From: Bryobacterales bacterium
GTDB taxonomy: Bacteria > Acidobacteriota > Terriglobia > Bryobacterales > UBA6623
NCBI GenBank assembly: GCA_963422375.2
Contig: CAXXKD010000001.1
Location: 430,769-494,768 of the forward strand
Length of the DNA: 64,000 nucleotides
Direction of reading: 5' to 3'
A program made the position numbers and the translations under genes. The notes under the pieces are model-generated. The model did not search any database, had not been told where the DNA came from, and saw only the letters and a list, made by a program, of their open reading frames with translations. Shown here one piece after another: positions 1 through 64,000 of this stretch. The stretch's first letter is position 1. The number at the start of each line of letters is the position of its first letter.

Positions 1-75
1 GGGCGGCCCTTCGGCCCCTTCTCGGATGCGCCGCGCGACCGCGGCGAAGGCAGCGAACCGGCTGCCGCGGCAAGC

Positions 76-834
76 TCAGCGGGCCGTGGCCCCGCCGTCG
101 ATCACCATGACTTGGCCCGTCACCCAGGCCGACTCGTCCGATGCAAGGTACAGGGCCATGCCCCCGATGTCGCTCGTCTCGCCCAGCCGCCTGATCGGCT
201 GGGTCGGAGGGTACGGCGCGTCCTTGTCGAGGTTCTTCCAGAAGTAGGAGCTGAAGTCGGTCCGGACCAGGCCCGGAGCGATTGCGTTGACGCGGACGCC
301 GTGCCGGCCCCACTCGTCGGCCCAGGTCCGGGTCATCATGATCAGACCGGCCTTCGTGAAGCTGTACAGCAGCCCTTCCCGCTGGGGCCGCAGCCCGGCG
401 ATCGACGCGATGTTGATCACGGAGCCGCCACCCCTCTCGATCATCTTGGGCACCACTAGGCGCAGGAAGCGCACGGCGGACAGGACGTTGATCTCGACCA
501 TCTTCATCACGGCCGTGTCGGACACGCTCAGCGAAGGCCCCTGTTCGAGGTTGGTCGCGCCGTTATTGACCATGATGTCGATCGCCCCGAACCGCTGTTC
601 GGTCTCGGCCACGGTCGCTTCCACTTGGTCGGGCTTGCCGATGTGGCAAGGGACGGCATGCACTCGCCCCTGCAAGGGCGCGAACTCCTCCTCCGTCCGC
701 CGGAGATTCTCCAGCTTCCTGCTCGCGATGACGACGTCGGCGCCGGCCGCGACGAAGCGCCTAGCGATTTCCTTGCCTATTCCTCGGCCGCCTCCGGTGA
801 CTAGGGCGACCTTTCCGTCGAGACTGAAACTCAT
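76..834 (-). CDS. SDR family NAD(P)-dependent oxidoreductase
   Basis: TGGGRGIG nucleotide-binding motif, NNG(A), catalytic YSFTK (YxxxK), C-terminal [11 protein letters not shown]; start taken at MSFSLDGK. Confidence 0.93.
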
Positions 835-1254
835 CGAGTGCGACCTGCCTCCGAAGACAGGTTGTACCACGAGTGGCGGACCGGTCGCCGCGGCAGCGGT
901 CCGCGCGATACCGGCCGCGCGCGGTGCTCGGCGGCCCTCGCAGGGCTGGGCTCCCGCGTGTCGTCGCCGCCGGTGGGCGGCTTCGCGATCGCTCGGGCAG
1001 GCTCACGTTTGCGGACGTGTAGCTCGCATCGAGGCATTGGCGGCCCCTCGGCCTGGCGAGCGCGGGCTTGCGGCGGCCTCACTTGCCACGCTGGCGCCGT
1101 CGCGCAAGAGGGCCGCTCGGCCGAGATCCTGGGCGTGCCGACATCCGGAAGGCACTGCCGCCCGCTGCCCGAACATAAAACAATCCGATCAGAGACCTCG
1201 GGACGTGTCGCCGGCAAATTGCAGGGCGCGCACTCGGGCAGCCGGGTACCCTCG

Positions 1255-1851
1255 TCAGACCCGCAGGCGTGCGACGCTAGCGTACGCGGCGCTGGCGATT
1301 CTTCCCGTTGCTGCCTTGGCCCAAGGCGTCGCGGCGCGGGGCGTTCTGCCGAGGCCCCGGGGCGAGCCCTCTGGCCCGCCATTCCATGCGAATTTCGTCG
1401 ACTCCATGCGAGTTTCGTCGACGTGGCGTAGGAAGCCGGGCTGCGCAGGCCGACCGTCTACGGCGAGGACGACCGCAACGACTACCTTCTCGAAACGATA
1501 GGCGGCGGCGCTCGGCTTGATTTCGACGGGGACGGCTGGCTCGACCTCTTGCTCATGGGCGGGACGCGATTCGCGAACCCGTCCCTGGCCAGTTCCTTCC
1601 AGCTGCACCGCAACCGCGGCGACGGGACCTTCGAGGAAGTGACCGCCGAGGCCGGCCTCCACTGGGTCGGCTGGGCCTCGAGCGCGACTGTCGGCGACGT
1701 CGACAACGATGGCGACGCGGATCTGTTCGTGACCTTCCGGGGGCGCCACGCCCGGTTCCTGAACGGCGGCGGCGGATTCGCGGAGGTGACGGAGGTCACC
1801 GGGTTTGCGGACGAGGACGTGCGCTGGGGATCCGGGACCACGTTCCTAGAC
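1255..1851 (+). pseudogene. CRTAC1/ASPIC-UnbV (FG-GAP repeat) family protein, degraded 5' fragment
   Basis: Signal-like ALAILPVAALAQGVAARG, FVDVA*EAGL, DFDGDGWLDL, GDVDNDGDADLFV and GSGTTFLD spread over several frames; 20-bp duplication at 1383-1422, in-frame TAG, truncated at an IS end at 1852; start approximate. Confidence 0.8.
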
Positions 1852-2111
1852 TAGTTCTTGTGACAAGACCCCCTGAATTCTGGCCCACTCAGCATTTCAT
1901 ACTACATCCTGAGGTCGGACGAATCTCCAAAAACAACATATTGGGCCCAAGGTCGGAAGTTGCTCAGACGCCAATCGCGACGATTCCCGCGGTCTACCCA
2001 GACGCTCCAGGATTTCGGATTCGTCGTAGTATTCCAGCGAAATCTTCGCCTTGAGAGATTGGATCTAACGCCTTTGTTGTCAAGGGGATACGAGTCTTGT
2101 CAGGGGCACTA
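1852..2111. mobile_element. MITE-like non-autonomous element with ISNCY-type ends
   Basis: Left end TAGTTCTTGTGACAAGAC; right end reverse complement TAGTGCCCCTGACAAGAC; TA at both extremities; no transposase inside. Confidence 0.65.
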
Positions 2112-2113
2112 GG

Positions 2114-2627
2114 TAGTGCTTGTGACAGAACGCACAACCCCTTATTTTCCAAGCGGTTGCAGCAGGTCCGTGGGACGAAGATCGGGCCGATCCGGGCCGG
2201 CTTGTGAGCTTCCGGGGGGGGGGGGGGGCAATCTTCGTTGAGGAAATTCCCGTGAGGACTGTTCAGTAGATCCAGCTCACCCTTGGCCAGGCCGCCATGG
2301 AGGATATTGATCTCGACGTCCGTTCCCGCGACGATATCCCGGCCATCGTGCGAGAAATACAGTTTCGATTCTTCCGCGGGCGAGTCCGAAAAAATCAATC
2401 CTGAAGTCGGTCGTCCCGGCATGCAGCTGTGGAATAATCTCGTCTCGGGACTGCTCAAGCAGGGATTGAATCGCGACTATGACCGCTTGACGGAGCTGGT
2501 GAACAAGCACGCGGACGTCCGGCGCTTCCTCGGTCTGAACGCGACGCTCGACGAGCAGGTCTTCAGCTACCGGACAGTCAACCGGAATCCGAAGCTTCTT
2601 ACGCCCGACCTCCTCGCGGAAATCAAT
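2114..2627 (+). mobile_element. ISNCY-family element 5' remnant (end plus transposase pseudogene 2252-2627)
   Basis: End TAGTGCTTGTGACAG; reading frames give IDLDVRSRDDIP, GRPGMQLWNNLVSGLLKQGLNRDYDRL and LLTPDLLAEIN, typical of ISNCY transposase N-termini; stop at 2267, frameshift, cut by IS1595 at 2628. Confidence 0.75.
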
Positions 2628-4151
2628 GGGAATTATATATCTGAGTGCCGAAGGAATCAATTCGGCAAATTATCAAGCCATAATAAGATTTCATATTTCT
2701 TCCGATTTTCCGTTGACATTCTGTGGTTTTTCTTGGTAGAATAGTTCCAGTAGTGGATGCCGTAAATGAAGAAACCAGGCCCCGGAAAGTGGTTCCGTAA
2801 AGGCATCACATTGATCGAAGTGATCGCCATGTTCCCCGATGACGAATCCGCGGAAAAGTGGTTCGCTGCCATGTGCTGGCCGGACGGTCCCGCGTGCCCC
2901 CGCTGCCGCGGCTCCAGCGTGCAGTCCGACGCGGCCCACCCTTCGATGCCGTACCGCTGCCGCGGCTGCGGCAAGCGCTTTTCCGTGCGTACCGGCAGCG
3001 CGATGGCCGACACCAAGCTCGGCTACCGCACCTGGGCCGTCGCCCTGTTCCTGCTGACCACCGGCCTCAAGGGCGTCTCGAGCATGAAGCTGCATCGCGA
3101 CCTAGGCATCAGCCGGAAGTCGGCCTGGCACCTCGCGCACCGCATCCGCGCGTGCCGGGAGCGGGATCAGGGCCTGTTCGCCGGCCCGGCGGAGGTGGAC
3201 GAGACCTGCGTGCGTCGGCGGCAAGGAACGCAACAAGCACGAGAGCAAGAAGGCCCGCGCCGGGCGCGGGCCCGTCGGCAAGACCCCGGTGGCGGGGGTG
3301 CGGGACCGCGCCACGAACGCAGTGGCCGCGCGGCCGCTGCCGGGCACCGCCAAGGGCGACCTGCAGGGCTTCGTGCGCGCCCGCGTCGCGCCGGGGGCGC
3401 AGGTCCGCTCCGACGAGGCGGCGGCCTGCGCCGGCATGGCGGAGTTCCCGCGCGAAGCCGTCAAGCATTCCGGCGGCGAGTACGTGCGCGGGGCGGCGCA
3501 TACGAACGGCATCGAGTCGTTTTGGTCCCTGTTCAAGCGCGGCCTGTACAGAACCTATCACCGGATGAGCGTCCGTCATCTCGGCCGCTACCTCACGGAG
3601 TTCGCGGGACGGTGCAACGACCGCGACTGCGACACGGCGGAACAGATGCGGCGCATGGCGCGGGGCTTGGTCGGCCGGACGCTGACCTACCGGCAGCTGA
3701 CCGGCAAGGCCGCGGTCGCGGCCTGAGCGGCGCCCGCCGAGCTGAGCGCGGCGGCCCGCTGCGGGCGCGCTCTTCACGCTCGGTGCGCTCGGTGTGCTTC
3801 ACGCTCGGTACGAGGGGCGCACCGGATCCGGCATGCCCCGGTGCGCCCCCAGTCCGGCCGGGACCGTCCATGCAGGCCGTCGAGTGCCGGGGATCCGCTG
3901 TCTTCGGCCCTCCGAGGGCCTGCAATCGGCTTGCAAGGCGTGCCCTGCCACCGCCAACCGGGTTCCGCCGGGGCATGCGAGGCGGCCTCTCTAGTCCGTT
4001 CCTCGTCAAATCCGCTGGCAGGCTCGATTCAGATACGATCCCACCCCTCTGTGCCCATCGCGGCCGCACTCGAATGACCCGAGCTCGACACCGACCTCCC
4101 TGCTCAGAGCAGTTCTAGTCGGACATGGCGTCGTCGGCACTCAGATATATA
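2628..4151 (+). mobile_element. IS1595-family element copy 1
   Basis: Left IR GGGAATTATATATCTGAGTGCCG (2628-2650); right IR CGGCACTCAGATATATA (4135-4151), outer 6 bp lost where an ISNCY-type end starts at 4150. Confidence 0.88.
2766..3726 (+). pseudogene. IS1595-family transposase, frameshifted
   Basis: Zn ribbon CPRC...CRGC, EVDET, KTPVAG, HTNGIESFWSLFKR, YLTEF; TGCG duplicated at 3207-3214 relative to copy 2 shifts the frame. Confidence 0.9.
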
Positions 4152-4200
4152 GTGCTTGTGACAAAACCCTGATATTTTGGGAATTCTAGCTGATAGATCC
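4150..4200 (+). mobile_element. Isolated ISNCY-type terminal fragment
   Basis: TAGTGCTTGTGACAAAACC matches the ends at 1852, 2114 and 10341-10360. Confidence 0.6.
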
Positions 4201-4921
4201 CGACCGGTGCCCGGCAGCGGCCGCGCGGCCACTGCGTTCGTGGCGCGGTCCCGCACCCCCGCCACGGGCGTCTTGCCGACGGGCCCGCGCCCGGCGCGGG
4301 CCTTCTTGCTCTCGTGCTTGTTGCGCTCCTTGCCGCCGACGCAGGTCTCGTCCACCTCCGCCGGGCCGGCGAACAGGCCCTGTTCGCGCTCCCAGCACGC
4401 GCGGATGCGGTGCGCGAGGTGCCAGGCCGACTTCCGGCTGATGCCCGGGTCGCGGTGCAGCTTCATGCTGGAGACGCCCTTGATGCCGGTGGTCAGCAGG
4501 AACAGGGCGACGGCCCAGGTGCGCTAGCCGAGCTTGGTGTCGGCCATCGCGCTGCCGGCGCGCACGGAAAAGCGCTTGCCGCAGCCGCGGCAACGGTACG
4601 GCATCGAAGGGTGGGCCGTGCCGGACTGCACGCTGGAGCCGCGGCAGTGGGGGCATACCGGACCGTCGGGCCAGCGCATGGAGGCGACCACTTTTCCGCG
4701 GATTCGTCATCGCGGAACATGGCGATCACTTCAATCAGAGTGATGCCTTTACGAAACCACTTCCCTGGACTTTTCTGCTTCATGGACGACCTCATACATT
4801 GGAACTATTCTATCAAAATACTCCACCGAATGTCAACAGATCTCCGGAAGAAATATGAAATTAATTTATGGAATGATAATTTGCAAAATCGGTTGCCTCG
4901 GCACTCAGATATATAATTCCC
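4201..4921 (-). mobile_element. IS1595-family element copy 2, truncated, transposase pseudogene starting 4783
   Basis: Perfect 23-bp left IR at 4899-4921; highly similar to copy 1 (KSPGKWFRKGITL, EVDETCVGGKERNKH); frameshifted and missing its 3' half. Confidence 0.88.
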
Positions 4922-4924
4922 AAC

Positions 4925-6700
4925 CTAATCCCCTAGGGCCCCGCCGCTGTCTGCACCGTCGAGCCAATACGGCTCGCCCAACCGATACGGATCGGCGTCC
5001 TGTTCTGCTGGCGGTCGGCGGTCAATCAACCCAAAGCGCCGGACTGGACAGGCGAGCTTGCGCGCGGCGTCCGCCAGGGCCTCAGCAACGAGGCCCATGA
5101 GCGTCGTCCCGCCCGTGACGTTTACGACGACTTTGGTCGCGTCCACGAGGTCCGCACGGGCATCCTTCGTCAAGCGGTCGATTTCGGCACGCCCGCCGAA
5201 TGGATCTTTGAGACACAGCGCCTTGACTGGACCGTCATAGCCGGCTAGCGATCTCGCTTCGTCGATCTTCGGTTCAGTTTCGCGGGAGCAGATGACGAGA
5301 CACAGTGCTGGCTCTCCGTCGCACACTCTCAAAGCGCTGAACAGCACGCCAGGCCTCATTCCGATAGGGCTAACGAGGACCTGCCCGCGCGGGTTGCCGA
5401 ACGCTAACGACACACGCGGACAATGCCGGAGTGTTTCTCGCCAGTACTTCTCGACATGATCGCGATTTTTCCTGGTCTTCTTGCTGTCAACGAGCGGCTC
5501 TAGGCGCATTCCGTGATGCGCATACCCGTTACGGAGCTGCCTAAGTTGGCCCCAGTACGTTCCAAGCGCCCGCTGATCATCTGTCAGTTTGTGCTTGAGC
5601 TTGCTGCCATCCCTCCCTATATTTTCGATTGCGCCGAGAAGTGTGGCGGCACTGCGTCGCGCGGTGTCGTAGTCGAGCCATCTTCCCTCTTCGCCCTGAA
5701 GCAGTATTGCCCACGAGACGGTCCACTCGCTCAGAAGCCCGAGCGCGGTCGGCATATTCCTGCGATCCAGCAGGTCGTCGATGACGCAGGCCTGCCGCTT
5801 TAGCTCGCGCTCGGTCAGCCGGATCTGCCCCTTCCATCCGTCACCCTCGAACTTTTGGTCGCGAAGCGCGAAGGGCTCGAGGGTCGTGTGGATGCGATCG
5901 CAAAGCTCATTGCCCAAGGGCAGGCGGTAGTGGCCCGTGAGGAGTCGTCGCAGCGGCTTGCGGAAACGCTCGCGGATTCGGCTTGCCTTCGCCCCTAGCT
6001 CGATCGGAAGCCCCGAGAGACAGGCTTCCGATAGCTCAGTCAGTTCAGGTTCGATCTGCTGATTCTGTTGGTTCGAAGGAGCCTCCCGGAGGAGTTTAAC
6101 CATCGGCAAGGCGCTCCCCGTGTCACGCAGAACCCTGAGCGCGTAGAGCCACTCGGGCAGCTCCAGAAGCGGCTTCAAGTCAAGAAATGGACTGGCTTCT
6201 CCGCGCCGCAGCAGACCGTAGTAGGCGGCGCGCACCCGAACCTCTCGAAGAGCAGCCACGTACAGAACTGCGATGTAAGTGAGAAAAGAGAAATGACGGA
6301 AGCCATGCGTAACATCGACGGTGATCTCAACCTCCGAAGGAATGGCTTCTGTGACGCATTGCAGGAACTCGTCTACCTGCTCGGGAGTATCGCCGCCCGA
6401 AACTTGGACAAGGTCCATGCAGTACCGGTCGCCAAGAGCCCGCTGGAGAACGGGCCAGCTCTCGTCTTTCGCTTGCGGCGTACACAGAGCCAAGACGCGA
6501 TGCGGCCGCGCGGCCTCCGGCAGCAGCTCGAGCAGAGCAACGGGCGCGAGCTGGGCTTGGGTTGTGAGATCACCTAGGGAATAGGACGCCAGGCTCGGAT
6601 TCGTTCCGAGCACCGTGAGCAGAATAGTCTCCGGCACGGCGGCACCCGAGCCACTGGGCGTGGCTGCCCAAGGTTCCGATGGGCTGTCCGTTTCGCTCAT
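4925..6700 (-). CDS. Csx1/TM1812-like CRISPR-associated CARF-HEPN ribonuclease with additional C-terminal CARF-like domain
   Basis: N-terminal CARF with VDVTHGFRH (DxTHG) and DLKPLLELPEW; HEPN RNGYAH (Rx4H); C-terminal VLVSPIGMRPGVLFSAL...VNVTGGTTLM; ATG 6700 with GAGG upstream. Confidence 0.88.
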   Translation of the reverse strand: MSETDSPSEPWAATPSGSGAAVPETILLTVLGTNPSLASYSLGDLTTQAQLAPVALLELLPEAARPHRVLALCTPQAKDESWPVLQRALGDRYCMDLVQVSGGDTPEQVDEFLQCVTEAIPSEVEITVDVTHGFRHFSFLTYIAVLYVAALREVRVRAAYYGLLRRGEASPFLDLKPLLELPEWLYALRVLRDTGSALPMVKLLREAPSNQQNQQIEPELTELSEACLSGLPIELGAKASRIRERFRKPLRRLLTGHYRLPLGNELCDRIHTTLEPFALRDQKFEGDGWKGQIRLTERELKRQACVIDDLLDRRNMPTALGLLSEWTVSWAILLQGEEGRWLDYDTARRSAATLLGAIENIGRDGSKLKHKLTDDQRALGTYWGQLRQLRNGYAHHGMRLEPLVDSKKTRKNRDHVEKYWRETLRHCPRVSLAFGNPRGQVLVSPIGMRPGVLFSALRVCDGEPALCLVICSRETEPKIDEARSLAGYDGPVKALCLKDPFGGRAEIDRLTKDARADLVDATKVVVNVTGGTTLMGLVAEALADAARKLACPVRRFGLIDRRPPAEQDADPYRLGEPYWLDGADSGGALGD

Positions 6701-6996
6701 CTGCGAGCCTCGGTAAACGCATTGTAGGGAACGCACAACGTGGGCTGGCACTAACCAGCTTGACTCTCTGACAGCCGTCCTCCCCGTCGAGCCCTCGGAA
6801 GTGGAGCTGTCACAATGGGCCTACTTCTCCATCGGACTTGGCCGCCGCGCATGTGGTCGCGCAGCACGGACTGGATCCGCAGTAGCATACTGAAGCACGT
6901 CCAAGTATCGTCGGGGATGTTTCTGCGGAGTGGCGGGTACTACTCCCGATGGAAAGACCTCTGCCGACCACCCCGTCTTGGCCTAGCATACAGTTA

Positions 6997-8048
6997 CCTG
7001 ATTACCCACACGACTCAGCAAGGTTAGGAGGCGGCAAGGCATGGGCGGGGTGCGCACCGGAGGCGTGGAGCAGGCGGGGGACCAGCGCCTGCAGATCGTA
7101 GCGGCGGTTGAGGTGGTTGAAGCGGTAGCAGAACTCGGCGAGGTACCGCGGCAGGTGCTTGCCGTCGAGCGCATGGCAGGTTCCCGCCAGGGACTGCTTG
7201 ACGTTCGCCGGCATCGTGTCGACCCGGACGAAGCGGGAATCCCCGCAGCTCCGCTGCCCGCCTGCGGTGACGGCCGGCACGTGCTCGCAGCCGGCGCCGG
7301 CCACGCCCCGCAAGCAGGCCGGGCCGTCGGCATGCACCTCCGTGCCGGGCTGCAAGTGCCGCCCGGCCCACGCTGCCAGCGTCTTCTTGCGGAAGCCCGC
7401 CACGCTGCTCATGCGCATCCTTGCCGGCTTGCCGTCGGCGGTGACCTGGTTGACCTGCACGGCGGCGACGAACGGCGTCTTGCCCGCCGCGCCGCGACCG
7501 CGCTTGCCGGCCGGTCCGCTCCCCGCCCCAGTAGGCGTCGTCCACCTGCACGATGCCGCCCAGCGGCACGCGCTCGTCGCGCTCCTTCAGCACTTGCAGA
7601 AGCTTGTGCTTCACCCTCCAAGCCGTGTTCCGGCTCACGCCCAGCTGCCGCGCCAGTTCCAGCGACGAAACGCCGTGCTGGCCCGGCGTCAGCAGGTGGA
7701 TCGCTAGGAACCGGACGGTCAGCGGCAGCTGGGTGGCGGCGCAGATCGTGCCGGCGACCAGGGAGGTCCGGCGGTGGCAGGCATGGCACTGCCAGAGCTT
7801 GCGGGAGCGGATGCGGCAGTGCCGTCGGGAGCCGCACTCCGGGCAGCGGAAGCCGTCCGGCCAGCGGGCGTTGAAAACGGCGTGCTCGCATGGCCTCTCG
7901 CTGCCGTAGCGCTGCAGGAACTTGCCCGGGCTGAGTCCCTTCTGGAATTGCACGCGATTGCGTTTCATCCGCTAGCCCCCTTCCTATCAGAGATTTCCGA
8001 CCTCCTCCAGTATAGCATATCCTCGGCTGACGTTCGTTGGTAATCAGG
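6997..8048 (-). mobile_element. IS1595-family (ISSod11-like) element with frameshifted transposase (7968 to ~7002)
   Basis: Imperfect IRs starting CCTGATTACC at 6997 and 8048; protein VQFQKGLS...RWPDGFRCPEC, VQVDDAYWGG, KHLPRYLAEFCYRFN split over two frames. Confidence 0.88.
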
Positions 8049-9545
8049 AAAGACTTTTGCGCCCCTCAGTAGATGCGCCAGCGCAGGCGATACAAGACGA
8101 GGATGCGCTCCGCGTCCGCACCGGCACGCTCGTCAGCAGGAACCATTCCAGGGGCTCGGCGCCGTCCGGGGCCGCGCTTCCCGCACGTGCATCATGCTCG
8201 GGCGAATCGGCTCGCTCCCGCGCTCGGGTCCCTCGGCCGGCGCCGGCAGCGGGACCGTCTGCCAGCGCAGCGCCACCTCGGCCGCGCGCGCCGGGCGCAA
8301 CTCGCTCGCCGCCTGGCGCCGCGTGCCGCCGCCTGCCGCGCCGGGCCAAGCTGCGCGGGACGTGCAGCGCCAAGCGCGCCTGGGCGGGTGCCGCGCGCAG
8401 GCGGTCGAAGAGCTTCGGCCGGTCCTTGCCGAGACTGCGGTTGTGCCCGGCCCGCACCAGCAGGTCGATCCCGTCCAGCCGCCGGCGCTCGGCGAACAGC
8501 TCGAACACGTCCGCCTCGCGGTCCATGACGGCGACCGGCCGGGTCCCTCGCAGCTGCCCGGCCAGCTCGGCCGTGTCCCGCAGCCCGCGCACCCAGCGCT
8601 GCGTCATGCGCAGCTCGGCCGGCTTGCGCTTCCCGGCCCGGCCGTCCGGGGCCTCGAACTGGATCAGCGGCACGCCCAGCGCGATGCCGTCGCCGTTGAC
8701 GGCCGGCGTCGAGTGCATGTGCAGGCCGAGGGTGCCCTTGGAACGGCTGTTCCTGCCGATCAGCCCCGGGCCGACGCAGCCCGGCCGCTCGGCGAAATTG
8801 AGGTCGCTGCCGTCCTGGATGCACAGCACGACGGCCTGGCCGTCCATGCGCTCCAGCATGCGCGCAGTGAGGGGCGAGGATGCTGGCGGGCGTGACGGCG
8901 GCCTCGGCCGGCTGGTCGATCATGCGGTAGCAGGCTTTCATCAGGGCGCGGTCGGACCGGGCTGCGGAGACGAACGAGGCCCGCGGCGCGTCGGCCATGG
9001 CGGCCGCGCATTGCACCAGGCGGCGGCTCCAGCGTACATCTCCCAGCGGAGCGCCGCCGAACTCGCGCCGGTCGGGGCGCAGCGCCCGCGACCGGCGGTC
9101 CGGCCGACATGGATCCAGTTGGCGGCCTTGAAGCTGGTGCCGGCATGGCGGCGGCGGTCGACGAGGGTCTCCGCGAGCAGGGGCTCGTCGCCGTAGCGCT
9201 GCCGGAAGTTGGCGGGGAGGCAGTGCCGCGGGGATGCTCGCGGGCGATCAGCTCGGTCCGGCGGCTGCGGTCGTCGGTGACGAGTTCGAGGCGCCGACGC
9301 GATGCCGGCACGGACCGCGGGACCTCGACGGGGTGGCCGAGCCGTCGCGGGCGGCTGTGCCCGCCGTGGCGGACGGGCGGTGGGAGAGCGATACTGTCGC
9401 CGGCGTGGAGGGTCCGCAAGGCCTTCAGGCAGGTGACCGGCTGGGGGTTTCCGCGAGCGTCGTGGAAGCGGAAGTCGGCGCACACGTACGCGGCGAGCGC
9501 GGTGCGGTGGGGGAAGGTCTCCGTGTCCAGCAGCGCTCGCAGGCG
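8049..9545 (-). pseudogene. IS4 (IS50/Tn5-like) transposase with N-terminal DUF4338-like domain, degraded
   Basis: RTALAAYVCADFRFHDARG, RYGDEPLLAETLVD...GTSFKAANWIHVGRTAGRGR (DUF4338-like); KACYRMID, VLCIQDGSDLNF, GLHMHST, VAVMDREAD, LLVRA, LEWFLLTS (IS4); many frameshifts; 3' end cut by ISSod11-like element. Confidence 0.8.
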
Positions 9546-9930
9546 GAAATCGCCCACGCGGCGGCGCGCACCAAGGACACGCAGTTCGGCCCGCGCAAGC
9601 GCGCCCTGGCCGCGCGGCGGGGCACGGGCCGCGCGGCGGGGCACGGGGCGCGCGGCGGGGCACGGGGCGCGCGGCGGGGCACGGGGCGCGTGGCGGTGGC
9701 ACTGGGGCACGAGATCCTGCGCATCGCGTTCGCGATGCTGCGCGACGGCGTGCCCTACCGCGATCCGGTCATCGACCCGGAAGCGCTGACGGCGCGCGAG
9801 AACCTGTCCCGCTGGCTGCGGATGGTGCGCAAGGCGCAGCTGCTGCCGGAGGTGGCGCGGCGCGTGCAGGCGGAGCTGCTGCGCCAGAAGGCCGCGCGCG
9901 AGAAGCGGCGGCTGGCCGAGTCCGCTCCGG
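9546..9930 (+). pseudogene. IS110-family transposase C-terminal fragment
   Basis: EIAHAAARTKDTQF...ALAARRG...VALGHEILRIAFAMLRDGVPYRDP resembles the IS110 C-terminus; end approximate. Confidence 0.7.
9611..9690. repeat. 19-bp tandem repeat x4 (CGCGCGGCGGGGCACGGGG)
   Basis: Direct reading; lies within the IS110 fragment. Confidence 0.92.
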
Positions 9931-10340
9931 CCCTAGAGCCGGGGTCCGGAGCGGCTGAGCGGCCGGCACTCGCCTCGGACGGGACCGGCCCGGGTGCCCG
10001 GTCACTCGGCGCGAGCGAAGGGGAAGCCCGCGCGAACGGCGCCCCATGCCGGTCCCTGACGTCAATTCAACCACCGGGCCGTCGAAACGTGTCGCTGGGG
10101 CGGAACCGTGGGGGTGTGTCTCCAAGACCTATAGCATTCGGAGGAATCCTAGCACTTCAGGTCGAATGAGACGGGAATCCGGAGTTCTTCGGCCCGTACG
10201 CCTTGCCGACACCCACGGACCGTACCGGATAATGCGGTCCGTTAGGGTCAATACTTAGGGAATTACTAGAACACTACTAGAGGCAAGAAAATACACGAAG
10301 CGAATCCGCCCAATCGCCTGTGGCCAGCCCCAATGTGGGT

Positions 10341-10360
10341 GGGTCTTGTCACAAGCGCTA
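10341..10360 (-). mobile_element. ISNCY-type terminal inverted repeat closing the IS cluster
   Basis: Reverse complement TAGCGCTTGTGACAAGACCC matches the end at 1852 at 18/20 positions. Confidence 0.75.
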
Positions 10361-10849
10361 CTTCTTCTCGAACCCGGGGCTGACCGCGCGCACCGTCTTT
10401 CTGCCCGGCGACAGGCCCAAGCAGAAGTTCAAGAAGAATATTCTCAATGGCACGAACGGCGGCCCGATCGCGAGGAATTTGACCTGCTTCCTCGGGTCGT
10501 TCGAGGGGGTTGCGCTCCGAGCGGTCCCTCGCGAACGCGGTCCGGACCTTCTCGACGTCTTTCGGGCCGCTCGCGGAGAGTCCGGGCGGGCGCTTGCCAG
10601 CGCATCCCGGATCGGACATAATGGGAACGGCGGGCCTTGGGCTTGCCCGTGGCAGCTTCCAACCTCGGTATGGGCTGGGGTGCTGCCGGGAATCGTCTAG
10701 GTCAGCGATGGCTTTGGGCGCGCTCGGAAACTATGGATTGAGTCGGACCGGTCCTCGGCCGGGCCGACCTGCGGATTGCGAGGCGATTAGCGCAAGCTTC
10801 TGCGCCGACCAGTCCTGCCGTGCGGGCGCGGCGCGCCCTTGATGGATCG

Positions 10850-11758
10850 ATGCCCAAGGCCGTCAAGGAATTCGCTCGCAGCGTCGCGAAGAAGATCCGT
10901 CTGATCGAGATTCAGACCAGCAAGGCGGTCGACGACGTCCTCGCCGGCGAGTACAGTAGCGTCTTCAAGGGCAGCGGCATCGAATTCGAGGAAGTCCGCG
11001 AGTACGCCCCCGGCGACGAGATTCGCAGCATCGACTGGAACGTCACCGCGCGCATGGGCAAGCCCTTCGTCAAGCGCTACGTCGAGGAGCGCGAGCTGAC
11101 CGTCTGGCTGCTCGTGGATCTCTCGGCCTCCGGGGCGTTCGGGAGCCGCAGCGAGCTCAAGAACGAGGCGGCAGCCGAGTTCTGCGCGCTGCTCGCCTTC
11201 GCCGCCATCCGCAACAGCGACAAGGTCGGGCTGATCGTCTTCACGGAGCGGGTCGAGCTGGCGATCGCCCCGAGCAAGGGGCGCACGCACGTCCTGCGGC
11301 TGATTCGCGAGGTGCTGCGCTTCGCTCCGCGGGAGCGCGGGACCGATCTCGCTGCGGCCCTCGAGTACCTGGGCCGGGTCACGCACAAGCGCGGCGTCGT
11401 CTTCCTCGTCTCCGATTTCCTCACCGCCGCCCCGCTGGAGCGGGAGAGCGGCAAGCAGCTGCGCGTCCTCGCGCGCCGGCATGACCTGATCGCCGTGACG
11501 GTCGGCGACCGGCGCGAGCTCGAGCTGCCGGACGTGGGACTCATCGAACTGGAGGACGCCGAGACCGGTCGGTGCGTCCTCGTGGACACCTCGAGCAAGC
11601 GCGTGCGCCGGGAGTACGCGGCCGACGCGCGCCGGCGGGGCGAGCGCAGACGGGACTTCTTTCGCGCCACGGGCATCGACGAGGTCGCGATCATGACCGG
11701 CCAGGACTACGTGCGCGACCTCCTGCGGCTGTTCCGGAAGCGCGGCAGGAGGCGATGA
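10850..11758 (+). CDS. DUF58 domain (vWA-like, MoxR-associated) protein
   Basis: GEYSSVFKGSGIEFEEVREYAPGDEIRSIDWNVTAR, EERELTV, DLSASG, FLVSDF. Confidence 0.93.
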   Translation: MPKAVKEFARSVAKKIRLIEIQTSKAVDDVLAGEYSSVFKGSGIEFEEVREYAPGDEIRSIDWNVTARMGKPFVKRYVEERELTVWLLVDLSASGAFGSRSELKNEAAAEFCALLAFAAIRNSDKVGLIVFTERVELAIAPSKGRTHVLRLIREVLRFAPRERGTDLAAALEYLGRVTHKRGVVFLVSDFLTAAPLERESGKQLRVLARRHDLIAVTVGDRRELELPDVGLIELEDAETGRCVLVDTSSKRVRREYAADARRRGERRRDFFRATGIDEVAIMTGQDYVRDLLRLFRKRGRRR

Positions 11759-12747
11759 CGACTCCGGCCGGTCGACGGACGCGCCGGGCCGGCGCGGCGC
11801 TGGCGCTGGCCGCGGCGCTCTGCTCGTGCGACGCTGCCGGCACCGGACCCACGCCTGCCGAGCCGGCGGTCGTCCAGCGCGTCGAGAGCGAAGGCGCCCG
11901 CTTGGAACTGTCCCTGGACCGGGACGCGCTCTCGATCGCCGACAGCGCCGTGCTCCGGCTCGCGGTCGAGAGCGCCGAGGCCGACAGGGTGGAGTTCCCG
12001 GAATCCGAGGACGGCTTCGGGGACTTCGCGGTGACCCGCGACGAGCCCGTCGCGGAGCGCCTGCTGGAGGGAGGCGCCGTGGCGCGCGGGCGCGAGTATG
12101 CCCTGCAGCCCTTCCTGCCCGGCGAGTACGAGCTTCCCGCGCTGACGGTGCTCGTGAACGGCTCGCCGCGCCTCGTCAGCGATCCGATCCCGGTCACCGT
12201 GGAGAGCGTGCTGGAGGATCCGGAGGCCGCGGAGCTGGAGGACATTGCCGGCCCCGTCGACGTGCCTGTCCCTTGGTGGTGGTGGGCGGTCGCGGCGCTC
12301 GTGGCAGCCGCCCTGGCGGCGGCGGGGGCGTACTGGCGCAAGCGTCGCAAGGCGGCCCTGTCGGCATCGCGGGTGGTGCCGCCCCACGAGGCGGCGCTGG
12401 CCGCCTTGGACGCCCTCCTCGGGCGCGGGCTGCCCGGCCCCGACGAGGTCAAGCGCTTCTACATGCGCCTCTCCGACATCGTCCGGCGCTACGTCGAGGA
12501 GCGGTTCGGGCTGCGCGCCCCCGAGCAGACGACCGAGGAGTTCCTCGCCGCGATGGCCGCGAGCCCCGCTGTCGGCCGCGAGCACCAGCGGCTGCTGCGC
12601 TCCTTCCTCGAGCAGGCCGACATGGTGAAGTTCGCCAAGTTCACCCCGGGCAGGGACGAAGCCGAAGATGCCGTCGATGCCGCCAGGCGCTTCGTCCGGC
12701 AGACCGCGCCAGACGAGCTGCTCGCTCCCGGGGGTCGGCCCGCATAG
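11755..12747 (+). CDS. BatD/DUF4381-like membrane-anchored protein
   Basis: ATGA overlap with DUF58; signal/lipoprotein-like N-terminus, one TM (WWWWAVAAL), RYVEERFG..APEQTTEEF, ADMVKFAK. Confidence 0.75.
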   Translation: MTTPAGRRTRRAGAALALAAALCSCDAAGTGPTPAEPAVVQRVESEGARLELSLDRDALSIADSAVLRLAVESAEADRVEFPESEDGFGDFAVTRDEPVAERLLEGGAVARGREYALQPFLPGEYELPALTVLVNGSPRLVSDPIPVTVESVLEDPEAAELEDIAGPVDVPVPWWWWAVAALVAAALAAAGAYWRKRRKAALSASRVVPPHEAALAALDALLGRGLPGPDEVKRFYMRLSDIVRRYVEERFGLRAPEQTTEEFLAAMAASPAVGREHQRLLRSFLEQADMVKFAKFTPGRDEAEDAVDAARRFVRQTAPDELLAPGGRPA

Positions 12748-12765
12748 GCCGGGCCCGGCCGGGCT

Positions 12766-14307
12766 CTACAGCAACCGCTTCAGGATCTTGCCGGCGGGTG
12801 ACCGGGGGATGGATTCGACGAATTCCACCTGGCGCACCTGCTTGTAGCCCGCGACCTGCGACCTGACGTGCCCTTGGATCGCATCGGCGCTGAGGGAGCG
12901 CCCGGGGTGCAGGGCGACGAAGGCCTTCGGGCACTCCGAAGCCGCCTCGTCGGGGATGCCGACGACCGCGGCGTCGCGGACCTCCGGGAGCTCCAGGATC
13001 ACCGATTCCAGCTCGGCGGGCAGGACCTGGAAGCCCTTGTACTTGATCATCTCCCTCTTGCGGTCGACCAGATGCAACCGCCCTATCTCGTCGATCCGGC
13101 CGATATCGCCGGTGAAGAACCAGCCGTGGCGGAACGCCCTGGCGTTCTCCTCGGGGGCCTCGTGGTAGCCCCGCATGATGTTCGGTCCCCGCAGCGCGAG
13201 TTCCCCGGTCTCGCCGGGGGCCAGCTGGCGCGAGCCCTCCTCCGGATCGAAGATCGCCGCCTCGAGGCCGTCCACTGGGACGCCCGCGGTCTCTGCGATG
13301 TCCCACGGGGCGTTCGCGGGGTTGGTTGTCGCGATGCCGGCCGTCTCCGTCATGCCGTATCCCTGGCGCACCGCGACCCCAGTGGTCTCGACGAAGCGGC
13401 GGACGGCCGGCAGCGGCACGGGCGCCGCGCCGACATTCACCCATCGCACCGACGAGAGGTCCCGCCGGCCCAGGTCATCCCGCGAGAGCATGCTCAGCAG
13501 CACCGGCGGCACCAGCGGCAGAGAGGTGATCCGCTCGCGCTCGATGGTGTCGAGGCAGTCGTCCATGTCGAACCGCGCGCGCAGGTGCATCGTGCTGCCG
13601 CTGGCGAGCAGGACGTTCATCACCACGTTGAAGCCGTAGATGTGGTATAGAGGCAGGAAGACGTACCAGCGGCCGTCGGCCTCGTACATCGAGTGCCGCG
13701 TGAAGAGCAGCTGCCGGATGGCGGCGACCAGGTTCGACTGCGTTAGCTCGATCCCCTTCGAGAGGCCGGTCGTCCCGCTCGAGTACGGCAGGAAGGCGGT
13801 GTCGCTCTCGCGGTCGGACGGCACATCCGGGTCGGAGTCCTCCGCCGACGCCCAGAAGCCCGGCTCCAGCTCGATCAAGCGGCAGGCCGGAATCCGGTCG
13901 CGGCATTGCAGCAGCCGCGGCATCAGGCTGCGCTCGGCGAACACGACCGATGCCCCGGAGTTGGTGATCTGATGCACCAGTTCGCGCTGCTTGTAGCTCG
14001 AATTGAACGGGGTGAAGACGGCGCCGCTCGCGAGGATGCCGTATCCCGCCGTGACGAAGTCGAACGAATTCGGGCTGAACACGCCGACCACGGACCCCGT
14101 GCCCCAGCCCCGTGCCAGGAGGGCGTTGGCGAAGCGGCTGGCGCGCCGCCAGTTCTCGGCAAAGGTGAGGATTCTCCGTTGGCCGTCGACGATGAAGGGC
14201 CTGTCGCCGTAGGCGGCCGCCGCGTCGCGCACGATGGACGGGACCGTGGCCGCGCGGGAGGCGATCCTCTCCAAGGCGGGATGCGGTGGCTGGCCTTGCT
14301 GGGGCAA
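12766..14307 (-). CDS. AMP-dependent acyl-CoA ligase (4-coumarate-CoA ligase-like)
   Basis: YSSGTTGLSKG, GYGMTE, TGDIG, PRSPAGKILK. Confidence 0.92.
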   Translation of the reverse strand: MPQQGQPPHPALERIASRAATVPSIVRDAAAAYGDRPFIVDGQRRILTFAENWRRASRFANALLARGWGTGSVVGVFSPNSFDFVTAGYGILASGAVFTPFNSSYKQRELVHQITNSGASVVFAERSLMPRLLQCRDRIPACRLIELEPGFWASAEDSDPDVPSDRESDTAFLPYSSGTTGLSKGIELTQSNLVAAIRQLLFTRHSMYEADGRWYVFLPLYHIYGFNVVMNVLLASGSTMHLRARFDMDDCLDTIERERITSLPLVPPVLLSMLSRDDLGRRDLSSVRWVNVGAAPVPLPAVRRFVETTGVAVRQGYGMTETAGIATTNPANAPWDIAETAGVPVDGLEAAIFDPEEGSRQLAPGETGELALRGPNIMRGYHEAPEENARAFRHGWFFTGDIGRIDEIGRLHLVDRKREMIKYKGFQVLPAELESVILELPEVRDAAVVGIPDEAASECPKAFVALHPGRSLSADAIQGHVRSQVAGYKQVRQVEFVESIPRSPAGKILKRLL

Positions 14308-14407
14308 AGGGAATCCTACCGCAGGTCGGCGGGCCTGCGACGGAGCGCCCAGCCGGGGATCGTCGCGCCGACGGACCTGGTCGGCCTCGGCTCGCGGAGC
14401 GTCGAGC

Positions 14408-15346
14408 TCAGGCGGCGGCGCGGCCGCGGTCGGCGCCCGGCGGGGGATCTTGGCCGAGGAAGACCTCGAGCCGCGCCAGCCAGGCGCCGAACCATTCTCG
14501 GAAGGCCGCTCTCGATCGCTCCTGCTCGGGGCCCAGCGGGAAGGGCAGCGACGGCCGGCACGCGTTCCTCCATTCCGCGATCCACTTGAGTGCCCACGGA
14601 TAGGGGAACGAGGCGAACCGATCGAGGAACTCCCGGTTGAAGGCGGCAGCCTCGGAGAACGCCCGGTCGTCCCCGAACGTGTCGAACAGGGCCGCGCTCA
14701 ACTCGGGCACGACGCCGGCCGGACCGGAAATCGCGCCGTCGAGCAGGCCCTCCCGGATGGAGTCGGGCAAGCGGGCGTCGTGCCCTTGGATACGCGTGCA
14801 GTCCGTGCCGTCGAAGGTCAGCCTGCGCAGGATGCCCAGCTCCCCGCTCGAGTCCTTGATGCCGACGATGTGCGCTTCCGAGTCCAGCAGCTCGGCGGCC
14901 ACGGCCTCGCCGATGGGGCTCACGAAGCCGGCGAGATTGTACAGCAGCACGGGGCCGGCAATGGCCCGGGCCGCTTCCCGGAAGTATTGCAGCAGCTCCG
15001 CGTCCCCGTACCGGTAGAAGTGCGGCGGGGGCAGGAGCACGGCCGCCGCTCCGGCCTGCAGGGCGTGCCGGGCCAGATCGACCGAATCCGACAGCGAGGC
15101 GGATCCGACGCCGGCGACCAGCGTCCCGCGGCCCCGGACCGCGGGAGCCAGCAGCTCCACGATCTCCTTGCGCTGTTCAACGGAGATGTCGAAGTACTCG
15201 CCGGTGCCTCCGCACGGCACGACTCCGCTGGCGCCCCGCGAGAGGGCGAAGTCGGCCGCGCTCAGCAGGCCGTCGCGGTCCAGCTGCCCCGAGGGCGAGC
15301 GAGGCGTCAGAAGGGCTGCCATCAGGCCGCGAATGTTGGACGGCAT
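14408..15346 (-). CDS. DHDPS/N-acetylneuraminate lyase family aldolase
   Basis: GGTGE, LLYN and GIKDS catalytic motifs intact. Confidence 0.88.
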   Translation of the reverse strand: MPSNIRGLMAALLTPRSPSGQLDRDGLLSAADFALSRGASGVVPCGGTGEYFDISVEQRKEIVELLAPAVRGRGTLVAGVGSASLSDSVDLARHALQAGAAAVLLPPPHFYRYGDAELLQYFREAARAIAGPVLLYNLAGFVSPIGEAVAAELLDSEAHIVGIKDSSGELGILRRLTFDGTDCTRIQGHDARLPDSIREGLLDGAISGPAGVVPELSAALFDTFGDDRAFSEAAAFNREFLDRFASFPYPWALKWIAEWRNACRPSLPFPLGPEQERSRAAFREWFGAWLARLEVFLGQDPPPGADRGRAAA

Positions 15347-15400
15347 GCAGGGAGATTCTATCCGATGACGCTAGAATCAAGGTTCCGAGGGCCAATCGCG

Positions 15401-16636
15401 ATGAAACCGAGCCGCAGGGACTGGCTGCGAGCTGGCCTGCACGCCGCCGTGGCCCCTACCGTGATGATTCCGCGAGCACGCGCTTACGACATTCAAGAGA
15501 TCGAAGCGAGGCTCGCGTCCGCTAGGGCTATCGACGGCGTGACCAAGCAGGACCTGCCGACTCCCTGCCTGATGCTGGATCTCGACGCGTTCGAGGGCAA
15601 CGTCCGTGGCATGGCCGAGCACGCGAGGGCCGCGGGCCTGGACCTGCGGCCCCACGCCAAGACCCACAAGTGCTCCGAGATCGCCAAGAGGCAGGTCGGA
15701 GCGGGTGCCTTGGGTGTCTGCGTGGCGACGATTCGCGAGGCCGAGGCGATGGCCGCGGCGGGCATCGGCGGGCTGCTGCTGACGTCCGAGTCCGTGGGGC
15801 CGAACAAGATCAGCCGCTTGCTGCGCCTGTGCCAGCGCAAGCCGGACACGATGGCTGTCGTGGACCACGCCGACAACGCCCGCGAGCTCGACGAGGCCGC
15901 GGGATCCGTCGGCGCGAAGCTCGACGTGATGGTGGACGTGGACCCGCTCGGGAGGCGCACCGGAGTCCCGCCGGGGAAGGGCGCCGTGGCCCTCGCGGAA
16001 ACCGTGGACAGGCTGCCCAGCCTCCGGTTGAAGGGCGTCCACGGCTACTGCGGCGCCTCGTCGCACGTCCAGGGCTTCGGAGAGCGGAAGCGGCACTCCG
16101 AGCAGTACATGGGTCCCGTGCTGGAGACGTTCGCCGCGATGCGTCGCAAGGGACTGCCCGCGGAGATCATGTCGGGGGCGAGCACGGGCACCTACAACAT
16201 CGATTCGGCGCTGGACGGCATGACCGAGCTGCAAGTGGGCTCCTACGCGCTCATGGATGTGGACTACCGCCGGATCGGCGGCCGGAGCGGCGCGGTCTAC
16301 GACGACTTCGCCCCCGCTCTGCACGTGCTCGCGACCGTCATCAGCAAGAATCACGACGACATTGCCACCGTCGACGCCGGCCTGAAGGCGCTGGCCACGG
16401 ACCGCGATTTCGGCCCCGACGTGGCGCGGCCAGGGGGCCTCGCATACGCCTACCGGGGCGACGAGCACGGTGCCTTGGATCTCGCGGACGCCCAGCGCGA
16501 GGTAGCGCTTGGCGACAAGGTCGAACTGGTGGTGCCGCATTGCGATCCGAACGTGAATCTGTACGACCGGATGTACTGCGTGCGCGGCGAGCAGGTGCGG
16601 CAGGTTTGGAAGATCGACGCCCGAGGCCATGTCTGA
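15401..16636 (+). CDS. DSD1/D-threonine aldolase-like PLP-dependent enzyme with twin-arginine leader
   Basis: LRPHAKTHK, STGTY, QVGSY..MD, DEHG, VPHCDPNVNL; N-terminal SRRDWL. Confidence 0.88.
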   Translation: MKPSRRDWLRAGLHAAVAPTVMIPRARAYDIQEIEARLASARAIDGVTKQDLPTPCLMLDLDAFEGNVRGMAEHARAAGLDLRPHAKTHKCSEIAKRQVGAGALGVCVATIREAEAMAAAGIGGLLLTSESVGPNKISRLLRLCQRKPDTMAVVDHADNARELDEAAGSVGAKLDVMVDVDPLGRRTGVPPGKGAVALAETVDRLPSLRLKGVHGYCGASSHVQGFGERKRHSEQYMGPVLETFAAMRRKGLPAEIMSGASTGTYNIDSALDGMTELQVGSYALMDVDYRRIGGRSGAVYDDFAPALHVLATVISKNHDDIATVDAGLKALATDRDFGPDVARPGGLAYAYRGDEHGALDLADAQREVALGDKVELVVPHCDPNVNLYDRMYCVRGEQVRQVWKIDARGHV

Positions 16637-16642
16637 GAGACG

Positions 16643-18256
16643 ATGAGCGAGCTTTCGTTCCGTCAGGCAGACCTGCCGGGAATCCGGCCGCTGTACGCGG
16701 ACCTACTGTTCAATTTCGAGTGCGTTAGGCGCTTCTACCCCCGCCCCCCGTCGCTGGACGCTGCCTGCGCGGCGGCCGACGCCGTGGCGGACGACGTGAG
16801 GATGGACGGGCGTCATCGCCAGCGCCTCGCGGACGAACTGGGCAGGCAGAACGAGGGCGTCGACGGAGCGACGCTCGAGAGCATCGATCGGCTGTCGCGG
16901 CCGGGCACGGTCGCGGTCGTGACGGGGCAGCAGGTCGGCCTCTTGGGCGGCCCCGCATTCACCCTGTACAAGGCCTTGACCGCCGTCCGTTGCGCGCGGG
17001 AGCTGAGCCATCGGGGAAGGCCCGCCGTCCCGGTCTTCTGGTTGGCTACCGAGGACCACGATCTCGCGGAGGTCAATCACGCATGGGTGTTCGGACCGGA
17101 CGGATCTCCCCGGCGCATCGACGCCGTGACGGACGCGGAACCGGCCGCCGCCGTGGGAGGGATCCGGGTGGCGGACGCCGGCTTGGATCTGCTGCAAGCC
17201 GTGTGCGACGGCTTGCCCTACGCCCCGGGGGCGCTGGCGCTGGCGCGCCAGGCGTACGGGCAGGGGCCCGGGTTCGGCGCCGGGTTCAGGGCGCTCTATC
17301 GCGAGATCCTCTCGGGCACGGGAATCGTCCTCGTATGCCCCATGAGCGCGGGCCTGAGGGAGTTGTGCGCCCCCGTCGTGCGACGGGCCATCGAGCTCGC
17401 GCCGGAACTCTCGGCCGCCCTCTTGCGGCGCGGCGCGCGCCTGCAGGGTGCGGGCTACCACCAGCAGGTGCGCTTCCAGGAATCCACGTCGCTGATCTTC
17501 CTTTTCGAGGGCTCCGAGCGCGTCGCTCTCAAGCGCAGGAACGGGTTCTTCTGGGCGCGGTCGCAGGCCTACAGCCGCGAGGATCTGCTCGCGAGGCTCG
17601 ACCGTGCACCCCTCGAGGTGTCCCCCAACGCATTGCTGCGGCCCGTCATGCAGGACTTCCTGCTGCCGACGGCGGCTCTCGTCGCGGGACCGTCGGAGGC
17701 CGCCTACTATGCCCAGTCGGCGGTGCTGTACGAGCGGCTACTCGGGCGGATGCCGACCGTGCTCCCGCGGGCCAGCTTCACCGTGCTGGACGCTGCGGCG
17801 CGAAAGCTGCTCCGAAGGTACCGGCTGTCGGTGGCGGACTGTCTCGTGCCTCGGAACCAGCTCCTGTCGTCGGTCGCGACAACCCTCGTGCCGGCTCCGT
17901 TGAGCGAGAGTCTCTCCGCCAGGCGCGCCGAAGTGCTCGCGGCGCTGCAGGGTATCGATTCCGCCCTCGTCGGGTTCGACCCCACCCTCGCGGCCAGCTT
18001 CGAGGTATCGCGGAATAAAATCGAGTATCAGCTGGACAAGGTTGCTGCCAAGGTTTCGAGAGAGGCGTTGCGTCGGACGGACGCGGCCCGGCGGCACGCT
18101 GCCGTGCTTGCCGACACGGTCTATCCGAACGGCAGCATGCAGGAGCGGCTGTACTCCGTCCTGCCGTTCCTGGCGAAGTTCGGACCATCCTTCGTCAGCC
18201 GTGTCGAGCGGGCTGTCGAGCCGGGATCGTCCGATCACACCGTGCTGGAGTTCTAG
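16643..18256 (+). CDS. bshC: Bacillithiol biosynthesis cysteine-adding enzyme BshC
   Basis: VVTGQQVGLLGGP, PVFWLATEDHD..E, SPNALLRPVMQD..LP, GPSE.AY.AQ, QER. Confidence 0.92.
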   Translation: MSELSFRQADLPGIRPLYADLLFNFECVRRFYPRPPSLDAACAAADAVADDVRMDGRHRQRLADELGRQNEGVDGATLESIDRLSRPGTVAVVTGQQVGLLGGPAFTLYKALTAVRCARELSHRGRPAVPVFWLATEDHDLAEVNHAWVFGPDGSPRRIDAVTDAEPAAAVGGIRVADAGLDLLQAVCDGLPYAPGALALARQAYGQGPGFGAGFRALYREILSGTGIVLVCPMSAGLRELCAPVVRRAIELAPELSAALLRRGARLQGAGYHQQVRFQESTSLIFLFEGSERVALKRRNGFFWARSQAYSREDLLARLDRAPLEVSPNALLRPVMQDFLLPTAALVAGPSEAAYYAQSAVLYERLLGRMPTVLPRASFTVLDAAARKLLRRYRLSVADCLVPRNQLLSSVATTLVPAPLSESLSARRAEVLAALQGIDSALVGFDPTLAASFEVSRNKIEYQLDKVAAKVSREALRRTDAARRHAAVLADTVYPNGSMQERLYSVLPFLAKFGPSFVSRVERAVEPGSSDHTVLEF

Positions 18257-18536
18257 GTCCTCAGTCTCGGTCTAGCGCCGGCGCGAGGGAAGCTAGAGGG
18301 CCGACCCAGGCGCGGCCTAGAATGCGGTCGCTCTATCGGTCGAGGTTCCCTGCGCCGTTCCGGCGGGAGTCTTCCTCCCGACGCAATCCAGCCCTTCACG
18401 GCAAGGCCCAACTTCGAGAGCGCGCCACGCCAGTCGAAGAGAGGGGCCGCCGCTGCCTGCGAGGCCGCCCTTTCCCTGATCTCGCGGACCCTCGGGACTC
18501 GGAAGCGCGGCGAACGGCCTCTCCGGAGCGGTATCG

Positions 18537-19430
18537 CTAGCTCGCGAGCTCGCGCATGGACCGGTTCACGGACGCCCCCACGGCGGGGGTAGCGGGGAGG
18601 AGCGGGAGGCGGGGCGGGCCGCCGAAGAAGCTGCGCTGGTCGAGCGAGTGCTTCAGCGCCGGGACGCCGTGCGTCCTGAGCAGCGCGTCGAAGTCCGTTG
18701 CCCGTCTTGTCAGACCGGTCGCCGCCTCATTCTGTCGCGTGCGGACCGCCTCCTCGATCGACAGGGCGTGGAACGGCACGGCCGAGGCGAGCGGGAGCAG
18801 CGCTGCGGAGGCGCCCCTAGCTAGGGCGTCGGCGAGGGTCGGGAAATCGCGGGAGACGATCGCGAACTTCGGTCCGCAAGCGCCGGCCGCCTCGCTCAGA
18901 GCCTTGTTCGCGAGACCCTCGACAACCGCCCCGGCGATGCGCGGGTGCGATGCGAGGGAGGCGACCTGCTCGGTGGTCAGACCGACCGGCCCGCCCAGCT
19001 GCGTGCCGACGAGCAGCGGGAGGCTCGCGGTGTCGGCGACGCACCGGAAGAACAGTTCGGACGCTCTCGCGCTCGGCGCGAGGCCCGTCAGGTCGGGCGC
19101 TTCGACGACAGCGGCCGTGCAGCCGGCCTCGGCCGCTGCCTCGACCAGCTGGCGCGCCTCGGCGACGCCGCATCCGGAAATCGACGCGACCGTCAGCGCG
19201 GTGTCGCCCGCCCGCGCTGCCGCCCGCGTCCAGATCGAGGTCCTTTCCTCCGCCGAGAGCAGCGGTCCCTCGCCCCAGCGGTCGGTGAGGGCGATGCCCG
19301 CCAGCTGCGTGCGCAGCAGTTGCGAGATGTTGAATTCCAGCTTGGACCAGTAGATGTTGCCCCGGTGGTCGAAGGGCGTCGTCAGCGGGGCTAGGATTCC
19401 GCGGATGCGCATGCAGGCCGAAACGCTCAT
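18537..19430 (-). CDS. DHDPS-family protein with degenerate active site
   Basis: GILAPLTTPFD, LSAEER, PRLPLLP give the fold; GxTGE, YN and the catalytic Lys are substituted. Confidence 0.75.
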   Translation of the reverse strand: MSVSACMRIRGILAPLTTPFDHRGNIYWSKLEFNISQLLRTQLAGIALTDRWGEGPLLSAEERTSIWTRAAARAGDTALTVASISGCGVAEARQLVEAAAEAGCTAAVVEAPDLTGLAPSARASELFFRCVADTASLPLLVGTQLGGPVGLTTEQVASLASHPRIAGAVVEGLANKALSEAAGACGPKFAIVSRDFPTLADALARGASAALLPLASAVPFHALSIEEAVRTRQNEAATGLTRRATDFDALLRTHGVPALKHSLDQRSFFGGPPRLPLLPATPAVGASVNRSMRELAS

Positions 19431-19619
19431 TCTAGCGGCTGGGGGCAGGCCCCGGCGGTCCCGCAGCCATGCCGACGCTGCGGGCGCCGCTCTCCCCGCG
19501 CCGCGCGCGGGGAGAGCGGCGAAGGGCGGAACTAGCGCTCGTCCGCCCTTCCGAATTCGCCCGCGTGTGCTAGCCTGCTTCCAGCACGGGGAATGCGCCC
19601 CGGCGAGGAGGTTGGTTCC

Positions 19620-20915
19620 ATGCGCGACTCGAGGATCGTGTTCCTAGCGGCGGGTCTGCTGCTCGGAGGCAGCCTGCTGTGGGGCCAGGGCCAGCGCGGC
19701 GGAGACTCCACCGGCGGCGGAAACTCCGGCGGGCAGCAGGGCGGCGGGCAGCAGGGCGGCGGGCAGCAGGGCGGACAGTCCCGGCAGCAGCCCGACTACA
19801 ACAACAACCGGCAGAGCGATCCGTTCGGGAACCGCCAGAACGACCCGTTCGCCAACCAGATGCGGCCACTGTACTTGAACGGCCGGGTGGTGACCGACGA
19901 TGGCCAGGCCCCGTCCGAGCCGGTGGTCGTCAAGCGCGTCTGCCAGGGCAACGCCTATCCCGAGGACTACACCGACTCCAAGGGGCGCTTCAGCTTCCAG
20001 GTGGGCGGAGACATTTCCATGCTCACGACGGATGCGAGCGTGTCGGGCACGCGCCTCGGCGGCGGATCGGTCATGTCGGGAGGCGGCGTCAACGACGACT
20101 GCGTGCGCCAGATCGGCATGGGCAGGTACGACCTCAGCTCCTCGACCCTGCGGGCCGAACTGCCGGGCTACCGTTCGGACGACATCAATCTCGGCATGTA
20201 CAGCACGATGGGCAACAACGACGTTGGCGTGATCGTGCTGCATCGCCTCGCCGGCTTGGTGGGCGATGTCGTGAGCGCGCTGACGCTCCAGGCCCCGAAG
20301 GCTGCCCGGAAGGCCTACGAGAGCGGCCTGCGCGAGATTCGCAAGAAGAAGCCCAAGTACGACAAGGCGGTCGCGCAGCTGGAGAAGGCCGTGGCGGCCT
20401 ACCCCCAGTTCGCGGCAGCGTGGGCGGCCATGGGGGACGCCAAGGCCGCCATGCAGGACAGCGACGGTGCCTGGGGCGCCTACTCCAAGGCCGTGGAGCA
20501 CGACCCGAAGTACATCAAGCCCTACGAGGCGCTGATCGAGATGGCCGTGGCGCGCAGCGACTGGCCGAGCTTGGACTCGTTCGGCAGCGCCTACCTGGGA
20601 CTCAATCCCAACGCCGGCAGGGTGCGCTTCCTGACCGCCGTGGCGGCGCTGAACAGCGGGAACGCCGAGAGGGCCGAGGAGATGGTGCTTGCCATGAGGG
20701 CCGGTGACGGCGCCCAACAGTTCCCGCAAAGCTACCAGATCATGGGCATGATCCACGAGCAGCGGGCCGAATTCGAGAAGGCGGCGGACCAGTACCGCTC
20801 GTTCGTGCAAGTCACCGGCGAGGAGACGTCCCAGAACGTCCAGCAGGTTAAGCGCAAGCTGCACGAATGGGAGATGCTCGGCGTCATACAGAAGTCCGCG
20901 GCGGCGGGCCCATAG
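19620..20915 (+). CDS. Secreted TPR-repeat protein with N-terminal beta domain
   Basis: Signal peptide, GGQQG low-complexity linker, TDSKGRFSF, helical TPR-like repeats (YPQFAAAWAAMG). Confidence 0.8.
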   Translation: MRDSRIVFLAAGLLLGGSLLWGQGQRGGDSTGGGNSGGQQGGGQQGGGQQGGQSRQQPDYNNNRQSDPFGNRQNDPFANQMRPLYLNGRVVTDDGQAPSEPVVVKRVCQGNAYPEDYTDSKGRFSFQVGGDISMLTTDASVSGTRLGGGSVMSGGGVNDDCVRQIGMGRYDLSSSTLRAELPGYRSDDINLGMYSTMGNNDVGVIVLHRLAGLVGDVVSALTLQAPKAARKAYESGLREIRKKKPKYDKAVAQLEKAVAAYPQFAAAWAAMGDAKAAMQDSDGAWGAYSKAVEHDPKYIKPYEALIEMAVARSDWPSLDSFGSAYLGLNPNAGRVRFLTAVAALNSGNAERAEEMVLAMRAGDGAQQFPQSYQIMGMIHEQRAEFEKAADQYRSFVQVTGEETSQNVQQVKRKLHEWEMLGVIQKSAAAGP

Positions 20916-20942
20916 CGCCCGTCGCGGCCGCTTCGGTCCGTC

Positions 20943-22484
20943 TTAGGCTTCGGCGCGCACCCAGCCGTGCGCCGCGTTGTCGGGTTGCATGCCGCGGTCT
21001 AGGTACGCATCCCGGATTCGGCGAATCCCGTCGTTTCTCCTCGCCTCGATGGCCGCGGTCGGGTTGATCCCGTAGATTCGCGCCGCGTTCAGGCCGAATA
21101 TCCTGGCCCTGTCCTCGCGCGTGATCTTGGCGTAGTCGAACTTCTCGCAGATCTCGTCGCTGATCTGGAACCGCTTGAAGGCTTCGATGCACCACTGCGG
21201 CGAGCCCCACCAGATGCAGTCCGTGCCCCAAAGCACGCGGTCGGCGCCGAAGTGCCGGATATTCTTGCCCATCAGGTGCATGCACATCACCGGATGCGTC
21301 ACTGCGAGCGTCGCGAACGCGCTGCCGATCTCGCAATGCACGTTGTCCAAGGTCGGGTTGCGCCTCTTGATGTCCATCAGGACGTCGTGCCACGCGAAGT
21401 CCCCGGTTGCCGGGTCGAAGTTGGCCGGGTCGGTGAAGGCCGGCTCGGTCGGTCCGTGCTTGAGCGCCGAATGGTATACGACGAACGTGAAGTCGCGGTT
21501 CTGCAGCGCGGCCCGCTCGACGTCCTCGGGATTCGCGAGGTGTCCGAATCGCCGCGACTGTGACGCGAACCCCTTGTGGACGCTGACCGTAGTCTGGCCG
21601 AGCTCGCGGGCCACCTCGTAGAAGTACGCGGCGGCCTCGTCGTCGAGTCGAAACCCTCGCCCCGACCGACCGGGGTCGAAGTGGCAGTAGAGCTTCCAAG
21701 AGGCGTTGCCGTACTCCTGAACCTCGCGCGCCATCTGCTCCTTGAGCAGCGTCCGATCCTGCCTGTCGGTCAGGCGGTCCCAGTAGTGGTTCGGGGCGCA
21801 GTTGCTTTGCGAGAGCGCTCGGACGCTCCCGGCGATCCCGTTGATGTCGTCGCGCCGGGAGGCCATCAGCCAGCTGGGCAGGATCCCGCCTCCGCGGACG
21901 AGCTTCGGATCGACCCGCTGGCCGCTCGCTGCGTTCGCGGCGAGCGCGACTCGTTCCTCCGGAGGGCTCTTCTCACGTCCCGGCACTCCCGAAATGACGA
22001 GCATGTCGGTCTCCGAATCCAGGTACATCTCCTTGAAGAAGGTGCCGAAGCTGTAGGCGTCGGCGTCGTTCGCCAGTTCGAAGCCCATGCCGCGCATGAA
22101 TTCTGACGTGCGGTGATTCAGCGGGTAGCCGTTCGTGAAGTGGGCCTGCACGTCGAACACGAAATACTCGCCCGGCGGCCACCTCTCTTCGTGCGCGGCA
22201 GGCTCGAACATCTCCTCCCTCGCCACGTCCCAGTAGCGTTGCCCGTAGGCCTCGTTGGCCGCCCAGAATGAGGTCGCGAGGCCCATGCCGGTGCGCATGA
22301 AGGCCCTCCGGTCGATTCCGACGCGCTTGGCGTTCGCCTCGGCCAGTTCGCCGATGCGATGCTCCCAGCGCGCCTGCGCGCGACTCTGGGGCCTAGGCCA
22401 GATTTCCTCGTTCGAGACGACCTGCGTCGGGATTGGGGAATCGACTCCCTTGGCCCGATCGCGCCGCCATTTCGGAACCCACAC
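20943..22484 (-). CDS. Amidohydrolase family protein
   Basis: DVQAHF, SVHKG, VVYHS, VLWGTDCIWWGSPQW. Confidence 0.85.
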   Translation of the reverse strand: MWVPKWRRDRAKGVDSPIPTQVVSNEEIWPRPQSRAQARWEHRIGELAEANAKRVGIDRRAFMRTGMGLATSFWAANEAYGQRYWDVAREEMFEPAAHEERWPPGEYFVFDVQAHFTNGYPLNHRTSEFMRGMGFELANDADAYSFGTFFKEMYLDSETDMLVISGVPGREKSPPEERVALAANAASGQRVDPKLVRGGGILPSWLMASRRDDINGIAGSVRALSQSNCAPNHYWDRLTDRQDRTLLKEQMAREVQEYGNASWKLYCHFDPGRSGRGFRLDDEAAAYFYEVARELGQTTVSVHKGFASQSRRFGHLANPEDVERAALQNRDFTFVVYHSALKHGPTEPAFTDPANFDPATGDFAWHDVLMDIKRRNPTLDNVHCEIGSAFATLAVTHPVMCMHLMGKNIRHFGADRVLWGTDCIWWGSPQWCIEAFKRFQISDEICEKFDYAKITREDRARIFGLNAARIYGINPTAAIEARRNDGIRRIRDAYLDRGMQPDNAAHGWVRAEA

Positions 22485-22625
22485 GAGACGCTCTCCGCCG
22501 TGGCATTCCGCCGCTCGGGGCGCCTCCCGAAGCTAGGGCGGCGGGACAGCGGTGCCAGTATCATAGTAGGCCTAGGTCTCGCCCTCTCCGCGGCTCGCCC
22601 CCTCTCCCGACTGGAGCACCCCACC

Positions 22626-23627
22626 TTGTCGCAACACCGCCTCCGCGCCAAGATTTCCGGCGTCGGTTGCTACGTACCGCCAAACATTCTCAGCAACAAG
22701 GATCTCGAAACGCTCGTCAACACGAGCGACGAGTGGATCCTGAGCCGGACTGGAATCCAGAAGCGCCACATCGCGCCCGACGGCGTTGCCACGTCCGACC
22801 TTGCCGCCGAGGCGGCGCGCGAGCTCCTCGCGAAGACCGGCATCAATGCCGCGGATCTCGAGGCGATCATCGTCTGCACGGTCACTCCGGACATGCTGTT
22901 TCCCGCCACGGCGTGCCTCGTCCAGGACCGGCTCGGAGCCAAGGGTGCTTGGGGTTTCGACCTCGTGGCGGCGTGCTCCGGCTTGCTGTACGGGCTGACC
23001 GCCGCATCCCAGCTCGTGGCCGGCGGCAGCCACGAGCGAGTCATGGTCATCGGCGCCGACACGATGTCGCGAATCGTCGACTACAAGGACCGCGCGACCT
23101 GCGTGCTATTCGGCGACGGTGCCGGCGCGTTTCTCGTTGAGCCCGCCACGGATGGGGACGGCGGCCTGATCGATTTCGTCAACGAGGTGGATGGCTCGGG
23201 CGGCAAGCACCTGTCGATGCCGGCGGGCGGCAGCGCCAAGCCGGCGACGCACGAGTCGGTGGACGAGCGCCTGCACTACGTGCATCAGGAGGGCCGACAG
23301 GTCTATCGCTACGCGGTGAGCAAGATGCACGAGCTCTGCAAGATCCTTCTGGAACGAAACGGGTACACTGCCGAGGACGTCGACTTGCTCATCCCGCATC
23401 AGGCGAACCGTCGCATTATCACGGCCGCGGCCGATCGCTTGGGCCTTCCCTTGGAGCGGGCCATGATCAATATCGATCAGTACGGCAACACCACCGGCGG
23501 AACCATTCCGCTAGCGACGCGGGACGCGATCAAGGCTGGGCGGCTGAAGCGAGGCGACTTGGTGCTCATGGCGGCGGTGGGTGCCGGTTTCACCGCCGGA
23601 GCTTCGCTGTGGCGCTGGAGCTTCTAG
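22626..23627 (+). CDS. fabH: Beta-ketoacyl-ACP synthase III
   Basis: TSDEWI..RTGI, AACSG, LFGDGAGA, PHQAN.RI, YGNT; TTG start after GGAG. Confidence 0.93.
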   Translation: MSQHRLRAKISGVGCYVPPNILSNKDLETLVNTSDEWILSRTGIQKRHIAPDGVATSDLAAEAARELLAKTGINAADLEAIIVCTVTPDMLFPATACLVQDRLGAKGAWGFDLVAACSGLLYGLTAASQLVAGGSHERVMVIGADTMSRIVDYKDRATCVLFGDGAGAFLVEPATDGDGGLIDFVNEVDGSGGKHLSMPAGGSAKPATHESVDERLHYVHQEGRQVYRYAVSKMHELCKILLERNGYTAEDVDLLIPHQANRRIITAAADRLGLPLERAMINIDQYGNTTGGTIPLATRDAIKAGRLKRGDLVLMAAVGAGFTAGASLWRWSF

Positions 23628-24927
23628 AGCGGAGGGCCGAGCGCGATGGCGAGGCCCTCGCCTAGTCCTTGGGGTCGTCCCGGGACGAGCCGCCTCCGAA
23701 CGCCGCTGGACGGAGCGGCCGCAACGACGCTGTCCCGCCGGAAGGCGACTCCGGTCGGTACGGCGGGTCTCCGCCCGCGCCAGGTGCCTGGCAAGACCGA
23801 ACAGGGTGCCGATTTTCGTGCCGCGGTCTCGACGCGTCGTAGGATTCTGCGGTCGAGATAGCTTCGGCAAGACGGCCGGTCCAGCGGGCGGGCGCCCGCA
23901 TCTTCGGATTCGCGGTACCCCGAAGGGGCGCGGCGAGGCCAAGCCAGCAGGCGAACTGGCCCTGCGCCGCGCAGGGCGTACGCAAGGTCACGCCGGGACA
24001 GGTGGAACATCGTTCCGAGTCGGGGCTTCGCCTGCTTCGCTTTCCATTGAATGCGTCGGTGAGACCGCCTCGATCCCGACCGCGCCACTCGCGCTGGTCG
24101 GCTCGTCCGACTCGCAGGTCCGAGAGACCGGATTCGAGCGCGCCAGCCGCCTCCGGCGCGACGGGTCAGACTGATGTTCGCGAAGCGCGAGAATCAGGTC
24201 GATCCTTCCTGCATCGTTACGAACCTCCAAGCGCAATAGCTTCCCCGCCAAGCAGAGGAAGTGACAATACCGCTCTACTCCTTGGATCGCTCGCTACTGG
24301 TACGAGTCGTTGACCATATGGACGAAGGATCGTCAATGCACCCTGTAGGCTGCCATCGCGAAATCCGCCAAGCTATTGCAGCAAAGTCCTAGCTGTTGCC
24401 CCCGGTGCTACAGCCTTGATCGCTCCATTTCTCGCAAGGGGCTCTGGTGGCGAGCGTCGTCGGAGTCGTCGCGGGCGGTGCCAGCGCTGCCCCCTGCGTC
24501 GACGGAAACCCGCGCGCCTGCCGACGAGGCCCGCTGCGACAGCCAGCGTCCGCGCCCGCTCGGGAGCGGCGTCGAGCCGCCACCGGGCGTTCGCCGTAAC
24601 TGCTGGACGCGGCTTCGGCTCGCATGCTCCAGCCGCGCGTCGCGCCAAGCGGCCGCGGACCCGGCCGGCGATGGCGCGGGCGGTCGGCCGCGTTAGCGGT
24701 CCGGCTTCGCCGGTGACCGGAAGACCGAACGGCCTTGGAGCCTTGAGCGTTTCGTTCCCGGATGCCCATCGACGGGCCTCGTCGGCCGGGACGTCCATGC
24801 CATGCCTCCTAGCGTCGCGGGCGGAGCAGCTGCCCCCGCCGCCGAATGCCGCCGCAAATCGATATCGCCTGTCAGTCCGGGTCGCCCGACTCCGCTGCCG
24901 TAGCTGCTGTGCCATGCTGGAGAGGCG

Positions 24928-25095
24928 GTGCTAGATGTTATTGTCTTCGTCGGCTTCTTCTTGCTGATTCTTATCAGTGGCGTGTTTGCCACGAATGTCT
25001 ATTGCAGGCTGGCCTACAACTGGTGCAGCGCCTGCGGCGGCATGAACGCCAAGCGTCGGAGCGAGTGCCGGAAATGTGGCACTGCAATCGAATGA
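24928..25095 (+). CDS. 55-aa small membrane protein with C-terminal zinc ribbon
   Basis: MLDVIVFVGFFLLILISGVFATNVYCRLAYNWCSACGGMNAKRRSECRKCGTAIE; GGAGAGG upstream; TM helix plus CxxC-x10-CxxC; absent from the ORF track. Confidence 0.7.
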   Translation: MLDVIVFVGFFLLILISGVFATNVYCRLAYNWCSACGGMNAKRRSECRKCGTAIE

Positions 25096-25150
25096 TTCGG
25101 GGGCCCGAGGCCTTTGTCCGCAATCTCTAGTAGAATAGTAGAGAATCGCG

Positions 25151-25582
25151 ATGGAGATTTCAGTGAAGGGCGAGTACGCCCTGAGAGCGGTCTTCGAGCT
25201 ATCCAGGCAGGGCGCGCCGGAGCCGGTCAAGATCGCCCGAATCGCCGAGAGCCAGCGAATTCCGCAGAAGTTCTTAGAGATGATCCTTGCCCAGCTCAAG
25301 CAGGGCGGCTATCTCGGCTCCCGTCGGGGTGCCGACGGCGGGTACTTCCTCGCCCGTCCGGCCGACCAGATCACGGTAGGGGACATCCTTCGCCAGATCG
25401 ACGGGCCCTTCCAGCCCAACAAGCGGCCGTTCGAGAACGAGCCGGCGGACTCCCCGTTCCCGGAAATGTGGGATCGCGTGGAGCGCGCGCTGTCTTGCGT
25501 CATTGATCGCACTACCTTCGCGGACCTGGTCGAGCGCTGGAAGCAGAAGCGCTCCAAGCGCGTGCTCACCTGGCAGATCTAG
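25151..25582 (+). CDS. Rrf2 family transcriptional regulator (CymR-like)
   Basis: [36 protein letters not shown]; no Fe-S Cys triad; directly upstream of cysK. Confidence 0.92.
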
Positions 25583-25584
25583 CG

Positions 25585-26541
25585 ATGGCGCGCATTTTCG
25601 CGGACAATTCCCTGGCGATAGGTGGCACGCCGCTGGTTCGGCTGGGGCGGATCAGTGACGGAGCCAAGGCGACGGTCCTAGCCAAGGTCGAATCCCGCAA
25701 CCCCGCCTATTCGGTGAAGTGCCGCATCGGGGCCTCGATGATCTGGGACGCCGAGCGGCGCGGCGTCCTGCGTCCCGGCATGGAACTTGTCGAGCCGACG
25801 AGCGGCAACACCGGAATCGCCCTGGCCTTCGTTGCGGCCGCCCGGGACTACAAGCTGACGATCGCCATGCCGTCGAACTACAGCGCCGAGCGGCGACGCG
25901 TGCTCAAGCTGCTCGGAGCGGATCTCGAACTGACGCCCGAGGAAGACGGCATGTACGGCGCGGTGGAACGCGCGCGGGAACTCGTGGAGGAGCATCCCGG
26001 ACGCTTCGTGATGCTCCAGCAGTTCCAGAACCCCGCCAATCCCCGCATCCACTTCGAGACGACCGGACCCGAGATCTGGGACGATACCGACGGGGCGGTT
26101 GACGTGCTCGTCTCGGGAATCGGCACCGGCGGGACCATCAGCGGCATCGCTAGGTACTTCAGGGAGAAGCATGCGAAGCGGGTTCTCTGCGTCGGCGTCG
26201 AACCCGAATGCAGCCCCGTGATACAGCAGCATCTGGCCGGGAAGGAGCTTCGGCCCGGCATAACTGCCATCCAGGGCATCGGAGCGGGTTTCATCCCCGA
26301 CACCCTCGACTTGGACGTCGTGGACCGGATCGAGAGTGTCTCGGACGAGGCGGCGATCGAGTGCGCCCGGCGCCTCGCCCGCGAGGAGGGACTCCTCAGC
26401 GGCATTTCGTGCGGCGCGGCCACCGCCGTCGCCTGCAGGCTCGCGCGGGACCCCGAATTCGAGGGGAAGACGATCGTCGCGATCCTGCCCGACGCGGGCG
26501 AGCGCTACCTCAGTAGCCAGCTGTTCAGCGGCATCGGCTGA
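25585..26541 (+). CDS. cysK: Cysteine synthase A
   Basis: [32 protein letters not shown]. Confidence 0.95.
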
Positions 26542-26571
26542 AGCCTGCCGCGCCTTACCATAGGTCCTCGC

Positions 26572-27459
26572 ATGGACTTGGTCCAGATCGAGGCGTCGCA
26601 GCGCCTCCCGCCGTGGCTGCGCAAGCCCGGCACGAACTTCCAGGCGTTGCACGACCTCAAGGTCGAACTCCGCGAGCGCGGGTTGCACACCGTCTGCGAA
26701 TCGGCCCGCTGTCCCAACATCCACGAGTGCTTCTCGCGCAAGGCCGCCACCTTCATGATTCTCGGCAACACCTGCACGCGCACGTGCGGCTTCTGCGCCG
26801 TGCCCCAGGGAGTGCCCGGCGGGCTGTCGCCGGACGAGCCGCGGCAGGTTGCGGCCATGGCGCGACGCATGGGACTCCGGCACGTTGTCATCACGAGCGT
26901 GAACCGGGACGATCTGCCGGACGGCGGGTCGGCGCATTTCGCGGCCACGGTACGCGCGGTCCGGCGCGCTCTGCCCGGGGCCCGGGTCGAGGCGCTCGTG
27001 CCTGACTTTCTCGGTGACACGGAAGCGGTGGCGCGGGTGCTGGATGCGGGCTGCGACGTGTTCAACCACAACATGGAGACGGTCCGCCGCCTGTATCGGC
27101 GCGTCCGACCTCAAGCCGCGTACGAGCGGTCCCTCGCAGTGCTTCGCTTCGCTCGGCGGAAGGCCTCTGGAGTCCTGACCAAGTCCGGCTTCATGGTCGG
27201 TCTCGGCGAGACACCGGACGAGGTGCGTTCCCTGCTGCGCGACCTGCGGGACGCCGGGACGGACGTCGCTACGATCGGACAGTACTTGCAGCCGAGGAAG
27301 CGGCGCCTGCGAGTCGTCGAGTACGTCGCGCCCGGGGTGTTCGACGAGTACCGCGCGTACGGGGAGTCGATCGGGTTCCGAGCGGTCTTCAGCGGGCCGC
27401 TCGTCCGCAGCTCGTACATGGCCGAGTCGGTCGAGGTGCAGGCCCTAGGCCGGCCATGA
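26572..27459 (+). CDS. lipA: Lipoyl synthase
   Basis: CESARCPNIHEC (CX4CX5C), CTRTCGFC radical SAM motif, VRSSY. Confidence 0.96.
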   Translation: MDLVQIEASQRLPPWLRKPGTNFQALHDLKVELRERGLHTVCESARCPNIHECFSRKAATFMILGNTCTRTCGFCAVPQGVPGGLSPDEPRQVAAMARRMGLRHVVITSVNRDDLPDGGSAHFAATVRAVRRALPGARVEALVPDFLGDTEAVARVLDAGCDVFNHNMETVRRLYRRVRPQAAYERSLAVLRFARRKASGVLTKSGFMVGLGETPDEVRSLLRDLRDAGTDVATIGQYLQPRKRRLRVVEYVAPGVFDEYRAYGESIGFRAVFSGPLVRSSYMAESVEVQALGRP

Positions 27460-28976
27460 GTCCTTCATCTCGGTCCCGCGCGACGGCCGCTTGGGCGGTT
27501 TCGGCGGCGGCCCTGTCCGGCCTTGCCCAAGTCCTCGTCTTCCCCCGATTCTCGTGGGACTGGCTTGCCCCCGTCTGTCTCGTGCCGCTACTGCTCGTCG
27601 TCCGCGGGCAGCCGCCGAGCCGGCGCTTCGCGCTCGGATGGCTCTCCGGTGCCGTGTTCTGGGGAGGTGCCTGTTACTGGATTTACCCGGTGATGCGCGA
27701 CTACGCCTCCATCGACCCGCCCGTGGCGGCGCTGCTGTTCGTCGCGTTTTTCGCGGTCAAGGCCTTTCACGCCGGAGCGTTCGCCTTGGTGGCGGGGCGT
27801 GTCTTGCTGAGGCGTTGGGCCGTGCCCGGCCTAGCCGTGCTGTGGGTCGCGATAGAAGGCAGCCACCAGTACATCTTCTTCACATGGACGCAGCTCGGCA
27901 ACGCGTCCCTGGATTTCTGGGTGCCGCAAGTCCTGCGTCTCGCCCCTTGGACCGGAATCTACGGCCCCTCGCTGGTATTCGCGCTGGCGAACGCGGGCAT
28001 CGCGACGGCCCTGCTGCGACGGTCGGCCCGGCCGCTCGCCGCTCTCGCTCCCCTGCTGGGCCTGTTCCTGATTCCGCCTCTGCCGCCTTCCGGCAGCGGA
28101 TCCGAGACGGCGCGCCTGGTGCAGCCGAACGTTCACCCGGATCTCCTGCGGACGAACTGGCTCGCCGAGGAAGGGACGGCGCACCTGGCCCGCATGCTGG
28201 CGATGTCGGCGGCTCCGGCGCGGGGCGACAGTCCGATTCTGCTGGTTTGGCCCGAGTATCCCGTGCCTGCTTATTACTACGACGATGCGGCGTCGCGCGC
28301 GTTTCTCGAGCGCGTGGCCCGCGAGGCCGGGGCCGCCTTCATCTTCAACACGATCAGCTTCGAGGGAGGCGACCGGGCCCGCCCGCGCAATTCCTCGGTC
28401 ACGCTGGACAGCTCGGGCGGCCGCCTGTCCGGCTACTCCAAGATCCACTTGGTTCCATTTGGCGAGTTCGTCCCCTGGCCGTTTCACTACTTCGTCGAGA
28501 AGGTGACCCGGCAGGCCGGGATGTTCCGCCCGGGGGACGCGGTTTCTGTCGCAACGCTGAATGGAAGGGGCATCGGCACGTTCATCTGCTACGAATCGGT
28601 TTTCGCCCGCTCCATCCGCAAATTCACGGCGGGCGGGGCCGAGCTGCTGGTGAACATCTCCAATGACAGCTGGTACGGTCGGAGCGCCGCGCGCGAGCAG
28701 CACCTCTTGGTGGCCCGCATGCGCGCGGTCGAGAACGGGCGCTGGATTCTGCGCGCTACCAACGACGGCGTGACCTCGGCCATCGGGCCGTCCGGGCGGG
28801 TCGAGGCGTCCCTGCCGTCGTACGAGCAGGCCGCGCTGGATGTCCGCTTCGACTATCGGTCGCAGCGCACCGGGTACGTGCGGTTCGGGGAATGGCTGTG
28901 GTGGCTGTGCTTGGCCGGGCTCGCCGGCGTACTCGCCGTCGAGGCCCGCCTGGGTGCGCCGCCTGGTCTGCGATAA
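27456..28976 (+). CDS. lnt: Apolipoprotein N-acyltransferase
   Basis: Multiple TMs, WPE, KIHLVPFGEF, ICYE, SNDSWYG, RATNDG. Confidence 0.94.
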   Translation: MSPSSRSRATAAWAVSAAALSGLAQVLVFPRFSWDWLAPVCLVPLLLVVRGQPPSRRFALGWLSGAVFWGGACYWIYPVMRDYASIDPPVAALLFVAFFAVKAFHAGAFALVAGRVLLRRWAVPGLAVLWVAIEGSHQYIFFTWTQLGNASLDFWVPQVLRLAPWTGIYGPSLVFALANAGIATALLRRSARPLAALAPLLGLFLIPPLPPSGSGSETARLVQPNVHPDLLRTNWLAEEGTAHLARMLAMSAAPARGDSPILLVWPEYPVPAYYYDDAASRAFLERVAREAGAAFIFNTISFEGGDRARPRNSSVTLDSSGGRLSGYSKIHLVPFGEFVPWPFHYFVEKVTRQAGMFRPGDAVSVATLNGRGIGTFICYESVFARSIRKFTAGGAELLVNISNDSWYGRSAAREQHLLVARMRAVENGRWILRATNDGVTSAIGPSGRVEASLPSYEQAALDVRFDYRSQRTGYVRFGEWLWWLCLAGLAGVLAVEARLGAPPGLR

Positions 28977-28998
28977 TGCGATCAGACCGACGTGAATT

Positions 28999-30118
28999 AT
29001 GATCCTGGACGAACTGCAGCGAGAGTTCGAGACCGTGCGCGCGCGCGCTCACATGGTCCGGGGGTATCTTTGACGCCTCCGCCGGCAGGCGGCACTTGGC
29101 GGAGATCGAGAAACGCATAGCGGAGCCTGCCTTCTGGAGCGACGGGGCCGGAAGCCAAGCGCTGTTACGAGAGCGCAAGCGGCTGGCACGCCTGATCGAC
29201 ACCGACGAGGAAATCGCCGTCGCCGTCGCCGACCTGGGAGCCTACTTGGAACTGGCAGCGGAAGGCGAGCCGGTCGAGGACGAGTGCGCCGCAGCTCTGG
29301 AAGAACTGGACCTGCGCTTGGAGCAGGTCGAGACCCAGGCCCTGCTCGGGGGCGAGCACGACCGGGCCAATGCAATCATGACCCTGAACGCCGGTGCTGG
29401 CGGCACGGAGGCGCAGGACTGGGCCGAGATGCTGCAGCGCATGTACCTGCGCTGGGCGGAGCGCAAGGGATTCAAGGGTGAGATCTCTGACATGCAGCCC
29501 GGGGACGAGGCCGGCATCAAGTCGTCCTCGATCATCATCCGCGGCGAGAACGCCTACGGCCTGATGCGCTCGGAGACCGGCGTGCATCGACTGGTGAGGA
29601 TCTCGCCGTTCGACTCCAACGCACGGCGCCACACCTCGTTCGCCTCGGTGTTCGTGTATCCGGAGATCGAGGACGAGATCGAAGTCGACATCCGGCCGGA
29701 CGATCTGCGCATCGACACCTACCGAGCGAGCGGCGCCGGCGGCCAGCACGTCAACATGACTGATTCCGCAGTCCGCATCACGCACCTGCCGACGAACATC
29801 GTGGTGCAGTGCCAGAACGAGCGTTCGCAGCACAAGAACAAGGCGACGGCGATGAGGATGCTGCGGGCCCGACTGTACGATTTCGAATTACGCAAGAAGC
29901 GGTCCGAAGCGGACAAGATCGAGGCATCCAAGCTGGATATCGATTTCGGCAGCCAGATCCGAAACTATGTCCTAGCGCCGTACCGGCTGGTCAAGGACCT
30001 GCGCAGCCTCCTCGAGGTTGGCGACGTGGACCGCGTGCTCGACGGTGACTTGGACCGGTTCATGCACGCCTTCTTGGTTCACGAGAAGACGGGGCGTCAG
30101 GGAGCCGAGCTGGCATGA
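28999..30118 (+). CDS. prfB: Peptide chain release factor 2 with programmed +1 frameshift
   Basis: ATG 28999, 24 codons to CTT TGA C at 29068-29074 preceded by GGGGG; +1 frame contains SPF and GGQ. Confidence 0.97.
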
Positions 30119-30371
30119 CCTTGGGATGCTGGCACGGTGGCCCGGTTCAGCGCTACCCGTCGGATGCTGGCCGACAGTCTTTTCGAGACTCCGTGCGACC
30201 TCCGAAGGGAGGGATGAGGCGAAGATCTTTCCAAGTGCCGGCCTGCATGGAATGCGCGTCGGCTGGCCCGGAACGAACCCGTCGGACCGCCCGTTGCGGG
30301 ACGACTCGAGCGTCCCAAGCGATTCGGTCATCCGAGCCCCCCATCCGATAGAGTGCAGTAAAGGTGCTAGC

Positions 30372-30773
30372 GTGCGCAGACACAAGTTGCGGCACCGTCC
30401 TCGAATCGGCAAGGCGCGGAGTGTCGAGCCACCGCCTGCTGGTGTCGACCTGCGACATCTGGCGGGATTGTGCCGTTACGTCGGGAGTCCGTACCACAAG
30501 GATATCCCTTGGTTTGGTGGAGCGCCTACTGCCCCGAGGCCTCACGCCAGCATCTGCCCGCGAGAGTTGGCTCGAAAGCAGGCTCTCGTCGAAGGCTGGC
30601 TCCGGGATGCCATCCGGGCCGGCCAAGTCGGAGGGTGGGATCACGGCTTTCCTCGATACGTTTGGTACCGGGACGAAGGCACGGTGTACGAGGCTCGGCA
30701 GGGATCTCCAAGCTCAGGCGCGTATCACGGATATCCTCTTGAAGAGCGCGAGTACCCTCGAGGATTGAAATGA
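30372..30773 (+). CDS. Small hypothetical protein, putative ribonuclease toxin
   Basis: YVGSPYHK, ICP, FPRYVWY, YEAR, YHGYP; GTG after AAGG; ATGA overlap with next gene; function inferred. Confidence 0.65.
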   Translation: MRRHKLRHRPRIGKARSVEPPPAGVDLRHLAGLCRYVGSPYHKDIPWFGGAPTAPRPHASICPRELARKQALVEGWLRDAIRAGQVGGWDHGFPRYVWYRDEGTVYEARQGSPSSGAYHGYPLEEREYPRGLK

Positions 30774-32062
30774 GCGTCCAGTTTGAGTTCGAGTGGGTTG
30801 ATGCGGGACCGTCGCCGGATTCTGCTTCACGTGACTCAATGGCTCGGCTCTCAATCCGAGCAGGCGACTCGAATGTCACGCTGGTCCGCGACCGGCGAAC
30901 CAACTCGTACATTGATCACGTAATTGTTCCCCTCATCTATGTGGCCGAATGGATTGCGACTAACTGGTGGCATATTTGGTACGAGACTGCCGACTTGTCC
31001 AACCAAGGACTTGACTTCGAGTCGCGACACAACCTTGCATATGTCGGAAACGGGTTTTGTCTGCCAAACATCACGATGATTTCGGTGACAGAAGAACGAG
31101 TCAATCTTCGTTGGAAAAAGGAGAAGCCGCAATACTCCCAAATCGAGTTTGTGGATCAAGGCGACGTAACGATAGATCGTTCGGAATTGGATGCGACACT
31201 TCGAAGGGTCGTGGACGCTGTTCTTGAAAGGTTCCGGACCTCTTCTAACGCTGAATTAGTGGTAAAGTGGCTGCAGGAAAGATGGTCTCTGATCAATTCT
31301 ATTGACGTAGATGAGCGGGAGTTCTGCCGGGCTGTCGCGTTGACAGGGCGTGACCCCTTTGACGTTCCAGATCCGCTTGCCGACGAAATTGTTGAGTTCT
31401 GGAAACGCACGGACCCCTCCTTGCGTCAAGATGCCTTGGCCTGTGTCAGGGACGGTTCACTTTCAGACATGCGTCAGTGGCTGGACGAGTCTCTCGCCAC
31501 TCTCTCAGCGATAGATGGCGGGAAAGATTGGTCCGAGGTCCGTGCACGTGCATCCCTGTCTCCGATGCCGTCAGGCGAGCCGTGGATGCAGGGATACGAC
31601 CGCGCACGTTCGATACGGTCACTCATTGGCAATAGCAGTGACCGGTTTGACTTTCCGGCCTGTGGACCGCTGGCTTTGGGCCACGGTGATACTATGTCGC
31701 CATTCAGACGTATTCAAGGGCTGGTTGCGTCAGATGCTCCGAGCTGCATTACTGTGAATCGACACGAAGCGGGTTGCCGGTTCTTGCGGGCGAGGGCACT
31801 TGGAGACTACATGATCCGGTCAAACGAATGCCCCGGAGTCCTCTGTTCTCTTGACACCGAGCAACAGGGACGGACTCGGGCATTTGCTGCGGAGTTTCTC
31901 GCACCTTCGGAGTCTTTGCGTGTCCGCTTGGCGGGTACTTCAGTCGATGGCAACGAGATTGACAACCTAGCCCTTGAATTTGGTGTTTCCAGTCAATTGA
32001 TCATTCATCAGCTCGAAAACCACGGCCTAGTGTCGTCCCGGAATCCCTATGCTCTCGTTTAG
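30770..32062 (+). CDS. ImmA/IrrE (peptidase M78)-like protein with large N-terminal domain, HExxH absent
   Basis: C-terminal RFLRARALGD...RAFAAEFLAP...LALEFGVS matches IrrE/ImmA architecture; lower GC than the flanks. Confidence 0.78.
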   Translation: MSVQFEFEWVDAGPSPDSASRDSMARLSIRAGDSNVTLVRDRRTNSYIDHVIVPLIYVAEWIATNWWHIWYETADLSNQGLDFESRHNLAYVGNGFCLPNITMISVTEERVNLRWKKEKPQYSQIEFVDQGDVTIDRSELDATLRRVVDAVLERFRTSSNAELVVKWLQERWSLINSIDVDEREFCRAVALTGRDPFDVPDPLADEIVEFWKRTDPSLRQDALACVRDGSLSDMRQWLDESLATLSAIDGGKDWSEVRARASLSPMPSGEPWMQGYDRARSIRSLIGNSSDRFDFPACGPLALGHGDTMSPFRRIQGLVASDAPSCITVNRHEAGCRFLRARALGDYMIRSNECPGVLCSLDTEQQGRTRAFAAEFLAPSESLRVRLAGTSVDGNEIDNLALEFGVSSQLIIHQLENHGLVSSRNPYALV

Positions 32063-32314
32063 TGTCCCACTGCTTGTGTCCTTCACCGCAGTCTAGCCGC
32101 CCATTACTGCGACTTGGTTGAGGCGAAGTGCCTTCGACTGATTACTAGCGGTCCGCTTCGGTGATCGCCCAATTTCGCATCCTGACCAACCCTCGAATGT
32201 GCTAGCCGGCATTGGTCTCGCCGAGCTCCCAGAGTCTCAGAATGCCGGTCTTCAGATGCTGGCGCAGCGGACCGCAGGTGACGACTGCGAGGTTGGGGGC
32301 TGACTCAGCCCTCG

Positions 32315-32992
32315 TCAGGGCAGCGTGGCCGAAGCAGTCCCTTCTGAACCGGGTTCCCGCGCCGAGGCAGGATCCTGCGACTGGCAGGCGTCGACGGGAG
32401 GCGGGGCTGGCTGCCCGGGCTCGTCGCGAGAGTCGGGCAGGAATTCGGTCGCAAGCAGGGCTAGCGGCAGCACGAGGAGGGCCATGGCAACGCCGAAAAC
32501 CCGACGCATGGAGTTCATATCAGTCCGAAGCGACCTTATCGCTTCCAGTAGCAGCTCGTGCCGGGAGTCCGAAGCCTTGTCCCTCTCGTCGATCCGGTTC
32601 GCCAGCGCCGAAACCATGGTTCGCATCTTCGTCTCCAGTGCCTCGATCCCGGTCGATGTCTCCGACCGCAGAGACGTGATCATTCCTTCAAGCCGATCGT
32701 GGCGAGCGGACCACGCCTTCTGGCGTGCGTCAAGGGGCCTGCGGGTCTCGGCGTGGCCCGCTTCAATCGTGTTCTCGATCTCCGTCCGGAACGAATCGAG
32801 GCTCTGCTGGATCCGGGCATGCAATTCGGCTTGGACATGGTGTTGACGCTCGCTGGCAACGGCAGCCACCAGAATGCGCAGGGTATCCATGTCGAGGACT
32901 GGGACGGCTTGGTTCGCGATCCGTCCGTGGTCCCGCTCCGAGACCCGCGCCGCTTGCTTTGCGACCTTGGCGGACTTCGGTGTTTCGGTCAT
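32315..32992 (-). CDS. Hypothetical coiled-coil protein with C-terminal TM
   Basis: GGAG upstream of ATG; heptad-rich middle; hydrophobic VFGVAMALLVLPLALLA. Confidence 0.6.
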   Translation of the reverse strand: MTETPKSAKVAKQAARVSERDHGRIANQAVPVLDMDTLRILVAAVASERQHHVQAELHARIQQSLDSFRTEIENTIEAGHAETRRPLDARQKAWSARHDRLEGMITSLRSETSTGIEALETKMRTMVSALANRIDERDKASDSRHELLLEAIRSLRTDMNSMRRVFGVAMALLVLPLALLATEFLPDSRDEPGQPAPPPVDACQSQDPASAREPGSEGTASATLP

Positions 32993-33663
32993 AGCTATCT
33001 CCAGCCTCCAGCTGGCGACGGAGGGCCGGTCGCTGGGACCCTATTCAGCCCTCCGCCGAGCCCCCAATTCCGGAATCGCGATCCGTCCGGAGCCCTCGTG
33101 CAGCCGGGGGCCGCACGGGCGGCTTGCACCTACCTCGGCCGACGGCAGCCAGGCACCGTCCAACCAGAAGAGCTCCCGCGTCGACCCCGGAGCGGCGACA
33201 CGCAATCCTAGCAGCCGCGGTTGCGCCGGGACTTCGAACTCGTTGGCAAACAAGGAGCTTCAGGGATTGTTGGTGCCATCGGTCTCGCGACGTTCGTGGA
33301 CTACGCTTTGTGACCCGACCGGGGCGACGGAGTCCTGCTTGCGACTGTCGAGGCCCCAAGCCGTGGTGTGCGACCGGCTAGGAGATGGGGCACGAATAGG
33401 ACCGAGGGCTTGGGGCGACCGTCGAGCTTGATGGCACTCCAAGATGACGCAAGTCTATGGCAAGCTACCGTTCCAGCGACAAGGGTTCAACGGCTCCTCC
33501 TCCGGTCTCAGTCGACTTGGGATCGGTCGCCGGTCATGGCCTACGCTGTCCGACGAGCGGGAAACCGCGGACGGCGGGAGGCCGCCGGCGTTCGCGCCTC
33601 CGGCGCGGCGGCTTCGCCTAGCGCAAGCTTGCCATCACGGCACCGTCGGTATCTAATGGACTC

Positions 33664-35706
33664 ATGCATCGAAGGCTCGTCCTGATCTGCTCGGCCGCCC
33701 TTGCGGCCTCCGTCGCGCAGGCCGGTGTCGTCGCGGTGGATGTCAGTGGCAGGGATGCCGTGCTGGGTGGGAGGTCCTTCGGCCTGGCTGGCTCGTACGA
33801 GAGGATCACCGGGACGATGCGGTTCGCCGTCGATCCCGCCGACGCGGCGAACCGCATCGTCACCGATATTGCACTCGCCCCCCGCAATCGCGCCGGAGAA
33901 GTCGAGTTCTCCTCGGCGTTCTATCTCCTCAAGCCGGTCAACATGGCGCGAGCGAACGGTGCGGTCCTGTACGAGGTCTCCAATCGCGGCCGGAAGGGCA
34001 TGCTGAGCTTCTACAATCTCGCCGCCGGCAGCCTCGACCCGCGCTCCGAGCGCGAGTTCGGCGACGGCTACCTGATGGAGGAAGGCTACACGCTCCTGTG
34101 GCTCGGCTGGCAGTTCGACCCGCCCCTGCGTCCGGGGCTCTTGCGGCTCAAGACACCCGTCGCGGCGCGTGGCGGCGAGCCGATCCGGGGCCTCGTCCGC
34201 AGCGACTTCGTGGTCTCGGACCGGGCGGCCGCGCATTCCCTCGCGGACCGCAGCCACGTGCCGTACGCCGTCGCCGACCCCGGGGCGGCGGAAAACGTGC
34301 TGACGGTGCGAGACGAGGCTGTCGGCCGACGCGAGGTCATTCCGCGCGACCGCTGGAAGTTCGCGCGCATGGAGAACGGCAAGCCCGTCCCGGACAGCGG
34401 CTCGGTCTGGCTCGAGGGCGGCTTCGAGCCCAACCGGATCTACGAGGTCGTGTACGTCTCGGAGAACCCGCCCTTGGTCGGACTTGGCCCGGCCGCCGTG
34501 CGGGACGCTGTGTCGCACCTGAAATACGAGGGCTCCGCATCGCTCGGCATCGGCACCGAGGCGCTCGACCGTACGATCGCGTTCGGCATCTCGCAGAGCG
34601 GCCGGTTCCTGCGGACGTTTCTCTACTACGGCTACAACCGGGACGAGCAAGGCCGGATCGCATTCGACGGGATCATGTCGCACGTGGCCGGGGGAGGGCG
34701 GGGCAGCTTCAACCATCGGTTCGCGCAGCCGTCCCGGGACGCGCATCCCTACATGAACTTCCTCCACCCCACGGATATCTTCCCGTTCAGCGACAAGGCC
34801 CAGCGCGACCCGGAGACGGGACGCGAGGACGGCATCCTGACGCACGGGCTCGACCGCAGGTTCTGGCCCAAGATCTTCTACACCAACTCGTCGTACGAGT
34901 ACTGGGGGCGCGCCGCATCGCTGATCCACACCGACATCGAGGGGACCCGGGATATCGAGATCTTCGACAACGTGCGCGTCTTCCTGTTTTCCGGGGCGCA
35001 GCACGGGCCCGGCTCGTTCCCGCCTACCGTATCCATCGGCCAGCAGAAGGCCAACCCGCTCGATTTCCGCTGGTCGATGCGCTCGCTCCTGAGGGCCATG
35101 AACCGCTGGACGGCCGACGGCGCGGAGCCTCTCGAGAGCCGCTACCCCCGGATTGCGGACGCCACCCTGGTGAGGCCCGAGAGGCTGGGCTTCCCCGCGA
35201 TCCCCGGCGTGCGCACGTCGTCCAAGGTGCACGAGGCCTACCGGGCGGACTACGGGCCGCGCTTCGTGAGCGAAGGGATCGTCACCCGGGAGCCACCCGC
35301 CGTCGGCAAGGCGTTTCCGATTCTCGTGCCGTCCGTCGACAGCGACGGCAACGAGACCGCCGGGGTCCGCATGCCCGAATTGCAGGCCCCGCTCGCGACC
35401 TACACGGGCTGGAACCTGTTCAACGCTCGCTCCGGCCCGACGGACGAGATCTCGAGCATGGTCGGGTCCTACATTCCATTCCCGCGGACGGGCGCCGAGC
35501 GCGAGGCCCGCGGGGATCCGCGCCCGTCGATCGAGGAGCGCTACGGAAGCCGGTCCGAGTACCTCGGGCGAGTCGCCGAGGCGGGCTTGGCCCTGATCGG
35601 GGACGGCCTGCTGCTCGAGCGCGACCTGCCCGCCGTGGTTCGCAACGCTGCCCGTCACTGGGACTACCTAATGACGGATTCCCCTTCGGATGCCGCCGGT
35701 CGCTGA
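33664..35706 (+). CDS. Secreted alpha/beta hydrolase domain protein (Abhydrolase_10-like)
   Basis: Signal peptide, YEVSNRG, GWQFD, GISQSGRFLR (GxSxxG), EYWGRAASL, DSDGNE. Confidence 0.88.
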   Translation: MHRRLVLICSAALAASVAQAGVVAVDVSGRDAVLGGRSFGLAGSYERITGTMRFAVDPADAANRIVTDIALAPRNRAGEVEFSSAFYLLKPVNMARANGAVLYEVSNRGRKGMLSFYNLAAGSLDPRSEREFGDGYLMEEGYTLLWLGWQFDPPLRPGLLRLKTPVAARGGEPIRGLVRSDFVVSDRAAAHSLADRSHVPYAVADPGAAENVLTVRDEAVGRREVIPRDRWKFARMENGKPVPDSGSVWLEGGFEPNRIYEVVYVSENPPLVGLGPAAVRDAVSHLKYEGSASLGIGTEALDRTIAFGISQSGRFLRTFLYYGYNRDEQGRIAFDGIMSHVAGGGRGSFNHRFAQPSRDAHPYMNFLHPTDIFPFSDKAQRDPETGREDGILTHGLDRRFWPKIFYTNSSYEYWGRAASLIHTDIEGTRDIEIFDNVRVFLFSGAQHGPGSFPPTVSIGQQKANPLDFRWSMRSLLRAMNRWTADGAEPLESRYPRIADATLVRPERLGFPAIPGVRTSSKVHEAYRADYGPRFVSEGIVTREPPAVGKAFPILVPSVDSDGNETAGVRMPELQAPLATYTGWNLFNARSGPTDEISSMVGSYIPFPRTGAEREARGDPRPSIEERYGSRSEYLGRVAEAGLALIGDGLLLERDLPAVVRNAARHWDYLMTDSPSDAAGR

Positions 35707-35724
35707 TCCGGCCGGTCGCAGTCG

Positions 35725-36291
35725 TCAGTACGGCTCCGTCGCGCCCGTCAGCTGGGGTTCTTCGGGCGGCTCCGGCGAGTCCGGGCAGCGCGCGGAGCGG
35801 CGGAACGGCCGCGGGTCGCGCGACGCCAGTTCGTAGGCCGGGATGAAGGCCCGCATCAGGCCGAACGCGCAGTGGCGGGACTGCTGGTTCAGGAAGTGCT
35901 GCGCTTCGTGCGCGGCCACCCTCGCCAAGGCCCTGCCGACCACGGCGGCGCTGTTCGGCTCGCCGAGATGGCGGACCACCGGTCCGTGAAACACCTGCAA
36001 GCGCGGCGTGATTCGGTCGCTCTCGCGATGGGCGAGCCCTAGCACGCCTGCGAGACCCGGGGGCGCCTCCGTCTCGACGGCAAGCAGGATCCGGGGACCT
36101 GCCGACTCGCATCCGTTGAACTCTACCCCCGCCACGCGATTTCCGATCACCGATTGGAATTCTCTCAATACAGCGGCTCTCGTCGGGGGACTCAGCAAGG
36201 CCCCGGGGTCCTCCACGCACACGCGCCACATCGCTCCGGCCGCGCTCGGAGCGGCCAGCGCGGCGAGCACTCCCGCGAGAACCTTAACCAT
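35725..36291 (-). CDS. Secreted hypothetical protein with zincin HExxH motif
   Basis: Signal peptide; GRALARVAAHEAQHFL...H...GLM. Confidence 0.7.
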   Translation of the reverse strand: MVKVLAGVLAALAAPSAAGAMWRVCVEDPGALLSPPTRAAVLREFQSVIGNRVAGVEFNGCESAGPRILLAVETEAPPGLAGVLGLAHRESDRITPRLQVFHGPVVRHLGEPNSAAVVGRALARVAAHEAQHFLNQQSRHCAFGLMRAFIPAYELASRDPRPFRRSARCPDSPEPPEEPQLTGATEPY

Positions 36292-36389
36292 CTCTTAATC
36301 TTGTTCATGATATGCCGGTGTCGTAGTGCGGTCAAGCGGGAGGCGAGACTAAGACCTGTCGCGTCGGAGGGCAGGGGAGGCTCGCGGCC

Positions 36390-36650
36390 CTATTCGGCGG
36401 CGAATTGGTTCCAGCGCTTCCAAGTGAGCCAGGCCAGGCCCAGCGCCACGCCAGCCGGCGGGATCGCCAGCGCGACAATGCCCCGCTTGAGCGAGTCGAT
36501 GGCCCGTCCCTTCTGGAAGGCTGCCGTCTCGCGGCACATCGGGCAGCCCTGGGCGGGGGCAACCGCCGGCAGCGCAAGCAGGACCGCCAGCAGGAGCAGG
36601 GCGCGGGACGGCCGCGGAGCCGGGCCCACCCGCCGCGCCGGTCGCGTCAA
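36390..36650 (-). CDS. Small CxxC membrane protein ending the cox operon
   Basis: TTG start overlapping the upstream TGA; signal-like segment, AQGCPMC, C-terminal TM. Confidence 0.65.
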   Translation of the reverse strand: MTRPARRVGPAPRPSRALLLLAVLLALPAVAPAQGCPMCRETAAFQKGRAIDSLKRGIVALAIPPAGVALGLAWLTWKRWNQFAAE

Positions 36651-37195
36651 GGGCGCAGCTCCAGGAGCAGGAAGCTGTCCGGGAAGAAGTAGCCGCACAT
36701 GATGGCGATGCAGGCGATTGCCGGCGCGGCGACGATCCATGAAAGGTGCGGGTGGTCGAACTTCAGGTGCATGAAGCATGCCATGATCATGATCGCCTTG
36801 ATCACCGACAGCACCAGCAGGATGACCAGCATCACGACCGCGGCCGCGATCTGCACGTAAGCCAGCACGACCTCGAGGGCGGTGAAGGCGAGCAGGCCGA
36901 GCCAGATCTTGTTGAACAGCGGGATGTGAGCGTCCTCGTAGGCGGAATCCTCCGGCAGCACGTACCGCGCCGCCGGGGCCCGCCCGCCCGTCGCGGTCCC
37001 GGCTGGCAGCGCGGGATAGAAGCGCCATGCGAGGTAGCCGAAGCAAGTGACGCCCATCAAGGCGGCGAATAGCGTCAGGAAGAGATTGTCCAGCGTGGCC
37101 GTCAGCGTGCCGGCGGCAACCTGGCCGCCGACGATGGCGAAGCCCCACGCGCCGAGCGCTAGGCAGAAAAGGTAGCCGATCAGGGATAGCAGCAT
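36647..37195 (-). CDS. Cytochrome c oxidase subunit IV family protein
   Basis: LLAFTALEV, KAIMIMACFMHLKFD; multi-TM; operon context. Confidence 0.85.
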   Translation of the reverse strand: MLLSLIGYLFCLALGAWGFAIVGGQVAAGTLTATLDNLFLTLFAALMGVTCFGYLAWRFYPALPAGTATGGRAPAARYVLPEDSAYEDAHIPLFNKIWLGLLAFTALEVVLAYVQIAAAVVMLVILLVLSVIKAIMIMACFMHLKFDHPHLSWIVAAPAIACIAIMCGYFFPDSFLLLELRP

Positions 37196-37212
37196 GGCGT
37201 CTCCTCTCTCGC

Positions 37213-37845
37213 TCAGTCCACGGCCGTGGACATCAGGTAGATCATCGGGAAGACGAACATCCACACTAGGTCGACGAAGTGCCAGTACAGGCCCGCGACC
37301 TCGACGTCCTCGGGAATCCACTTGCCGCGCCGGTAGCCCGCCGCGAGGATTCCGAGGTAGGCCACCCCGGTGATCACGTGGAACATGTGCAGGCCCGTGA
37401 TCAGGAAGAACGTGCCCCCGAACAGCGGCGTGCCGTACGGGTTCGACCAAGGGTACATGCCCTCGTCGCGCATCAGGTGCAGCCATTCGTACCCGTGCAG
37501 CACCACGAAAGCAGTGCCGAGCGCCGCCGTGGCCCAGACCCACTTCACGGCCCTGCGCCTGGCGCCGTGATGCGCCGCCGAGACCGCGTACACCATGGTC
37601 AGGCTGCTGGACAGCAGCACGAGGGTCATGAGCGTCGAGAAGAGAATTGACGGGTTGAAATGGAAGGGCGTCGGCCAGTCGTTCGCCGCCCGCACGAAGC
37701 TGTACGTCAGCAGCAGCGCCGAGAACGTCAGCGAGTCCGAGACGATGAACAGCCACATCCCCAGCTTCTTGTGGCCGACCGCGAGCGGCGTGCCGCCCCC
37801 CTGCCATGTCGGTTCGGCCATGGCGGCCGCGTGCCCTTCCGACAT
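37213..37845 (-). CDS. Cytochrome c oxidase subunit III (second)
   Basis: MWLFIVSD, TGLHMFHV, GLYWHFVDLVW. Confidence 0.92.
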   Translation of the reverse strand: MSEGHAAAMAEPTWQGGGTPLAVGHKKLGMWLFIVSDSLTFSALLLTYSFVRAANDWPTPFHFNPSILFSTLMTLVLLSSSLTMVYAVSAAHHGARRRAVKWVWATAALGTAFVVLHGYEWLHLMRDEGMYPWSNPYGTPLFGGTFFLITGLHMFHVITGVAYLGILAAGYRRGKWIPEDVEVAGLYWHFVDLVWMFVFPMIYLMSTAVD

Positions 37846-37849
37846 CCGC

Positions 37850-38512
37850 TTACCTCCAGATCAGCAGCAGTCCCAGGATGTAGATCCACAGGACATCAAG
37901 GAAATGCCAGTACAGCGCCGTCGCCTCGACGGCCGCCTCCCGCGTCGGCCAGGCGCCCCGCCCGCGCAGGCGCGCCCAGACGTAGCCGAGCGCCGCGACC
38001 CCGCCCGCCAGGTGCGCGCCGTGCGCGGCCGTGAGCAGGTAGTAGAATGAGTTCGCCGGGTTCGAGGCGAGGTAGATGCCCCGCTCCGCGAGCGCCTGCC
38101 AGCCGAGCAGCTGGCAGGCTAGGAACGCGAGGCCGAGGGCGGCCGAGACGTTGACCCAGCGCCGCAGCGGGCCCGTCCGGCCTTCCCGCAGGCCCGTCCT
38201 CGCCCGCTCGACCGTCCAGCTCGAGGCCAGCAGGATGGCCGTGCTCGCGTACAGCACCGGGGGCAGCGCGAACGGCTGCCAGTCGCCGGACAGGCCCTCG
38301 CGCACGATCATCGCGCTGGTCAGGGCGGCGAAGAACATGACGATGCCGCCCATGCCGATCCAGACCGCCAGCCGGTAGCGCTGCGCTAGGCGCGGGTCGC
38401 CGCCGTCAGGCCCGCCCCGGTCGCCTTCCGACTCGGGCGGCAGGGTGACGAATCCGCCTCGGCCCGGTTCGAGGCGGGGCGGGGCCTCGGCTTCCGTGAG
38501 TGTCGCCGGCAT
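37850..38512 (-). CDS. Cytochrome c oxidase subunit III (first)
   Basis: MFFAALTSA, HGAHL.GG, YWHFLDVLW. Confidence 0.9.
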   Translation of the reverse strand: MPATLTEAEAPPRLEPGRGGFVTLPPESEGDRGGPDGGDPRLAQRYRLAVWIGMGGIVMFFAALTSAMIVREGLSGDWQPFALPPVLYASTAILLASSWTVERARTGLREGRTGPLRRWVNVSAALGLAFLACQLLGWQALAERGIYLASNPANSFYYLLTAAHGAHLAGGVAALGYVWARLRGRGAWPTREAAVEATALYWHFLDVLWIYILGLLLIWR

Positions 38513-38517
38513 GCTCT

Positions 38518-40338
38518 CTAGTCGCCCGCCGCGGGCGGGGCGGGGAATACCGCCTTGTCGTTGTTGCACTGCATGGCGAAATCGCGCTTCGCTCCCGACA
38601 GGCTGAAATCGTAGGCGCCGCGGTAGACGTGGGGCACCTTGCCGCCGAAGTTGTCATGCGGCGGCGGCGAAGGGATCGCCCATTCCAGCGTCGTCGCCTC
38701 CCACGGGTTGTCCTCCTTGCACACGGCTCCCCGGAGCAGGCTGCCTGCGAAGTTGTAGAGGAACAGGAACTGGACCAGGATGGTCAGGACCGCCGCCACC
38801 GTGATGAACATGTGCAGGTCGGCGGCTCCCGTCGTGCCGAGGTAGTCCACGCCGGTGATCTCCGCGTAGCGGCGCGGGTGCGGCAGCAGCCCGAGGAAGT
38901 GCATCGGGCCGAAGACGGCGTAGACCCCGGTGAACGTGACCCAGAAGTGGATCTTGCTGAGGCGCTCGTCCATGAAGCGCCCGAACATCTTGGGGAACCA
39001 GAACGTGAGGCCGGCGAACATGCCGAAGATGGCCGCCACGCCCATGATCAGGTGGAAGTGCGCCACGACGAAGTAGGTGTCGTGGAAGAACAGGTCGATC
39101 GTGGGCTGACCGAGGAAGATGCCCGACAGGCCGCCCGAGACGAACAGCGAGACGAAGCCGATCGAGTACAGCATCGGCGAGGTGAAGCGGATCTTGCCGC
39201 CCCACATCGTGCCAATCCAGTTGAAGGTCTTGATGGCCGAGGGGACGCCGATGCACATGGTCAGCACGGAGAAGACGAACGCCGAGTACGGGCTCATCCC
39301 GCTCACGAACATGTGGTGCCCCCAGACCACGAAGCCGAGGATCCCGATCGCCAGCACCGCCAGCACCATCGCCTTGTAGCCGAACACTGTCCGGCGTGCG
39401 AAGGTCGCCAGCACGTGCGAGGTCACGCCCATGCCCGGGAGAATCGCGATGTATACCTCGGGGTGGCCGAAGAACCAGAACAGGTGCTGCCACAGGATCG
39501 GCGAGCCGCCCGAATGGTCGATCACCTTGTCGCTGACCACGAGGCCGGCCGGGACGAAGAAGCTCGTCCCGACGTTGCGGTCCATCAGCAGCAGCACCCC
39601 CGCCGCCAGCAGCACGCCGAACGCCAGCAGGCCTAGGATGGCCGTAACGAACCACGTCCAGCACGTCAGCGGCAAGCGCATCATGGTGAGGCCCTTGGCG
39701 CGCAGGTCCAAGGTCGTGACGATGAAGTTGAGCGCGCCCAGCAGCGAGGCGATGCAGAACGTCGCGATCGACGCGATCCACAGATCCTGCCCGATGCCCT
39801 GCACGGTCGCCTCCGGCACCGCGCTCAGCGGCGGGTAGCCCGTCCAGCCCGTCATCGGCGCGCCGCCCTCGACGAAAAACGCCGCCATGAGCAGCAGGAA
39901 CGACACGAAGGTCGTCCAGAACGACAGCATGTTCAGGCGCGGGAACGCCATGTCGGCGGCGCCGATCTGGATCGGCAGGAAGTAGTTGCCGAAGCCGCCC
40001 TGCGGCGCGGTGGTGAGGACCATGAAGACCATCACCGTGCCGTGCATCGTAAGCATCGCGAGGTAGAACTCCGGCGTCATCACTCCGTCCGGCGCGCCGA
40101 CCGGGAAGAGCTGGCCCAGCAGCGGGATGGACTGGTCCGGCCAGACCAGCCGCAGCCGCACGAGCAGGCTCAGCCCCATGCCGACGAACACGGCGACGAG
40201 GGCCAGCAGGATGTACTGGATGCCGATCACCTTGTGGTCGATCGAGAAGATGTACTTCCACACGAAGCTCTTCGGCTCCGGGTGGCGATGCACCTCGGTG
40301 TACTCGGCGACTTCCGGGGATACCTGAACTTCAGTCAT
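38518..40338 (-). CDS. ctaD: Cytochrome c oxidase subunit I (type A1 heme-copper oxidase)
   Basis: DHKVIG, DMAFPRLN, WFFGHPEVY, WGHHMF, AHFH. Confidence 0.96.
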   Translation of the reverse strand: MTEVQVSPEVAEYTEVHRHPEPKSFVWKYIFSIDHKVIGIQYILLALVAVFVGMGLSLLVRLRLVWPDQSIPLLGQLFPVGAPDGVMTPEFYLAMLTMHGTVMVFMVLTTAPQGGFGNYFLPIQIGAADMAFPRLNMLSFWTTFVSFLLLMAAFFVEGGAPMTGWTGYPPLSAVPEATVQGIGQDLWIASIATFCIASLLGALNFIVTTLDLRAKGLTMMRLPLTCWTWFVTAILGLLAFGVLLAAGVLLLMDRNVGTSFFVPAGLVVSDKVIDHSGGSPILWQHLFWFFGHPEVYIAILPGMGVTSHVLATFARRTVFGYKAMVLAVLAIGILGFVVWGHHMFVSGMSPYSAFVFSVLTMCIGVPSAIKTFNWIGTMWGGKIRFTSPMLYSIGFVSLFVSGGLSGIFLGQPTIDLFFHDTYFVVAHFHLIMGVAAIFGMFAGLTFWFPKMFGRFMDERLSKIHFWVTFTGVYAVFGPMHFLGLLPHPRRYAEITGVDYLGTTGAADLHMFITVAAVLTILVQFLFLYNFAGSLLRGAVCKEDNPWEATTLEWAIPSPPPHDNFGGKVPHVYRGAYDFSLSGAKRDFAMQCNNDKAVFPAPPAAGD

Positions 40339-40374
40339 GACCTCGTTTCCTCAACGCCGTTGCCCGCGCGCGGG

Positions 40375-41193
40375 TCAGAACAGGTAGGAAGCCTGCTCCG
40401 CGATCCAGGCGTCGTATTCCTCTTGGCTGACGACGTGCAGGAAGCTGCGCATCTTGTAGTGGCCGAGGCCGCACAGTTCCGAGCAGACGATTTCGTACTT
40501 GCCTTCCTTATCCGGCTTGAACTCCAGCTTCCCGACCAGGCCGGGAACGGTGTCGAGCTTGATGCGCAGCTCGGGCACGAAGAAGTTGTGCAGCACGTCC
40601 TTCGACTTGAGCAGGACCTCGACGTCCATGTTGACCGGGACGCGCATCTCCGGGACCATGATGTCGTCCTTGCCGGCGGGCGCGCCGCGGTCGACGCCCA
40701 CGGGGTTGCCTGCGGCGTCGTCGATGAGGCTGATATCGGTCGGCCCGAACTCGTTGTCGGCGCCCGCGTAGCGCATGTTCCAGACGAACTGCTGGCCGGT
40801 GATTTCCACCACGATGCGGTTCTCGGGCTGCTTGCCGGCCTGCTGCCTCTGGTCGATGAAGCGTGTCTCGGCCCAGACCGTGTACCCGTATAACGTCAGT
40901 CCGAGGAAGATCGCCGCCGCCGCGACCGTCCAGAGCAGCTCCAGGCGGTTGTTGCCGTGCGTGTCCGAGGCCGGGCCCTCCGACTTGCGGCCGAAGCGCC
41001 AGACGGTGTACCCGAGCGCCGCCTGGGCGAGCAGGAAGATGATGCCCGTGAAAATCAGCGTGAAGTTGAAGGTGCTGTCGATCTCGCGCCCCAGAGCTGT
41101 GATCGGCTCCGGCATCCACCACGTCTGCGTGACGAAGGGGATCGATATCGCGAGAGTGATGGCCCAGACAGCAATTGCTAGCAGTAGACCCAT
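40375..41193 (-). CDS. ctaC: Cytochrome c oxidase subunit II
   Basis: Two TMs, DVLH, CuA motif CSELCGLGHYKM. Confidence 0.95.
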   Translation of the reverse strand: MGLLLAIAVWAITLAISIPFVTQTWWMPEPITALGREIDSTFNFTLIFTGIIFLLAQAALGYTVWRFGRKSEGPASDTHGNNRLELLWTVAAAAIFLGLTLYGYTVWAETRFIDQRQQAGKQPENRIVVEITGQQFVWNMRYAGADNEFGPTDISLIDDAAGNPVGVDRGAPAGKDDIMVPEMRVPVNMDVEVLLKSKDVLHNFFVPELRIKLDTVPGLVGKLEFKPDKEGKYEIVCSELCGLGHYKMRSFLHVVSQEEYDAWIAEQASYLF

Positions 41194-41324
41194 GGAAGGC
41201 TCGAACCTCGTTGGCGGATACGCGCGCGACTTCGAATCGCTGCGGGCCCCGGTACGCCGGGGGCTCGTCGAAAGAACCAGTGTAGCAACTCGCCGGCGAG
41301 CGTTCCGCGGGGCGGCCGGGACGC

Positions 41325-42509
41325 CTAGCGGGGCGCTGTTCCGGGCCGCGGAGGAGCGAGCCTGCTCAGTTCGTCCGCGAGCGCGTCCGGGCCTCTGGAG
41401 CGGTAGATCTCCGCTAGGCGGCGCTCCTCGGCCGACACCGGGATCGCCTCGAGCAGGCGCGACTGCTCGAGCGCCTCGCGGGCCGGCACCCAGACGCGGC
41501 CGTCCGCCATGTGGGCGCTGCGCAGGTAGGCGCTCATGGAGTCGATCTTCAGCGGTGCGCCGTCGCCGCTGCGACGGAGTTCGAAGCTCCCGTCGGATCG
41601 CGTCTCGAACCGCTCGCCGGGGCCCAGTCCGGGGCTTCCCTCGAGCGGCGCCGCTCCCACCGAGTAGACCCGCCCGTAGCGATCGCCCACCAGCCAGCCC
41701 AGCTCGAACTCGCGGACCGCCGCGCCCGCGCGATTCTGCAGCAGGATGCGCGGCGCGTCCGTGGCGGTCGCCGTCACTAGCGCCGTCCCGTGCTCCAGCA
41801 CCAGCGGCGCGTCCGCCTGCTGGACGAGGGCGAGCTGGATTCGCCGGGCCGTTCCGTTCGCTGCGGCCGTCGCCGGGCCGTCGCCGGCCAGGCGGACGTC
41901 GAGGCGCGGCCTGGCCGACTGCCGTCGCAGGCTGGCCTGCATGGCCTCGGCTAGAGCCTTCCGCCCGCCGGACTGCCAGCGGGCCAGGAAGTAGGCCCTG
42001 TCGCGACGGGCCTCCATCTCGCGGGCCTTCATCTTGGGCAGCGAGCCCAGCCGGTCCGGCCCGGCCGAGGCCAGGGTGTCGAAGAGCACGGCATCGGCCG
42101 CGACGCGCACGACCGGCCCCGGCGGTCTCGGCAGCGGCCGCAGCATGCGCAGGTGGAGGTGGATTTCGAACTCCTCGCCGCGCGGCACGTGCAGGCTGGG
42201 CGCGGCCACCCCGGCGCGCCCGCCGAGCATCCGCTCGTGCGCGTCGACCGCCAGGGTGACCGCCCGCACGGCGACGGGGCCCTCGTGCCGGAACCGGATC
42301 GAGCCCGCCAGCTCGATCACCAGCGCTCCGCCGCGCGGCTCGAACTCGCTTGCGGAGAAGTCGCTGGAAACCGCCCGCAGTGGCACGTCCTCGGGAACTT
42401 CGACCGCGACCTCAAGCTGCCGGTTCGCCTCGGACTGCGCCGGGGCGGCGTGGCAGGCGAGCAGCGCCGCCAGAGCGAGGCGGGGGGTGCTGCCGGCAGG
42501 GATTCTCAT
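41325..42509 (-). CDS. Secreted hypothetical protein
   Basis: Signal peptide; ATG overlaps the anti-sigma stop; host-like codon usage. Confidence 0.7.
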   Translation of the reverse strand: MRIPAGSTPRLALAALLACHAAPAQSEANRQLEVAVEVPEDVPLRAVSSDFSASEFEPRGGALVIELAGSIRFRHEGPVAVRAVTLAVDAHERMLGGRAGVAAPSLHVPRGEEFEIHLHLRMLRPLPRPPGPVVRVAADAVLFDTLASAGPDRLGSLPKMKAREMEARRDRAYFLARWQSGGRKALAEAMQASLRRQSARPRLDVRLAGDGPATAAANGTARRIQLALVQQADAPLVLEHGTALVTATATDAPRILLQNRAGAAVREFELGWLVGDRYGRVYSVGAAPLEGSPGLGPGERFETRSDGSFELRRSGDGAPLKIDSMSAYLRSAHMADGRVWVPAREALEQSRLLEAIPVSAEERRLAEIYRSRGPDALADELSRLAPPRPGTAPR

Positions 42510-43012
42510 GGCGCGTAATACTCGGTCACGGTCAGCGTCCCGGACGCCGCGTGGAAGGCGCGAACGCTGAGGCCGCCGCCGGCCGTGACTTGGGTCTCGG
42601 CCCCTCGGTACGCGAGAGGCAGCCGCGACGCGGGCGGTGGCGCGCCGGTACGGGCCGTCGCCGGAGGATCGGGATTCCCGCCGCGACCGAACAGGAAGAT
42701 CGCGAGCGCGACGGCTGCCAGGCCCGCCGCGGCCGCACCCTTCGGCAGCCAGCCCGAGCGCAGGGGCGTGCGCCGGGGCACTTGCTCGGCCTCGACCCGG
42801 GCTCGGTGGGCCAGCGCGCCGAAGTCCGGTTCCGCCACGGGCGGGCCGGGGCGGAGCTCGGCGCGGTCGCGGACGAAGGCGGCGAGCGACTCGCCGCATT
42901 GCGGGCACCTCTCGAGGTGCCTCGCGGCCAGCCAGCGCGCCCCGGCGCCTAGGTCGCCGCCGGCGAGCAGGCTGAGCGTGCGCTCGCTCGGATGCCGGCC
43001 GATGCCTCTCAC
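42506..43012 (-). CDS. Zinc-finger (HxxxCxxC) anti-sigma factor
   Basis: HLERCPQC, one TM, follows the ECF sigma. Confidence 0.82.
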   Translation of the reverse strand: MRGIGRHPSERTLSLLAGGDLGAGARWLAARHLERCPQCGESLAAFVRDRAELRPGPPVAEPDFGALAHRARVEAEQVPRRTPLRSGWLPKGAAAAGLAAVALAIFLFGRGGNPDPPATARTGAPPPASRLPLAYRGAETQVTAGGGLSVRAFHAASGTLTVTEYYAP

Positions 43013-43548
43013 AGCTCCCTGTCCTTCCGGTACTTGCGAAACTTAACACGCGCGTTCGCGATGTGCGACCTCACTGTCGCCGTGGAGCATCCCATCGCCT
43101 TGGCCACCTCGGCGGCCGGCATGTCCTCCACGTCGCGCAGCAGCAGCGCTGTTCGCTCCCGCCCCGACAGCAGCTCCAGGCCTCCCTCGAGCCACGAGCG
43201 GGTCTCGGCGCGCAACGCGCCCTGCTCCGGGCTCTCCGCCTGCGCGGCGGGGCCCGCCCCGATTTCCTCGAAGGCGACGCGGCCTCGCCTTCTGACGAAG
43301 TCGAGGGCGGTGTTGACGGCGATCCGGTTCAGCCACTGCGCGGCCTTGCGGTCGTCCTGCAGCTGCCCGCGGCGCCTGAGCGCCTTGACCAGCGCGTCCT
43401 GGGTCAGGTCCTGGGCGTCGGGCACGTTGCCGACAATGCGGTAGATGAGGCGGAACATGCGGCGCGCGTGCGTCTCGAGCGTTCCGTCGGCCGCCGACTC
43501 CGCCGCCGGTTCGCCGCCCGCCAGGCCGTCGCGCCGCTCAGGCGCCAT
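43009..43548 (-). CDS. ECF sigma-70 family RNA polymerase sigma factor
   Basis: DAQDLTQD, WLNRIAVNTALD, region 4 EVAKAMGCSTATVRSH; start uncertain (43548-43584). Confidence 0.9.
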   Translation of the reverse strand: MAPERRDGLAGGEPAAESAADGTLETHARRMFRLIYRIVGNVPDAQDLTQDALVKALRRRGQLQDDRKAAQWLNRIAVNTALDFVRRRGRVAFEEIGAGPAAQAESPEQGALRAETRSWLEGGLELLSGRERTALLLRDVEDMPAAEVAKAMGCSTATVRSHIANARVKFRKYRKDREL

Positions 43549-43693
43549 CGGGAATCCAGAGCATGGCATGGCCGGTGGATCCACGCTCGTTCCGCAGCCT
43601 CCACAGGTCTAGACGCAGCGGGCCCGCCTTCCGTGCAGGCTCGCGGGGCGCATTTCGCCTGGCGAGCTCGCTGATACACTCGGAATTCTGAGC

Positions 43694-44851
43694 ATGCAGG
43701 TTGCCTCGCGTATCCACCGCCTGATCGGGGAAGGGGCGTTCGAAGTCCTGGTCCGCGCCCGCGCCCTCGAGGCCCGGGGCAGGGACGTCGTCCACATGGA
43801 GATCGGCGAGCCCGACTTCCCGACGCCGCCGAACATCGTGGCCGCGGGCCGGAGGGCCTTGGCGGACGGCTACACCAAGTACGGCCCGACCCAAGGCGAC
43901 CCCGAGTTGCGGCAGGCGATCGCCGAATACGTCTCGTCGTCGCGCGGCATCGCCGTCGACGAGTCGCGCGTGGTCGTCACGCCCGGCGCGAAGCCGGTGC
44001 TGTTCTACTCGATGCTGGCGCTGCTCGAGCCCGGCGACGAGGTGCTGTACCCCAACCCGGGCTTCCCGATGTACGAGTCCGTGATCGGAGGCTGCGGAGC
44101 CAAGCCGGTTGCCGTGCCGCTGCTGGAGAGCCGCGGCTTCTCGATCGACCTGGACCGCTTCAAGGACTCCCTGTCGGACCGGACGCGCCTGATCGTCCTC
44201 AACACGCCGCAGAACCCGACGGGCGGCACGATCCCGCCCGAGGACCTGCGCGTGATCGCGGAACTCGTAGCGGACCGGGATCTCTTGGTCCTCTCGGACG
44301 AGATCTACAATCTCATCGCGTTCGACGAAAGGCCCACCTCGATCGCCTCGATCGACGGCATGGCGGACAAGACGATCATTCTCGACGGCTTCTCGAAGGC
44401 CTACTCGATGACCGGCTGGCGCATCGGCTACGGCGTGTTCCCGCAATGGATGGTCGACGCGATCTGCATGCTGCAGGTGAACTGCTCCTCGCACACGGCC
44501 AGCTTCACACAGCGGGCGGCCCTCGAGGCCCTGCGCGGGCCGCAGGACAGCGTGACCGCGATGGTCAACGAGTTCCGCCGCCGCAGGGACGTCATCGTCG
44601 CGCGCCTCAACGCGATTCCCGGCGTGCGCTGCGCCCGGCCCGGCGGGGCGTTCTACGCCTTCCCCAACATCTCCGGGACCGGTGTCGCTTCGGACGATCT
44701 CGCCGAGCGCATCCTGCAGGAGGCGGGCGTGGCCTGCCTCACGGGCACGTCCTTCGGCGCCTATGGCGAGGGTTACCTGCGCTTCAGCTACGCCGCCGCC
44801 TTGGATCGCATCGAGGAGGCCATGGAGCGGGTCCGCTCGCTGCTGAGCTAG
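43694..44851 (+). CDS. PLP-dependent aminotransferase class I/II
   Basis: IGEPDF, NPTG, SDEIY, GFSKAYSMTGWRIGY. Confidence 0.94.
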   Translation: MQVASRIHRLIGEGAFEVLVRARALEARGRDVVHMEIGEPDFPTPPNIVAAGRRALADGYTKYGPTQGDPELRQAIAEYVSSSRGIAVDESRVVVTPGAKPVLFYSMLALLEPGDEVLYPNPGFPMYESVIGGCGAKPVAVPLLESRGFSIDLDRFKDSLSDRTRLIVLNTPQNPTGGTIPPEDLRVIAELVADRDLLVLSDEIYNLIAFDERPTSIASIDGMADKTIILDGFSKAYSMTGWRIGYGVFPQWMVDAICMLQVNCSSHTASFTQRAALEALRGPQDSVTAMVNEFRRRRDVIVARLNAIPGVRCARPGGAFYAFPNISGTGVASDDLAERILQEAGVACLTGTSFGAYGEGYLRFSYAAALDRIEEAMERVRSLLS

Positions 44852-44920
44852 GCCGTCCCGCGGGTGTCCGCTCGCGCGGCCCGGCCGTCCCCCCGCCCGG
44901 TGATACGATGGGCGGCGCCG

Positions 44921-45649
44921 ATGGGACGGCGCCTCGCAACCGCTTGCGCCGTGACGCTGGCGCTGGCTCTCGCTGCCCTGGCCGCATCCGCCCAGTGGCG
45001 CGAGAGGCGCTGGCAGAGCGAGCGTGTCCGCATGGTCCGGGAGCAGATCGAAGCTAGGGGCGTCCGCGACCCGCGGGTCCTGGCGGCCATGCGCGAGGTC
45101 CCCCGGGAGCGCTTCGTGCCCGCGCGCGTCCGGTCGCTCGCCGCCTCGGACGCGCCCCTGCCGATCGGGTACGACCAGACCATCTCGCAGCCCTACATCG
45201 TCGCCTTCATGACCGAGCTGCTGGCGCTCGAGCGTTCTCACTCGGTGCTCGAGATCGGCACGGGATCCGGCTATCAGACGGCCGTGCTCGCCTCGCTCTG
45301 CGACCGCGTCTACAGCGTCGAGATCGTTCCCGACCTGGCCGACCGCGCTGCCGCGACGCTGCGGGAGCTCGGCTACGAAGACGCCCTTGTCACCCAGGGC
45401 GACGGGTACCTCGGCTGGCCCGAGCACGCCCCCTTCGACCGGATTATCGTGACGGCCGCCCCTCCCGAGCTGCCGCGGGCGCTGCTTGACCAGCTCGCGC
45501 CCGGGGGGCGCCTCGTCGCCCCGGTCGGGCCGACTTCCGAGAGCCAGGTGCTGATCCTCGCGACCAAGGACGCGGACGGGAGGATCCGCCGGCAGAAGCG
45601 CCTGGATGTCCGCTTCGTGCCGATGGTCCGGGCGGCGGCCGGCAACTAA
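44921..45649 (+). CDS. pcm: Protein-L-isoaspartate O-methyltransferase with N-terminal hydrophobic leader
   Basis: QTISQPY, VLEIGTGSGYQ, PFDRIIVTAA, VRFVPM. Confidence 0.93.
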   Translation: MGRRLATACAVTLALALAALAASAQWRERRWQSERVRMVREQIEARGVRDPRVLAAMREVPRERFVPARVRSLAASDAPLPIGYDQTISQPYIVAFMTELLALERSHSVLEIGTGSGYQTAVLASLCDRVYSVEIVPDLADRAAATLRELGYEDALVTQGDGYLGWPEHAPFDRIIVTAAPPELPRALLDQLAPGGRLVAPVGPTSESQVLILATKDADGRIRRQKRLDVRFVPMVRAAAGN

Positions 45650-45666
45650 GCGGCCGTCCCGCGAGT

Positions 45667-46599
45667 TCAGGCCGGGCCGCCGGGAGCGCGCGCCGGCGCT
45701 TGTGCGGTCACGGGTCGCGCCCGTCGCGCGGCGAGGGCGATGCCCAGCAGGACCGCTCCCAGCCCCGCCAGCAGCCGCGCGGGCACGGGCTCGCCGAAGT
45801 ACGCCGCGGCCGCGGCCACCCCGCTGACCGGCGTCAGGAACGAGAAGGCGATCACCGTGCCGGGTGTGTGCCTGCGCAGCAGGAAGAGCCAGGCCAGCTG
45901 GCCCGCGCCTCCCACCGCGATGCCTTGGAACACGAGGGCCGACCAGATCGTCCAGTCCGCCTCGGCGCGCGCGATGCCGCCGGGCATGCACGTCTCTGCC
46001 AGCGCGAACAGAGGCAGGGACCCAAGCAGCGGCCAGAACACCGCCCGGACGTAGTCGACCCGCGGCGCGAGCTGCCGGGCGTACACCATGCGCAGCGCGA
46101 GCAGGGTCGCCGCGACGAGGATCAGCGAGTTCCCCAGCAGCGGGTCGGGAGCCAGCGCGCTCTCCGTGCGCTCCAGGAAGACCCAGGCCACGCCGGCGAA
46201 CGCGGCAGCGAGTCCCAGCGACCGCCCGTGCGTCAGGCGGTCTTCCGGCACGAAGAACGACGACACCACGTTGGCGGTGATCGGGTAGGTGTTGAACAGG
46301 ATGGTCGCGAACACGGGCGAGGTGTAGTCCGAGCCGGTCTGATTGGCGCTGATCTGCAATGCGTAGACGAGGGTGAGCAGCGCCAGCGGCCCCAGCTCGC
46401 CGCGCTTCGGACGCAGGCGCTTGCCGCGGGCCAGGGAGAAGGCTCCGACGCTCGCGCCCGCGATCGCCACGCGGACGAAGGCTCCCTGCATTGGCGGCAG
46501 GGACTGCAGCACGACCTTGATCGCGACGGGATTCCCGCCGCGCACGGCCGCGGTCGCCGCGCAGATGAGGACCGAAGCGATGCCCAGCGGCTGCGACAT
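45667..46599 (-). CDS. DMT/EamA family transporter
   Basis: About ten hydrophobic segments in two repeats; FLTPV..V.....FGE. Confidence 0.85.
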   Translation of the reverse strand: MSQPLGIASVLICAATAAVRGGNPVAIKVVLQSLPPMQGAFVRVAIAGASVGAFSLARGKRLRPKRGELGPLALLTLVYALQISANQTGSDYTSPVFATILFNTYPITANVVSSFFVPEDRLTHGRSLGLAAAFAGVAWVFLERTESALAPDPLLGNSLILVAATLLALRMVYARQLAPRVDYVRAVFWPLLGSLPLFALAETCMPGGIARAEADWTIWSALVFQGIAVGGAGQLAWLFLLRRHTPGTVIAFSFLTPVSGVAAAAAYFGEPVPARLLAGLGAVLLGIALAARRARPVTAQAPARAPGGPA

Positions 46600-46715
46600 C
46601 CCGGCCTTCCGCGCGGGCTCGGCACCTCGGGCCCCGTCGCCGCGCGGCCCCCGCGCGACGGGACTCGGCGCGGCCCCGGCGGAAGCGCGAGCGGCCTCGG
46701 GCAGGCCCGGCTGGT

Positions 46716-47558
46716 TCAGGCGCGGGCCCACTGGGCCTGCAGGAAGCGCGTGCCCTCGAGAGCGATGTCGTCCATCGAGTCGGCGAGGTCTCTCCAGATC
46801 GCTGTCGCGGCCGACAGCTCGGGGATGTGCGAGTTGAACGACTCGATCGTCATCCAGCGGTCGTAGCCGATCTCCTTGATCGCGGCCATGACCCCGGGCC
46901 AGTCGATGTGGCCGCTGCCGGGCGTGCCGCGGTCGTTCTCGCAGGTGTGGACGTGCATGAGTTGCTGCCCGCAAGCGCGGTAGGCGTCGGCCACGTCCTT
47001 GTCCTCGATGTTCTGGTGGAAAGTGTCCAGCAGGATGCCGATGCGGTCGCTGCCGATCTCCTCGACGAAGCGCACGGCGTCCGCGGCCGTGTTGAGGAAG
47101 TAAGTCTCGAACCGGTTGAGCGGTTCCACCGCCATCGTGACGCCGGCGGCCGCCAGGTCGTCATGGAGCGCTTGGTGGCACTCGACGCCCCACTTCCATT
47201 CGTCCTCGGTCCGCCGCCGGCCCGGCAGGTAGCCCACCGGCGAGTGAGTGGGGCCGGCGATCTGCTCCGCGCCGGCCTCGGCAGCGGTGCGGATCACGGT
47301 CTTCCAGTGCTCGACGGTCTTCGAGCGAACGGAGGCGTCGTCGCTGATGGGGTTCATCCCGTCTGGGTTCACCGAGCAGAAATGCACGCTGAGGCCGTGG
47401 TCGCGGCAGGTCCGCCGCACGGCCGCGGTGTCGAGGCCCGAGGGGTCGAACACGGGAATCTCGATGCCGCTCACCCCGGCCTCCTTGAGCTCCGCGAGAG
47501 GGTACTTGTCCGGCTCGAACGCGCCGGACCAGATCAGGGTGTTGACTCCGAACTTCAT
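46716..47558 (-). CDS. Sugar phosphate isomerase/epimerase (D-psicose/D-tagatose 3-epimerase-like)
   Basis: EPLNRFE, DTFHQNIE, ENDRG.PG.G, TIESF. Confidence 0.9.
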   Translation of the reverse strand: MKFGVNTLIWSGAFEPDKYPLAELKEAGVSGIEIPVFDPSGLDTAAVRRTCRDHGLSVHFCSVNPDGMNPISDDASVRSKTVEHWKTVIRTAAEAGAEQIAGPTHSPVGYLPGRRRTEDEWKWGVECHQALHDDLAAAGVTMAVEPLNRFETYFLNTAADAVRFVEEIGSDRIGILLDTFHQNIEDKDVADAYRACGQQLMHVHTCENDRGTPGSGHIDWPGVMAAIKEIGYDRWMTIESFNSHIPELSAATAIWRDLADSMDDIALEGTRFLQAQWARA

Positions 47559-47591
47559 GGTGCCTCCGGTCCGCGCCGTCCGAACCCGCGA

Positions 47592-48149
47592 TTATCGCAG
47601 ACCGTGCTTGCCGTCGGAGACGGACCAGCTGTCCGACGAGACCACGCCGCTGTGCAGGCCCAGCGCCGTGAGCCCGCCGAAGAAGCGGGCGTGCTCGACC
47701 TTCATGCACTTGTCCATCACAACCTCCATGCCGGCCGCGATCGCCTGCCGGGCGGCCTCCTCGTGCACGATGCCGAACTGCATCCAGACCGCCTTGGCCC
47801 CGGCCGCGACGGACTGCTCGACGATGGCGGGGACGTGCCGCGGCGCCCGGAAGACGTCGACCACCTCCACGGGCCCTTCGATCGCCTGCAGCGACGGGTA
47901 GCAGCGCCGTCCGAGGATCGACTGCTCGCGCGGGTTGACCGGGAGGATGTCGTAGCCGCGGTTGGCGAGGTAGATGGCCACGAAGTGGCTCGGCCGCATG
48001 GGATTGGCCGACAGCCCGACCATCGCGACCCGCCGGTACCGCTGGAGGATGGCGAGTCGCCGCTGCGGGCCGGCCGAGAGCCCTTCCTCCGCCGTCGTGC
48101 GCCCGGTTGCGGTAGCCGGTCCGGGCAGGCTGCAGGCTCGTTGCGTCAA
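47592..48149 (-). CDS. CoA-binding protein (YccU-like)
   Basis: VAMVGLS..PMRPS, PVNP, VDVFR, VWMQ, VVMDKCMKVEH; start uncertain. Confidence 0.88.
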   Translation of the reverse strand: MTQRACSLPGPATATGRTTAEEGLSAGPQRRLAILQRYRRVAMVGLSANPMRPSHFVAIYLANRGYDILPVNPREQSILGRRCYPSLQAIEGPVEVVDVFRAPRHVPAIVEQSVAAGAKAVWMQFGIVHEEAARQAIAAGMEVVMDKCMKVEHARFFGGLTALGLHSGVVSSDSWSVSDGKHGLR

Positions 48150-48285
48150 GTCCCGGCCCCGCGCGCCGCCTCGGGCGCTTCGCCGCGGGAGATCAAGATT
48201 CTACCACCGGCGTTCCGTGACAGGGGGCCGTCGAGCGCGCCTCCTGGCGCGCGACGGCGGCGCATGTGTACCCTTGCGGCTAGCC

Positions 48286-48966
48286 ATGCGACCGTCCGTC
48301 AATTTCTCTCCCCTGACGCCGCTCTCCTTCCTCGATCGCAGCGCGCTCGTATACCCCGACAAGCCGGCCGTGATCCACGGCGAGGTCATCTACACCTACT
48401 CCGAATTCGACCGGCGCGCCCGGCGTCTGGGCGCCGCGCTGCAGGCACTGGGAATCCGTCCCGGCGACCGCGTGGCGATCCTCGCGCCCAACGTCCCGGC
48501 CATGCTGGAGGCCAAGTTCGGCCCGATGCGCGTCGGGGCGATTCTGGTGCCCCTCAACACGCGCTTGAAGCCGCCCGAGATCGCGTACATCCTCAATCAC
48601 TCGGGGGCGAAGGTCCTGATCTTCGACTCGGAGCTTGCCGAAACCGTGCGCGGCCTGCGGAATAAGGTGCTCGGGGTCGAGAACTACGTCCAGGTCGTGG
48701 ACGCGGCACCTCGTGCAGACGACATTTCCGGCCCGGAATACGAGGAGTTCCTGGACGCGGCGCCGGCCCAGCCCGACGAGTTCGCGCTTGCCGACGAGCG
48801 CGACGCGATCTGCATCAACTACACGTCCGGCACGACGGGCTTTCCCAAGGGCGTTGTCTTCCACGCCCGCGGCGCTTGGATCAACGCGATCGGCGAGGCG
48901 CTCGAGACCGGCTTGAACTGGGGTTCCGTGTATCTGTGGACGCTCCCGCTGTTCCACTGCAACGGC
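48286..48966 (+). pseudogene. Acyl-CoA synthetase 5' half, truncated at the prophage junction
   Basis: PLTPLSFLDRS, NYTSGTTGFPKGV, TLPLFHCNG, then homology lost where W is expected; read-through stops at 49023. Confidence 0.88.
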
Positions 48967-49094
48967 GACCGCCGCTCCGGCCGTCGGCCCTCCGCCGCCG
49001 GTACCGACGGACAAATCCAGTAACCACAACGGTTTGCGGCAGGACGCCGCTGCGCGCGGGACGCGAGGGGAAAGCGCTGTTCGCGGCGCATTCC

Positions 49095-49141
49095 GTCCAC
49101 AGAGCGTCCACGCGAGCGGATTCTGTCCACGTTCCGTCCAC
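49095..49141 (+). promoter_or_regulatory. Four GTCCAC direct repeats, candidate integrase arm-type sites
   Basis: GTCCAC at 49095, 49106, 49125 and 49136 (two pairs, 11-bp spacing); role inferred. Confidence 0.5.
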
Positions 49142-49626
49142 GCCCCCGGGGCCGCGGACGGCCAGTAGATTTCCTCGCCCGCGAGGGCGAGCGGCTCCAA
49201 GCGGGCAGCCGCCGGCTATCGCGCCGGGCAAGCAGCGGGACGGCCGGGGATCTGTCGTGGGTCGCCTTCCCGAAGCGGAGAGAAAACCGCGGAAACCGCA
49301 GCTTGCAAGCCCCCTGCAGGGTCGTCAGGGCCGGTGACCCGGCCCCTTCCGCGGCGCAATCGCCGGGAGCGGAAGGGGCCGGGCCGCTAATCCGGGCTGC
49401 AGGCAAGAGGTACAGGCTCCGCGCCGCCGAAGATCCGAGGCGCGGGAGCGAAGCGACGCCCGGCTCCACGCCGAGTTCTGCTTCGCAGGGGGGGCGCGCT
49501 TAGGCCAAGCCCCCCCTGCGCTTCGCTCCACCCTCACCATCCAAGTTAGAGGGCCTCGGGGCGCGAAGGGGAGGCGCAGGGAGCCGGGAGACAGGGAGCG
49601 GGCGAGGCGAGAGGCGGCCGGATCGG

Positions 49627-49662
49627 GGACCCGGGGGAGGACCCGGGGGAGGACCCGGGAGA
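49627..49662 (+). repeat. 12-bp tandem repeat x3 (GGACCCGGGGGA)
   Basis: Direct reading; one mismatch in the third copy. Confidence 0.85.
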
Positions 49663-49720
49663 GGCGGATCCGGGCGAGATTGCCGCGATCCCTTAACGGG
49701 TTCGAAGCGCGAGCGGCCTC

Positions 49721-49852
49721 TCGCGGCTCGCGGCGGCACGGATACGATCCGCAACGGGGCTCGCGGCTCGCGGCGGCACGGATACGATCCGCAACGGGGC
49801 TCGCGGCTCGCGGCGGCACGGATACGATCCGCAACGGGGCTCGCGGCTCGCG
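49721..49852 (+). repeat. 40-bp perfect tandem repeat x3.3
   Basis: TCGCGGCTCGCGGCGGCACGGATACGATCCGCAACGGGGC at 49721, 49761 and 49801, plus a 12-bp partial copy. Confidence 0.96.
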
Positions 49853-50046
49853 TGCCGGTCCGATGGTGTACCATGGATTCAGCCGCCCTTCGCAGGCGGC
49901 GGCCCGACTCCTGGCGGGCCGGACGGTCCGACCGTCCAAAAACAACCGTAGCCGGGAACGCCGCGCCCCCCGTGCGCCTTCCCTCGGCGCCCGGCCGGGC
50001 GCGAGCCGACCCGGCCCTGCTGCGCCGCGGCCGACCATGCCGAGGG

Positions 50047-50304
50047 ATGGAATACCGATTCGCCGAACCCGTGCTCCTGTACTGCGGGGGCATGCGCATG
50101 CGCGCCCTGCGAGCCGAGGAGGCGCTGCGCCTGATCGCGCGCGGCAGCGTGGCTCGGCCGCGGCGCAAGGTGGTGCGCTACCTCGAGATCCGCCACCCGG
50201 GCGCGAAGGGGCTGCCCGGCCGGACCGCCGGCTGGCGCACGGTCTACCGCGAGCGGCTCGGGAGCGGCGGCACGGTCTGGCAGCACCGCTTCGCCCGCCT
50301 TTAG
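50047..50304 (+). CDS. Phage hypothetical protein (85 aa, basic)
   Basis: GAGGG before ATG; phage-like codon usage; first gene of the late cluster. Confidence 0.6.
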   Translation: MEYRFAEPVLLYCGGMRMRALRAEEALRLIARGSVARPRRKVVRYLEIRHPGAKGLPGRTAGWRTVYRERLGSGGTVWQHRFARL

Positions 50305-50365
50305 CGCCTTTAGCGCGGATCTGCCAGAAAATCTTACAAGGGAACAGTCAGGGAACCTGAGCGGA

Positions 50366-50782
50366 ATGCTGTCGCGGAAGCCGGCCGGGGAGCGCCCGGG
50401 CCGGCGCGGCTCGTCGGCGAGCCGGGGCTACGGGCACCGCTGGCGCCTGGCCCGCGCCGGCTACCTGCGCCTGCATCCGCTGTGCCGGCCGTGCGCGCGG
50501 GCGGGGCGCGCGCGGGCGGCCGCGGTGGTCGATCACGTGCGGCCCCACCGGGGCGACCGGGCCCTGTTCTGGGACCCGGCCAACTGGCAGCCGCTGTGCC
50601 GGCCGTGCCACGACTCGCGCAAGCAGCGCGAGGAGCGCCGCGGCTACGCGGCCGGGCCGGGTCCGGACGGCTGGCCGGCGGACCCGCGGCACCCGGCCAA
50701 CCGGCAGGGGGGTAGGGGGGGCGAAAACCCCGCCCGCCCGCCCCGAGACCGGATTCGGGCGAAAAAAATCGCTAAAGCGTAG
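50366..50782 (+). CDS. HNH endonuclease (HK97 gp74-like terminase partner)
   Basis: HPLCRPC, VVDHVRPHRGD..LFWD..NWQPLCRPCH. Confidence 0.92.
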   Translation: MLSRKPAGERPGRRGSSASRGYGHRWRLARAGYLRLHPLCRPCARAGRARAAAVVDHVRPHRGDRALFWDPANWQPLCRPCHDSRKQREERRGYAAGPGPDGWPADPRHPANRQGGRGGENPARPPRDRIRAKKIAKA

Positions 50783-50792
50783 GAATTTCGCA

Positions 50793-51221
50793 TTGGACAA
50801 CCAGCGCGGCCGCAAGCCGGCGGCCCGGCTCCCCGCGCCCGACGCGGGCGCGATCCAGGTGCTCGAGCGCCAGCCGCCCCCGGAGCGGCTGAGCGCGTCC
50901 GAGCGGGCCGCGTGGGCCGAGGTGGTCGACGGCATGCCCGCGGAGTGGTTCTCGGGCCCGTCGATCGCGCTGCTGGAGCAGTACTGCGGCCACGTGGCCT
51001 CGGCGCGGCGCATCGCGGCGTGGATCGCGCTGGCCGAGAGCGAGGGCCTCGGAGGCGGGGGCGCGAGCCTCGACGAGTACGAGCGCCTGCTGCGCCTGCG
51101 CGAGCGCGAGACGCGGGCCGTGGCCAGCCTGGCCACGAAGATGCGCATCTCGCAGCAGGCCACGATCAACCAGCGCGGCAATCCGGCCGTCGCGCGCGGG
51201 AGCAAGCCGTGGGAGTGCTGA
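50793..51221 (+). CDS. Terminase small subunit
   Basis: PPERLS..ERAAW, LLEQYC, helical; lies between HNH and TerL. Confidence 0.8.
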   Translation: MDNQRGRKPAARLPAPDAGAIQVLERQPPPERLSASERAAWAEVVDGMPAEWFSGPSIALLEQYCGHVASARRIAAWIALAESEGLGGGGASLDEYERLLRLRERETRAVASLATKMRISQQATINQRGNPAVARGSKPWEC

Positions 51222-52762
51222 AGCGCTCGACGCGCAACGCCCGCTGGATCGAGCGCTACTGCCGCGTGCCCGAGGGCCGGGACGTGGGCCGCGCGCTGAA
51301 GCTGCGGCCGTTCCAGCGCCGCATCCTGCGCCTGATCTACGACAACGCCGCCGGCACGCGCACGGCGATCGTGTCGATGGGCCGCAAGAACGGCAAGACC
51401 ACCCTGCTGGCCTGCCTGCTCCTGCTGCACCTGGCCGGGCCCGAGGCCCGGCCCAACGCGCAGCTCTACTCGGCGGCCCAGTCGCGGGACCAGGCCGCCC
51501 TGCTGTACGGGCTGGCCGCGAAGATGGTGCGGCTCTCGCCGGACCTGGCGGGCCACGTGCGCGCCCGCGAGACGGCCAAGCAGCTGCTCTGCCCCGAGCT
51601 GGGCACGGTCTACCGGGCCCTCTCGGCGGAGGCGAGGACGTCCTACGGCATCAGCCCGACGTTCGTCGTGCACGACGAGCTGGGCCAGGTGCGCGGGCCG
51701 CGGTCGGAGCTCTACGACGCCCTCGAGACGGCCGTCGGGGCGCACGAGGAGCCCCTCACGGTGATCATCTCGACGCAGGCGCGGCGCGACGAGGACCTGC
51801 TCTCGCAGCTGATCGACGACGCCGCGGCCGGGCACGACCCGCATACCGTGCTGGCGCTGTGGACGGCCGATCCGGAACTGGACCCGTTCGGCGCGAAGGC
51901 CATGCGGCAGGCCTGCCCGGCCTACCGCGACTTCCTCGTGGCCGGCCAGGTGCGGCAGCTCGCGGAGCGGGCCCGGCGCATGCCCAGCCGCGAGGCGGCC
52001 TACCGCAACCTGATCCTCAACCAGCGCGTCGCGGACAAGGCCGAGAGCTGGCTGACGGCGGCTCTGTGGCGCTCCGCCCAGGCGGACCTGGACCTCGCGG
52101 GCTACGCGGGCCGGCCGTGCTGGGGCGGGCTGGACCTCTCCCTGACCAAGGATCTGACGGCGCTGGTGCTGGCCTTCGAGGCCGGCGCGCGGCGCTGGGA
52201 CGCGTTCGCTTGGCACTGGATGCCGGGCGACCGCGTGGCCGAGGCCTGCGAGACCGACGGGGCGCCCTACGACGCCTGGCGGCGCGAGGGCTTCCTGCGG
52301 GCGCCGCCGGGCCCGGTGGTCGACTACGCCCGCGTGGCCCGCGAGCTGGCGGGCCTGTGCGAGCTGTACCGCGTGCGCGAGATCGCCTACGACCGGCACA
52401 AGGTCGAGCTGCTGCGGCACGAGCTGGACAGGATCGGGCAGCGCGTGCCGCTGGCTCCGCACGGGCAGGGCTTCGCCAAGTCCTCCGAGACGGGCATGTG
52501 GATGCCGGGCTCGATCGAGGAGACCGAGGCGGCCCTGCTCGAGGGCCGCCTGCGGGTCGCGCGCAACCCGCTGCTGACGTGGTGCGCGGGCAACGCGGTC
52601 TGCGTGCCCAGCTCCCTCGAGCCCGCCGACCGGCGCTTCGACAAGCGTCGCGCGACGGGGCGCATCGACGGGGCGGTGGCCCTGGTGCAGGCCCTCGGGG
52701 CGGCCACGCGCCTGCCCCGGGGCCCGCGGAAGATCCGCTTCGAGAGGCTGGCGGTGGCATGA
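51215..52762 (+). CDS. Terminase large subunit
   Basis: Walker A GRKNGKTT, Walker B VVHDE, nuclease GGLDLS...RIDGAVAL. Confidence 0.95.
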   Translation: MLKRSTRNARWIERYCRVPEGRDVGRALKLRPFQRRILRLIYDNAAGTRTAIVSMGRKNGKTTLLACLLLLHLAGPEARPNAQLYSAAQSRDQAALLYGLAAKMVRLSPDLAGHVRARETAKQLLCPELGTVYRALSAEARTSYGISPTFVVHDELGQVRGPRSELYDALETAVGAHEEPLTVIISTQARRDEDLLSQLIDDAAAGHDPHTVLALWTADPELDPFGAKAMRQACPAYRDFLVAGQVRQLAERARRMPSREAAYRNLILNQRVADKAESWLTAALWRSAQADLDLAGYAGRPCWGGLDLSLTKDLTALVLAFEAGARRWDAFAWHWMPGDRVAEACETDGAPYDAWRREGFLRAPPGPVVDYARVARELAGLCELYRVREIAYDRHKVELLRHELDRIGQRVPLAPHGQGFAKSSETGMWMPGSIEETEAALLEGRLRVARNPLLTWCAGNAVCVPSSLEPADRRFDKRRATGRIDGAVALVQALGAATRLPRGPRKIRFERLAVA

Positions 52763-52917
52763 CGCGCGAGCGCCTGCGCACGGCGGCGGCCGTCGAGTCG
52801 CTGGCCGGGGCGGCGACGGCCTGCGCGGGCCTGTGGTCGTGGAGCCCGCCGGCGGCCCTGGTGTGCCTGGGGGCCCTGCTGATGCTCGACGCCTGGCGGC
52901 TGCGGGAGCGCTGCTGA
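52759..52917 (+). CDS. Small hydrophobic phage protein between TerL and portal
   Basis: ATGA overlap; two hydrophobic segments; usual position in HK97-like clusters. Confidence 0.65.
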   Translation: MTRERLRTAAAVESLAGAATACAGLWSWSPPAALVCLGALLMLDAWRLRERC

Positions 52918-52921
52918 GCCG

Positions 52922-54211
52922 ATGCTGAGCCACCTGGCGGAGCGCCGCGCGGGGCGGCATCCCCGCGACCCGGCCCTGGCCTCCCTGCTGGGCGCGCCCG
53001 CCGCGACGGCCGCGGGCCGGGCGGTGGACGAGCGGGAGGCGCTGGGAGCGACCGCGGTCTACGCCTGCGTGCGCAACACGGCCGAGACGCTGGCCGAGAT
53101 GCCCTGCCGCCTGCGGCGGGTGGCGCGGGACGAGGCCGGCCGCGAGCGCGGCGAGGACGCCCTGGGGCACCCGCTGCGCCGGGTCCTGCTCGAGGCGCCC
53201 AACGCGTGGCAGACGGCCTTCGATTTCTGGGAGTGCGTGGTCGAGCATCTCGAGCTGAGAGGCAACCACTACTCGGTGGTGCGGCGCGACGGGGCCGGCC
53301 GGGCGGCCGGGCTGGAGCCGCTGCATCCCGACCGGGTGGACGTGCGCTGGGATCCGTCCGAGCGGGCCCCCGGCCGGCGGCCGCTGTACCTCGTGGAGGG
53401 GGAGGCCGGCCGGTCCGCGCTGTGGCCGGGCGAGATCTTCCACGTGAGGGGGCCGATGCAGGGCGACGGCCTGCTGGGCTCCTCCCCGATCCGCATCCAC
53501 CGCGAGACGGTCGGCATGGCCCTGGCGGCGCGCGAGTACGGCGCGCGCCTGTTCGCGAACGACTCGCGCCCGGCCGGGGTGATCGAGACCGACGGGGTCT
53601 TCGAGGACGAGTCGCGACGGGAGGAATTCAAGCGGCAGTGGAGGGAGTCCTACGCCGGCCAGCAGCGCCACGGGGTGGCGGTGCTCGAGGCGGGCCTGCG
53701 ATTCAAGGCCATCGGCATGAGCAACGGCGACGCGCAGTACATCGAGCTGCGCGGCTTCACCGACCTCGAGATCGCGCGGCTGTTCCGCGTCCCGCCGTAC
53801 AAGATCGGGGTGCTCGAGAAGAGCACGCTGAACAACGTGGAGCAGCAGAACCGCGCCTGGGTGACCGACAAGCTGGCCCCGCTGGCGCGGCGCATCGAGG
53901 ACGCCGTCCAGCGCGACCTGATCGCGCCCTCGAGCCGCGGCTCGCTGCAGGCGCGCTTCGATTTCTCGCAGCTGCTGCGGGGCGACGTGCGGGCGCGGAC
54001 CGAGGCCAGCGCGCGGGGCATCCAGTGGGGCTGGCTGAGCCCCAACGACGTGCGGGCCCGCGAGGGCCTCAATCCGATCGGGCCGGCAGGCGACGTGTAC
54101 GTCTCGCCGGTGAACATGCGGCCGATGGCGGACCTGCTGGACGGGTCCGGCGGCCGGGAAGAGGGCGCGGAAGAGGGAGGCGGCGATGGAGCGCAGGGCG
54201 CTGGAGGCTAG
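52922..54211 (+). CDS. Phage portal protein (HK97 family)
   Basis: AVYACV, PNAWQT, LRGN, EIARLFRVPP, SPNDVRAREGLNP. Confidence 0.95.
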   Translation: MLSHLAERRAGRHPRDPALASLLGAPAATAAGRAVDEREALGATAVYACVRNTAETLAEMPCRLRRVARDEAGRERGEDALGHPLRRVLLEAPNAWQTAFDFWECVVEHLELRGNHYSVVRRDGAGRAAGLEPLHPDRVDVRWDPSERAPGRRPLYLVEGEAGRSALWPGEIFHVRGPMQGDGLLGSSPIRIHRETVGMALAAREYGARLFANDSRPAGVIETDGVFEDESRREEFKRQWRESYAGQQRHGVAVLEAGLRFKAIGMSNGDAQYIELRGFTDLEIARLFRVPPYKIGVLEKSTLNNVEQQNRAWVTDKLAPLARRIEDAVQRDLIAPSSRGSLQARFDFSQLLRGDVRARTEASARGIQWGWLSPNDVRAREGLNPIGPAGDVYVSPVNMRPMADLLDGSGGREEGAEEGGGDGAQGAGG

Positions 54212-54746
54212 CGGGCTGGAGGCGCGCGCCGGGGACGGCGCCGGGCCGCCCCGCCTGGAAGGGCACGCGGCGGTCTTCGGGGTCGAGGCGGACGTGGCGG
54301 GGATGTTCCGCGAGCGGATCGAGGCGGGGGCCTTCGCGGAGACGCTCGCGCGGGACGACATCCGGGCGTTGCGGAACCACGACCCGGGGCTCGTGCTGGG
54401 GCGCACCAGGGCCGGCACGCTGCGCCTGTCCGAGGACGGGCGCGGGCTGCTGGCGACGATCGACCCGCCGGACGCCGGCTACGCCCGCGACCTGATCGAG
54501 TCGGTGCGGCGCGGGGACGTCAGCGGCATGTCCGTCGGCTTCGCCGTGCTCGACGAGGCGTGGGGCATGGAAAGCGGCGTCGCGATGCGCACGCTCCGCA
54601 AGGTCAAGCTCTACGAGGTGTCGGTGGTGACGTTCCCGGCCTACGCCGAGACGGACGTGTCGCTGCGCTCGCTGGAAGCCCGGCGGGCGCCGTGGCGGCG
54701 CGCGCTGGCCAGGCGCCGCCTGGAGCTGGAGGAGGCCCGGGCCTGA
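54186..54746 (+). CDS. HK97 family prohead protease
   Basis: GHAAVF, NHD, GMSVGF, LYEVSVVTFPAY. Confidence 0.95.
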   Translation: MERRALEASGLEARAGDGAGPPRLEGHAAVFGVEADVAGMFRERIEAGAFAETLARDDIRALRNHDPGLVLGRTRAGTLRLSEDGRGLLATIDPPDAGYARDLIESVRRGDVSGMSVGFAVLDEAWGMESGVAMRTLRKVKLYEVSVVTFPAYAETDVSLRSLEARRAPWRRALARRRLELEEARA

Positions 54747-54789
54747 GGCCCGGCGGGACGGCCCCGACGGGGCCGGAAGGAGCAATCCG

Positions 54790-56004
54790 ATGGAGATTCG
54801 GGAGCTGCAGGAGCAGCGGGCGAAGGCCGTGGCCGACGCCAGGGCGGTGCTGGACCGCGCCGAGAAGGAGAACCGCGACCTCGGCGCCGAGGAGCGGGCG
54901 GCCTACGAGCGGGCCCTGGCCGCGGCCGGGGCGCTGAAGGACCGCATCGAGCGGCGCCGGCGGCAGGACGACCTCGAGCGCGACATGGCCGCGCTGGAGC
55001 CGCCGCCGACGGCCCGCGGCGGCGAGCGGCGCTCGCGCGAGGAGCTGGTCCGGGACGGGTTCCGCGCGTGGATCGTCAGCGGCCGCGAGGCCCGCGACGA
55101 CGAGGCGGCCCGCGAGTTCCGCGGCCAGACCGCGGGCAGCGCCGCCGAGGGCGGCTTCCTGACGGTCCCGGAGCGCTTCGTGACCAGCCTGATCCAGGGC
55201 CTGGACGACGCCGTCGTGATGCGCGCCTGGGCCACGATCTACCAGGTCAACGGGGCCGACAGCCTGGGCGTGCCCACGCTGGACCGCGACCCGGACGACC
55301 CGGACTGGACGACCGAGCTGCGCACGGGCTCCGAGGACGAGGGCATCCGCTTCGGGAAGCGCTCGCTGCACCCGCACCCGCTGGCCAAGCGCGTGCGCAT
55401 GAGCAACGAGATCCTGCGGCGGGCCGTGCTGCCGGTGGAGACGATCCTGCGGCAGCGCCTCGAGTACAAGGTGGCCGCGGCCCAGGAGCGGGCCTTCCTC
55501 GCCGGCAGCGGGGCGCACCAGCCGCTGGGCGTGTTCGCCGTCTCCGACGACGGCATCCCGGCCGCGCGCGACGTGGCCCAGGGCAACAAGGCGACCGAGA
55601 TCACCTTCGACGGGCTGATCGGGGCGAAGTTCAGCCTCAAGGGCGGGCACCGGCGCGCGGCGCGCTGGATCTTCCATCGCGACGCGCTCGAGAAGCTGGC
55701 CAAGATCAAGGACAAGGACGGGCGCTACATCTGGTCGGGCTCGGTGCGCGAGGGCGAGCCGGACCGCCTGCTCGGCCTGCCGTTCTTCGAGTCGGAGTTC
55801 GCTCCGCGCAAGTTCGTCTCGGGCGAGACGGTCGGCATCCTGGGCGATTTCCGGCACTACTGGGTCGCCGACGACATGCGGCTGCAGGTCAAGAGACTGG
55901 AGGAGCTGTACGCCGAGACCAACCAGGTCGGCCTGATCCTGCGGGCGGCCACCGACGGCATGCCGGTGCTGGCGGAAGCCTTCGCCCGCGTGAAGCTGGC
56001 CTAG
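54790..56004 (+). CDS. Major capsid protein (HK97 fold, coiled-coil delta domain)
   Basis: GGFLTVPE, KDKDGRYIW, RLLGLP, GDF, AF; GGAG RBS. Confidence 0.95.
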   Translation: MEIRELQEQRAKAVADARAVLDRAEKENRDLGAEERAAYERALAAAGALKDRIERRRRQDDLERDMAALEPPPTARGGERRSREELVRDGFRAWIVSGREARDDEAAREFRGQTAGSAAEGGFLTVPERFVTSLIQGLDDAVVMRAWATIYQVNGADSLGVPTLDRDPDDPDWTTELRTGSEDEGIRFGKRSLHPHPLAKRVRMSNEILRRAVLPVETILRQRLEYKVAAAQERAFLAGSGAHQPLGVFAVSDDGIPAARDVAQGNKATEITFDGLIGAKFSLKGGHRRAARWIFHRDALEKLAKIKDKDGRYIWSGSVREGEPDRLLGLPFFESEFAPRKFVSGETVGILGDFRHYWVADDMRLQVKRLEELYAETNQVGLILRAATDGMPVLAEAFARVKLA

Positions 56005-56032
56005 GGCCAGCCTGGGGAAAGAGGAGGGGAGC

Positions 56033-56455
56033 ATGAGAGCCCTGATCGACCGGGTCCGCGTGATGCGGACCAGCAACGCGGCGGCCGCCGGCAAGACGGA
56101 CGTCGCCGACGGCACGGCCGTGGACTCGAGCAACTACGAGGGCACGCTGTTCGTGGCGGCCGTCGGGACCGTCGTCGACGGCGGCGCCACGGCCGTGCAG
56201 GTCGTGGCCAGCGACGAGTCGGACATGAGCGATGCGGAGGAGGTGGCCGCGGTGGCCGTGCCGGACGGCGGCAGCGACAAGCTGGTGACGATCGACGTGC
56301 GCTACGCGCAGCGGCGCTACCTGCGCTGCGTGGTCAAGCGCAAGACCGCGAACGCGACGCTCGACGGCGTCGTGGCGCTGCAGTACGGGCCGCGCCGCGA
56401 GCCGGCGCCCCGGCACTCGACGGTGCTGGCCTCGGTCCGGGCGGCGGACCACTAG
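56033..56455 (+). CDS. Phage structural protein (possible head decoration)
   Basis: Beta-rich, RRYLR motif, directly after capsid, strong RBS. Confidence 0.6.
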   Translation: MRALIDRVRVMRTSNAAAAGKTDVADGTAVDSSNYEGTLFVAAVGTVVDGGATAVQVVASDESDMSDAEEVAAVAVPDGGSDKLVTIDVRYAQRRYLRCVVKRKTANATLDGVVALQYGPRREPAPRHSTVLASVRAADH

Positions 56456-57012
56456 TGCGGACGCTGGAAGCGCTGGACGATCCCGGCGGCCCGCCGCTGG
56501 GCCTCGACGCGGTCAAGGCCCACCTGCGGATCGAGGGGGAGGGCGAGGACGAGGCGGTCCGGCTGATCGCCGCGGCCGCCGCGGCCCGGGCCGAGTCCTT
56601 CGCCCGGCTGGGCCTGTCGGCGCGGCGGATGCGGCTGACGCTGGACGGCTTCCCGCCGGGAGGGCGGCCCGCGCAACTGCCGCGGCCGCCCGTGCCGGAG
56701 GTGGAGTCGGTCCTGTACCTGGGCCCCGACGGGGCCCAGCGCGAGCTGCCGGCGGACGGGTACCGCCTGGACGCGGCGCGCGGCCGGATCGCCCCGGCCG
56801 GCGGCGCCTGGCCGGCCGCGGCCCCCGCCCCGGGGTCGGTGGCGGTGACCTACCGGGGGGGCTACGCGCGGGCCGCGGACGTGCCCGCGCCCGTGCTGCA
56901 GGCGGTCCTGCTGATCGCGGGGAGCCTGTACGAGCATCCCGACGGGGAGGGGCCCGGGCTGCCGGCCGCGGCGCGGTCGCTGCTGGCCCCCTACCGCCGG
57001 ATTGCCGCGTGA
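56455..57012 (+). CDS. Head-tail connector/adaptor (gp6-like)
   Basis: LDAVKAHLRI, VPAPVLQAVLLIAGSLYEH, LLAPYR. Confidence 0.88.
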   Translation: MRTLEALDDPGGPPLGLDAVKAHLRIEGEGEDEAVRLIAAAAAARAESFARLGLSARRMRLTLDGFPPGGRPAQLPRPPVPEVESVLYLGPDGAQRELPADGYRLDAARGRIAPAGGAWPAAAPAPGSVAVTYRGGYARAADVPAPVLQAVLLIAGSLYEHPDGEGPGLPAAARSLLAPYRRIAA

Positions 57013-57022
57013 AGGAGGAACC

Positions 57023-57352
57023 GTGAGAGACGCGCTGATTTTCCTCGCGCTCGCCGCGACGGCCCTGGCGGGCATGGGCGCGGTGGACGCGCTGGCCGGG
57101 CCGCGGCCCGGCGAGCTGGAGCGGGCCCTGGCGGCGTGGCTGGGCAAGACGTTCACCTGCGCCGGGGCCACGCTGTTCTTTCTCGGGATGAAGAGGGCGC
57201 TCTTCCCCGAGTTCGACATCTTGAGGGTGATCCACGGCGAGCCGCCGTTCAGCCCGCACGGGGAGGACGTGCCCCGGGCGGCCTACATCGTGGGCTGGTG
57301 CCTGCTGTACGGGGCGACGCTGCTGGCCTTCGGCTGGGGCGGGGCGTACTGA
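57023..57352 (+). CDS. Putative holin (three TMs)
   Basis: AGGAGG RBS; three hydrophobic segments; directly precedes the endolysin. Confidence 0.6.
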   Translation: MRDALIFLALAATALAGMGAVDALAGPRPGELERALAAWLGKTFTCAGATLFFLGMKRALFPEFDILRVIHGEPPFSPHGEDVPRAAYIVGWCLLYGATLLAFGWGGAY

Positions 57353-57891
57353 TGCTCCTGCTGGCCGCGGCCCTGCTGGCGGTGCCGTGCGAGCTGGCCC
57401 CGGTCTTCGAGGCCGAGCTCGGCCGCGCCGGGGCGGCGGCGATGCGGGCCGAGCTGGCCGCGCAGATCCACCGCGAGTCGTCGTGGCGCCCGCGGGCGCG
57501 CTCGCGCTACGCCAGCGGGCTGGCCCAGTTCACCCCGCCGACGTGGAGCGACATCGCGCCGCTGACGGTCCCGCCCTGCGACGGGGCGGACCCGACCGAC
57601 CCGGGCTGCGCGATCCGGGCCCAGATCGTCTACATGCGGCGGCTGCTGGCGCGCTACCGCTTCGACCGCGACCGGTGGGAGTTCGCGTGGGCGGCCTACA
57701 ACGGCGGCCCGGGCTGGATCGGGCGCGAGAAGTCGCGCTGCCGGCGCGAGCCGGGCTGCGACCCGCGGCGCTGGACGGGCCACGTCGAGCGGCACTGCAT
57801 CCGGGCCGCCTGGGCCTGCGCGGAGAACCGCGCCTACCCGGCGAAAGTCGGGGGCCTCGTGCCCCTGTACCGGGAGGGCGGCTGCCGCTAG
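57352..57891 (+). CDS. Lytic transglycosylase (SLT) endolysin with N-terminal hydrophobic leader
   Basis: IHRESSW (catalytic E), GLAQF, AYNGG; several Cys. Confidence 0.88.
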   Translation: MLLLAAALLAVPCELAPVFEAELGRAGAAAMRAELAAQIHRESSWRPRARSRYASGLAQFTPPTWSDIAPLTVPPCDGADPTDPGCAIRAQIVYMRRLLARYRFDRDRWEFAWAAYNGGPGWIGREKSRCRREPGCDPRRWTGHVERHCIRAAWACAENRAYPAKVGGLVPLYREGGCR

Positions 57892-57910
57892 CGGGCCGGA
57901 AGGGAATCCG

Positions 57911-58126
57911 ATGAAGAATCCGATGAAGACGCTGGGGCTCGCGGCCCTGGGCTGCGCCTCGATCGTGCTCGCGTTCCTGTGGGCGATGAACGTGCACGAG
58001 CTGGGGCAGCGGATAGAGCGGATGGCCTTGCTGGCGTTCCAAATCGGGCCGGCGGTGGTGTTCGTGTCGTGCGGCGCGCTGGCGCTGCATTTGGCCTGGC
58101 AGTGCGCCCGGGGGGACTGCGAGTGA
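57911..58126 (+). CDS. Small two-TM phage protein
   Basis: Two hydrophobic helices; coupled to the next gene. Confidence 0.6.
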   Translation: MKNPMKTLGLAALGCASIVLAFLWAMNVHELGQRIERMALLAFQIGPAVVFVSCGALALHLAWQCARGDCE

Positions 58127-58452
58127 CCATGATCGAAGCGTTGTGCACGGCCCTGGCGCTGGCGTTCCTGTCGCCGCTGGCGGCGTTCGGGGCGGCGGCC
58201 TTCGTCGAGGGCGGGCGGCGGCGGCGGGCTTACCGCCGGCTGGCGTCCGACCCCCTGGTGCGCGTCGGAGCGGCCATCGAGCGGCTGGAGATAGAGGGCC
58301 TGCCGCACACCGCCCTGCGGGACTGCCGGATCGTCGAGTTCGGGGTCGGGCGCATGGCCGTGCGGGACGCCCGGGGCGCGGTGATGACGTTCACCGGGCG
58401 GGAGTTCGAGCGCTTGCACCCCGTGTTCGCGCCGCCCGAGGAGCGGTCGTGA
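58123..58452 (+). CDS. Membrane-anchored phage hypothetical protein
   Basis: N-terminal TM then small beta domain; GTGA overlaps. Confidence 0.55.
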   Translation: MTMIEALCTALALAFLSPLAAFGAAAFVEGGRRRRAYRRLASDPLVRVGAAIERLEIEGLPHTALRDCRIVEFGVGRMAVRDARGAVMTFTGREFERLHPVFAPPEERS

Positions 58453-58670
58453 CGGCGTTCCGGCCGCGCCCCGTGCCTGTCGCGGCGCTGTTCGCGGGGC
58501 TCGTATTGCTCGCGAACGCGCGCTGGCTGGAGATCGCCTGCGGCCTGCTGCTGGCGGTCGGCGGGCTGGCGGCCACGCTGCAGTCCGGGGCCTGGTCGGC
58601 GCTCTGCGGGCCTCTCGAGCGGCTGGCGGAGGCCTGGGAGGCCCGGAACCGCCGCAAGGGGGGCGCGTGA
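58449..58670 (+). CDS. Small hydrophobic phage protein
   Basis: GTGA overlaps at both ends; two hydrophobic segments. Confidence 0.55.
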   Translation: MTAFRPRPVPVAALFAGLVLLANARWLEIACGLLLAVGGLAATLQSGAWSALCGPLERLAEAWEARNRRKGGA

Positions 58671-59317
58671 GCGCCTGGGCCCTGGCGGGGGCGCTGGCCG
58701 CCGGCGTCGGGCTGGGCTTCGGCCTGGCGGCCCTGCTGCCGTCCCCGGGCCTGCCCGCGCAGGCGCTCGCCATCTGGGAGCGGGCCGGCCGGGCGCGGAT
58801 CGAGGCCGAGGCGCGAGCCTACGCGGCGGAGATGGGCTTGCGGGCCGCGGCCGTGAGGGAGGCTCGCGAGGCGGCCGAGGCCGCCCGCGCCGAGGCCGAG
58901 CGGAGGGGCTCGGAAACGGTCGCCGCGGTCGCCGCGGCCGAGCGGGAGACACTGCCCGTAGCCGCGCTCGACCGGAAGCGCTTGGAGCTGCTCCGCGCGG
59001 ATCTGCCGGAGGCCCTGCGGGTCAGCGGCGAGGAGATCGAGGCGCTGTTCCGGCAGGTGGCCGCCTTGCGGGACGCCCTGGCGGCGGCGCGCCGGGAGAC
59101 CGTTTCCGTGCGGGAGCTGGCCGACCGCTTCGAGGAGCTGGCGCAGCGCGAGCGGGCGGCCCGGGAGCTGGCCGAGGCCCGCGCCGGGACGCTCGAGGGG
59201 AGGCAGCGCTGGAAGCTGCGCTGGGGCGTCGGCGCGACGGCCGGCGCGGTCAAGGGATTCGGTCCCGGCTGGTCGCCGGGGGCGTCGATGGGCCTGACGG
59301 TCCTGTTCGGGAGGTAA
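58667..59317 (+). CDS. Spanin-like protein (TM, coiled coil, C-terminal amphipathic beta strands)
   Basis: N-terminal TM, long Ala/Glu/Arg coiled coil, tail WKLRWGVGATAGAV...GASMGLTVLF. Confidence 0.55.
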   Translation: MSAWALAGALAAGVGLGFGLAALLPSPGLPAQALAIWERAGRARIEAEARAYAAEMGLRAAAVREAREAAEAARAEAERRGSETVAAVAAAERETLPVAALDRKRLELLRADLPEALRVSGEEIEALFRQVAALRDALAAARRETVSVRELADRFEELAQRERAARELAEARAGTLEGRQRWKLRWGVGATAGAVKGFGPGWSPGASMGLTVLFGR

Positions 59318-59320
59318 GGA

Positions 59321-59602
59321 ATGGGCGAGTGGGTGCAGGTCGTGGACAGCGGCGTCAGCCTGGTCATATTGATCGTGGCCGCGGCCTTCTTCGTGCAGCG
59401 CGCCACGCGCTCGATGAGCCAGATCGCGGAGATGCACGCGATGGTGTCCCGGTCCTGCGGGGATCTGGCGGAGACGCACGCCAAGGTCGGCGAGGCCTGC
59501 GACCAGCTGGTCTCGCTGACCGGCATGCGCCGCCGGGAGCACGCCGAGATCCTGCGGGCGATCGAGGAGCTGGGGGCGGCCCGGGAGCGCCGGGAGCGAT
59601 GA
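59321..59602 (+). CDS. Small TM plus coiled-coil protein (BhlA/holin-like)
   Basis: One TM then heptads; GGAGG upstream. Confidence 0.5.
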   Translation: MGEWVQVVDSGVSLVILIVAAAFFVQRATRSMSQIAEMHAMVSRSCGDLAETHAKVGEACDQLVSLTGMRRREHAEILRAIEELGAARERRER

Positions 59603-59922
59603 AGCCGTACCGCCTGGACCGGCGCGTCGTCCTGCTGGAGCCGCGCCCGGAGCGGGATCCCGCCACCGGCGAGACAGTCGCGGGCGAGCCCGCCGAGCAT
59701 CCCTGCTGGGCGGCCCGGCGGGACCTCGGCGGGCGCGAGAGGCTGCGGGACGGGGTGGAGTTCGGCGAGGAGCGCGCCCGCTTCGTGATCCGCTGGCGGG
59801 ACGGGGTGCGGCCCCACTGGCGGCTGCGCGACGAGCGCGGCGCCGAGCACGCCATCGAGGGGCTGGCCGAGATCGGCCGCCGCCGCTACCTGGAGATCCT
59901 GGCCGCGAGGGCGGGGAGATGA
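59599..59922 (+). CDS. Head closure/head-tail adaptor (SPP1 gp16-like)
   Basis: LDRRVVL, WA....GGRE, FVIRWR, IEG..E.GRRRYLEI. Confidence 0.85.
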   Translation: MKPYRLDRRVVLLEPRPERDPATGETVAGEPAEHPCWAARRDLGGRERLRDGVEFGEERARFVIRWRDGVRPHWRLRDERGAEHAIEGLAEIGRRRYLEILAARAGR

Positions 59923-60290
59923 GCCGCGCGGGCGAGCCGCCCGAGGAGCACGTGGTGCGCATGGCGCGGGAGGCGGGCCTGGGATGCTACCCGGTCGTCG
60001 TGCCGGAGTCCGCCGGGATCCCGGATCCGGCGGTCGCGGCGTGCGTGTACGCGGCGACGGGCGGGACGCTCTCGCCCTCGCCGGCCTTCCGGGCCGGGGC
60101 GCGGCTGACGCGGTCGATCCGCGTGACGGCGCTGGCCGCGCGCTGGAAGGACGCCCGGGACGCGGCCGACCGCTTCGTCGGCCGGCTGCGGCAGGGCGGC
60201 CGCATGATCGCCTGCGCGGGCCCGGTCGACGGGTACGACCCGGACCTGGAACTCTACCAGCGGTCGGTGACGGCGGAGATCGCCCTGTGA
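59919..60290 (+). CDS. Putative tail terminator/completion protein
   Basis: YPVVVPE, IRVTALA, DGYDPDLELYQRSV; size and position. Confidence 0.6.
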   Translation: MSRAGEPPEEHVVRMAREAGLGCYPVVVPESAGIPDPAVAACVYAATGGTLSPSPAFRAGARLTRSIRVTALAARWKDARDAADRFVGRLRQGGRMIACAGPVDGYDPDLELYQRSVTAEIAL

Positions 60291-60772
60291 CGGCCGCCGA
60301 CGTGGACCTGTCGGGCGCCGCGGCCATGATCCGGGAGCTCGAGTCGCTGCCCGGCGTCCTGGCCGAGGTCGCGATCGGGGACGGCCTGGCCGCGGCGGCG
60401 GAGGAGATCCGGCGCGCCGCGCGGCGCTCGGACGCCTTCGAGGACCGTACCGGCGGCCTGCGCCTGTCGCTCGCGGCCAGGCGCGGCAGGCGCAGGTACA
60501 GGCCGTCGGCCCTGGTGCTCACCCGGGGGCCCGCGGGGGCGCACGGGCACCTGGTGGAGTTCGGCACGGGGCCGCGCGTCGTCCGCAAGACCGGCCGGAG
60601 CGCGGGCCGCATGCCGGCCCGGCCGTTCCTGGCGCCGGCCGCGCGAGCGGCGGGCGACGCCCCGCTCCGGGCGTTCGCCGCCGGCTTGCGCGAGAACTTC
60701 CGGCGGGTGGAGCGAGAGATGAAGGGCGAGCGCAAGGCCGGCGCGAAGACGCGCCGGGCCCTGGCCGCCTAG
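60287..60772 (+). CDS. HK97 gp10-family tail component
   Basis: DRTGGLRLS, HLVEFGT, MPARPFLAPA. Confidence 0.88.
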   Translation: MTAADVDLSGAAAMIRELESLPGVLAEVAIGDGLAAAAEEIRRAARRSDAFEDRTGGLRLSLAARRGRRRYRPSALVLTRGPAGAHGHLVEFGTGPRVVRKTGRSAGRMPARPFLAPAARAAGDAPLRAFAAGLRENFRRVEREMKGERKAGAKTRRALAA

Positions 60773-60802
60773 GGAGAGGGACGGAGACGAAAGGTTACAC
60801 CC

Positions 60803-61456
60803 ATGGGACTCACGGTACACGGCAGCGAGTTCGCCAAGCTCGAGGTCGAGCTGGGCGGGAAATTCGCCGAGGTGCCCGGCGTGACGGGCTACAGCGAGAG
60901 CGGGGGCGAGGCCCCCGACAGGGAGATCGTGTCCTTCGGGACCGTGGCCAAGCGCACCGGCCTGGCGCGGGTGCCGACGGTCGAGGTGCAGGCCGTCTAC
61001 CAGCCGGCGCACCCGGTCTGGAAGGGCCTGCGCAAGGCCATGCTCGACGGCACGGCGCTGCGCTTCCAGCTCGAGACCCGGGGGGAGACGGTCTACGAGA
61101 TCGACAAGGACGGGCACACGGCGGCGATCGCCGCCAAAAGCGGGGCGGTGACCTTGGTCGGCGACGAGAAGCCCGACCTGTCCGAGCCGCGGTTCGGCGA
61201 GGGGATGGTACTGCAGATCGGCAGCGCCAAGCGGGTCATCCGGTCGATCTCCGCCGACGGCGCGGCCGCGGTCGAGGGGACCGACGCCGTCGGCGCGGCC
61301 AAGGACTACAAGATCCTCCTGCCGTCCCTGCGGCGGGGGCCGTTCCCCGCCACGGTGCGGTCGGCGGGCAACGTCAGCCTGGAGTCCGAGGGCGACCTCA
61401 CGACCACGCTGTCCCTGTCGCCGCGGGCGCCGCTGCCCGAGTGGGTGATCGCGTGA
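60803..61456 (+). CDS. Major tail tube protein
   Basis: Position before the chaperone and TMP; beta-rich; EVPGVTGYSESGGEA. Confidence 0.72.
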   Translation: MGLTVHGSEFAKLEVELGGKFAEVPGVTGYSESGGEAPDREIVSFGTVAKRTGLARVPTVEVQAVYQPAHPVWKGLRKAMLDGTALRFQLETRGETVYEIDKDGHTAAIAAKSGAVTLVGDEKPDLSEPRFGEGMVLQIGSAKRVIRSISADGAAAVEGTDAVGAAKDYKILLPSLRRGPFPATVRSAGNVSLESEGDLTTTLSLSPRAPLPEWVIA

Positions 61457-61866
61457 CGGCGCGGGCCGCGGCGAGAAGGCCGGCCGACGCCGCCGGCATC
61501 CGGGCCCTGCTGGGGGCGCCGGTCGAGGTCGAGGCCGAGGGGCTCGCGCTGGAATTGCGCCAGCCGGCCGCGTCGGCGGCTCTCGCGCTGCGCGAGAGCC
61601 TGTTCGAGCGCGCGCGCGCGGGGGACCCGGGCGGCGGGTACCTGCTGGACGCGTCCGCCGAGGCCGCCCGGGCCTGCCTGGGGCTGGACCTGGACGAGGA
61701 GGAGGGCAGGCGCCTGGTGATCCGCTGCGGCGGCGAGTCCGGGCGGCTGGCCCGGGAGTCGCTGAAGCTGTGCGGACTGGCCGCGCTGCTGCCCGCGGAG
61801 CCGGAGCCCTCGGAGCCGGGCCCGGACGCGGAGGGCGAGGGCTCCGACCCGACCCCTTTTTCGTAG
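61453..61866 (+). CDS. Tail assembly chaperone (gpG-like)
   Basis: Between MTP and TMP; ends in slippery C CCT TTT (61854-61860). Confidence 0.78.
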   Translation: MTARAAARRPADAAGIRALLGAPVEVEAEGLALELRQPAASAALALRESLFERARAGDPGGGYLLDASAEAARACLGLDLDEEEGRRLVIRCGGESGRLARESLKLCGLAALLPAEPEPSEPGPDAEGEGSDPTPFS

Positions 61867-62174
61867 CCCGGGCCGTGGGGCTGCCGCTGCGCGAGGCCCT
61901 GGCCATGCCGTACTCGGAATACCGGGCCTGGGAACGCCACTTCCGGCGCTGGCCGCCCCTGGAGGCGGTCGCGCCGCGCCTGCTGGCGACCCTGGCCGCC
62001 CTGGTGAGTAACGCGGGATTCAAGGTGGACCGCCCGTTGCGTCCGGACGACTACGCGCCCTGGCTGACGAGCGAGAGCGCGCGGCGCCGCGCGCGGCAGG
62101 CCGCGGCGGCCGCGCGAGTCGGGGAAGCGTACCGCAGGAGCGGCGGGAACGGCAAGAGCGGCAGGCATGGCTGA
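61854..62174 (+). CDS. Tail assembly chaperone -1 frameshift extension (gpT-like)
   Basis: -1 frame reads PFFVARAVGLPLREALAMPYSEYRAW, a typical gpT segment with no obvious start of its own. Confidence 0.78.
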   Translation, partial: PFFVARAVGLPLREALAMPYSEYRAWERHFRRWPPLEAVAPRLLATLAALVSNAGFKVDRPLRPDDYAPWLTSESARRRARQAAAAARVGEAYRRSGGNGKSGRHG

Positions 62175-64000
62175 AGCGATCCGCGCGGGCGGCGTCCTGC
62201 TGAGCATCCGCGCCGACGTCGCCCAGTTCTCGGGGTCGATGCGCCGGATGGGCAACGACATCCGGCGCCAGGAACGGGCCATGCGCGGCCTGCGCCGGAC
62301 GGTGCAGCGCGCGGCGCGGCAGATGCAGTCGTTCCGCCGGAAGGTGATCTCGGTGCAGGCCGCGGTCGGCGTGGTTTCCGGAGCCGCCGGGCTGGGACTG
62401 ATGATCCGGCGCTCGGCCGAGCTCGGCTCGACGCTGGTCGAGACGAGCCAGCGCCTGGGGCTGACGGTCCGCGACCTGCAGGCCCTGCAGCGCGCCTTCG
62501 AGAGCGAGGGCGTGTCCGTGCAGGCCGTCAACACCGGCCTGCAGCGCTTCACGCGGCGGCTGGCGGACGCGGCGAACGGGCAGGGCCAGCTGCAGGAGGC
62601 CTTCCGGGCCCTGGAAGCGCCGCTGCGGGACGCGAACGGCCGGCTGCGCGATTCCCACGACGTGCTGCTCGACGTCGCGGAGGGCTTCAAGAACACGGGC
62701 GACCAGCAGGAGCGCGTGCGCCTGGCCCAGAAGCTGTTCGACAGCGAGGGCGTGGCCTTCGTCAACGTCCTGCAGCGGGGCCGGGAGGGGCTGCTCGAGC
62801 TGGAGAAGGGCTTCGAGCGGCTGGGCTTCGTCGAATCCCGGGAGGCGGCGCGGCTCAAGGCTCTCGGACAGAGCTTCGCGGACCTCGACCACGCCGTGCG
62901 CGCGGGCGCGGCCCGGGCCGTGGCCGCGGCGGCCGTCGACCTGGCCTCCCTCAACGAGCGGGCCGGGGAGCTCGCGGCGACCCTCGCCGGGCGCGCGATC
63001 GCGGCCGTGGCGCACCTCGCGCGGAACCTGGACGCCGCCAAGCAAGCCGCGATCGCCTTCGGCCTGGCTCTCGGCGCCATGAAGATCGGCGCGTGGGTCG
63101 GCACCGTCCGGGCGGCGATCGCGGCCTCCGCGGGCCTCGCCGCCGCGTTGCGCGGCCTGAATATCGCCGTCGCCGCGTTCGGGGGGCCGGCGGGCTGGAT
63201 CGTCGCGGCCGTCGGAGCGCTGGGCTACTACTTCCTGTCCGCCAAGGACTCCCGGAACGAGACCGACGAGCTCGTCGCGTCGATCCGCGAGGCGGAGATC
63301 GTGCTCGCGGGAATGGACGCCTCGGCGCGGAAGCTCGGGCTCGAGAGAGAGCTCGAGAAGGCCGCCGAGCACGCCGCCGAGCTCGCCCGCGAGATCGCGG
63401 CTTCGCTGCAGAAGCACGACGAGCTCATGGAGGCCATGAAAGCGGGAGCGCGAGGGACCGTGTATTTCGTGGGCCGGGAGGGCAGGATACGCGCAGGCCT
63501 CGAGGCGGATGCCGCGCGGACGGCAGAGGAAATCGAGCGGCTGCAAGCCGAGCTCGCCGCAGCGAACGGGGAGACCCGGAACGCTCGCGGCGGCGGCGGC
63601 GATGAGATCCTGCCGCGCGTCCCGCACGTCCCGGAGGACTACTTCGCGCGGTACGCGGACGCCGCCGAGCGGAGAATCCGGCTTGCCAGGCAGGAGCTCG
63701 CACTGGTCGGCAAGACCGGGGAGGATCTCCTGCAGCTGCAGGCGCGGCACGCGGTCGTCAACCGGCTGCTCGACGAGCGGGCGCAGCTGGAGCGGAGGCG
63801 CGAGAGGGCGGCGGCCGAGTTCCGGGCGGCGGCCGAGGCGGGCGACCAGCGGGCGCTCGCGGCGGAGCGGGAGAAGATCGCGGAACTCGATCGCGAGATC
63901 GCGGCGATCGCCAAGGCCGAGGAGGGCAAGGAATCGCTCGTGGCCCTGGAGGGCTCGCGACGCGGCCAAGGAGCACGCCGCGGCCAACGAGCGCGCGACG
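62167..64000 (+). CDS. Tape measure protein (partial, runs off the window)
   Basis: MAEAIRAGGVLLSIRADVAQF, long Ala-rich helical frame with no stop seen; absent from the ORF track because it has no stop. Confidence 0.88.
   Translation, partial: MAEAIRAGGVLLSIRADVAQFSGSMRRMGNDIRRQERAMRGLRRTVQRAARQMQSFRRKVISVQAAVGVVSGAAGLGLMIRRSAELGSTLVETSQRLGLTVRDLQALQRAFESEGVSVQAVNTGLQRFTRRLADAANGQGQLQEAFRALEAPLRDANGRLRDSHDVLLDVAEGFKNTGDQQERVRLAQKLFDSEGVAFVNVLQRGREGLLELEKGFERLGFVESREAARLKALGQSFADLDHAVRAGAARAVAAAAVDLASLNERAGELAATLAGRAIAAVAHLARNLDAAKQAAIAFGLALGAMKIGAWVGTVRAAIAASAGLAAALRGLNIAVAAFGGPAGWIVAAVGALGYYFLSAKDSRNETDELVASIREAEIVLAGMDASARKLGLERELEKAAEHAAELAREIAASLQKHDELMEAMKAGARGTVYFVGREGRIRAGLEADAARTAEEIERLQAELAAANGETRNARGGGGDEILPRVPHVPEDYFARYADAAERRIRLARQELALVGKTGEDLLQLQARHAVVNRLLDERAQLERRRERAAAEFRAAAEAGDQRALAAEREKIAELDREIAAIAKAEEGKESLVALEGSRRGQGARRGQRARD

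Follow-up and report, generated by a model that had tools for sequence, protein, structure and literature searches.

The Marinitoga protein Csx1-Crn2 (8Y6Z/8Y7G) consists of a CARF-HTH-HEPN core and a C-terminal nucleotide-handling domain, DUF1874/Crn2, which is described as a fast, His-dependent ring nuclease that is unrelated to CARF (bioRxiv 2020.03.11.987685). SyCsx1 of Synechocystis (TIGR02221, pSYSA) is reported to be a cA4-activated RNase, whose DxTHG, Arg and HEPN His residues are essential according to mutants (PMC9676260). This protein of 422 amino acids has no second CARF, and its locus contains a separate ring nuclease, SyCsm6. Crn1 (Sso2081, 7YGH) is a stand-alone CARF with the motifs GTS and GRK, which have been proposed as marks of cOA-cleaving CARFs and were tied to catalysis in Crn1 (PMC10018336). 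In Can1, Can2 and Card1, the CARFs serve PD-(D/E)xK nucleases as sensors, either at the N-terminus or inside the chain. The two CARFs of Can1 pair inside one chain, and the second one has Thr384 in place of the usual Lys and contacts cA4 with it (bioRxiv 784280). Finally, Csm6-2 is described as a fused monomer of ~795 amino acids with the architecture CARF-HEPN-CARF-HEPN, which is activated by cA6/cA5 and encoded in III-D loci (PMC11229360).

The gene analysed here encodes a related protein, termed P0001, and lies in a stretch of 64,000 nucleotides (the window) which corresponds to C3:430769-494768 of a Bryobacterales genome of 6.0 Mb that is assembled in three contigs (C1-C3) and 96.4% complete. 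ORF translation gives 591 amino acids with 0 internal stops; an alternative start, GTG 6751, lies upstream and would yield 608 amino acids, but it is ATG 6700 that has a probable RBS (GAGG) 7 nt ahead of it. The database's own gene call begins at residue 156, so that most of the sensor domain is missing from it. A contig from an independent run (X4) spans positions 4897-7068, and with them both IS ends, at 0 differences, and pieces from runs X6-X8 of three other studies also show 0 differences. Thus, the locus is no assembly artefact. The account that we favour, with a probability of about 70%, is that P0001 is a Csx1-family cA4 effector which was stranded by IS-driven loss of its operon and which is perhaps usable in trans.

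Table 1. Features in and around the P0001 gene, in window positions.
Feature	Position	Strand	Basis
P0001, CARF-HTH/HEPN-CARF Csx1-family protein	4925..6700	-	ORF, profiles, AlphaFold model, Foldseek
Probable RBS GAGG, 7 nt before ATG 6700	6708..6711	-	sequence; inference
N-terminal DxTHG CARF sensor, residues ~24-180	6161..6631	-	profiles, structure alignment, conservation
Helical linker and HEPN RNase domain, residues ~181-431	5408..6160	-	structure alignment, conservation
R390-N391-x3-H395 (HEPN, Rx4H)	5516-5533
C-terminal second CARF, residues ~438-584	4949..5389	-	folded alone, structure search, conservation
Third-domain motif I, GxRPG	5348-5371
Third-domain motif II, NxTGGTT	5096-5122
Second copy of IS-A with a frameshifted transposase and a clipped right end	2628..4151	+
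IS-A, truncated IS1595-family element that ends 3 bp after the stop codon, at the place of the cmr1 start in relatives	4205..4921	-
Single-copy 296-bp remnant between start codon and IS-B	6701..6996	.
IS-B, different IS1595-family element, broken transposase, co-oriented with the gene	6997..8048	-

The original prediction had recognized a Csx1-like CARF-HEPN RNase by four motifs in an intact, uninterrupted ORF, and all four are found in the translation: DVTHGFRH (residues 129-136), RNGYAH (390-395, Rx4H), SPIGMRPG (444-451) and NVTGGTTLM (527-535). The profile search that it had proposed bears the assignment out, since P0001 scores above the cut-offs of TIGR02221 (80.5 bits, cut-off 76.25) and of the DxTHG profile TIGR02549 (27.9 bits, cut-off 21), and since both DxTHG and Rx4H are conserved: D129, H132, G133, R135, R390 and H395 are invariant in 112/112 sequences. 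Pfam gave only sub-threshold CARF matches, and a sequence search of the whole protein against the PDB nothing significant. The AlphaFold model (mean pLDDT 90.9) consists of a CARF, a helical/HEPN region and a second alpha/beta domain, and its top Foldseek match is Csx1-Crn2 (8Y6Z, E 1.3e-14). The alignment with 8Y7G (Z 16.5, rmsd 4.2, 379 aligned) covers only residues 23-431, and the linker/HEPN region matches 8Y7F (Z 16.3, rmsd 3.9, 224 aligned). SyCsx1 is 24% identical to P0001 over 401 columns. Its D114/H117/G118/R120 align with D129/H132/G133/R135 and its H388 with H395, which suggests that P0001 would act, as a dimer, as a cA4-activated RNase.

P0001 matches the PADLOC model CARF2--CARF_HEPN_CARF (PDLC01840) over residues 25-584 with an E of 1.6e-138, and among 8000 scored candidates 415 relatives of similar length were found, the best being 59% identical. 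The architecture is therefore already catalogued, as had been suspected from the start, and P0001, which is real and intact, belongs to a known Csx1 subfamily. It matches the catalogued type over its whole length and differs only in its setting: the PADLOC family heads a cmr operon, whereas P0001 is stranded between IS elements. The names of the PDLC01840/39/38 type reportedly come from Makarova et al. 2020. Among 50%-identity representatives the family comprises 560 proteins (E <= 0.001). Our literature searches found no biochemical study of a CARF-HEPN-CARF fusion, which Makarova et al. 2020 may cover, and met the term only as part of Csm6-2. The latter likewise has two CARFs and HEPN in each chain but, as described, two HEPN domains and a III-D setting (PMC11229360), whereas P0001 has one HEPN and its family is found with III-B.

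The gene is present in 1/30 congeners and in 1/400 other genomes of the class (E <= 1e-60), and its GC3 is 0.69 compared to 0.92 in two neighbours. Scarcity and composition together point to horizontal acquisition. No relatives were found in IMG/VR and GenBank phages, and searches of plasmids gave two-domain TIGR02221 proteins but no full-length relative. In a quick tree of 79 rows, limited to residues 298-586 and freed of duplicate loci, P0001 falls into none of the starred clades.

What sets P0001 apart from SyCsx1 and Csx1-Crn2 is its third domain. The original prediction had called it a second CARF-like domain and proposed structure prediction as a check, with any other fold speaking against the idea. 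Folded alone, the domain best matches CARFs: the four matches to CARFs of Can2, Card1 and Can1 have Z-scores of 14.9, 14.3, 13.1 and 11.9 (Can2 8Q3Y, Z 14.9, rmsd 2.6, 133 aligned; Card1, 13.1; second CARF of Can1, 11.9), and Crn1 7YGH follows (Z 11.7, rmsd 3.0, 137 aligned), while the first non-CARF match has a Z of 8.9. The predicted structure is thus that of a real CARF, and the DUF1874/Crn2 domain of the Csx1-Crn2 type is absent. All 47 C-terminal domain sequences match the three models PDLC01838-40, and 45 of them also match PADLOC CARF4 models. As a homodimer the domain is predicted with a score of 0.73, compared to 0.01 for the best control, through the helix of NVTGGTTLM (motif II), much like the motif II-helix dimer of Crn1 (contacts agree by at least 76% between runs; pLDDT at least 86). 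The model supports this dimer; the mark was reached by 20/30 solved pairs and 1/23 single chains, and the pass may reflect likeness to solved CARF dimers. We also noted 52 short sequence matches to the third domain (47-73% identical), which may be fragments. Stand-alone CARF clusters in the Atlas, at 0.86-0.90, are no more than leads for a stand-alone form of the third domain.

Two roles for this domain have to be weighed. It could be a ring nuclease of non-Crn1 chemistry, which would make P0001 self-limiting like Csx1-Crn2; to this we give slightly less than an even chance. Csx1-Crn2 is the top structural match of the whole protein, and sister PADLOC models in the clade carry Csx3, Csx16, Csx20 or Unk_f1 in the C-terminal slot, fusions of a kind that has been read as regulatory (PMC8284326). 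The residues proposed for such an activity, R449, T532/T533, R555 and D560-R562 (DRR, residues 560-562), are conserved in 108-112 of the 112 sequences, with R449 kept in 108 and T532 and T533 in all. Moreover, in a search of related loci with a lossy ORF filter and no positive control, no stand-alone ring nuclease model matched any filtered ORF up to 2.5 kb away from the 20 operons covered; the nearest match was a short fragment in locus L041, which matches part of a CARF7-DUF2103 model. By comparison, ~34% of single-effector Csx1 loci are stated to have a stand-alone ring nuclease (bioRxiv 2024.09.24.614671). However, the third domain, fused rather than stand-alone, has neither of the catalysis-linked Crn1 motifs (PMC10018336), since motif I is GxRPG in place of GTS and motif II is GGTT in place of GRK, and the nearest folds are the Can2 and Card1 CARFs, which do not cleave cA4.

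The other role, which we consider possible but less likely than not, is that of a non-catalytic cA4 binder, either a sink that sets the threshold or a second allosteric site. It fits the top structural matches with the CARFs of Can2, Card1 and Can1, the CARF4 matches in PADLOC and the resemblance of NVTGGTTLM to NLNSGTTAM in the second CARF of Can1, with which it shares GTT. Yet the CARF Z-scores lie close together (14.9 to 11.7) and a common fold proves no function, and a stoichiometric sink would be a weak off-switch against amplified cA4. By analogy a self-limiting protein is plausible, but its third domain lacks GTS and GRK.

The genomic context of the relatives suggests where the gene came from. 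We counted 48 relative loci, with a few near-duplicates among them and with the contexts of the closest kin, P0005 and P0006, outside the count. In 36 of these, cmr1 or cas10 lies directly downstream, and three more have Csx7/Csm3-type RAMPs (L051 and L058 were scanned; L052 was counted because its C-terminal domain sequence is the same as that of L051), so that type III genes directly follow in 39/48. Five loci have no type III gene downstream, four are too short to tell and seven follow a type I-G cas5/6g gene. In the whole genomes G421, G073, G128, G927 and G601 the gene is found inside III-B operons, and 27/28 family-linked Cas10s have GGDD. There are other settings as well: in G258 an I-G locus is followed by a fragment of the gene, with no cas10 found, in the draft genomes G020 (an orphan copy) and G290 (a relative near a contig end) no cas10 was found either, and in G274 cas10 is on a contig other than that of the relative. 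Moreover, three orphans beside folC (L020, L023 and L025; orphan status refers to 10 kb upstream in L023 and to 9-10 kb downstream in L020 and L025) form one clade in the quick tree. Their dN/dS is 0.24-0.37 at a dS of 0.26-0.36, compared to 0.17-0.33 for the folC control, and this lineage is under purifying selection. A lineage that lacks type III genes downstream can thus be kept by selection, so that isolation can be stable in the family, which counts against the favoured account.

In the genome analysed here, cas10, RAMP genes, cas1 and cas2 are confined to C1 according to genome-wide searches, and the only CRISPR-sized array found is there as well. The statement of the original prediction that the 64 kb hold no cas10, RAMP genes, cyclase or array agrees with this, and no SMODS cyclase was found anywhere in the genome. 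With no cas10 or RAMP on C3, the P0001 gene is not encoded in a type III locus, although the genome as a whole has one on C1. This weakens its standing as part of an operon but not the view that it functions in the manner of Csx1. Its cognate cmr operon is absent from the assembly: the Cmr proteins of the relatives match C1 alone, with 28-32% identity over the longer matches, and the C1 Cas10 scores a median of 88 bits against the Cas10s of the family, which score 399 among themselves. As the assembly is 96.4% complete, the cognate operon could be unassembled. The gene sits in a single-copy island of 2.07 kb between two high-copy IS1595-family elements, which together make up 4.7% of the genome (~120 hits for IS-A, ~100 for IS-B). 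Downstream, the place of cmr1 is taken by an IS end. IS-B lacks a target-site duplication here; this is common, since an 8-bp one is found in 45/80 full copies and 31/80 have none. A paralogue on C2, 51-60% identical to P0001 and located at the end of an I-G locus, is split by an IS-B copy with an 8-bp duplication, has another IS where cmr1 should be and has also lost its cmr operon. No remnant of cmr1 or of an upstream gene was identified beside the P0001 gene, and the deletion itself is therefore something that we infer. Loss of a III-B operon through IS elements is the simplest reading of the isolation of the gene, and the most likely one. The original prediction had considered a leftover of a deleted type III operon under neutral evolution to be its own refutation; the part on origin largely stands, given that 36/48 relatives head III-B operons and that cmr1 is replaced here.

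For the segment upstream of the gene, tblastx of 6701-6996 against the relative loci gave nothing convincing, and a possible end of a cas5/6g gene in it was rejected (small profile, 2.6 bits, matched or exceeded by 93/3000 random controls). In the X4 run a contig-level joint across 4923-6997, with short sides of 23 letters, fits neighbouring IS copies elsewhere. The elements around the gene had been called dead transposons. The neighbours are indeed broken IS pieces, and the full-length copies at 2628-4151 and 6997-8048 have no uninterrupted transposase ORF, but the two families are not dead genome-wide, as a single uninterrupted transposase ORF is present in 49/70 and 30/83 of their full-length copies (motif test).

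The favoured account would thus run as follows. Originally, the gene would have headed a III-B operon, csx1-cmr1-cas10-cmr3-4-5-6, that was gained by horizontal transfer. An IS1595-type element, which is observed at this place, would have inserted just past its stop. A deletion or a recombination event between some of the many IS copies would then have taken away the operon and the upstream neighbour but spared the gene, which stayed intact. In the protein, judged from homology and from the conserved residues, the N-terminal DxTHG CARF pair of a dimer would bind Cas10-made cA4, and binding would switch on a composite HEPN RNase site. The C-terminal CARF pair would form another nucleotide pocket of two-fold symmetry, in which cleavage or binding of cA4 would damp the response. 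Putative transcription, such as read-through out of IS-B, which has the same orientation, would then allow the unrelated III-B system on C1, the sole cOA source found, to activate P0001 in trans.

A distant type III system, as the original prediction had supposed, does exist. C1 has cas2, cas4-cas1, an array of 31 repeats, an intact CARF1-HEPN gene and cmr1-cas10-cmr3-4-5-6, in which cmr5 was recognized by eye from its translation and cmr1, cas10, cmr3, cmr4 and cmr6 have 0 internal stops. This III-B system is unrelated to that of the family and intact; its Cas10 has DGD and GGDD, and the HD motif is absent. The TIGR02221-like CARF2-HEPN gene of C1 is broken. A search of the genome for a PF10040 Cas6 found none, but Cas5/6g is encoded in an uninterrupted I-G locus at C2:289512-295937. 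Of the 30 C1 spacers, 12 match two prophage-like regions of the assembly, compared to 3/600 in a shuffled control, mostly with a 5' TTC/TTN flank, and one of the matched regions is a phage head-tail module at 49-64 kb of the window. From the repeat end and the PAM side, the array probably reads on the + strand, in which case spacers 6, 15, 16 and 21 would pair with mRNA (15 is uncertain). Signal, guide and trigger are thus all present. Since spacers of the C1 array match prophages that reside in the genome, one of which lies in the window, activation in trans is possible, and another CRISPR system, the C1 III-B, could still switch P0001 on.

We only tentatively consider, and would rather doubt, that the stranded gene is now selected as a trans effector or attenuator for the C1 III-B which fires on prophage transcription. 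This is compatible with an origin by operon loss, to which it would add a present-day function. It is consistent with a C1 Cas10 that carries a cyclase motif but lacks an HD motif, with the broken CARF2-HEPN gene of C1, with an intact I-G Cas5/6g that could process crRNA and with the prophage-matching spacers, of which at most four would pair with mRNA if the array reads on the + strand. Inter-locus signalling has also been proposed elsewhere (PMC11229360), and the folC-linked orphans are maintained at a dN/dS of 0.24-0.37. Moreover, P0001 is off the consensus at 6/192 conserved columns, while the median of the other 111 sequences is 5 (47/111 have at least six). The neutral decay that the original prediction had coupled to a leftover is thus not seen. 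However, the intactness of the gene says little about selection because too little time has passed: private substitutions in the flanking IS amount to ~0.4% per site (3-4 per copy, with 0-2 indels; the nearest copy is 3-4% away), so that a gene could easily have stayed intact without selection. A search of 6701-6996 for a sigma-70-like promoter or a terminator found neither, and two other intact CARF-HEPN RNases in the cell, one in the C1 locus and one at C2:1150225-1151523, make P0001 redundant. Finally, the C2 paralogue fell into decay although the same Cas10 was available to it, G258 retains a fragment and the orphan copy of G020 lies in a draft in which no cas10 was found.

It is improbable that the gene is cargo mobilized by IS ends as part of a composite transposon, the mobility that the original prediction had invoked. 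The gene does have IS ends at distances of 3 bp and 296 bp, both elements belong to the IS1595 family and have many intact copies, and the gene is patchy across the genus. Nevertheless, the two flanking IS are different elements, with different inverted repeats and no blastn similarity to each other, and therefore form no simple composite transposon. The segment is single-copy and has no target duplication around the unit, no IS-A end elsewhere in the genome carries a flank that matches the one at 4921, and no swapped target-duplication partner of either IS end was found on the gene side. Moreover, the C2 paralogue is just 51-60% identical and not a sister in the quick tree, and searches of phages, plasmids and IMG/VR found no full-length relative. 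That P0001 answers a non-Cas10 nucleotide signal instead, such as a CBASS product, as had also been suggested, is highly improbable: the gene is isolated from cas10, and no cas10 was found in the drafts of G020 and G290, which carry relatives, but the genome has no SMODS cyclase that we could find, the family is tied to GGDD-bearing Cas10s (27/28) and the sensor residues match those of SyCsx1, which is described as cA4-specific (PMC9676260).

The locus as such is an ordinary case of CRISPR operon decay in a genome that is rich in IS elements. For the family, the extra CARF lies outside the published ring-nuclease motif rule: cleavage would extend this rule, and otherwise the domain would be a built-in cA4 sink. 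It is unlikely that two things hold at once, namely that the third-domain CARF (GxRPG, NxTGGTT, DRR) is an undescribed ring nuclease or cA4 sink whose chemistry is unrelated to that of Crn1 and which makes a family of several hundred proteins self-limiting, and that stranded copies, such as P0001 and the folC-linked lineage under purifying selection, are kept as trans modules for a non-cognate Cas10. If true, such copies would determine, in this genome, how a distant III-B with spacers against the cell's own prophages responds. With one Cas10, two detached intact CARF-HEPN genes and prophage-matching spacers, the genome offers a natural test of inter-locus cOA signalling.

Outside the genome under study, we found genes of the same CARF-HEPN-CARF architecture in three further records (L020, L023 and L025), where they lie immediately 5' of folC. 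No cas genes were seen near the gene in these three records, and the folC-linked lineage is under purifying selection. Moreover, in L020 a TIGR02710 CARF gene follows 4 kb downstream. The only congener with a three-domain gene is G421, which carries it within a III-B operon (L075, G421:C2:555000-574999) whose cas10 is interrupted by about 1.6 kb. A distant relative, in L081, adjoins a CRISPR-associated primase-polymerase and cas4/cas1.

The Bryobacterales genome itself (G000) holds other CARF-HEPN genes in various states. The CARF2-HEPN gene of its III-B locus is disrupted by a frameshift, a truncation and a DDE transposase. In the decaying type I-G locus, cas3 is spread over two frames and the cas8g ORF is short. 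Finally, an intact CARF1-HEPN gene on contig C2 has no cas10 anywhere near it.

Features of the genome under study (G000) and of related loci
Feature	Location	Remark
Prophage head-tail module	window 48961-64000	C3 end; one of three copies
Prophage head-tail module	C1:1-21509	one of three copies
Prophage head-tail module	C2:1307817-1350163	one of three copies
CRISPR array with self-matching spacers	C1:378282-380516	
Broken CARF2-HEPN gene of III-B locus	C1:389755-392151 (L014)	
Decaying type I-G locus	C2:111874-122401 (L015)	ends in IS-split paralogue of gene under study
Second detached CARF1-HEPN gene	C2:1150225-1151523 (L084:7226-8521)	intact; Rx5H motif
Three-domain gene	L020:448-2223	folC-linked
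Three-domain gene	L023:9944-11725	folC-linked
Three-domain gene	L025:3110-5050	folC-linked
Distant relative	L081:1708-3651	

The IS cluster of the window connects an FG-GAP-repeat gene (1549-1854), cut at 1852, with a DUF58 gene (10820-11758). DUF58 genes usually have a MoxR gene as their upstream partner, and none was seen upstream of this one. These features suggest that the join is a rearrangement junction. In many cases IS-B, the IS1595-family element upstream of the gene, directly adjoins the end of a different repeated element, and the flanking sequence is the same; this is seen at window 8049 and at least seven other sites and may mark an insertion hotspot.

The head-tail module (terminase, portal, protease, major capsid, endolysin, neck and tape measure) is more than 99% identical among its three copies and contains several of the contig ends; either a multi-copy prophage or an effect of the assembly may explain this. 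Twelve of the 30 spacers of the C1 array have matches in two prophage-like regions of this same genome, with targets in the window (53227, 53441, 53966, 55675, 55881 and 63139) and at C2:2.41-2.45 Mb. Several match without mismatches and have a 5' TTC flank at the target. The genome carries these self-matches even though one of its type I-G loci is uninterrupted, which points to an anti-CRISPR, to a silent I-G system or to a mixed population.
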